A stretch of DNA of 35,590 nt from Thermoplasmata archaeon (GCA_007129655.1 SKVC01000063.1:1-35590), one strand, 5' to 3'. Shown: positions 1 through 35,590, counted from the first letter of the stretch. The notes: generated from the sequence alone by a model not told the origin. Translations and numbers: made by a program.

Positions 1-2
1 AC

Positions 3-1274
3 TCCTTGACACATCTGGAAAGTGAGATCGAAGAGCTAAAGGATAAACGGCAGGTTGTTTCCGATGAAATAAAAAAGATATCTCCAGAGGAACTTTCGAG
101 AACCCTGAGCAAACTTATGGAGGAAGAAGTCTCTCTGAACAAAAAGATAAACGGATTGACTTCAGATATCACACTGAAAGAGGAAAATAAAAAACGGCTA
201 AAAGATGATATTGTTAACCTTAAAGAAAAACGAAAGGAGCTTAAGGATTCTATAGCAAACTGTCGATCTCAGATAAAGAAAAAGGGGATGAGTATGAAAG
301 ATTATTCGGAGGAATTGAAAGGTTTAGAGAAAAATCTATCCTCCATGGACAGTGAACTACAGGAGCTCAGAGAAAAACGTGATAAGCTATCCGAGGAAAG
401 GATCAATATCAAGGGAGATCTAAAAGGATTAGAGTCCGAATTTGAAGCTAAAAAGATATACATAAGAGGCCAGAAAGATAGCTTAAAGCAAAGACAGGCA
501 AACTTAGAAGAAGTAATAGAAGAGATGGGCGATGATGTAGATCACAGTGGATCGGAATTACCGAGTATGAAAGAATTGAAGAACACTGTTCGAAGATGTG
601 AAGAGAAGATGAATTCTCTTGGTAACGTCAATCTTAGAGCCATAGAAGACCACGGCGAAAAGAAGGAAGAAAAGGATAAACTTCAGGAAGAGTACACCGC
701 CCTGGTTGATAGGCACGATGAACTGAACAAGTTGATCGAGGAACTCGATGATAAGAAGAAGATCGGATTGATGAAAGTTAAAAACGAGATAAATGAGAAT
801 TTCATCGAAGTTTACAAGGATCTTTCCGGAGGCGGGGACGCACACATAGAGCTAGAGAATCCCGATTCACCCTTCGAAGGTGGACTTATAATAAAGGCAA
901 GACCACCGGGAAAAAAGGTACACAGGATACAGGCTCTTTCCGGAGGCGAAAAAGGATTGGTTTCCATGGCATTTATCTTCGCCATACAGAAATACGACCC
1001 ATCCCCGTTCTATCTACTGGACGAAATCGACCAGAATCTTGATGCGGTCAACGCGGAAAAGGTAGCGGGGATGATAAAGGGTAATTCGAAGTCCGCGCAG
1101 TTCATACAGGTATCACTGAGAAAGGTAACACTCAAAAAATCCGACCATATAATCGGTGTAACCATCAACAGTAAAGGTCTATCCGATGTGATAATGATGG
1201 TTGACTTAGGTACTGAAAAGGAAGTCGACCTGCCGGAGTTATCCGGTATGAGTAAATTGGAAACGGAGGCTTAA
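3..1274 (+). CDS. smc: Chromosome segregation protein SMC, C-terminal part (5' end outside window)
   Basis: Long coiled coil, then GNVNLRAIE, ABC signature LSGGEK, Walker B LLDEID and QFIQVSLR. The frame is open to the window edge. Confidence 0.97.
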   Translation, partial: SLTHLESEIEELKDKRQVVSDEIKKISPEELSRTLSKLMEEEVSLNKKINGLTSDITLKEENKKRLKDDIVNLKEKRKELKDSIANCRSQIKKKGMSMKDYSEELKGLEKNLSSMDSELQELREKRDKLSEERINIKGDLKGLESEFEAKKIYIRGQKDSLKQRQANLEEVIEEMGDDVDHSGSELPSMKELKNTVRRCEEKMNSLGNVNLRAIEDHGEKKEEKDKLQEEYTALVDRHDELNKLIEELDDKKKIGLMKVKNEINENFIEVYKDLSGGGDAHIELENPDSPFEGGLIIKARPPGKKVHRIQALSGGEKGLVSMAFIFAIQKYDPSPFYLLDEIDQNLDAVNAEKVAGMIKGNSKSAQFIQVSLRKVTLKKSDHIIGVTINSKGLSDVIMMVDLGTEKEVDLPELSGMSKLETEA

Positions 1275-1277
1275 ATA

Positions 1278-2255
1278 ATGGTTGCAGAGGTACAACAACA
1301 GGCATTCGATACTGAATCAAAAGAAAAGATCGTAGATCATCTCGTGTTCCATAAATCCATAATCGACCATCAGCGTAACGGAGATAGGATAAATGATTAC
1401 ATTCAGATGATCGAAGATGTCGGAGAAAAAGGAACCTACCATATCTCGGAAGACCCGTTCGAATGCGCGATCGCATCTATCTTCAAACTCGTTATCGAAG
1501 AAACCATGGATCCATGGGAGATCGACTTGGTGTCCTTCACAAATATGTATCTGGAAAGAACAAAGTCCAGTGAATCATTTAACTTTATAGTCGCCGGACA
1601 GATAGTGAAGATGGCCTGGTCCATATTGAGGATGCAGTGCGAAAAGGTGCTGGATACCGCAGTTACCAAGGAAGAACAAGAGGAGTGTCTTGAAGACGAC
1701 TTCATCTCCCAGTGGGATATATTCGACTACGATATGTACGAAGAACCGGAAGATATAGATTTTGAAGATAAATTACAGGGCGGTGACCCACCGATAGAAC
1801 GAGTCGTTCGTCGTAAAGACCGTAAGCCCGTAAGTCTTATCAACCTTGTCGACGCCTTCGAAGATGCAAAAAATGAAGCTCTACATAGAGAGAAGATGGA
1901 ACGGCTCAGAGAAGAACGAAGTGAAGAAAGGAAGAAAGCCGAAAAAGAGCGAAAGAAAAATTACGATGCTACGGCGCATAAAGAAGATCTACAACACGAT
2001 ATTTCAGTTATATGGGAACGTATTTGCTGGTACCATCAAAAAAGTTTAGAGTTCGGAATGATACATAACGATAGATTGAACGATCTCATTACGGCATTTA
2101 TATCCATACTATTTCTGCACAGAGATAGTAAGATAAAGGTAACTCAAACAAACTTCCCTTTAGGACAGATCATGCTCGAGAATCTAACACCGGAAAATGA
2201 GAGACCTAAGGTAGAAAAGGATCCGCAGGTACTTGAAAACATTGTAACCATTTAA
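1278..2255 (+). CDS. scpA: Kleisin / segregation and condensation protein A
   Basis: MDPWEIDLVSFT..YL N-terminal kleisin motif, FISILFL..KIKVTQ..FPLGQI C-terminal winged helix. Starts 3 bp after smc. Confidence 0.9.
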   Translation: MVAEVQQQAFDTESKEKIVDHLVFHKSIIDHQRNGDRINDYIQMIEDVGEKGTYHISEDPFECAIASIFKLVIEETMDPWEIDLVSFTNMYLERTKSSESFNFIVAGQIVKMAWSILRMQCEKVLDTAVTKEEQEECLEDDFISQWDIFDYDMYEEPEDIDFEDKLQGGDPPIERVVRRKDRKPVSLINLVDAFEDAKNEALHREKMERLREERSEERKKAEKERKKNYDATAHKEDLQHDISVIWERICWYHQKSLEFGMIHNDRLNDLITAFISILFLHRDSKIKVTQTNFPLGQIMLENLTPENERPKVEKDPQVLENIVTI

Positions 2256-4009
2256 GCGTAATAGTATTCTCCGGAGGCCTTTTGCTCACGATCCAATCTT
2301 GAATCAATTTTGTTAACTCGGGGTCTTTTTGTATCCTGATCCCTTCTAAAGGTAATACCCACTTCTTTGAGGAAGCTGTTCATGCCTTCTCGCATCTCGT
2401 AAGGTCCGCATCCCTTACCGCTGATTCCGGGTATACCTGTAAAATTCATGATCATATCCGACACGTAGTCGATGAAGTAAACGTCGTGGTCTACTATCAA
2501 ACCGGCTTTCTGGCTTTTTTCCATGAACCTTCTTATGGCACGGGCGGTCTCCATGCGAGTATTGGAATCCAGGTATGCACTGGGTTCATCGATCAGATAT
2601 AGTTCGGCTTCCCTACCCAAGGCTAAAGCCGTTACCACACGCTGAAGCTCTCCGCCACTGAGATTGGATAGTTCTCTTTCGAAAAGAGGTTCCAGTTCGA
2701 GTGGCTTGACTATCTCGGACTGGAAGAGATTACTCTCGAAGGTGTCGTATATCTGTGTGTGAAATAAGTCCATTACTCGTCCTTTGTATTCTGGTTTAAT
2801 GTACTGAGGTTTATAGCTGACAGATATGTTTGATTCTATCTTTCCTTCCGTAGGTTCTATGACTCCGGCCAGCATCTTAACGAAGGTAGTTTTACCGGTG
2901 GCATTGGGGCCGACTATTCCAACTACTTCTCCCCTGGGTACTATTCCCGGTTCGGTTTCGAGCCTAAAGTTGTCCCATTCCTTGATCAAATTACCGTATT
3001 CTATCAATGGTTCAGTATGCCAATTTTTATTTGGAGCATGCCTTTCGAATTTTATCTCAGTGCTTCTGAAGCGTATGTTCTCTTCGTCCAAAAATCCACT
3101 GAGGAAGCTGTTGATACCCCTGCGTATTCCCTTTGGGTGTGTGACTACGCCGTAGGCACCTACGGAACCATAAAGTAGATGTACGGTATCCGCCAAGATA
3201 TCAAGGACCGCAAGGTCGTGTTCTATCACCATTATCTGGCTTTCCTTGCTTTTTTCTTTCATCACCTTAGCTACGTTCAATCTTTGCTTTATATCTAGAT
3301 AAGAAGAAGGTTCATCATAAAAGTAAACGTCTGCTTCTTTAGTCGAAGCAGCAGCGATGGCAACTCTCTGGAGCTCTCCTCCGGATAAGTTGGTGATGGG
3401 TGCATCCAAAGTGTTTACGATCTCGAGTTTTTCCACCCAATTCATGTAATCGTCACCTACCCGTGATAAGAGGTCTTCCACCTTTCCACGGTAATGAGCA
3501 GGTATCTTATCTACGTACTGTGGTTTTACAGAAGTTGTTAACTGCTCGTCAGCCAGTTTTTCGAAATAATTAACCATAGCTGTTCCGGAATAGTGCTCTA
3601 GTACCGCTTCCCAGGATGGATCTTTTTCGTAGGCTCCGAGATTCGGTATTATCTCTCCGGACATGATACGTATGGCGGTGGTCTTCCCGATACCGTTTGC
3701 TCCCAGTAGCCCTACAACGCTTCCCGATTGTGGGATCGGAAGACGGTATATACGAAAGGAGTTTTCACTGAACTGGTGTACCAGTTCGGTTTCCAGCTCT
3801 TCGGGTAGATTGATTATCTTGATGGCATCGTAAGGACATTTAACTACGCATATGCCACAACCTGCACAGAGAGGTTCGGAGATACGTACTCCTTTGTCGG
3901 TTTTTACTATGGTTTCGTCGCCGGTTCTTACCTTGGGGCAGTACTTTATGCATTCGTAGTTGCATCGGTCGTAACTACATCTATCCTCAAGAACAACTGC
4001 TATTCTCAT
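2252..4009 (-). CDS. rli: ABCE1/RLI ribosome recycling ATPase
   Basis: N-terminal Fe-S cysteines (CxxxxCxxxCxxxCP, CAGCGICVVKCP), two NBDs (GANGIGKT, GPNATGKT, LSGGELQR twice), C-terminal RPRVNK..GEYYY. Confidence 0.97.
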   Translation of the reverse strand: MRIAVVLEDRCSYDRCNYECIKYCPKVRTGDETIVKTDKGVRISEPLCAGCGICVVKCPYDAIKIINLPEELETELVHQFSENSFRIYRLPIPQSGSVVGLLGANGIGKTTAIRIMSGEIIPNLGAYEKDPSWEAVLEHYSGTAMVNYFEKLADEQLTTSVKPQYVDKIPAHYRGKVEDLLSRVGDDYMNWVEKLEIVNTLDAPITNLSGGELQRVAIAAASTKEADVYFYDEPSSYLDIKQRLNVAKVMKEKSKESQIMVIEHDLAVLDILADTVHLLYGSVGAYGVVTHPKGIRRGINSFLSGFLDEENIRFRSTEIKFERHAPNKNWHTEPLIEYGNLIKEWDNFRLETEPGIVPRGEVVGIVGPNATGKTTFVKMLAGVIEPTEGKIESNISVSYKPQYIKPEYKGRVMDLFHTQIYDTFESNLFQSEIVKPLELEPLFERELSNLSGGELQRVVTALALGREAELYLIDEPSAYLDSNTRMETARAIRRFMEKSQKAGLIVDHDVYFIDYVSDMIMNFTGIPGISGKGCGPYEMREGMNSFLKEVGITFRRDQDTKRPRVNKIDSRLDREQKASGEYYYA

Positions 4010-4099
4010 TTAATGCCCATAATATGTGGTGATATATGAGGTTGGCGGAAGATAGATGACGATAATGTTTAAATACTTTCCACAAAATCAATCCTATAG

Positions 4100-4615
4100 A
4101 TGTTTCTTGTGCCCTTCGAGCTTAGTAGCACTACCGTGGTACCTTTTCTGGTGATGATAATAGGATTATTGATAATCATATTTTATCTGCTGTATCGATA
4201 CGAGGGTTCCGGTAAAAAGCGTAAACATCTTAAGGTTAGGGAAAGTGAAAGACAGCCTGATTTCGAATGCCCTCGCTGCGGTGCACACGTGGATGCTGAA
4301 ACACCGGTTTGTTTAGAATGTGGTGCAGAATTCGAGGATGAGGTATATTCTTGTCCTGTGTGCGGTACCGGTGTCTCTACACACGATGAGAGCTGTTCTG
4401 AGTGTGAAGAAGTATTTGTGGTTACCGAGAGAGATTTCGAATGTCCCACATGCCGTGCTCCGGTGGATAAACACGATAAAGAATGTAAAAAATGCGGGGC
4501 ATCATTCTGGAGTCCAGTAAAGAGATCCTCAGATTACGACCCTAAAAAGGAAGAAAAGAAAAGCAGTAGGATCGATCCGTCACAGATCGAGATAGTCGGG
4601 GACGAAGATAACTAG
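4100..4615 (+). CDS. Membrane-anchored protein with three double zinc-ribbon repeats
   Basis: N-terminal hydrophobic helix, then CPRC..CLEC, CPVC..CSEC and CPTC..CKKC. Confidence 0.8.
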   Translation: MFLVPFELSSTTVVPFLVMIIGLLIIIFYLLYRYEGSGKKRKHLKVRESERQPDFECPRCGAHVDAETPVCLECGAEFEDEVYSCPVCGTGVSTHDESCSECEEVFVVTERDFECPTCRAPVDKHDKECKKCGASFWSPVKRSSDYDPKKEEKKSSRIDPSQIEIVGDEDN

Positions 4616-6522
4616 ATCGAAAATCCATCTCTGGTTCTTGCTGCGAGGCCTTTTTTAAAGTGTAACATCTCCATTGAGTTCATGGTGCTTCTTGCTGTAG
4701 CCACCAGGTTATCGTCTTTATCTACAACCAGAGCTTCATCTCCCGGACGTATATCCTCCCATGCCTGGTTTATAAAACCGGCGAATACGTTCTTTCCTTC
4801 TCGATTATAGGTTGCACTGTCATCTGTTACGCATATCCGTAATACGGGATGTTCCGTTAGTCTATGTGATATCAAGGCCCCTTCAGGTTTTAGTGTGAAC
4901 AAGCCGTCATAATGACGCATAGAGAGTATGTGTTTTCCATCTAAAAGCACGTTTTTGATACTTCCCATACGGTTGGTTTTGAATTCCAGGACTCCATCTG
5001 AAAATATCTGCCCTGCTCCGGAAAAGAATTGGTAATCCGAAATTGTTCGGACCTTCATCTCGTGGAGTTTCATACCGGTGCCCTTGCTCAACGATTCCAG
5101 TGTTTCCTCACCATCCCAAGTGATGATCTCCTCCCGATGCGAACAATGTTGTGATCCATCATAGGTAAAATGCGGAAATAACGATTGGGCGATGGGGTAA
5201 ACTTCATCCATCTCCAAGGGAACTGGTCCGAAGGGTGTGGAAACCAGCAGGTTTACCGGATAGTCCGGAAGCAGCATACTCAATTCTCTGGTAAGATAAC
5301 GGTGATACGGTTTTTTGTCAGGTTTGATATCGAATAAAAGTGTAGGGCCATCAACCGGAGGCTTGTAGGATTCATGTATCCATCGTTGTATCCTTTCCAC
5401 CGTAGGTCTGTGCAGTGTACTTGTACCGGTGTAATAAAGCGCTCCTCTGCGGCTACGTGGTTCGTATCTCTCAAGTATGTTCCAGCCCTTAGATAGTGCT
5501 CGCAGTGATTCATGTATTTGAGGATGAACCCTTGCTCGGACCTCCACCATCTCCCATAGAGATTCTTCCATTATAGCCTGTTTGATCCTGTCTATTTCGT
5601 TATAGCTTATCCAGAGATTGTGTTCCGCGATCTTACGAACCCTTTCTTCACTTTCACGGAGCTCTTTGGCTGTATGAGACTGGCAGACGGGACATAGGCA
5701 TCCCAGATGTTCGATATTTGCGATGTTACGTGTGCCCTCGGGGTACATCATATCGCCACGACGGGCGTACTTAGCATAGGAGCTAGAGTCGAACAGATCG
5801 CAGCCCAGTAGTACCGCGATAGGATACACCATGGGATGTCCGGCACCGAAGAGGTGTACTGGGCCTGCCGGACCGAGACCGCGTTTGGATGCTAAGATGA
5901 TCTCGATCAAGTCTTTGTAACGGTAGTTCTCCAGTAAAGGTACAACGCCGCCGATGGGGTAAAAGGTTCCGTTTAATTTAGAGAGTCGAGCGGCACAATC
6001 CTCTCTGATATCCGGGAATACGCCGCCCTGGATCGGAAGGGCTATGTGACTATCGGTTTCAGAGTATTTACTCAATGCTTGTCGGGCACGTTCAACAGTG
6101 GTACCTACTTTTCTTTCAACTAATTCCCTGCCATCAGTGGGTTCTGTGAACATATCCAGTATTGTGCAGATATCGGAACCGATGCTCATCTGAAAGTCGA
6201 TGATGGTTTCCGGTTCTATATCTATATCTCCGTAAACGTGGGCCTGGAATGTACCGGAGTCCGTCATTATCGTTCCGGGAAAATCAAGTAGCTCGTGTAA
6301 TCCGTCTTGAAGAGCACGCTCTTTTAAATCGGGGCTCTTGAAGATGATATATGAATTGGTGATCAATATCTGTGAGCCGAATTTTTTCTTCAATTCTCTT
6401 GGAGAAATGAATTTTACATTGGGATTGATAACAGGCATTATGTTAGGAGTTTCTACGATACCGTGTGGTGTGGTGAACTCTCCTATTCGAGACATCCCAT
6501 CCCGATGTTTGAGCTCGAACAT
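4612..6522 (-). CDS. tgtA: Archaeosine tRNA-guanine(15) transglycosylase
   Basis: TPHG.VETP..MPVINP, MTDSGTFQ, HLFGAGHP, DLFDSSSY, CLCPVC zinc site and C-terminal PUA domain. Confidence 0.96.
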   Translation of the reverse strand: MFELKHRDGMSRIGEFTTPHGIVETPNIMPVINPNVKFISPRELKKKFGSQILITNSYIIFKSPDLKERALQDGLHELLDFPGTIMTDSGTFQAHVYGDIDIEPETIIDFQMSIGSDICTILDMFTEPTDGRELVERKVGTTVERARQALSKYSETDSHIALPIQGGVFPDIREDCAARLSKLNGTFYPIGGVVPLLENYRYKDLIEIILASKRGLGPAGPVHLFGAGHPMVYPIAVLLGCDLFDSSSYAKYARRGDMMYPEGTRNIANIEHLGCLCPVCQSHTAKELRESEERVRKIAEHNLWISYNEIDRIKQAIMEESLWEMVEVRARVHPQIHESLRALSKGWNILERYEPRSRRGALYYTGTSTLHRPTVERIQRWIHESYKPPVDGPTLLFDIKPDKKPYHRYLTRELSMLLPDYPVNLLVSTPFGPVPLEMDEVYPIAQSLFPHFTYDGSQHCSHREEIITWDGEETLESLSKGTGMKLHEMKVRTISDYQFFSGAGQIFSDGVLEFKTNRMGSIKNVLLDGKHILSMRHYDGLFTLKPEGALISHRLTEHPVLRICVTDDSATYNREGKNVFAGFINQAWEDIRPGDEALVVDKDDNLVATARSTMNSMEMLHFKKGLAARTRDGFSI

Positions 6523-6529
6523 GTGCCGA

Positions 6530-7684
6530 CTACTCCTCCCATAGAGGAGACATCATCCTGAGATTATTAACGATCTCAGGGATAATTTCAAGGGTTTTAT
6601 CTATCTCTTCAACGGTATTGAACTTACACAGGGTTAATCGGACCGAGCTATGGGCTTCAACTTCACCGCAACCGGTAGCCATCAGCGTCCTGGACGGTTT
6701 AAGCTCTGTAGAAGAGCAAGCCGAACCGGTTGATGCGGCTATTCCTTTTCCATCCAGATGTAAAACAAAGGATTCGCCTTCCACGGCATCGAAGGAAAAA
6801 TTAGCATTGTTCGGCAATCTCTTGGTCGGATGGCCGTTGAGTTTTACTTTGTCGATGTTTTCAGTTATATTGGATATCAACCTATCTCTCAATCCCTTCA
6901 TATGGGATATATCGCCGGCCATCTCCGTTCGTAGGAGTTCACATGCTTTACCTAAGCCGATTATACCCGGTACGTTCTCCGTACCGGAGCGGATACCTCT
7001 TTCATGTCCTCCTCCGTGTAATATCGGCGCTAGTTTTACGTCATTAGAAACGTAGAGCGCGCCCACTCCTTTAGGGGCATGGATTTTGTGGCCGGAGAGT
7101 GAAAGCATATCGATACCGATTTTATGTACGTCTATGTCCATCTTGCCGACCGCCTGTACCGCATCGGTATGGAATAAAACATCATGATCGTGAGCTATGG
7201 CAGCGAGCTCTTTCACCGGCTCTATCGTTCCGATCTCGTTGCTAGCATATATGACAGAAGCGAGAACTGTGTCTTCTTTTATTTCGTTCTCAAAATCAGT
7301 TGGATCCACCATGCCGAATTCGTCCACCGGTAGATAGGTGACTTCGTACCCATGTTTTTCTAGATATTTGCAGGTATTATATATTGCCGGATGTTCTATC
7401 GTTGTTGTTATAATATGTTTGCCTTCATTCTTTTCTAAAATACCCTTGATGGCCAGATTATCCGATTCCGTGCCTCCGGAAGTGAATATTATCTCGTCTT
7501 CTTTGGCTCCAATTAAAGCGGCGATCTTAACTCTGGCCTCATCTACCGCATGTGCACTGTCACGTCCCATCTTGTGAAGACTCGACGGATTTCCATAGCA
7601 TTCCGAAAGAAAATCTTCGACGACTTTTTTCACACGTGGGTCGACCTTGGTGGTCGCTGCATTATCTAGATATATGTATTCCAT
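6530..7684 (-). CDS. iscS: Cysteine desulfurase, group I (IscS/NifS)
   Basis: IYLDNAATT, GNPSSLH, FTSGGTES, HTDAVQ, SGHKIH PLP lysine and STGSACSS catalytic Cys. Confidence 0.95.
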   Translation of the reverse strand: MEYIYLDNAATTKVDPRVKKVVEDFLSECYGNPSSLHKMGRDSAHAVDEARVKIAALIGAKEDEIIFTSGGTESDNLAIKGILEKNEGKHIITTTIEHPAIYNTCKYLEKHGYEVTYLPVDEFGMVDPTDFENEIKEDTVLASVIYASNEIGTIEPVKELAAIAHDHDVLFHTDAVQAVGKMDIDVHKIGIDMLSLSGHKIHAPKGVGALYVSNDVKLAPILHGGGHERGIRSGTENVPGIIGLGKACELLRTEMAGDISHMKGLRDRLISNITENIDKVKLNGHPTKRLPNNANFSFDAVEGESFVLHLDGKGIAASTGSACSSTELKPSRTLMATGCGEVEAHSSVRLTLCKFNTVEEIDKTLEIIPEIVNNLRMMSPLWEE

Positions 7685-7791
7685 GAGACTATCTCCGGTT
7701 CAACTATATAAAAAGAATCAGGTAAAAAGTTTCTGGTAGATATAAACATTATATACCACCCCTCGCATAGAGAATAAAAAGGGGCTGTTCC

Positions 7792-8199
7792 ATGAGACGA
7801 TACGAACTGGTAAAGATAAAGGAAACCGGTATCCTTGAGATACCCGATGACTTCGCCTATGACATAGGCCTTGTTGAAGGATCATACTTCCTGGTAGAGA
7901 TAAATCCGGATATAAAGGAGGCGAATATAGAGAGAGTGGCACTCCCGGGAAAGGATCTTTACGAACTGGAGATAACGGCAGAAGATAAACCGGGAGTTCT
8001 TTCAAAGATAAACGGTATCTTAGGAAAGCACAGAGTGAACATTGCATTCAGCGAGGGAGAAGAGATCAAAGGCACCGGCGTTGCCGCTATAGTAACCATT
8101 ATCGATGTTAGCAAGATGGAAGGTGATATTGAATCTCTGGAATCTGCAATAACAAAGATCAAAGAAGTTAGAGAAGTATACTTAAAAAGTATAAAGTAA
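7792..8199 (+). CDS. ACT-domain regulatory protein with N-terminal AbrB-like region
   Basis: EDKPGVLSKI..ILGKHRVNI ACT signature. N-terminal GILEIPDD...IGL resembles a swapped hairpin. Confidence 0.75.
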   Translation: MRRYELVKIKETGILEIPDDFAYDIGLVEGSYFLVEINPDIKEANIERVALPGKDLYELEITAEDKPGVLSKINGILGKHRVNIAFSEGEEIKGTGVAAIVTIIDVSKMEGDIESLESAITKIKEVREVYLKSIK

Positions 8200-9714
8200 A
8201 AAAACAACTAAGAATCCAAAATACACCATGAAATAAAAGTTATTGGTAGTTGGAAGGTCTTTAAAGCGTTCTCCGAGTTTTTCGATCCCGGTATATTCCA
8301 GCATATTCATCGATAAGAACAAAAAGAACAATGCTCCAGCGGCTCCCAGAAGTAATATATCGACTAAAACTAAAGTGGGATAAAGATAGATACCCAATGC
8401 TATGGAAAGGGCTGCAGGTATAGCGGATATGAATGAACGAGGAGTAACCCGTGTATCAAGTTGTTTATCGTATCCACCATGCCATAACAAATAGTTCATC
8501 TTAAACATTATCAATAGGGCTAAAACGAAGGCGGATTGAAAGAGGAATGCTTCCATTCTACTCAGGCCTATTAGAAGCTCGTTTTTAGCATAAGCGTTCA
8601 AAGACGGAGACATACTACCCAAGGCAAAAGAAAGCATGATCACAGATATGAATATCAGCATATGATGTCGATAAGTTAGATCTCTTATGTTCCTGGTTTT
8701 CTGTTGGTCGGAGATGGTTCCGGTGGTCAAAAATAAACCAACGGTAACTATAGCGTGTGCGAAAACGTAGTATGTCACTCCCATGAAATTCTCCGTCGCT
8801 ATCCCAACCAGTACTATTCCCATGAGTCCGATAGAAGCATAGGCAAGTAGACGCCATACGTCGTTTTGGAACATGGCCATGATAAAACCGAAAAATATGC
8901 TTGCAAAGGCGACTATCATCAGTAATTGGGATAGATGATTCATGGGTAAATAGATGGTGAATAATAGCATGGCATATATCGGTGCCCTCCTCGTCATACC
9001 GGCGAGAAGGGCGCATATGGGAGTATCTGATTCCGAATATACGTCCGGTAACCAGAAATGTAGAGGGAATATACCTGTTTTCAATATCATCGCGGTGAAG
9101 GCCAGGGCGATAGCTATGTCGATCTCACGAGAGCGGGTGATGTTTTCCCGTATCAATTCAAAATTCAGAGAGCCGGTGTTCGCGTAGATTATACCTATTG
9201 ATAGTAGAAATAGATAAGAAGCTATTATCGAGAATATCAAGTATCTGAAAGCTGCTTTCTGGGCCCTTTCACCGCCGGAAAAAGCAACTAAAGCAAAGGC
9301 CGATGCGGAAGCGAGCTCCATCAGAACGAATATATTGAAAAGGTCTTTGCTCAGGAAAACTCCCATCATACCGGCATGCATGATCAGTATCAAACCAAAG
9401 AATTTGTTTTTTCTAGGTTCATCTTGGTAATAAAAGAGAGAATAGAAACCGACTATTCCGAAAACTATGAGCTCTGCTACTAAGAAATATCTGCTATAGT
9501 TGTCCAATCCGATAGCTATGCCGGAGATAGGCTGCCATCCCCCTACGACCATATCTATATCTACGGGTGTACTGTGAAAGATGAATATAAGAGCCGGAGA
9601 AAGTATACCTGCCATGAAGAGTATGTTGGTCAAATGTTTGTGATCGTTTATGAGGCTTGTTAACAATAAAACCATAGCGAAGAATAGTGCCAGTACAACC
9701 ATCATAACTAACAT
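8182..9714 (-). CDS. mnhD: Mrp/Mnh antiporter subunit D (MbhH/NuoN-like)
   Basis: Multi-TM; DLFNIFVLMEL, AAFRYL, TGSLNF, LKTGIFPLHFWLPD and RLLAYAS. Confidence 0.9.
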   Translation of the reverse strand: MLVMMVVLALFFAMVLLLTSLINDHKHLTNILFMAGILSPALIFIFHSTPVDIDMVVGGWQPISGIAIGLDNYSRYFLVAELIVFGIVGFYSLFYYQDEPRKNKFFGLILIMHAGMMGVFLSKDLFNIFVLMELASASAFALVAFSGGERAQKAAFRYLIFSIIASYLFLLSIGIIYANTGSLNFELIRENITRSREIDIAIALAFTAMILKTGIFPLHFWLPDVYSESDTPICALLAGMTRRAPIYAMLLFTIYLPMNHLSQLLMIVAFASIFFGFIMAMFQNDVWRLLAYASIGLMGIVLVGIATENFMGVTYYVFAHAIVTVGLFLTTGTISDQQKTRNIRDLTYRHHMLIFISVIMLSFALGSMSPSLNAYAKNELLIGLSRMEAFLFQSAFVLALLIMFKMNYLLWHGGYDKQLDTRVTPRSFISAIPAALSIALGIYLYPTLVLVDILLLGAAGALFFLFLSMNMLEYTGIEKLGERFKDLPTTNNFYFMVYFGFLVVFLLYTF

Positions 9715-10022
9715 TCAACCATTGCCTCCAGCTGCTTCTCTCGTTTCATCTTGATGATCATGGCCAAACCAAGAGAAGTGATCGCTACATCTACTACTAA
9801 AGTGGTTATCATAAGTGCCGCCGGTAGAGGGTCAACCGCGGTTTCTACAGGATATATCGGGTATCCGCCTCCTTCTACATAACCGATACCAACGAAGAAT
9901 AGGACAAGACCGACGGAAAGTATGTTGACTGAAATAAGCTGTTTGATGAGATTCTTCTTCACCATAAGGCCGTACATGCCTATGAGCATTATCAGTATCC
10001 CTACATTGGTAGCGTTCAGCAT
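9708..10022 (-). CDS. mnhC: Mrp/Mnh antiporter subunit C
   Basis: KKNLIKQLI and VDPLPAALMITTLVV motifs. Confidence 0.92.
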   Translation of the reverse strand: MLNATNVGILIMLIGMYGLMVKKNLIKQLISVNILSVGLVLFFVGIGYVEGGGYPIYPVETAVDPLPAALMITTLVVDVAITSLGLAMIIKMKREKQLEAMVEC

Positions 10023-10023
10023 T

Positions 10024-10437
10024 TCAAAACCACCTCAATAATGCGTAGTAAATAACCATGAAACCGGCTCCGACCTTAAGACCGACAAAGATGTTGAATA
10101 AGGGGATCATACCTCCGCTTATTGGAAGGCCGAAGGTTCCCCTGTGTAAAAAATTGTAGAACATGGCTCCGAAAACAAGTCCGATGGATACCATGATAAG
10201 TATGCTTATGGCCATAATGTTTTCGATCATTTTGAACCAGGTCTCGTTTACCTTCTCTTCCAGATTTTTTGAGCCATGGGCTGTCATGAGTAAGATGATG
10301 CTCACTGCGAGAATAACTCCAGCCTGGAAGCCTCCACCGGGAGTTAGGTGTCCGTAGAGCATTATGTAAATTGAATAAGTTACTAGAAAGGGGCTAACCA
10401 TCTTGGTGGTGGTCCTGACGATGTTGCTCATCATCAT
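10024..10437 (-). CDS. mnhB: Mrp/Mnh antiporter subunit B
   Basis: GHLTPGGGFQAG and VGLKV motifs. Confidence 0.92.
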   Translation of the reverse strand: MMMSNIVRTTTKMVSPFLVTYSIYIMLYGHLTPGGGFQAGVILAVSIILLMTAHGSKNLEEKVNETWFKMIENIMAISILIMVSIGLVFGAMFYNFLHRGTFGLPISGGMIPLFNIFVGLKVGAGFMVIYYALLRWF

Positions 10438-10697
10438 TTGCTCTCATCCTCCAAGAGTAGATATGAGCCCAAAACACCGGTAAAGAATATCATCGCTTCG
10501 ATAACACTGTCGTAGAGTCTCCAATCGGCCAGAACACCCATGACAAGGTTTGATACTCCTACTTCTTCCCAATTTTCTACGTAATGTTCGTAGCTGACCA
10601 TGTCGTCAGAACGAGAATACTCCATGGGAAGTAGTACGTAAGCGAGAGATAGCACTAGTAATAATGCCACCAGCCTTTTCAGATTATCCGCGGTCAT
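10434..10697 (-). CDS. MbhE-like small Mrp subunit (MrpA C-terminal-type segment)
   Basis: NLVMGVLADWRLYDSVIEA matches the N.V..il.D.R..DT..E motif. Confidence 0.8.
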   Translation of the reverse strand: MTADNLKRLVALLLVLSLAYVLLPMEYSRSDDMVSYEHYVENWEEVGVSNLVMGVLADWRLYDSVIEAMIFFTGVLGSYLLLEDESK

Positions 10698-10923
10698 CCC
10701 TCACCTCCTCTATCGTATAAAGGAACAAACCGATGATTATACCACCGACGACAAGGGCAGATAACGCTACATCAGGGGCTTTTAGCATGAAAAGTGCGGT
10801 TCCGAATACCAGTGTCAATAGAGATAGTTCTATCACAGAACCTATCAGGTTCTTTTCTTCCACTGCGATGATGGCTAGGATCACCATCAATATCAGTACT
10901 ATTTCAAAAACCATCTCGTGCAT
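10684..10923 (-). CDS. MbhD-like / DUF4040 small Mrp subunit
   Basis: Three TM helices and the APDVAL motif. Confidence 0.82.
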   Translation of the reverse strand: MHEMVFEIVLILMVILAIIAVEEKNLIGSVIELSLLTLVFGTALFMLKAPDVALSALVVGGIIIGLFLYTIEEVRDDRG

Positions 10924-11218
10924 AGATATCTATTATCCCTTCTGGTTCTACCCCTGATTTGTGTGCACCTCTTGCTATAGCATGGGCTATCATAGGGTTT
11001 ATCATGGCTATCAAAAATGCCAGTATCAAGAATTTGACCTTTATCAACATGGGTGCCTCCGCCACGATAGTTAGAGCTATCAGTATGCTCATGGCACCCC
11101 CGGTATCGCACTTGGTAGATGCATGAAGTCGGGTATAAACATCAGGAAATCGAAGGACTCCTATACTACCTGTGATCATCAGTATCACACCCAGTAATAA
11201 AAACACATATTCTATCAT
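10904..11218 (-). CDS. mnhG: Mrp/Mnh antiporter subunit G
   Basis: GVLRFPDVYTRLHASTK and NPMIAHAIAR. Confidence 0.93.
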   Translation of the reverse strand: MIEYVFLLLGVILMITGSIGVLRFPDVYTRLHASTKCDTGGAMSILIALTIVAEAPMLIKVKFLILAFLIAMINPMIAHAIARGAHKSGVEPEGIIDIYARDGF

Positions 11219-11499
11219 GTAGCTTTTTCACCTCTTTCAAAATGTTTTGCGAGGATCAGTGAGCCAACAGTATTCATCATTAGAAGTACTATGGCTAGGT
11301 CTATCAGCAGGTATTCTCCTTTAAGAAATGCTAGTAATGCAATAACTATGGTGATCTTGGTGCTTATTGTATTAAATCCGACGATCCTATCAGGAGTTGT
11401 GGGACCTACCATCAATCTATAGACCAAAATGATCGATGTAAAAAGCACTACGAACAGCGCAATTGTGAACGGGCTCACCAGAAGATATTCTTTAACCAT
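11215..11499 (-). CDS. mnhF: Mrp/Mnh antiporter subunit F
   Basis: YRLMVGPTTPDRIV and IDLAIV motifs. Confidence 0.9.
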   Translation of the reverse strand: MVKEYLLVSPFTIALFVVLFTSIILVYRLMVGPTTPDRIVGFNTISTKITIVIALLAFLKGEYLLIDLAIVLLMMNTVGSLILAKHFERGEKAT

Positions 11500-12080
11500 T
11501 CTTCTATGTCTCCTTTGATCATCGATCCTGCTTTATCTCTATCCATGGTTTCTACATCTATCCAATGTACGTAAAGCTTTGATTCATCCAGTTTACGAAC
11601 AGTGTCTATGGTCATCGTTCCGGGAGTTAATGTTATCGAGTTGGCCAATATGGTCAGACCGGTTTGAGAGTGAAGGTCCGAATCTATCTTCACTATCCCG
11701 GGATTGATGTCTAAAAATATAGCGTGTTTCATCACTTTGAGATTGCTTTCCAGCAGCCTGAAGGCCATGATGAAGATGTATTGTGGTATGTAAAGTAGAA
11801 GTATCCGTAGTGTTTTGATCACTACATTACCGGAGCTCTGTATATCTCCGGTGAACATATCGTACATCAACAGTGAAACTATGAAAGTAACGATTGAACC
11901 GATCAGGATATTCTGCCAGTGAAAAGAAGCGCTCACTACCATCCAGAAGATCATCAATGCAAACCAGGTGATCGCCGTTTTCTCCCATCTAGGTAATTTT
12001 TGAGATTCAAAACTATCAAGCAGAGCCCTTTTATTGACCTCTTCTATCCTCTCTTTAAGATACAGTGGGATTCTACTCAT
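11475..12080 (-). CDS. mnhE: Mrp/Mnh antiporter subunit E (first gene of operon)
   Basis: INPGIVKI, ILANSITLTPGT and LYVHWID. Confidence 0.93.
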   Translation of the reverse strand: MSRIPLYLKERIEEVNKRALLDSFESQKLPRWEKTAITWFALMIFWMVVSASFHWQNILIGSIVTFIVSLLMYDMFTGDIQSSGNVVIKTLRILLLYIPQYIFIMAFRLLESNLKVMKHAIFLDINPGIVKIDSDLHSQTGLTILANSITLTPGTMTIDTVRKLDESKLYVHWIDVETMDRDKAGSMIKGDIEEWLKNIFW

Positions 12081-12138
12081 ATCAGGTAGTGTATAACTGT
12101 GTAGGTTATATTATTTTTGGAACTCGGTATAGATCGCT

Positions 12139-12306
12139 TCAGTGTTGTTTTGCCCAAGCAAAGCTCTTGAGTCTAGCGGTTTTACCGAAGCCACAAGCAG
12201 CGCAAACCTTCTTCCGGACGTGAAAGGATTTCTTTCCACATCTCCGGCATACGATGTGTGTCTTGCCTTTGGAACGCTTTCCCTTTGATGGTGTACCTTT
12301 ACTCAT
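12139..12306 (-). CDS. rpl37e: 50S ribosomal protein L37e (55 aa, absent from the ORF track)
   Basis: Manual translation [55 protein letters not shown]. Directly follows lsm, the usual archaeal synteny. Confidence 0.97.
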
Positions 12307-12318
12307 ATTTCATCGCCT

Positions 12319-12540
12319 CTATGGAGAAACATATACGACGTTATCGCCGCGTACTAGAGCTTTTTTTAGCGTACGAGTTTCTTCTCCGTCTATGAACTCT
12401 TTCACATCCTTCATCACTAGATTTAGATGAGGGTCATAGCCTTCGAGCACACCGCGGTATTCCTTACCATACCGGAGCTCGACTATGATGTGATTGCCTA
12501 TGTTCTTGTTAAGCACGGAGAGTGGTTTGTTATCAGTCAT
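12319..12540 (-). CDS. lsm: Sm-like (LSm) protein
   Basis: Sm1 EYRGVLEGYDPHLNLVM and Sm2 VRGDNVVYVSP. Confidence 0.95.
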   Translation of the reverse strand: MTDNKPLSVLNKNIGNHIIVELRYGKEYRGVLEGYDPHLNLVMKDVKEFIDGEETRTLKKALVRGDNVVYVSP

Positions 12541-12635
12541 GTTGTGCCCATTATATACTACCCCTACTTAAAGCTAATGCTTCCCGATATAAGATATACA
12601 CAAAATATTAAACCGAACTATTCATTGAACACAAC

Positions 12636-13205
12636 ATGTCAAAGTTCGTAGTTTTCGAGGGTATCGACGGCTCGGGTAAATCTACCATAGCCAGGGAACT
12701 GGACATGTCCATCGGACAGCTTTTAATCACCAGCGAGCCGACGGACTCGGATGTGGGGCGGCTGGCCGATAAGGCGGCATACGAAGATACAACCCCGTAC
12801 CTGGAATTGTTTTTGTACCTGGCTGACAGAGCGGGGCATACAGAGTTTATAAAAAAAGAGATGACGAAAGGGTATAATGTACTCTGCGATAGATACTGGG
12901 GCTCCACAGCGGCTTATCAAGCGGCCCATGGGATGATGGAAATGGACTATCTGGTGGAGATACAGATGCCCTTCGTTCTGGAAGCGGATATCACGATCCT
13001 ATTCGACCTACCGGTAGAGGAAGCATTAAAACGGATCTCCGGCAGGGACGATACCAGCAAGTACGAGCGTATGAATTTTCTGGAAAAAGTGAGGGAGAAT
13101 TATCTCAAATTGGCACGGGAGCACGGCTGGGAGATCGTAGATGCCGGCAGAAGGCTGGAAGAAGTGAGAGAAGACGTGCTGGCGTTGGTCGAAAGTATAT
13201 TGTAA
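12636..13205 (+). CDS. tmk: Thymidylate (dTMP) kinase
   Basis: FVVFEGIDGSGKST P-loop, LFLYLADRA.H and LCDRY.GST.AYQ. Confidence 0.94.
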   Translation: MSKFVVFEGIDGSGKSTIARELDMSIGQLLITSEPTDSDVGRLADKAAYEDTTPYLELFLYLADRAGHTEFIKKEMTKGYNVLCDRYWGSTAAYQAAHGMMEMDYLVEIQMPFVLEADITILFDLPVEEALKRISGRDDTSKYERMNFLEKVRENYLKLAREHGWEIVDAGRRLEEVREDVLALVESIL

Positions 13206-13252
13206 AAATAAGAAAAAAAACATCACAAAATCTTCATCGATTTCTTGCGATT

Positions 13253-13286
13253 ATTTGCCCGTAAATTGCCATTAGAATGTCATTCA
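13253..13286 (+). repeat. Left copy of island-flanking direct repeat (core ATTTGCCCGTAAATTG, 13253-13268)
   Basis: 16-bp exact match to 24415-24430; imperfect similarity continues to TCATTCA. Confidence 0.8.
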
Positions 13287-13307
13287 CCGCACCTTAACAA
13301 ACATCCT

Positions 13308-13350
13308 TCAACCCCACTTCCGCCTCCGCACACTCGTCGCCACCGTCACC
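13308..13350 (-). pseudogene. Stranded remnant of a PEF-CTERM protein C-terminus (VTVATSVRRRKWG*)
   Basis: 13333-13350 is identical (18 bp) to 14644-14661. The translation parallels the tail VTVATRVRRKKER* of 14619-15962. Confidence 0.7.
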
Positions 13351-13386
13351 GATAGTGATCCAAAATATCAAGTCTTATCACATTTT

Positions 13387-13722
13387 TCACAGATCATCCA
13401 GCATTTTCTCGAATGCTGATTTCAAAGGCGGGATCTCCTTCGTAACGGTGTTCCAAACCCTTTTGGTGTCCGCTCCGAAATAAGCATGGATCAGTTTGTT
13501 TCTCATCCCTACTATATCCCTCCAGGGGATTTCCGGATATTTCTCTCTTACTTCATCCGGAATATTCCTGACTGCTTCACCAATTATCTCTATCGACCTG
13601 ATCGTGGCATATATGGTTTTATCATCTTTACAAAAAGTGTCATAGTCCATACCCTCAACAAATTTCATACCCTTGTTCGCAGCATCGATCACATCCTGAA
13701 TGTAATCACCGACTTCCCTCAT
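13387..13722 (-). CDS. hepT: HepT-like (DUF86/HEPN) ribonuclease toxin
   Basis: [14 protein letters not shown] and RNKLIHAY (RX4H with adjacent Tyr). Confidence 0.92.
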
Positions 13723-14042
13723 GCGTAGACGACCTCTTTCATGATCTGTTTCCCTATCCGCGGCTTCAGTGCGGATTCCTCCACAAGGTCAACCTTCACC
13801 CCGAGAAGATCGCTGAGGTGGTTCTCGATCTCCACAAATTTCAACAAACCCAAATCCGCATCCTCTGAAAATTCAACCAGTATATCAAGGTCGCTCCCCT
13901 CACCAGCCTCGCTCCGCACATATGAACCGAAGATTCCGATCTTCTCGATTCCGTATTTTCTCCTCAATTCATTTTCATGTTCCTTGAGGATGTTTGTGAT
14001 TTCCGCGAGCTTATCATTTTTACCTTTCATATAATTTAACAA
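13719..14042 (-). CDS. mntA: MntA-like minimal nucleotidyltransferase antitoxin
   Basis: IGIFGSYVR.....SDLDILVEF and [13 protein letters not shown] overlap with hepT. True start may be MKGK at 14030. Confidence 0.92.
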
Positions 14043-14096
14043 CGTTTTCTCCTAATTTTAACTTTCCCATCAAAAACAGGCTTGGAAATAATGCCA

Positions 14097-14602
14097 TACG
14101 CGGTCTATAGAAGAACGAATCGAACGACATCAGCATGAAGATTTCGGATGACCGGGGGATGACTTGGAACGAGCCGATCTCACTTTTGAAGCCGACGGAC
14201 AAGGTGGAACGTATCGAAATCGCCTCCGACGGCGACAAGGTGCTCGTGATGTGGGCGGCGTCAAGTTATTACCAGTTGATATACAGTACGAACGGGGGTG
14301 CGTCGTGGGAAGTGGATGTGAACGAGTACGAGTACACCGGTCGTTCATACCCTGCGGTTGATATCGAAAACGGATATATCTACGTGATCGCGGTGAAGTC
14401 TGCATCGACTACCGAGGAGCAGTCGGTGGGACTGACGGCTGAAGAGCCGCCTCTCGTTGGGACATATACCGAGTTGAAGTGGGGGCCCGAAGGCAGCGAA
14501 GAAGTTAACACGAAAAACCTCGAGATGGCTTATTCCGTCTCCGACATCGAAGTGGTTGGAGAAACGGTATACATCGCCGCTCTTTCTTCAGGGAAAAAAT
14601 GA
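14097..14602 (+). pseudogene. Orphan fragment of a BNR/Asp-box propeller module, homologous to the C-terminus of 16154-18682
   Basis: SDDRGMTW and STNGGASW Asp-boxes, no signal peptide or anchor. Colinear with the gene B C-terminus; 1-nt frameshift at 14109-14110 after YAVY. Confidence 0.75.
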
Positions 14603-14618
14603 GTAAAACCTCGAATAT

Positions 14619-15962
14619 TTATCTTTCTTTTTTACGCCGTACCCTCGTCGCCACCGTCACCATCAACATCGTCGCAACCACCGGAACTACGATGTTACCG
14701 AACTCCGGTATCGGCTCGCCGAAGTCAGGGCTTCGCTTGTAGTATATTTCGGAGTTCCCGTCGCGTAGATCGTGCCATACGACATGCTTCATGTTATTGA
14801 CCAGAGCTATACTGGGTCGCCAGGAGTCGTTTGTAGCGTTAGTAAGCCTCAAATCGTCATTCCAGGAGATTCCACCGTCTAATGACTCTTTGAAATATAT
14901 TTCCGCATTCTCTCCGTCATCTATTCGATCAGCCCAAACTATATTGACTTCGTCACCTTGAACGGAAATATCGGGATTTGAGATGATCGGACTTGGACCG
15001 GAAAGTTGCTGCGCCGGATTCCACGTCACGCCGTTGTCCGTCGAGCGGCGGTAGTAGAGGTAGTAGTCCGGCTCCGACCCTGGCCACACTTGTTCCACCC
15101 AAACAATGTGGATGTTGGAGTTGTAAACAGCCATAGCAGATACCACTGAATCCGATGTAGTTTCGGATATTCTTCTTCCGAAGTCTTCATTTCCTAAACC
15201 GTCTTCCCATGTATATCCGTTGTCTTTTGAGATCATCCAATAAATTTGCCAATTCCCGTGTCTTCTATCACACCACGTAACAGCTATATTGGATTCATGG
15301 CCCGCCATCCTGGTTTGAGTGATCGCCGCCGGTGCATATGTTATTCTTCTATCGCTGTCGTCTCCCTGCCCGTTATCAAAGGTTTCACCACCATTTAAAC
15401 TTCTACGATAATATATCTCCCCGTCATCTCCATCTCTAAGGTCCATCCACGATATATGAACGTTAGAACTGTTCACGAATACTTTCGGCCCTTCGGAGTT
15501 ATGTCCGTCGTCGCTGGAGATCATCTGCTCGGTGAGCCAGGTTACGCCTCCGTCTTCCGAGCGGCGGTAGAAGATCTCCCATGCAGGTGTTTTCCAATCA
15601 CCCCAGACGATAGATACGTTGTTCCCTGCAAGTCCGACATCTGGCCAACTAGCCAAAACCCCACTATCAGAGATTTGAAATGGTGTACTCCATGTATTTC
15701 CTGAGTCTATCGATGACATATGATACACTTCAGTAGTATCATCGCTCCAACCTTCATAAGAGATATGAAGGGAAGAACTGTAAACATCTATATTTGCTTT
15801 ATAACCATGTGTCGGAGGATATGTCAACCTGATGTCCTCGCTCCAATTCTCCAGCGGTCCTTCTGAGACCTCAGGTGTTCCGGCAATCATATTAATAGGA
15901 ACGAAAAGTGATACAACCAGAATAACCGTCAAGGCTACCGTGCAGATTACCTTCGTCCTCAT
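14619..15962 (-). CDS. Gene A: secreted BNR/Asp-box (sialidase-fold) beta-propeller protein with PEF-CTERM anchor
   Basis: Signal peptide, six SxDxGxTW-type boxes, C-terminal IPEF + TM helix + basic tail. Confidence 0.88.
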   Translation of the reverse strand: MRTKVICTVALTVILVVSLFVPINMIAGTPEVSEGPLENWSEDIRLTYPPTHGYKANIDVYSSSLHISYEGWSDDTTEVYHMSSIDSGNTWSTPFQISDSGVLASWPDVGLAGNNVSIVWGDWKTPAWEIFYRRSEDGGVTWLTEQMISSDDGHNSEGPKVFVNSSNVHISWMDLRDGDDGEIYYRRSLNGGETFDNGQGDDSDRRITYAPAAITQTRMAGHESNIAVTWCDRRHGNWQIYWMISKDNGYTWEDGLGNEDFGRRISETTSDSVVSAMAVYNSNIHIVWVEQVWPGSEPDYYLYYRRSTDNGVTWNPAQQLSGPSPIISNPDISVQGDEVNIVWADRIDDGENAEIYFKESLDGGISWNDDLRLTNATNDSWRPSIALVNNMKHVVWHDLRDGNSEIYYKRSPDFGEPIPEFGNIVVPVVATMLMVTVATRVRRKKER

Positions 15963-16085
15963 GGTATTACAATAACATCTGAGGAAGTTAATAACTCTTG
16001 CCGTAGCCTTGATGTTTTACCTATATTTATACCCCCTCGCCCCCCAATATATATAATTATTCGACGTAAGTTATTAATAGAACTA

Positions 16086-16105
16086 TGCTGTTAAGGTTAA
16101 CAGCA
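16086..16105. promoter_or_regulatory. Perfect palindrome TGCTGTTAA-GG-TTAACAGCA, candidate operator
   Basis: 9-bp perfect arms with a 2-bp spacer, downstream of TATATATAA (~16048-16056) in the divergent A/B intergenic region. Confidence 0.5.
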
Positions 16106-16153
16106 ACCTTTACCAAAAGGGGAGAAAACTATGAAGAGAAAGGAGAGAAGAAC

Positions 16154-18682
16154 ATGATGGAAGATAAAAATAGAAGTATGGTGATTGGGCTTTGTTTTAT
16201 GATCGTATCTGCACTGATATTCAGTGCTGCCGCCGTACCGGCGTTTCCGGTTGAGGATGATGAAGTCAACATACCTCAAACAGCCACCATCGGTCCGGAG
16301 CTGGATCTTGAAATGCCACTGACGGAAATGGAAGCCGAGATGAGGGATGAACCATCTCTTCGAGAGTTATACGACCGTCCGATATTCGACAGAGAACCTC
16401 ATAGGAACTTTATGTACGATGATTTTGATATGCTCTTACATCCGCAGGATAGTTTGAACGCCGAGGAGGAAGAAAGCGACGGACCCGAGAGAACTTTTAT
16501 CGGAGTAACATCCATTCGGGCGGATTCACCCGTCATATACCTGAATCAGGATAATATGATATATTTTACTGTAAATAATTTAGGTGGGGATGTAGGTGAC
16601 GCTGCATATACCGAGAACATAACCGCAGCGATTGAAAGCATCGAAGAACTTCGTGATCAGTATAGCGGGCATCCTCGTGTGGGACAGCTCGAAAAGGCAA
16701 TCGAACGTCTTGAGGAAGCTCTGCTACTGGTTTCGGAACATCAGCGTGAAGAATCTATAAAATCCGTAAGGCAGGCCGTAACTCACTTAAACGCCGCTGG
16801 CCAGGGAAGACAGGGGATACTTACTGAACAGATAATAATTGAGCTCGCTGAAATCGTACAGTTTAAAGTGACCACCGTTATTAATGAAGCAACCTCTAAC
16901 TTCGGCTCTGAACATCCTGATGTGCAGGAAGCAGAAGACATCTACGAGGATGCTGTAGATAAGCTCGACAACGGGAAGTACATACCGGCGATGAATCGTT
17001 TCAGGAAAGCCTTTGAGACCGTACTCGGTGCATATATCTGCGATGTAAACCTTGAACTATACTCATGGATGAGAGACGGTTACGAGAGCGAGATAGGGAA
17101 TGGATTTATCGAGTCTTTCGAGGCCGAATCGTATGAAGTTATCACCCTAACATGGAGTCCTACTCGGAGGGGAATACATTACGTCAGAACAAACATAACG
17201 GGTGAATACATGGTCTATAGTTCTGATGGTGAAAAAGTTGAAAGTCCGACTAAACTCTTTAGCACGGGATTTGTGGTTACATCGGAGGATGAGCCTGAAA
17301 AATGGGGTCCAGGTTACAATTACACTAGTGTTATAACCGTTGAAGAGGGTATTAGGTATCGTGATGGTCCTCTTGTTATTGAGGTTTACGATGATCTGGA
17401 GATCCAATCGGGTGCAGCCCTCCAGCTCAACGAGTCGATAACTCTTGTGATGATGAATACAGAGCCCGGGGAGTTTTCGATCCTAATCGAACCCGATGGG
17501 ACTTTCATCATCGAAAGCCCTGTTGAATCCGCAACGATTACTTCATCAGACGAGGGATATAGAAACACTTACCCCTTCATCAACCATGGGAATGTCCACT
17601 TCACCGGTGCTGCGGTTATGGACACACACGGCCCCGACGACCTCTCTCTACCCGCAGGCATACAGAACCTCCCGGGAAGCACGTGCATACTCGACAACAC
17701 CAACATCCTGGAGGCCGACACCCACAGCGTGTACGCATCGGAGGATTCATCCGTGCAGATAATGGGCGCCGATACGGTCATCGGGCGTGACCTGGATGGG
17801 CAGGAAGATAACGATGAGATCGCAAAAGGCCATGGGATCTTCATCGAGGGCGCCGTGCCGAACATACGGGATGTGACGGTAAAGTACAATCGTCAGGACG
17901 GCATACGTGTTGTCGATTCAAAACCCGGGCCCATACAGGCGGCCAGCCTGCACGAGTACGACTCCGGCGACTACGACCGCCAGCTGACTCATGACGACAA
18001 TACGTCCACTTTGCCCGTAATCGTCGCAGGGAACGGAAACCTGTATATGGTTTACCTGGACGAGGATGCACAGCACATCAACTTCATGAGGTCTTCGGAT
18101 CAGGGCAGTACATGGAGTGCTCCAGCGGTAGTTCCCGGGAGTGAGGTGGAGGAAGGATTCATCCGGAACATCGATATCGATGCCGACGGTGACAACCTGG
18201 CGGTTGCATGGGATGTGTGGATACCGTGGGATGGCGTGATACCATATGGGTTGACCGGAGAGGACGAAGGTCAACGTTATATCGTGAAACTTAATGTACA
18301 GCACAGTTCAGACGGAGGAGCGAGTTGGGCGGATGTACCCTATGTAATAGATGATTCGTCCTTCCCATCGGTGGCCGTCGAAGGGGATACCGTGTATGTT
18401 GCATATTATAAGGGACCGTACTATCGGGATCTGTATATGCCGTATCCTGTTACCGTCAGGATACGATGGGCCGCCGATGGCTGGGAGGAAGTCGAAGAAC
18501 ATGTATTCGATATCATGGTGGGCGTCCCAAAGGTGGCTGTAACCGGCGAGACCGTGCACGTGGCTATCGCCGGTTTCGAAGAGATAATATACGTGCGCAG
18601 TGACGATGGTGGCGTAGATAGCTCAGAAATGTTTATCAACGGGCTAAGTTATATGGCTGTCACGAGAGGCAGGACATGGTAA
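16154..18682 (+). CDS. Gene B: large secreted protein (Ig-like region with helical insert, beta-helix, partial BNR propeller), apparently 3'-truncated
   Basis: AGGAGA SD before ATG 16154 (ORF track starts at 16085). Signal peptide; N-terminal ~470 aa paralogous to gene D; ends mid Asp-box (YVRSDDGG). Confidence 0.8.
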   Translation: MMEDKNRSMVIGLCFMIVSALIFSAAAVPAFPVEDDEVNIPQTATIGPELDLEMPLTEMEAEMRDEPSLRELYDRPIFDREPHRNFMYDDFDMLLHPQDSLNAEEEESDGPERTFIGVTSIRADSPVIYLNQDNMIYFTVNNLGGDVGDAAYTENITAAIESIEELRDQYSGHPRVGQLEKAIERLEEALLLVSEHQREESIKSVRQAVTHLNAAGQGRQGILTEQIIIELAEIVQFKVTTVINEATSNFGSEHPDVQEAEDIYEDAVDKLDNGKYIPAMNRFRKAFETVLGAYICDVNLELYSWMRDGYESEIGNGFIESFEAESYEVITLTWSPTRRGIHYVRTNITGEYMVYSSDGEKVESPTKLFSTGFVVTSEDEPEKWGPGYNYTSVITVEEGIRYRDGPLVIEVYDDLEIQSGAALQLNESITLVMMNTEPGEFSILIEPDGTFIIESPVESATITSSDEGYRNTYPFINHGNVHFTGAAVMDTHGPDDLSLPAGIQNLPGSTCILDNTNILEADTHSVYASEDSSVQIMGADTVIGRDLDGQEDNDEIAKGHGIFIEGAVPNIRDVTVKYNRQDGIRVVDSKPGPIQAASLHEYDSGDYDRQLTHDDNTSTLPVIVAGNGNLYMVYLDEDAQHINFMRSSDQGSTWSAPAVVPGSEVEEGFIRNIDIDADGDNLAVAWDVWIPWDGVIPYGLTGEDEGQRYIVKLNVQHSSDGGASWADVPYVIDDSSFPSVAVEGDTVYVAYYKGPYYRDLYMPYPVTVRIRWAADGWEEVEEHVFDIMVGVPKVAVTGETVHVAIAGFEEIIYVRSDDGGVDSSEMFINGLSYMAVTRGRTW

Positions 18683-20064
18683 GGCTCCCGAAAATGGGTG
18701 TGCAGCGGGCACGAAAGAGGAAGCGGGAAAGTAGGTCGAAGTATGTTTCCATCATTATCGTCTTTCTGATTATGGTCGTGGTAGTGCTGGGCGGTGCGAT
18801 GTTGTCCGATACTAACTACAGTTCAAGTGCATACGATTACAGGACGAGAAGTCCACCCGGCTGGAGCGAGGATGTGAGGATATCGTACAATTCTACTTCC
18901 GATCGAGAACCAGCAATTGCAGTTGAAGGTGAAGTTGTACATATTGTGTGGAGGAGTACATGGTTTGGAGGACAAATATTTTACACTAAATCAAATGATG
19001 CGGGAGAAAACTGGAACGAGCCAGTGATGATAGGTCCTTTGGATTATGGTTGTATGAGACCAGATATTGCTGTTAGCGGTGATGATGTGCATGTGGTATG
19101 GGAGAACAATAACGCTTCGGCCCGGGAGATTAGGTATCTGAGGTCTGTTGATGGTGGTGACACATGGCTCCCCGAACGGATGATCTCCAGCGACGACGGG
19201 AATAACTCGCAGGCCCCGAAGATCGCCGTGAGCGAGGACGGGATGGACGTGCATGTTGTCTGGGTCGATAGCAGGCATGCGGATGAGTCGTTTCCTCCTA
19301 ACCTCGAACTGTACTACAACCGCAGTCATGATAGAGGCTTGACATGGGAAGGAGAAATGCGTCTTACCGAGGCAGATTATGAATCAACAGGACCGAATAT
19401 AGCTGTTGTGGGGTCTTCAGTACACGTAGTTTGGATGGACGAACGTGCCGGAAAGTGGGATATTTATTACAGGCACTCACTTGACAGGGGAGCGACATGG
19501 GATGGAGAGGTTATAATATCCGACAGCCCTAATCACGAAGGGCCGGCAGACGTAGCTACATCTGGAGAGACCATACATGTGGTTTGGGATCGAACCGTAT
19601 CTGGCGAAGACTTGATCCTTCACCGTATGTCTACGGACAACGGAGGAACATGGAGCGAATCACAGGTTCTTACAACTTCACCCGTTCGAGCAGTTCGACC
19701 AAGAATAGTTACAAATGGAGATGAAGTACATATGGTGTGGTTTGACGGACGAGATGGGGGAAATGAAATATATTATAAGAACTATGTATCTGAAGTCTGG
19801 GGAGCAGACACCAGACTTACATACACGGACAATAGCGAATCACTGAGTCCTAACATAGCCATTGATAACGATAAAATACATGTAGTATGGCATGATGACA
19901 GGGATGGAGATCTCCCAGAGATTTATTACAAACGTAACCCCGATTTTATCAATGTGCCTGAGTTTGGACATGTATTACTCCCTGTAATCGTAACAATCAT
20001 TATTTACGTTATTTATATATATAATCAGAAAAAAGAAAAACATAAAAGGAGGACAAAAACATGA
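18676..20064 (+). CDS. Gene C: BNR/Asp-box beta-propeller protein with PEF-CTERM anchor, paralog of gene A
   Basis: N-terminal TM/signal, repeated H(V/I)VW...IYY..S.D.G.TW blades, VPEF + TM + basic tail. Confidence 0.88.
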   Translation: MVRLPKMGVQRARKRKRESRSKYVSIIIVFLIMVVVVLGGAMLSDTNYSSSAYDYRTRSPPGWSEDVRISYNSTSDREPAIAVEGEVVHIVWRSTWFGGQIFYTKSNDAGENWNEPVMIGPLDYGCMRPDIAVSGDDVHVVWENNNASAREIRYLRSVDGGDTWLPERMISSDDGNNSQAPKIAVSEDGMDVHVVWVDSRHADESFPPNLELYYNRSHDRGLTWEGEMRLTEADYESTGPNIAVVGSSVHVVWMDERAGKWDIYYRHSLDRGATWDGEVIISDSPNHEGPADVATSGETIHVVWDRTVSGEDLILHRMSTDNGGTWSESQVLTTSPVRAVRPRIVTNGDEVHMVWFDGRDGGNEIYYKNYVSEVWGADTRLTYTDNSESLSPNIAIDNDKIHVVWHDDRDGDLPEIYYKRNPDFINVPEFGHVLLPVIVTIIIYVIYIYNQKKEKHKRRTKT

Positions 20065-23000
20065 AAATAGATGAGAAAATATTGAGCATATTGGCTACAC
20101 TACTGATACTGCTAAGTTCAGTAGCTGTAACCGGAGTATCGAGCATTTCGTACGAAGAAGAAACGAACGAATCGACTATGATATATCACAGTGAAGAAGA
20201 TATGACGTCCTTGAGTGGAAAGCTGACCGACACTTTTCTGAAAGTCGAAAGTGTCAGAGCAGATAGTCCCGTGGTATATCTCGATCGGAATAATAATATC
20301 TCCGTGAAAATATTAAATTCTGGAGCAAATGTAGGGGATGAATCCTACACCGAGAACATAACCGCTTCAATCGAAGACATCGAAGCTCTCCTTGAATTAT
20401 ACTCAAATAATCCAAGAAACAAACTCCTGGAAAAAGCGATAGAGAGTCTTGAGGAGGCTCTGTTGCTGGTGTCGGAACATCAACGAGAGGAATCTATAAA
20501 ATCGGTACGTCAAGCGGTTGTACATCTTCACGCAGCCGGCCAGGGTAGGCATGGGATACCGAGAGAAGATGTGATAACCGCACTGGCGGAGACTGTCGAA
20601 CTGAAAGTTTGGACAGTGATAGAACAGGCGAGAAGTAGCTTCGGGTCTGAACATCCTGATGTGCATGAAGCGGAGGACATATACGAAGATGCCGTAGATA
20701 AGCTCGAAGACGGGAAGTATATACCAGCGATGAATCGTTTCAGGAAAGCCTTTGAAATAGTGCTTGGTGCGTATGTATGTGATGTTAACCTTGAACTATA
20801 TTCATGGATGAGAGACGGTTATGAGAGCGAGATCGGGAGTGGGTACATAGAGTCATTTGAAGCCGAATCGTACGAAGTTATTACGATAACATGGAATCCT
20901 ACTAGAAGAGGGATAAATTATGTGAGGGTGAATATAGCGGGTGAGTACATTGTCTATAGCTCGGATGGAGAGGCGGAGGAAAGCCCTACTAAGACATTTA
21001 GCTTCGGCTTTGTAGTTACATCTGAGGATGATGAAGAAGAAAGGTGGGGGCCAGGTGGTCCTGGGGCAGGTTATCATGATTATAGTAATGTTAGCGCAGA
21101 TGAGGGTATACGTTATCGTGATGGACCACGAATAATTTTTGTCGAGGATAGTAATCTAACCATCGAATCGGGCGCAGCGCTACAGCTCAACGAGTCGATA
21201 ACTCTTGTGATGGAGAATGAATATGCTGAACAATTTTCGATTGTCATCGAACCCGATGCAGCATTCATCATCGAGAGCGAAGTAGGTGATGATATTTCAA
21301 CGATAATTACAGCACCTAACCGTAATACATACCCATTCCTAAACCACGGCACAGTCCACTTCACCGGTGCTTCCGTTATGAAGACCTTTGGGAACCGTAG
21401 CGATCTCGAAGAGCCCGCCGGCATACAGAACCTCCCCGGGAGCACTTGCATACTCGACAACACAAACGTACTCGAAGCCGACACCCACAGCGTGTACGTT
21501 ACAGGTAATACGGAAGCACATATTCGAGGAACCGAAACGATAATCGGTCGGTTGGATGAACACAACGAGAACATAGCTACGGGACATGGGGTCTTCGTCG
21601 ATGGAGCTACATCGCATATCGAGAATGTGACAGTGCAACACAACCAGATGAATGGAATAAAAATTTTGTCATCTAGCTACAACAACATAACAAACAACAT
21701 CTTGTTGACCAACAACATTGGCATATATTTAAGATTCGCACACGACAACCTTATCAACAATAACACTGCGCCATCTAACGACGAGTATGGAATTTACCTT
21801 ATGAAATCCGAAAGAAACACTATTACCAACAACACAGTCAAAACTAACTACCGCGGTTATTATGGTATTTATCTTCGGGAGTCTAATAGCAACACTCTTG
21901 AGAACAATAGTGCAAATTCGAATTCCGAAGGTATTTTGCTCATGTTGTCATCAAACAATAAAATACATAACAACACCGCCAACTCGAATGACTTCCGAGG
22001 TATTTACCTAAGCGCGTCCTCGGACAACACCATCACCAACAACATCGCCAACTCGAATAATTGGGCCGGCATCTACTTTGATACCGACTCTAGCTACAAC
22101 GTCATTGGGAACAATGACCTCTCAAAAAATGGTTTTGGCATCGTCATCCAGAGGTCATCCAACAATATTATCCAGAATAATATTGCAACCATGACTGTAG
22201 ACCGCAGTATCTACCTCCTAGCCTCATCTAACAACAACACTATTTACAACAATACCGCCAATTCGGAGTACAGACACGGTATATACCTTCAGAGATCTCA
22301 CTACAATACCATCTCTAACAACGATGTATCAGACAACGATAGGGATGGAATCTATATCGAGTGGTCCAGTAATAACATTCTGAAGAAAAACATAGCTTAT
22401 TTCAATGGCTACAACGGCATCTACCTATATTCATCTTGCAACAATACAATCATTAACAATCTCGCAAAAGACAACAATAGAGATGGATTCTACCTCGATA
22501 TGTCTGACGGGACCAAAATTGTCAACAACACCGTTTTGAACAACAATTACGGTATCTATCTCTCATCTTCTAAAAACAACACCATCGCCAACAATACCCT
22601 ATCGAACAATTACCACGGAATCTACATGGAGGGTTCTTCTTCGTCGATCATCAGGAACAACCGCATAGGCACGGCCTACTATTCCGTTGAAAACGAACTC
22701 GTGTACGGACCAGCCAGCGGTGGCGAAACATGGCCATTCTATTTAGATAACGAGTATATATCAGAATGCACCCTCTATCTCGATAACGGTTACGAGCTGT
22801 ATGAATTGACGGAAGGAGTTGATTATATTTTAGACTATGAACAGGGTGAGATATACTTGATCGACTGGACATTGAGTACTGGTGACATCATCTATGCGGA
22901 CTACACTTACCTGATACCAAACGACGGCAATATCTATGGGATATACAGTATTGAATCATCTCCAACGATAGAGGGCAATAAGATCATTTGGAATGAGAAA

Positions 23001-24047
23001 GACGGAATACATATAGACAACTATGGAGATCTTACTCACACACCGGTAATCAAAGACAATACGATCTACGGCCATCGGGACGGTGTGGGTGTAAACGTGC
23101 TCAACTCGGCTGTACTGATAAAAGATAATCTCATCGCCAGTAACAGGGACGGTGGGATAATTATGTATAACTCCACAGGTGAGATAAATCAGAACATAAT
23201 CAATGGTAACTGCCGTCCGTGGTCATACACACCACCGGAGTGGATGTATACAGGGATACATCTACTCCAATCCGATAACGTATGGATACATAATAACAAT
23301 CTCTCTTCCAATCGTGTAAATATCGCTATTGAACAGTCCTCCAACATAAATATCGAGTGGAATGAAATAATAGATCAACCCGCAATCGAGATCAAGATAT
23401 ATCCTCCTCCGCCATCGACACGTGGTATAATCTCCATTGATTCTCAAAGCGAGATATCGAACAATACCATCAGAGGTACTTCTTATGGAATGATTATCGA
23501 ATATGCAGATGATACTACAATAATCAACGACAACAAGTTCTATCCCATGGAAGAATACGGGGCGCTCAATGCACTACACCTGAAGTGGTCCTCGCCGATA
23601 ATAAAGAACAATAATTTCTCTCATGCGGAGGGTTGGGGTATTTACTCGATCTACGGAGCTCCCGCCAACAGCGGAGTCAACGGAACTCAACTGATCGAGG
23701 AGAATACATTTGGTTATTGTGGTCAAGGATGGGTAGTGCAGTACTGGCGGTTCCAGGTACGCGTTTTAGAACATGATGAAGCCGTTGAAGGCGCCGATGT
23801 CGTGATCTGGGACAATCTCGGTGGCGCTGCGGTATGGGAAGGAACCACCGACGAAAACGGTGATACAGACGAAATCGTTCTGCCCCAGTATTCGTGGGAT
23901 TCCGAAGGAGAGAAGACACAGTATTCACCCTATACGGTATTGGTAGATTCCGATTACTGGTACCTCATATCATATATCCATCTGGAATCGAATATCCTGC
24001 TGGAAGTTGATGTCGGTACGGGGGATCATACGATAAAACCATACTGA
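20061..24047 (+). CDS. Gene D: large secreted parallel beta-helix (NosD/CASH repeat) protein
   Basis: Signal peptide, shared chassis with gene B, many N.I.NN.A..N...GIYL..S repeats, C-terminal VEGADVVIWD..GTTDENG beta-sandwich. ATGA overlap with gene C. Confidence 0.88.
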   Translation: MKIDEKILSILATLLILLSSVAVTGVSSISYEEETNESTMIYHSEEDMTSLSGKLTDTFLKVESVRADSPVVYLDRNNNISVKILNSGANVGDESYTENITASIEDIEALLELYSNNPRNKLLEKAIESLEEALLLVSEHQREESIKSVRQAVVHLHAAGQGRHGIPREDVITALAETVELKVWTVIEQARSSFGSEHPDVHEAEDIYEDAVDKLEDGKYIPAMNRFRKAFEIVLGAYVCDVNLELYSWMRDGYESEIGSGYIESFEAESYEVITITWNPTRRGINYVRVNIAGEYIVYSSDGEAEESPTKTFSFGFVVTSEDDEEERWGPGGPGAGYHDYSNVSADEGIRYRDGPRIIFVEDSNLTIESGAALQLNESITLVMENEYAEQFSIVIEPDAAFIIESEVGDDISTIITAPNRNTYPFLNHGTVHFTGASVMKTFGNRSDLEEPAGIQNLPGSTCILDNTNVLEADTHSVYVTGNTEAHIRGTETIIGRLDEHNENIATGHGVFVDGATSHIENVTVQHNQMNGIKILSSSYNNITNNILLTNNIGIYLRFAHDNLINNNTAPSNDEYGIYLMKSERNTITNNTVKTNYRGYYGIYLRESNSNTLENNSANSNSEGILLMLSSNNKIHNNTANSNDFRGIYLSASSDNTITNNIANSNNWAGIYFDTDSSYNVIGNNDLSKNGFGIVIQRSSNNIIQNNIATMTVDRSIYLLASSNNNTIYNNTANSEYRHGIYLQRSHYNTISNNDVSDNDRDGIYIEWSSNNILKKNIAYFNGYNGIYLYSSCNNTIINNLAKDNNRDGFYLDMSDGTKIVNNTVLNNNYGIYLSSSKNNTIANNTLSNNYHGIYMEGSSSSIIRNNRIGTAYYSVENELVYGPASGGETWPFYLDNEYISECTLYLDNGYELYELTEGVDYILDYEQGEIYLIDWTLSTGDIIYADYTYLIPNDGNIYGIYSIESSPTIEGNKIIWNEKDGIHIDNYGDLTHTPVIKDNTIYGHRDGVGVNVLNSAVLIKDNLIASNRDGGIIMYNSTGEINQNIINGNCRPWSYTPPEWMYTGIHLLQSDNVWIHNNNLSSNRVNIAIEQSSNINIEWNEIIDQPAIEIKIYPPPPSTRGIISIDSQSEISNNTIRGTSYGMIIEYADDTTIINDNKFYPMEEYGALNALHLKWSSPIIKNNNFSHAEGWGIYSIYGAPANSGVNGTQLIEENTFGYCGQGWVVQYWRFQVRVLEHDEAVEGADVVIWDNLGGAAVWEGTTDENGDTDEIVLPQYSWDSEGEKTQYSPYTVLVDSDYWYLISYIHLESNILLEVDVGTGDHTIKPY

Positions 24048-24414
24048 GAACATTAAATCTTCTCGAACTCGATGTGATGCAAAGGGGATATCAGCTAACA
24101 GGTCGCTGACAGAACAGGGTTGGAGATAATATGCTATCGAGAGGTATGCTGAAAGGATGTTAACGGTATCCTTGAATAGGGAGTGATCATCTACCACTCG
24201 CTTTCAGACGTACTAGCACAATGGATGAGAGTGATCCTTTATCTGCAATTTACGCTCTGTTAAAAGTGTATTGAACCGAATAGATAATGGACAATGCCAA
24301 AAGTTCTAAAAAACTTTTCGCTGTCCACTAAAAAGTGTTTTAATGAACATATCAGAAAGCTTGCGCTTTATAATAGATCGTCTATAGACTCACCCGACTT
24401 ACATTACAATAAGA

Positions 24415-24446
24415 ATTTGCCCGTAAATTGGCGTTAGTATCATTCA
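24415..24446 (+). repeat. Right copy of island-flanking direct repeat
   Basis: ATTTGCCCGTAAATTG at 24415-24430, with dyad AATTT-GCCCGT-AAATT. Confidence 0.8.
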
Positions 24447-24614
24447 GAATGCTATCGCATTCTAAAAACTCGTGAAGCAGAGCTTCCCTCGCCAGCAGGA
24501 ATGCAGAGCATTCCTCCAGCTCGTAAATCATAGATTTACTCGTCTCCCCCTCGGCGCTTTTTACAATTCGAATATTCATGAGAATTTAAAAAACAAGAAG
24601 AATCTTTGATTCTT
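24446..24614. repeat. Array of short perfect hairpins (REP/MITE-like or structured ncRNA)
   Basis: AGAATGC-TATC-GCATTCT, GAAGC-AGA-GCTTC, AGGAATGC-AGA-GCATTCCT, GTAAATC-ATA-GATTTAC and AAGAATC-TTT-GATTCTT. Confidence 0.7.
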
Positions 24615-24710
24615 TGGAGTCTTCATAACTTCCGAACAATGTGATGAAGTTTGAAGGTGAAGAAAATATTTGATTTTGTGTACCTTTTTATTTTACCCGC
24701 TTTGTTTTTT

Positions 24711-24730
24711 ATAAAAATAAGGGAAGGGGT
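24711..24730 (-). terminator. Pyrimidine/oligo-T tract after the thermosome gene
   Basis: Minus strand CCCCTTCCCTTATTTTTAT about 30-50 nt after the stop, typical of archaeal terminators. Confidence 0.4.
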
Positions 24731-24761
24731 TTTTAGTCTGTTATAGTTGGTATGGCCGAGC

Positions 24762-26420
24762 TTACATCATGCCGCCCATGCCGCCCATTCCTGGTGGCAT
24801 TCCGCCGGCTCCCGGTGGCATTCCGCCTTCGCCGCCACCGCCGCCTTTGGATGCGACTACGTCGTCGATCCTGAGGATCATGTTGGCGACTTCGGTAGCT
24901 GCCTGGATGGCCTGGTTCTTTACACGGAAGGGCTCGATTACCTTGCCCTCGATCATATCGATTATCTCTCCGCTGATGATCTCGATCCCGTGGGTGTGCT
25001 TGCCGTCTTTCTCGTGGGCAGCGTTCAGCTTCATGAGTATGTCGATACCGTCCATACCTGCGTTCTCCGCAAGTGTGCGGGGTATTATGGAGAGTGCCGA
25101 TGCGTATGCTCTTATAGCAAGCTGTTCACGACCTTCAACGGTGTCCGCATAGTCCTCGAGTTTATTCCTTAGCTCGATCTCCGTAGCACCGCCGCCGGGC
25201 AATATTGCGCCGTCTTCGATGGCTACAGCGACTACCTTGAGTGCATCGTGTATAGCTCTCTCAAGCTCGTCGACTATATGGGATGTACCGCCTCTGAGTA
25301 ACAGAGATACGGACTTACCTTTGTCTGCTCCTTCTATGAAAGTCATGTGATCGTCGGCTATCAGCTTTTCGTGTACCGAATCTGCTTTGCCCAGATCTTT
25401 CTTTGTTAGATCCTTCAGATTGGTAACGACCTTGGCTCCGGTAGCTTTGGCCAGCTTCTTCATGTCGGATTTCTTGACACGGCGTATCGCAAAGATACCT
25501 TTCTTAGCCAGGTAGTGCTGTGCTAGATCATCGATGCCTTTCTGGCATAGGAGTACGTTTGCTCCAGCCTTGACGACGTAATCCACCATGTCTTTTATGG
25601 ATTTTTCTTCTTCATCAAGGAATTGCTGCAGTTGATCAGGACTGGTTATCTCTATTTCAGCGTCCATCTCTGTGTTCTTGATCTCGATCGCGGAATCCAA
25701 CAATGCGATCTTAGCATCCTTTACTTCCTTGGGCATGCTGGGATGGAGTCGTTCTTTATCAAGTATCAAGCCGTTGATGAGTTCCGATCGATTCACACTA
25801 GCGCCAGCTTTCTTCTCGACTTTGATGTTATCTATATCGACTACGAAGTTACCGTCTTCCTTTTCGGCGACCTGTTTTACCGCTGTTACCACCATATTGG
25901 CTAGTTCTATCTTGTTGCCTTCGATGGATTTACCGGTCATCGCGGTCATTGCGACATCCTTCAAAAGTTCTACATCGTCTATGTCGATCTCTATCTTAGA
26001 TTCTTCAAGAATTTCACCGGCCCTGATCGCGGCCATCCTGAATCCCTTGGCTATTATGCTGGGATGGACTTTCTGTTCGATGAGATCCTCGGCGTGTTTC
26101 AAGAATTCTCCGGATAGTACCACAACAGTTGTGGTTCCGTCACCGCATTCATCGTCCTGACTCTCGGCTACCTCGACTACCATCTTGGCAGCCGGGTGTT
26201 CGATGTCAATTTCGCTAAGTATAGTTGCACCATCGTTGGTGATCACAACGTCGCCCAGGCTGTCAACGAGCATCTTGTCCATGCCCTTTGGTCCTAGGGT
26301 AGTTCTAACCGCGTCAGCGATGGCTTTTGCGGCTGCGATGTTCTTTTTCTGAGCATCGCTGCCTCGTTCGCGTGTCGTGCCTTCTTTTAACAGTAATATT
26401 GGTTGGTTTCCTCCAAACAT
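24762..26420 (-). CDS. ths: Thermosome subunit (group II chaperonin)
   Basis: [36 protein letters not shown] and a GGM-rich tail. SD AGGTGG. Confidence 0.98.
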
Positions 26421-26456
26421 TTTTCTACCACCTGTAATTTTTTTAGTATCTTTTGC

Positions 26457-26475
26457 TATATAGAGGTTCTATATA
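26457..26475. promoter_or_regulatory. Palindrome TATATAGA-GGT-TCTATATA over the thermosome TATA region
   Basis: 8-bp perfect arms about 40-55 nt upstream of the thermosome ATG. Confidence 0.45.
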
Positions 26476-26542
26476 TAGTTTACTATCTGTCTCCGTCGAA
26501 AAATACACAAATATTTTAACCATCATACATGTGCATTCTAAT

Positions 26543-28297
26543 ATGCCTGCAGTTCATCTGGGACGTTTGGAGTTACATTGGTGTCCAAATTGCAATGTTC
26601 CTTTATTGAATGGAGATACTTGTGGAATTTGTTCCCAAGAACCAGATCCAGTAAAGGTGACTCCTCCGGGAGATGTAAGGCCGGCTTTTGAGTACGATAT
26701 AGAATTGATAAGGAAGACCATCGACCTCCAATGGGGAGACGGATATTCCGAACGTATCTTTTCAGAAAACAAGATAGTTCTTCTAAATAGCTGCCCGAAT
26801 CTCGACCGAATGGATGAGGTGATCGTCGACGGCAGAGTAGTGGGAACCCTTAGATACGATCTCAGAAGACGATTTGCAGATAAATTCCCCTATCAGTTTA
26901 TTCTAAGACGATGGGATGCCTTGCCCACTCCGGAAAAAGGATATGTGCTCATGGATAAAGGAGCGGTGAAACCTATAAAGAACGGGGCCAGTGCTTTGGC
27001 AGTAGGCATAATGGAGGCAGATGAGGATATAGAACCGGAAGATGAAGTATTGATTTTAGACCCGGACGGCCGGGTGATCGCTACCGGCCCCTCTTACAGA
27101 GATGGTAAAGAGCTATTGGAGGCGGCCTACGGTAAAGGGGTCAAGGTAAGGTGGAAGGCGGCGGATCATCGACCGAAAAGCGGCGAACAGGACTGGGATC
27201 TCGTACTAAAAGCTAACGATCAAAATATCGGTTCAATGGTAGATAAGGCCATCGAATTCATAGAAGACAAAGTAAAGGAGATATCACTGCCAACCGCAGT
27301 ATCATACAGCGGAGGTAAAGATTCTTTGGCTACACTATTACTTGTGATCGAAGCAGGGATAGATACGGACATGCTCTTCGTAGATACCGGTATCGAGCTA
27401 CCTGAAACCATCGAAAACGTAAGAAAGACTGCAGAAAGATATGATCTGAATCTTAAGACCAAAACGACCGAAGGAGGTTACTGGGACAGTGTAGAATACT
27501 TCGGTCCTTCGGCAAGGGATTACCGCTGGTGTTGTAAAACATGTAAGCTCGGCCCCATCGCGGGATTGATCAAAGAAGAATACAAAGACGGTGTGCTTTC
27601 TTTCATCGGCCAGAGACGGTATGAATCCGAGAATCGGATGCAGCATGGAGATACCTGGGATAATCCGTGGATACCGGGCCAGGTAGGAACGTCGCCTATA
27701 CAAAATTGGACCGCACTCCATGTATGGATGTATCTCTTCTCCCGGGAAGCGGAATACAATCCATGGTACGAAAGAGGTTTCGAAAGGATCGGTTGCTGGC
27801 TGTGTCCTGCATCCGACTTGGCGGAATTAGAGATACTTAGAGATAACTTTGAGGAGTACCAGAGATTCGAGGATGTACTAAAGGAATACTCCCAAAGGGT
27901 CGGACTGTCTGATGAATGGATCGAGTACGGAATGTGGAGGTGGCTTCAGCCTCCGGGAGAGATGATAGCTATGCTCGAAGATAGGGGAGTCGTATTCGAA
28001 AAAACAGTACAGACAGATATAAAATTGCCCGATAAGGATGGTATCCTATCCGACGAAAGGACGGTAAAGCTTATAGATTCCATCGGTAAAGAGCTATCCG
28101 ATAAAGAACTAGGGGAACTTTATCTGCGTGCAAATCACTGTGTAGAATGTGGTATCTGTGCAGCTAGATGTCCCCAGGATGCCATAGTGATTGAAGAGGG
28201 TATAACAATAGACAGTGAAAGATGTGATTCTTGCGGCGTCTGTATCAGTAGTAAATGCCCTGTATTAGAATTCAAGGTGCGCTCGAATAACTCTTAA
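26543..28297 (+). CDS. PAPS-reductase-family (PP-loop) protein with zinc knuckle, PUA and C-terminal 2x[4Fe-4S] domains
   Basis: WCPNCNVP..CGIC, PUA-like region, SYSGGKDS, WCCKTCK, RIGCWLCP, CVECGICAARCP and CDSCGVC. Likely start MPAVHLG at 26543. Confidence 0.88.
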   Translation: MPAVHLGRLELHWCPNCNVPLLNGDTCGICSQEPDPVKVTPPGDVRPAFEYDIELIRKTIDLQWGDGYSERIFSENKIVLLNSCPNLDRMDEVIVDGRVVGTLRYDLRRRFADKFPYQFILRRWDALPTPEKGYVLMDKGAVKPIKNGASALAVGIMEADEDIEPEDEVLILDPDGRVIATGPSYRDGKELLEAAYGKGVKVRWKAADHRPKSGEQDWDLVLKANDQNIGSMVDKAIEFIEDKVKEISLPTAVSYSGGKDSLATLLLVIEAGIDTDMLFVDTGIELPETIENVRKTAERYDLNLKTKTTEGGYWDSVEYFGPSARDYRWCCKTCKLGPIAGLIKEEYKDGVLSFIGQRRYESENRMQHGDTWDNPWIPGQVGTSPIQNWTALHVWMYLFSREAEYNPWYERGFERIGCWLCPASDLAELEILRDNFEEYQRFEDVLKEYSQRVGLSDEWIEYGMWRWLQPPGEMIAMLEDRGVVFEKTVQTDIKLPDKDGILSDERTVKLIDSIGKELSDKELGELYLRANHCVECGICAARCPQDAIVIEEGITIDSERCDSCGVCISSKCPVLEFKVRSNNS

Positions 28298-29342
28298 AAA
28301 TATCCAAAACAACCGACGAAGCTGCGTCTGTTTTGAAAGCTGTAGGTGAGAAATGTGTTTTTACAGATTTATTGTTTCTTTCACGAAGCTCTGTGATGAT
28401 ATAATCAAGGGGAGGGGGAGGTAATTTAAGATATTTAGATATGATGGAATTATCATAGAAAAACGGGGGCATTGAAGATTCTTTTTTCCACATCTCTAAA
28501 GATCCTTCTTCCATGGTTCCAACGGATGTCATCCTCTCCAATATTTTCTTGGAGAATAACTGACCGGTCCACAGCGGTCCTGTTTTTTTGCCCTCTTCCC
28601 AGTCGTACTCTCCGAAATCGTAGCGGCCCAGCTTCTGAAGTGCATCATCGGCTTTTTTTGCCCCGGCTTCTAGTTTAACGTAAACACGAAAATGATGTCC
28701 ATCGTAATAAGATAGTAAAGGAACTGCGGCTCGATCGTATCTGGCTGCTTCACGAACAACGTGTCCGATCAAAATTCGCAAGCCATTTTCGTGTCGGCAC
28801 CAGTTATTCTCCGGTCGAGCCGAATAAAGACGTAGACATTTTTTGGTATAAGTACCGCACAAAACCGAAGTGTCAGTGGCACTTAAACCGACTACTCCGT
28901 TTCTAGCTGTATAACGGAGAACCGTAGGTAAAAACGGTACCGGGGTCCCGAATGGATCCAGATCCACATAATCATACTTACAACGATTGTTGAGCAGATG
29001 AGATTCTATTGATTCGTTGAAAATATCAACATCCACATCATTGATAGCTGCATTTTTTTTCATCAGTTTAATCGACTCGTGAGATACGTCTGTTAGAGTA
29101 ACTTCGCCCGAATAGAGTTCGTTAGCCATCCTGATACCTCGGATCCCAGAAGCGGCCATTCCATCGAGTAAATTCTTTCCATTTACATCCCACGCCTTAA
29201 GGAACGATATGGATATGTCCCTGTTCATCTCCATAGCAGGATTGTAAAAAACCGGTAGATCGGTACCTCTCGGTCCCGGGCCTTTTTTGTGCTCGGGAAC
29301 AAATACTTCTGTTTCACCTTCTGATAACTTCACGAGTTTCAA
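28272..29342 (-). CDS. trm1: tRNA (guanine-26/10 N2)-dimethyltransferase Trm1
   Basis: VFYNPAMEMNRD, ASGIRGIR, DLDPFGTP, SATDT..LCG, GPLWTG and THFSP..FKTDA. Confidence 0.93.
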   Translation of the reverse strand: MKLVKLSEGETEVFVPEHKKGPGPRGTDLPVFYNPAMEMNRDISISFLKAWDVNGKNLLDGMAASGIRGIRMANELYSGEVTLTDVSHESIKLMKKNAAINDVDVDIFNESIESHLLNNRCKYDYVDLDPFGTPVPFLPTVLRYTARNGVVGLSATDTSVLCGTYTKKCLRLYSARPENNWCRHENGLRILIGHVVREAARYDRAAVPLLSYYDGHHFRVYVKLEAGAKKADDALQKLGRYDFGEYDWEEGKKTGPLWTGQLFSKKILERMTSVGTMEEGSLEMWKKESSMPPFFYDNSIISKYLKLPPPPLDYIITELRERNNKSVKTHFSPTAFKTDAASSVVLDIFKSYSSAP

Positions 29343-29911
29343 GAATAACCGCCTTTGAGCTCATCTTTTATTAATTCAACCACCTTATGCGGTAAAATTC
29401 CCTTGTTGATCTCAGTTAACTCGAATATCCGTACATCGTCCCTCTTGCGTACGTCCTGCAGGAGCTTGTTTCTCGATTTTTTGTGGAACGTAAGTATGAG
29501 GGGTTTATCTACCTCAAAAACAGCCTTTACAACTTCGTTAAATCTTTCACTTTGTACGTGCATCTTACCGGCTTCGTCGACCAGTATCACATCGTCTCTG
29601 AGTGCCGCATCTTCTATCGCCTTTACGCCAACTTCTTCGAGATTTTCAATATCAACGTTATAACCATCTATATTAACCGATGAATCTAGATGTAAATGAG
29701 CTAATATCGCCTTTTCTTTTGTCCGCCAATTCATCACTTGATATCCCACAATCCGGTTGTCCTCCATTATTGGCTCTGTAAGCAATCCTCCTACACTGAT
29801 TCCTTCTTCATTTAGCATTTCGATTATCTTTTTGAGGGACTCGGTCTTGTCCACACCGAACAAACCACTTATACCGATTTTTAAACTTTGTACCATCTTA
29901 TCTGAACCCAT
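29339..29911 (-). CDS. NTPase of the THEP1/NTPase_1 family
   Basis: KIGISG.FG..KT, VGGLLT, ILVDEAGKM and PLILTFHKKSR. Walker A is degenerate. Confidence 0.85.
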   Translation of the reverse strand: MGSDKMVQSLKIGISGLFGVDKTESLKKIIEMLNEEGISVGGLLTEPIMEDNRIVGYQVMNWRTKEKAILAHLHLDSSVNIDGYNVDIENLEEVGVKAIEDAALRDDVILVDEAGKMHVQSERFNEVVKAVFEVDKPLILTFHKKSRNKLLQDVRKRDDVRIFELTEINKGILPHKVVELIKDELKGGYS

Positions 29912-29947
29912 AATAGTGTTCTACCTAAAATAATTATTCTATCGAAA

Positions 29948-30334
29948 TCAGCCTATCGATTCTAGATACATAAGAGGATAATCCAATTCAGAAATATATT
30001 CCATACGGCCTACTGCTTCGACTCCTTTGAAATTAACGTAAACTTTAACTTCTAGCATATCACCGGAAAGGGTAGTGTAATCGAAAAACGCACTTTCAGT
30101 TCTGTTTTCCAGGCCTTTAGGAAGTATCTTTACTTCGGCCTTGGTTACAAAAGCCTGTCTTTCCGTGGTCTTTTCTATAGCCCTTTCAAGGATATCAAGG
30201 TTTTCGCTGCTCACAGGTGTTCCTATGAACTGATGAAATAGAGCTCCCAGCTTGATCCCCAGTTCGAAGGCGGCTCTTTCGCTGTCGTTACAGTTGAAAT
30301 AACTATCGGCTACTTGATCCATTTTTTTTGTCAT
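29948..30334 (-). CDS. mptD: Archaeal dihydroneopterin aldolase family (MptD/DUF381)
   Basis: ERAAFELGIKLGALFHQFIGTPV and DYPLMY. Confidence 0.85.
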   Translation of the reverse strand: MTKKMDQVADSYFNCNDSERAAFELGIKLGALFHQFIGTPVSSENLDILERAIEKTTERQAFVTKAEVKILPKGLENRTESAFFDYTTLSGDMLEVKVYVNFKGVEAVGRMEYISELDYPLMYLESIG

Positions 30335-31052
30335 TTTTCAACACCATCAAAGGTCCTATTATAACATATGTAAGACATATTATAGATGCTATTATCAACA
30401 GTAATAGACCCATAGGATAACTAATTTTTGCCAGAATGATGCCTGCAAAAGAGATTATAAGTAAAAATGCACCGGCGATGTATGTATTGCCTCTTAACTT
30501 AGGATAGGGAATATTTGAATAAAGTAAACTACCGAGGACAAAGGTGATCGCCAATACGGGTAAGGGTCGGTGGTTCAATAGACCTATGGATCCAAATAGG
30601 GACGAGAGTAATACCACCAGGATGGCCACCATAGGGGTCGGCAGGCCGTTGAAATATGTTTTATGGGTCTCCCGAGAAAATCGTCCCAGCCGTAATATGC
30701 CGAAGAAAACCAGCATCATCGGTATAATTGTAGCTGCCCCGTTTTGATATGACTGCCATGCTCTACCGAGCTCGACGTCATAAAATTGAGAGTAAACCAA
30801 GAGTGCCGGGGCAAAGCAGAATGATAGGGTATCCGCAAAGGTATCAATATAGGTCCCTAGAAGGTGTTCTTTGCCCAACTTTCTTGCAAGCCAACCGTCA
30901 AAGCCGTCCAAACCGATGCATAGAATTATCATGAGTGAGGACAGGAAGTATCTATCATCTATTATGTAAGTTATAGCTAAAAAACCCAGTATTCCATTTA
31001 ATATGGTGATGTAATCAGGGATGGTAAATCCCTTAGGTTTCCTCATATCCAT
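30303..31052 (-). CDS. pssA: Archaetidylserine/phosphatidylserine synthase (CDP-alcohol phosphatidyltransferase)
   Basis: DGFDGWLAR...G..ID..AD..SF..APA, ILRLGRF and FNGLPTP. Adjacent to psd. Confidence 0.88.
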   Translation of the reverse strand: MDMRKPKGFTIPDYITILNGILGFLAITYIIDDRYFLSSLMIILCIGLDGFDGWLARKLGKEHLLGTYIDTFADTLSFCFAPALLVYSQFYDVELGRAWQSYQNGAATIIPMMLVFFGILRLGRFSRETHKTYFNGLPTPMVAILVVLLSSLFGSIGLLNHRPLPVLAITFVLGSLLYSNIPYPKLRGNTYIAGAFLLIISFAGIILAKISYPMGLLLLIIASIICLTYVIIGPLMVLKNDKKNGSSSR

Positions 31053-31636
31053 ACCCCCAAGGTAGTTTCTCCCGCCTTTACTAAATCACCCTTTCTTACA
31101 GAAAATGATACCTTACGGGGAAATTTCAATTCCACTCGAGAGCCAAATCGTATCATACCGATCCGCTGTCCCTTTTTTACATGCTCTCCCTTTTTTACAT
31201 AGGGTACCGTTCTACGAGCTATTATACCTGCTATCTGTGTTACAGTTACCATCCCGTAGTCGGTTTCTATTTTGAATGTCTGCCTTTCGTTGTTTTGGCA
31301 ATCTTCTACGTTCGCAGGTCTGTGTTGCCCCGGTATGTGTTCTATTGAGATCATCTGTCCGGAGACCGGGCTTCTGTTCACGTGAACGTTATGGATACCC
31401 ATGTAAACGGTTAATGCACCCTTATCCAATTTGATTATCTTACCATCGGCCGGGGAAACAATACCGGATGATATTTGCCTCTCAGGATCTCTGAAGAAGA
31501 TGATAGCTATGAATAGGATCACAAGCTGTATTACCGACACGACCATCAGAACCGGATAAAAAATAGACAATATAAGAACTAATAGTAAAGATACGGATAT
31601 CAAGACCAGCGGTACTCCGGCTCCTTCTGCCAACAT
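31043..31636 (-). CDS. psd: Archaetidylserine/phosphatidylserine decarboxylase proenzyme
   Basis: FFRDPER, VSPADG, VHVNRSP, QIAG..ARR and GMIRFGSRV (pyruvoyl site). Confidence 0.92.
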   Translation of the reverse strand: MLAEGAGVPLVLISVSLLLVLILSIFYPVLMVVSVIQLVILFIAIIFFRDPERQISSGIVSPADGKIIKLDKGALTVYMGIHNVHVNRSPVSGQMISIEHIPGQHRPANVEDCQNNERQTFKIETDYGMVTVTQIAGIIARRTVPYVKKGEHVKKGQRIGMIRFGSRVELKFPRKVSFSVRKGDLVKAGETTLGVWI

Positions 31637-31681
31637 CGATATCAGATATAAGAGGAGGGTAAAGGTTTTTTCGACGATGTT

Positions 31682-32815
31682 TCAGCTTACCATCTGTATG
31701 CCGTTGCCGTCATCTCCGCCTAAGACCATGTTAGCCGCACTTTCACTATCGGAATGTACGTTCGTGATCACCAATAGTATCTTGATAGTGTTCTTGAGGT
31801 CGTGTTCTATGGTGCATCCCCAGATGATCCTAGCTTCGGGTGAAATTCTCGAGTTGACCAGTTCGGCTGCACGTTCGGCTTCCTTTACCGTCATGTCTTC
31901 TCCACCGGTAACCTTGATCAAGGCGCCTTTGGCTTCACTAAGATCTATATTACCAAGTAGCGGTGAACCTAGTGCTTGGTTGACTGCTTCATCGACTCGT
32001 TGATTAGGATCGTCGGATTCTCCGATGCCTATCATCGCCAGGCCGCCGTCGTCCATGATGGTTCTTACATCGTTGTAATCGAGATTGACCAGACCGGGTT
32101 TGGTTATTATCTCTGTTATTCCCTTGATCGATTCCATCAGTACCTCGTCTGCGACTTTGAACGCAGCATCCAGGGGTAAATTCGGAACCAACTCTAGAAG
32201 TTTATCGTTAGGTATCACGACGGTGGTATCACAGAATCTTTCTAGTCTCATCAGTCCTCTTTTAGCGTTATTCATCCTTTCTCTACCTTCGCCTTGGAAG
32301 GGGAAAGTAACTATACCCATCGTTAGAGCACCTTCGTCCTTAGCCATGCTTGCTATCACAGGGGCGGTTCCGGTTCCGGTTCCTCCACCCATACCTGCGG
32401 TGATGAAAACTATGTCCGAACCTTCGATGATACTTTCTAGTTCTGCCTTGGATTCCATAGCAGATTCTTCGCCCACCTCGGGCCGTGCTCCGGCACCTAG
32501 TCCTCTGGTCTTGTTTTTACCTAAAAGAACCTTTTTTTGTGCGTGGGTATGGAGTAAATGCTTTGCATCGGTATTGCATGCGATCAATTCGGCTCCGGTG
32601 ATACCTTCTTGTGTCAGACGGTCTACAGTATTGCTTCCTCCGCCTCCACAGCCGAATATCTTGATATTTACCTCCAAGGTTTCCAAAAGCTTCCGCAGTT
32701 CTTCATCTTCCGGTGCTTCGCCCTCGTCTATACGGGGTTTCTTGGTGTCATGTTCCTTTTCTCTTACATGTCTGTTAAGAGCTTCACTTACTAATTTTTC
32801 CATGAGATATCCCAT
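31682..32815 (-). CDS. ftsZ: Cell division protein FtsZ (FtsZ1-like N-terminus)
   Basis: GCGGGGSN, NTDAKHL, GMGGGTGTG and GLVNLDYNDV. Start may be 32803. Confidence 0.97.
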   Translation of the reverse strand: MGYLMEKLVSEALNRHVREKEHDTKKPRIDEGEAPEDEELRKLLETLEVNIKIFGCGGGGSNTVDRLTQEGITGAELIACNTDAKHLLHTHAQKKVLLGKNKTRGLGAGARPEVGEESAMESKAELESIIEGSDIVFITAGMGGGTGTGTAPVIASMAKDEGALTMGIVTFPFQGEGRERMNNAKRGLMRLERFCDTTVVIPNDKLLELVPNLPLDAAFKVADEVLMESIKGITEIITKPGLVNLDYNDVRTIMDDGGLAMIGIGESDDPNQRVDEAVNQALGSPLLGNIDLSEAKGALIKVTGGEDMTVKEAERAAELVNSRISPEARIIWGCTIEHDLKNTIKILLVITNVHSDSESAANMVLGGDDGNGIQMVS

Positions 32816-32858
32816 CCATATTTTTATTCACAATGAAGGTAAAGAGGTATATAAGGAT

Positions 32859-32981
32859 TGTCATTCAATGTCAGATAATGTTTTATGGCACTGGCTCCCG
32901 ATTTACGATGTCAGAATATCATTGGTGATCATCTATATTGTTGCTATTTGTCAGACAATAAGGTATTTAACGTCAGACAAT
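32859..32981. promoter_or_regulatory. Repeated TGTCAGA(C/T)AAT boxes upstream of ftsZ and wecB
   Basis: Copies at 32869, 32909, 32949 and 32971, plus a degenerate one at 32859, abutting the ftsZ TATA box (minus-strand TTATATA, 32848-32854). Confidence 0.6.
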
Positions 32982-33056
32982 TTTTCATGATAACAATTGA
33001 TCTCTCGAGAAAATTGTATCGATAAATTATTTATCCATGAGATGATGGCGTAACAC

Positions 33057-34130
33057 ATGAAGATCGCTGTAGTTGTGGGCACTAGACCCGAGATAATCAA
33101 GATGTCACCGGTTGTCAGAGCGCTTAAAGATAGAGATGCGGATTTTCAACTGATACACACAGGCCAGCATTATGACCATTATGTTTCGGACATATTCTTT
33201 AAAGAGCTAGAACTCCAGAAGCCAGACGTACATCTATCGATAGGGAGCGGAAGCCAGGCAGAGCAAACCGGAAAGGCACTTATACGGTTGGAGGAAGCGT
33301 TCAAAAATTACGATGTCGATCTAGTTCTAGTCCAGGGCGACACGAATACGGTTCTAGCCGGTGCGCTTGCAGGGGCGAAGCTGGGAATTAAAGTAGGACA
33401 TGTAGAAGCGGGTTTACGCAGCTATGATCTAAGGATGCCGGAAGAACACAACCGTAGAGTAACCGATCATCTGGCAGATATGTTATTTGCACCCACGGAG
33501 GAATCTGCAGACATACTGAGGGGAGAAAAAGTCATGGGGGCCGTACATGTAACCGGTAATACAGTCATCGATGCCTGTATACAGAACATGGAACTTGCGG
33601 AGGATAAAGCCGACTTAGATTTCGATACTCCGGGAGATTTCGTTTTGATAACGGCCCATCGCGCGGAGAATGTAGATAACAGAAAGGTTCTGAAACAACT
33701 TGTAGAAATATTCGAGGGGATACCAAGAAAGAAGGTATATCCCATCCATCCGAGAGCGGAGAAGATGTTCAAGAAAACCGGTCTTTACGAAGATTTGAAG
33801 AGTATCAAAGGGATGCACGTCGTAAAACCCCAGGGATACTTTGAATTCTTGGTACTTATGAAGCGAGCGAAATACATACTGACCGATAGCGGAGGGATCC
33901 AGGAGGAGGCCACTGCGCCGAACATAAACCGAAAGGTTTTCGTGCTTAGGGATTCCACCGAGAGACCGGAAGCGATCGATTCGGGGCATGCGGAAGTTGT
34001 GGGAACCGATCCAGACAATGTTCTACAAGCGATCGATAGGTTTGAGGAGAATAAATGGAAAGGCGGAAGATGCCCCTACGGCGACGGTAAAGCAGGCCAA
34101 CGGATCGTAGATATAATATTACAAGATTGA
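33057..34130 (+). CDS. wecB: UDP-N-acetylglucosamine 2-epimerase (non-hydrolysing)
   Basis: GTRPEIIK, HTGQHYD, VQGDTNT, HVEAGLRS, TDSGGIQEEA and PYGDGKA. Confidence 0.96.
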   Translation: MKIAVVVGTRPEIIKMSPVVRALKDRDADFQLIHTGQHYDHYVSDIFFKELELQKPDVHLSIGSGSQAEQTGKALIRLEEAFKNYDVDLVLVQGDTNTVLAGALAGAKLGIKVGHVEAGLRSYDLRMPEEHNRRVTDHLADMLFAPTEESADILRGEKVMGAVHVTGNTVIDACIQNMELAEDKADLDFDTPGDFVLITAHRAENVDNRKVLKQLVEIFEGIPRKKVYPIHPRAEKMFKKTGLYEDLKSIKGMHVVKPQGYFEFLVLMKRAKYILTDSGGIQEEATAPNINRKVFVLRDSTERPEAIDSGHAEVVGTDPDNVLQAIDRFEENKWKGGRCPYGDGKAGQRIVDIILQD

Positions 34131-34228
34131 GTGTATAAGAAATAGACGATTTTTTACAATATAATCTGGTCATCGACTATGGATAGGGAAATCTATTTAT
34201 GCATTAAAAGGTATAACAGTGTGATATA

Positions 34229-35590
34229 ATGGTCTTCAGAAGAACATTGATTTTGGTTATCACATTTGTGTTGTTAGTGGGTATGTTGTCTTTTGATAAT
34301 GGTTTTATTCTAGGAAAAGGCTCTTCTAATTCATATTCGAAAATATCCGGTAACCATTATTCCGGTGAAGGTACGCTGGAAGATCCTTATATGATATATG
34401 ACATAAATGACTTGCAGGCTATCAATGAAAATTTGAACGCTCATTATGCGTTAGCCAACGACATCGATGCTAGTGATACTATGAGTTGGAACTTCGGTTC
34501 CGGGTTCCAACCCTTGGGGCCAGGTCCATACGACAATAATGCGAATTACTTTAAAGGCAGTTTGGATGGTCGTAATCATGTAATAAGTGGATTACACATA
34601 AATCGCCTTGAAGAAGGCCAGATCGGCTTATTCGGATGCATAGACTGGACAGGAACTGTGAAGGATTTGGGTTTAATAGACCACAATGTAACCGGAGGTA
34701 ATCATGTGGGTGCACTTGTAGGTTACAACGAAGGTACGCTTTCCAATACTTATGCAGACGGGAATATCACCGGCATAAGTACCGTCGGAGGACTTGTAGG
34801 ATGGAACTATTGGGGTGAGGTGAAAAATTCTTACGCAGCAGGAAAAACAGTCGGATTATGCTGCGGCGGTGGATTGATAGGTGGTGACTCTGTAGGGATA
34901 ATAGAGAATTCGTTTTATGACAAGGAAACAACTGGTAGGTCCGATACTGGTAGAGGTGTAGGTAAAACCACATCGGAGATGATGACTATAACCACTTTTG
35001 AAGAAGCTGATTGGGATATAATCGCAGTGGATGATTTCAACATCAGAGACACCAATTTTACATGGAATATTGTGAACGAGAAAAGCTATCCATTTTTGAG
35101 TGGTATGGCTGTATCGATGAGAGAATATTCGCTACAAATAGAAGTCATGGGTCAGGGTTCGACCATCCCAGCTCCCGGTACACACATATTTACTGATGGT
35201 CAAGAAGTGCGGATAGATACGATCTCCGAACTAGAGTGGGTATTTAGCCACTGGACGGACGATGAAGGACTTATTTCCAAAGATGATAATATAGTTATCA
35301 CTATGGACGGAGATAAGTTTCTTACGGCACATTTTACAGTAAGAGAAGCTATAAACCCCCCAATAGTAAACATAATTACTCCCGAAAACGAAGATATTTT
35401 TGATACGTGGAGTATAATATTAGAGTGGGTTTCCGAGGAAGGGACTTACCCTATAATACACTATAAGATAAGGTTTAACCACGGAGATTGGTATAACATC
35501 GGTGTACTTGATTCCTATCTTTTAGAAAATTTAGAAGATGGGGAACACAATGGTTCATTGAAAGTAGTCGATGAGATGGGTAACGAAAAT
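34229..35590 (+). CDS. Secreted GLUG-motif surface protein with InlB-B/Flg_new-like and Ig-like domains (runs off window; absent from ORF track)
   Basis: Manual translation MVFRRTLILVITFVLLVG...GEGTLEDPYMI...HYALANDIDAS...FKGSLDG...VGALVGYN...VGGLVGWN...WVFSHWT...PPIVNIITP. No stop before the window end. Confidence 0.85.
   Translation, partial: MVFRRTLILVITFVLLVGMLSFDNGFILGKGSSNSYSKISGNHYSGEGTLEDPYMIYDINDLQAINENLNAHYALANDIDASDTMSWNFGSGFQPLGPGPYDNNANYFKGSLDGRNHVISGLHINRLEEGQIGLFGCIDWTGTVKDLGLIDHNVTGGNHVGALVGYNEGTLSNTYADGNITGISTVGGLVGWNYWGEVKNSYAAGKTVGLCCGGGLIGGDSVGIIENSFYDKETTGRSDTGRGVGKTTSEMMTITTFEEADWDIIAVDDFNIRDTNFTWNIVNEKSYPFLSGMAVSMREYSLQIEVMGQGSTIPAPGTHIFTDGQEVRIDTISELEWVFSHWTDDEGLISKDDNIVITMDGDKFLTAHFTVREAINPPIVNIITPENEDIFDTWSIILEWVSEEGTYPIIHYKIRFNHGDWYNIGVLDSYLLENLEDGEHNGSLKVVDEMGNEN

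Follow-up and report, generated by a model that had tools for sequence, protein, structure and literature searches.

The pilE/pilS locus of Neisseria and the vlsE locus of Borrelia are silent-cassette antigenic variation systems, and polymorphic Rhs/CDI toxin loci combine a constant region with a variable C-terminus and orphan cassettes. The cell-wall-associated island of Haloquadratum walsbyi has been reported to owe its diversity to homologous recombination and to mobile elements (PMC4535781). Flexible ("metagenomic") cell-surface genomic islands of this type appear to be the nearest known concept for the locus analysed here, which lies in a 35.6-kb stretch of DNA (hereafter the window) from an uncultured soda/salt-lake Thermoplasmata archaeon, where the interval between the tmk and thermosome genes is probably a genomic island that is flexible, varies among strains and owes its shape to general recombination. 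Like the Haloquadratum island, the locus presents a strain-variable block of predicted surface proteins in a conserved core context, associated with homologous recombination and mobile elements, and its variants may co-occur in hypersaline populations, as judged here from short contigs at 90% likeness. Unlike that island, it belongs to the Thermoplasmata, which represent another phylum, consists of other protein families, is small (11.5 kb), and is marked by a repeated propeller/giant pair, by tRNA-flank debris and by an exact repeat of 10 bp at its junctions. As it stands, the locus is a further case of hypersaline strain-level diversity concentrating in cell-surface islands, and it offers an example, resolved to the base pair, of such a flexible island in archaea that have not been cultured.

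Insertion site, junctions and right end of the island

The island is an insertion of about 11.5 kb at the point where tmk and the thermosome gene, both core housekeeping genes, converge with their 3' ends. The insertion and its surroundings comprise the following features:

12636..13205, + strand: thymidylate kinase gene (tmk), conserved left flank (Pfam PF02223, 2.3e-37)
13203..13212, no strand: junction direct repeat, 10 bp, left copy TAAAAATAAG
13213..24711, no strand: inserted island body, about 11.5 kb, absent at the same site in G001-G004 and G012
24712..24721, no strand: junction repeat, right copy TAAAAATAAG
24762..26420, - strand: thermosome subunit gene, conserved right flank (PF00118, 2.4e-186; 90-94% amino acid identity in congeners)

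A comparison of this interval across relatives had been proposed in the preliminary description, and it revealed the island to be strain-variable: in all five related Thermoplasmata genomes (G001-G004 and G012) the site is empty, with tmk and the thermosome gene only 56-330 bp apart. The sequence TAAAAATAAG occurs in two copies only in the 35.6-kb window and in one copy at the empty sites of the relatives, and the tmk stop codon falls within its left copy; such a 10-bp repeat is compatible with either target duplication or microhomology. In metagenome X3, one contig of 18.6 kb terminates at 13212, and another, which begins at 24712, has letters of the tmk 3' end in front of it, an arrangement resembling an empty site. 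The search for Xer/integrase genes, also proposed beforehand, returned no recombinase or integrase gene in the window and one partial tyrosine recombinase (PF00589 match, contig C70) in the whole assembly. A bacterial promoter/terminator scan gave a signal no higher than in shuffled sequence. In the congener G001, the cluster is sited after a his-operon/HAD gene, where G002 and G003 have another gene; a search of the source genome (G000) assembly did not recover the his-operon genes that flank this cluster in G001.

Since the source genome is a 159-contig metagenome-assembled genome (MAG) and every compared genome is also a MAG, chimeric contigs are possible, and paralogous repeats favour misassembly. 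However, it is very improbable that chimeric joining produced the island or its junctions, considering that the island reappears without a single mismatch in contigs of independent runs (X1 records covering 14123-15769, 16426-17743, 18556-21498 and 21469-24076, with further pieces in X2 to X4) and that G001 has the same orphan-A-B-C gene order. Additionally, the left junction is bridged by X2 record 9 (13049-13400), X4 record 26 covers 12850-13378, and identical island contigs were found in runs of four different samples from different years. The contig joints seen in these metagenomes, which are described below, come from short Logan contigs at 90% likeness and may belong to related organisms.

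The ends of the island carry repeats and debris of tRNA surroundings:

13253..13278, + strand: 26-nt direct repeat, left copy (23/26 identical to the right copy, 16 exact)
24262..24387, + strand: stretch homologous to tRNA-Ala flanks in relatives (81-85% to G001:C4 and G003:C38, about 185 nt from tRNA-Ala)
24415..24440, + strand: 26-nt direct repeat, right copy
24440..24625, + strand: hairpin array, with a tRNA-Ser 3'-end remnant (about 24540-24559) and native tRNA-Ser downstream flank (87% to G000:C93:431-602)

The flanking direct repeat and hairpin array noted previously are both real, but the 26-nt repeat lies inside the island, whose true junction is TAAAAATAAG at 13203 and 24712. The 26-nt repeat has two copies in the whole genome, and a third copy is located downstream of a chassis gene in G003:C139. 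The hairpin array covaries, with 94% of cells paired and 7 of 15 pairs changed on both sides among 10 copies, and it belongs to a family-wide element near tRNA-Ser genes, which was matched in 21 of 24 genomes of the family and in none of 16 outside it; tRNA-Ser was present at 11 of the 20 loci of this element examined. In G003, the right-end and left-end sequences of the window are contiguous (G003:C139), and this contiguity, together with the tRNA-flank debris, suggests that the block formerly stood beside a tRNA-Ser integration hotspot.

A tRNA scan of the window detected none, so that the island is not placed at a tRNA gene and carries only the tRNA-Ser 3' remnant and flank. A tRNA-targeting integrative element was rejected on the grounds of this location and of the lack of an integrase in the window. 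An Rfam scan of the window returned no gathering-level match, and the matches at 24263-24383 (E 0.37) and 24589-24697 (E 0.55) are at chance level. A 65-aa ORF at 24382-24579 was also discarded as a gene because its copy on contig C93 has in-frame stops.

Propellers, giant proteins and the chassis family

The central part of the island is occupied by four long genes:

14619..15962, - strand: propeller A, with a putative signal/TM segment, BNR_2 propeller and PEF-like C-terminal tail PEFGNIVVPVVATMLMVTVATRVRRKKER (PF13088, 1.2e-13)
16085..18682, + strand: giant B, with a putative signal peptide, chassis (residues 137-617) and truncated BNR module
18676..20064, + strand: propeller C, with a PEF-like tail (PF13088, 9.5e-11; 59% identical to the G001 ortholog)
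20061..24047, + strand: giant D, with a putative signal peptide, chassis (58-543), NosD-type beta-helix repeats and a distinct C-terminus (PF13229, 2.5e-87; PF05048, 3.7e-74)

Two claims of the preliminary description were borne out here. The genes form two pairs of a propeller and a large protein, A/B being divergent and C/D overlapping, and B, C and D are all translationally coupled, as indicated by the 7-nt overlap of the C start with the B end and the 4-nt overlap of the D start with the C end. Moreover, B and D have a common chassis and unlike C-terminal modules, since 339 of 521 residues (65%) are identical, followed by a BNR-like module in B and NosD/beta-helix repeats in D. The chassis, of about 480 aa, is predicted to comprise a CARDB-like beta-sandwich into which six helices are inserted, and then the initial turns of a right-handed beta-helix. 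In this case, the AF2 model of the B chassis was built from a 46-row alignment (pLDDT 93.9) and replaced an earlier one from a 5-row alignment (pLDDT 53), which was unusable. At the level of single domains, Foldseek matched CARDB 3idu_B with a probability of 1.00 and PfbA, a beta-helix adhesin, with 0.95. The whole-model matches (STAT3 and similar, TM 0.1-0.2) are topological coincidences and were disregarded.

An undescribed modular protein family is thus defined by this chassis. The family is tiny, with the chassis found in two of four congeners and any match in 11 of 41 genomes, and its architecture is variable: when the modules of the chassis homologs were tabulated, as had been suggested, no fixed arrangement emerged, the proteins measuring 865, 888, 1325, 1328, 1668, 1745, 2329, 2404 and 2497 aa and bearing BNR, beta-helix, S8 or Kelch modules. 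The chassis is not N-terminal in some relatives, where S8-chassis fusions occur, and its sub-modules are found apart in other giant proteins (119 matches, 5 full-length). The modules following the chassis therefore appear exchangeable, being either a BNR propeller or NosD-type repeats, and also an S8 peptidase, Kelch repeats or a C-terminal domain in relatives. The family is encoded beside a putatively membrane-anchored BNR propeller throughout, a propeller gene adjoining the chassis gene in 8 of 8 assessable cases. In the tree, the B and D chassis are sisters (support 100/99), and chassis copies group together within each genome. The dN/dS values of 0.06-0.21 in island genes, and of 0.14-0.21 for chassis and propellers, indicate purifying selection. 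B ends inside the propeller module when compared with the 1,668-1,745-aa prototypes, and G016 has a short truncated chassis gene with an in-frame TAG.

Propellers A and C are 36% identical to each other, and both belong to the BNR_2 family, which is very large (1,776 matches at E<=1e-10). PEF-like tails, composed of a TM helix and a basic cluster, are visible in both and are carried by only 2 of 1,492 ORFs. The preliminary description had named PEF-CTERM as the signal of archaeosortase C. Sorting by this route finds no support here: artC (TIGR03762), which may have been missed, gave no match in the 90.5%-complete G000 assembly, and the tails score below the model cut-offs, with 17.8 bits against 25 for A (TIGR04296, PEFG-CTERM) and 18 against 23 for C (TIGR03024). 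The PF09721 matches in G000 reached 25.8 and 16.4 bits, and in the four congeners ORFs resembling archaeosortases score 44-50 bits, the cut-off being 100. Compared with bacterial BNR_2 "exo-alpha-sialidase-like" T9SS-tailed propellers, A and C share the repeat consensus and the presence of a lineage-specific C-terminal sorting/anchor tail. However, this tail is PEF-like instead of a Por_Secre_tail, and the gene is paired with a chassis giant. Hydrophobic signal-like N-terminal segments are visible in the translations, besides the BNR, CARDB-like and beta-helix domains and the C-terminal TM tails. From these features, A and C would be proteins anchored in the membrane, both possessing a PEF-like tail as well as a signal peptide, and B and D, whose function is read from domain types, would be large secreted proteins of a cell-envelope module.

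The HepT-MntA unit, the orphan and exchange between paralogs

Between the left junction and propeller A, the following features are found:

13308..13367, - strand: PEF-type tail-end remnant (TM end, basic cluster and stop) in the 3' flank of the toxin-antitoxin (TA) unit, translation ...SLSVTVATSVRRRKWG and stop
13387..13722, - strand: predicted HepT-like HEPN RNase toxin gene (PF01934, 4.1e-29, 101 bits; RNKLIH motif)
13719..14042, - strand: predicted MntA-like nucleotidyltransferase antitoxin gene (PF01909/NTP_transf_2, 1.6e-19, 70.5 bits; PADLOC PDC-S09, 1.7e-30)
14084..14602, + strand: orphan, the remnant of a third paralog's BNR module, truncated 5' and 3' (ORF 14135-14602, 155 aa; 28% identical to B 670-827, E 1e-9)

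The TA pair recognized earlier was corroborated, as the two genes overlap by 4 nt, both Pfam matches exceed their cut-offs, and a GS...DLD motif is visible. The likeness to HEPN/MNT type VII TA systems (PMC7641770) extends to the adjacent overlapping MNT and HEPN genes, the Rx4H motif and the Pfam matches, whereas the present pair stays below the NCBIfam equivalog cut-offs (46.5 bits against 60 for MntA) and behaves as a mobile unit, with about 93% nucleotide identity across genomes and contigs. On sequence grounds, the HepT-MntA unit is a mobile module: it is 93% identical at the nucleotide level to G003:C139 and to G000:C55 (93.2% for 13334-14012 against G003:C139), and second HepT copies show 97% amino acid identity on contig C55 of the source genome and 96% in G003. 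The notion that the locus is stabilised by MntA-HepT reduces to an association, the unit being mobile and also present on contig C55. The supposed stranded PEF-CTERM tail does match the A tail, in 23 of 25 positions (92%; 13326-13350 against 14637-14661, translation VTVATSVRRRK), but it has no PEF motif and belongs, in another genome, to the conserved flank of the TA module.

The orphan had been presented as a frameshifted third variant of the B module. It is indeed a third-paralog remnant, but a frameshift was seen only in the congener copy. In the window, it is orthologous to a 447-aa congener ORF and matches residues 37-191 of the G001 orphan from position 14084. The G001 copy starts with a signal peptide of its own, after which comes one frameshift. 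Orphans occur once each in G000 and G001 and in none of six other loci scanned, G016 having a short truncated chassis gene only. The window orphan would be a decaying third-paralog remnant whose 5' end was replaced by the mobile HepT-MntA unit. Its dN/dS against G001 is 0.14, for the first 45 codons only. Together with the open 155-codon frame, this low value (n=45 codons) is untypical of an old pseudogene.

Sequence exchange between paralogs of the chassis family is evident in G001, where the orphan has a mosaic structure: the 5' part is the ortholog of the corresponding G000 sequence (81% nucleotide identity to the G000 orphan), and the middle corresponds to the genome's own B gene through a 238-nt identical run, beside which the flank is only 58% identical. 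A run of this length was reached by none of 20,000 shuffles (maximum 171), so the identity pattern indicates a clear conversion tract between orphan and B in this congener. Such segmental identity is present in G001; in the window, the orphan is only 28% identical to B at the amino acid level and is cut at both ends, which argues against any recent exchange between them. Gene conversion between B and D in the window was also considered and set aside, as the tests were marginal to non-significant. The short exact identity blocks between them, previously taken as a sign of shuffling, are close to chance level, the longest exact runs measuring 30 and 29 nt against a shuffled mean of 19.9 and 95th percentile of 28, with p=0.095 for the same-codon run.

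Contig joints linking the orphan region to B were observed in three metagenomes (14090->17800, seen in two runs; 14563->18643; 14717->14138), and joints together with divergent contigs were found in four runs, in all cases in short contigs at 90% likeness. Such joints could mean that exchange is more frequent or directed than "ordinary" recombination.

Competing explanations for the variation

The explanation that we consider rather likely is that general recombination, and not a dedicated cassette-switching machine, has shaped this flexible island of surface proteins. The paralogs of the chassis family would diversify as they recombine homologously, duplicate, become truncated or suffer internal deletions, and gain, loss and relocation of the island would add diversity, with no dedicated switching machinery involved. 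The mobile HepT-MntA unit would have taken the place of the third paralog's 5' end, leaving the decaying orphan behind, and the block, earlier beside the tRNA-Ser hotspot, may have relocated whole, perhaps in circular form. Selection for surface diversity in response to viruses or attachment substrates is the likely driver. What survives of the recombination-driven diversification claimed in the preliminary description is the variable locus, with its five empty relatives, the empty-site-like form in X3 and the G001 tract, but not dedicated cassette shuffling: the orphan is single, with no array, the B-D blocks are at chance level and the window has no recombinase. It is unlikely that the locus is instead a decaying relic of a laterally acquired element once located at tRNA-Ser, in which neutral gene loss produces variation with no adaptive role. 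The shortened end of B, the truncated orphan with the TA unit inserted into it, the tRNA-Ser/Ala flank debris lacking a tRNA, the absence of an integrase from the window and the in-frame TAG of G016 would fit such decay. However, all four genes A-D retain long, uninterrupted ORFs with putative signal peptides and, for B-C-D, overlapping coupled starts, they are under purifying selection, and identical island contigs recur in four samples over different years.

Programmed surface variation, in which the orphan would serve as a silent donor segmentally converted into expressed B (or D) by frequent, reversible switching, is quite improbable. The G001 mosaic, the low dN/dS of the orphan codons, the orphan-B contig joints and the clustering of chassis copies within each genome are consistent with it, and, as in pilE/pilS and vlsE, a truncated paralog stands near an expressed gene and, in the congener, shares a segmental identity tract with it. 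Unlike those systems, a single degraded copy is present instead of an array, and no evidence of high-frequency switching, recombination signals or factors was identified. In addition, orphans are restricted to G000 and G001 among the loci scanned, the window copy is cut at both ends and diverged from B, the G001 copy looks like a broken gene and not like a promoterless cassette, the island contains no recombinase or other dedicated factor, and a single conversion tract is expected of any linked paralog pair. If conversion were frequent and directed, this would be, according to a limited literature search not aimed at the question, the first silent-cassette-type surface variation in archaea, and thus an archaeal counterpart of the bacterial silent-cassette antigenic variation. 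The analogy with polymorphic Rhs/CDI loci, in which a constant N-terminus delivers variable C-terminal toxins accompanied by orphan toxin/immunity cassettes, is a matter of formal layout (one N-terminal region in common, unlike C-terminal ends and a single orphan) and is extremely improbable as an explanation. The C-terminal modules consist of repeats of the structural BNR and beta-helix types, searches with Pfam, NCBIfam and PADLOC detected no family of Rhs/YD, toxin or immunity proteins, nor was there any demarcation motif, no small gene follows B or D, after which come C and non-coding DNA, respectively, and the chassis is not N-terminal in the S8-chassis fusions of relatives. Finally, we give a slight chance to a small mobile surface-variation module in Thermoplasmata, consisting of a cell-bound PEF-tailed propeller as partner of a secreted chassis giant, with a truncated paralog, kept by purifying selection, as donor of segments converted into the expressed giant, and with relocation through a circle; the latter would explain both the contiguous right and left ends in G003:C139 and the differing chromosomal sites in congeners.

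A bounded island between tmk and the thermosome gene

The window is the entire contig C33 of a MAG of 1.63 Mb (159 contigs, 90.5% complete), and the metagenome runs containing its sequence are labelled soda lake, salt lake or sediment. Core functions (SMC/ScpA, ABCE1, TGT, Mrp antiporter, LSm, Trm1, FtsZ) surround an island whose interval is composed as follows.

Features of the tmk-thermosome interval
12636-13205, +: tmk, left border
between tmk and HepT: short non-coding left end
13387-13722, -: HepT
13719-14042, -: MntA
14135-14602, +: orphan, a 155-codon BNR ORF
14619-15962, -: A, BNR_2 propeller
16085-18682, +: B, giant protein, chassis then BNR-like module
18676-20064, +: C, BNR_2 propeller
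20061-24047, +: D, giant protein, chassis then NosD-type beta-helix repeats
3' of D: about 660 bp of non-coding DNA
24762-26420, -: thermosome gene, right border

The overlaps between B and C (7 nt) and between C and D (4 nt) make B-C-D look like a single operon, from which A diverges. Further along the window, a 3'-open ORF with a GLUG motif (34229-35590) adjoins a UDP-GlcNAc 2-epimerase gene and continues beyond the end of the contig; it possibly encodes a further surface protein of large size.

The comparison of this interval proposed in the preliminary description revealed that the island is missing from the site in all five relatives, the congeners G001-G004 and G012 from another genus, where tmk and the thermosome gene adjoin, with 56-330 bp between them. 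When these empty sites were aligned to both window junctions, exact boundaries were obtained: TAAAAATAAG, within which tmk has its stop codon, is found at 13203-13212 and 24712-24721, with no further copy in the window, and is present once in the empty site of G004. In the metagenome run X3, an 18.6-kb Logan contig about 94% like the window ends exactly at 13212, and a second contig starts at 24712, preceded by 20 letters that we take for the 3' end of tmk (one mismatch) and thus for the empty site of a related strain. Most of the island is reproduced by zero-mismatch contigs in four runs, and its left junction is bridged by record 9 of run X2 (13049-13400) and record 26 of run X4 (12850-13378), which makes a MAG chimera unlikely. 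In G001, the 330-bp spacer (L016, C53:13450-14250) contains, by reading of its sequence, a short hydrophobic ORF missing in the other four relatives, and the spacer therefore accepts other small insertions.

The island is genuine and its borders are precise, and we consider it fairly probable that it is a strain-specific locus for modular surface proteins in which a toxin-antitoxin (TA) unit hitch-hikes. Flexible cell-surface islands are a known pattern, and the island matches it (PMC4535781). The defining features of Rhs/CDI loci are missing here, and the analogy drawn with them in the preliminary description fails. The family would evolve by recombination among paralogs combined with gain, loss and relocation of the block.

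The chassis family and its propeller partners

B and D are 65% identical over 521 residues, after which their modules differ, and they are the only two chassis copies in the genome. When 40 relatives were searched, strong full-length matches were found in G001, G003, G012 and G016 and weaker partial ones in six further genomes (11 of 41 genomes, this one included), with no match in the congeners G002 (90% complete) and G004 (94% complete). Among 5.8 billion proteins, a word-indexed search retrieved seven, two of them the window's own. A full HMM search against 1.84 billion representatives gave 119 proteins at E<=1e-3; five of these spanned the whole profile, and the remainder aligned with the helical insert (profile ~36-180) or with the beta part (~197-476), which lay at different places within other giant proteins. 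The chassis falls within no Pfam family. Its AlphaFold model (46-row alignment, pLDDT 93.9) shows two strands, a beta-sandwich into which a bundle of six helices is inserted, and then short-strand coils; by Foldseek, the sandwich resembles the CARDB domain 3idu_B (probability 1.00) and the coils resemble beta-helix proteins (PfbA 4mr0_B, 0.95). Whole-model Foldseek matches were meaningless (TM 0.1-0.2).

Architectures of chassis proteins
P0006 (1745 aa) and P0007 (1668 aa): prototype-like, with signal peptide, chassis, full BNR propeller, beta-helix and C-terminal domain
P0008 of G003, 1325 aa: prototype layout without the last domain
B of G000 (the window's genome), 865 aa: ends within the propeller module
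B', its G001 counterpart, 888 aa: ends within the propeller module
D of G000, 1328 aa: without the propeller module
G001:C95 (L023), P0010 and L060, 2329-2404 aa where complete: chassis preceded by about 940 aa that include an S8 peptidase (subtilase)
G016, 2497 aa: Kelch repeats added; in-frame TAG in the chassis

Variable C-terminal modules, as initially proposed, are thus found across chassis homologs, with no fixed architecture. The constant N-terminal position of the chassis holds for B and D but not for relatives in which the S8 peptidase region precedes it, and these ~940-residue fusions suggest that some members may be surface proteases. In G016 (C97, L021), a single in-frame TAG at about 11069-11076 divides the chassis gene into ORFs of 404 and 2497 aa, which could reflect a pseudogene, a sequencing error or stop read-through. 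The chassis segment of L039, from a record titled Bacteroidales bacterium MAG, is identical to P0010 (zero branch length) and clusters with Thermoplasmata proteins; a binning error probably placed this contig in a bacterial MAG of the same sample series. The ~175-aa domain at the C-termini of P0006 and P0007, which has no Pfam match, is 79% identical between the G001 orphan (L018:9751-10278) and the G012 giant protein and also lies on the G000 contigs C149, C78 and C126 at ~46% identity, and is therefore a separately shuffled module.

Both A and C are BNR_2 propellers (36% identical), each with a hydrophobic N-terminus and a C-terminal PEF motif, hydrophobic helix and basic cluster. A propeller gene adjoins the chassis gene in 8/8 cases with upstream DNA (B, D, G001:C2, G001:C95, G012, G016 twice and L059), G003:C139, G003:C93, L039 and L060 being outside this count owing to contig ends. 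The propeller family is very large (1,776 matches at E<=1e-10), and many matches are bacterial, carry T9SS tails and bear the source name exo-alpha-sialidase. PEF-CTERM is recognised by archaeosortase C (PMC5244752). Here, the PEF model scores 18 on C (cut-off 23), the PEFG-CTERM model 17.8 on A (cut-off 25), and artC was not found in the 90.5% complete assembly. Archaeosortase-like ORFs of the congeners reach 44-50 bits (cut-off 100), and G000 has two weak Exosortase_EpsH matches. Among 1,492 stop-terminated frames of at least 150 aa, only A and C carry such a tail, which may be processed by a divergent archaeosortase or may be a simple membrane anchor.

The orphan and recombination among paralogs

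The order orphan-A-B-C is common to G000 and G001. The G000 orphan aligns to B residues 670-827 (28% identity) and to residues 37-191 of a 447-aa G001 ORF in the same position, upstream of and convergent with an A-type propeller, its first 123 nt being 81% identical to that ORF. The G001 orphan matches prototype P0006 over residues 547-895 and then jumps to 1565-1741, an internal deletion of the beta-helix, and it is preceded by a 47-codon ORF in another frame with a signal-peptide-like sequence, which indicates a frameshift. Given this deletion and frameshift, a third paralog that has been broken is the best reading of the orphan; the frameshift initially described for it is found in the G001 copy. 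In G000, the TA unit has taken the place of the orphan's 5' part, and homology between this unit and a copy on contig C55 stops at 14099. Short contigs of runs X1 and X2 join 14090 to 17800, the B-equivalent position where the B homology of the G001 orphan begins, and we read these short-contig joints as co-occurring strains with a longer orphan. Its 155 open codons and a dN/dS of 0.14 against G001 (first 45 codons only, a small sample with saturated dS) argue that the orphan is not long dead.

The G001 orphan and B' share a 592-nt stretch at 91% identity, within which 238 consecutive nt are identical, a run equalled in 0/20,000 shuffles of the matched positions (maximum 171), whereas the 359 aligned positions directly upstream are only 58% identical. 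This tract bears the classic signature of conversion or recent recombination between linked paralogs. The identity blocks previously noted between paralogs are weak evidence for B/D in G000: the two chassis share 69% nucleotide identity, their longest exact runs measure 30 and 29 nt (shuffles: mean 19.9, 95th percentile 28, maximum 44), and identical residues keep the same codon for at most 12 in a row (p=0.095). In a maximum-likelihood tree of 13 chassis segments, B and D of G000 are sisters (100/99) and both G001 copies fall in one clade, a topology that fits either concerted evolution or independent duplication; the G001 contig ends inside C'. With dS saturated throughout, dN/dS was 0.14 for the B/D chassis, 0.18 for B/B', 0.06 for the B module, and 0.21 for both C/C' and A/A'. 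Single short contigs at 90% likeness contain the joints 14563->18643 (X3) and 14717->14138 (X4), and others in X2 and X4 join B to D chimerically where the two genes are homologous; these are compatible with structural variants among related strains and serve as leads only.

A minority reading, in which the locus diversifies by cassette conversion, survives because of the G001 tract, the low orphan dN/dS and the metagenomic contig joints, and we regard it as improbable. The dedicated cassette-shuffling system initially envisaged is not needed by anything found. No recombinase was detected within the window, and the whole assembly yielded one partial tyrosine-recombinase match, on C70. An island of modular surface proteins remains the preferred reading.

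The toxin-antitoxin unit, the island ends and relocation of the block

HepT and MntA, whose genes overlap by 4 nt, score above Pfam cut-offs and under those of the NCBIfam equivalogs, and in PADLOC MntA matches candidate PDC-S09. The TA unit is mobile: positions 13334-14012 share 93.2% identity with G003:C139, where the adjacent chassis DNA reaches only 65-74%, and 13384-14099 share 93-94% with G000:C55, where unrelated genes adjoin. The C55 copy (7199-8064) has about 150 nt inserted between the two genes and adjoins a macro-domain-like ORF. Thus, the TA pair noted initially is real and accompanies the island in two genomes (G000, G003), but it also occurs away from any island, so that the stabilising role ascribed to it is only possible. 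The supposed stranded PEF-CTERM tail (13308-13367, -) matches the tail of A at 23/25 nt, but it has no PEF motif and overlaps the edge of the conserved TA flank.

The direct repeat and hairpin array were both confirmed, although the 26-nt repeat, with only two copies in the genome, is internal rather than at the island boundary, its copies being 40 bp from the left end and about 270 bp from the right end. The right-end non-coding DNA corresponds to sequences adjoining tRNA genes in relatives: 24262-24387 resembles tRNA-Ala flanks, and 24440-24625 the tRNA-Ser 3' end with its downstream flank. Matches occur in 21/24 genomes of the family and 0/16 outside it; tRNA-Ser is present in 11/20 fetched copies, most stretches being only ~400 nt, and the window contains no intact tRNA. 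Two hairpins of 7-8 bp are common to the copies; after them comes TCGTCTCC(C/T)CCTCGGCG, which represents the 3' strand of the T-stem and acceptor stem of the tRNA. Across 10 copies, 94% of cells pair and 7/15 pairs are changed on both sides; the covariation score was reached by 0/500 shuffles, and slid controls paired at 30-46%.

This dispersed, family-wide hairpin/tRNA-Ser-remnant element (window 24440-24625, G000:C93:349-602, L025, L028, L041-L047) is in most cases situated no more than ~250 nt downstream of an intact tRNA-Ser(CGA/UGA) and has no match in Rfam; it could be a scar left by integration of a miniature element, or a small RNA that has escaped recognition. Directly downstream of one such tRNA-Ser(UGA) and hairpin element, at G000:C93:623-3184 (L061), a DUF835 gene lies between two Ras/Roc-family small GTPase genes.

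On G003:C139, right-end-like pieces lie 3' of the chassis gene in the same orientation, and after them come the 26-nt repeat fused to a tRNA-Ser remnant, about 170 nt, the tail remnant and the TA pair. The sequences forming the two ends of the G000 island thus adjoin there, which may reflect a circular intermediate or a former tandem arrangement. The G001 cluster follows the his-operon/HAD gene, where G002 and G003 have a different 2-kb gene, and a second G003 cluster lies on the other side of the his operon, which places the block at different chromosomal sites in congeners.
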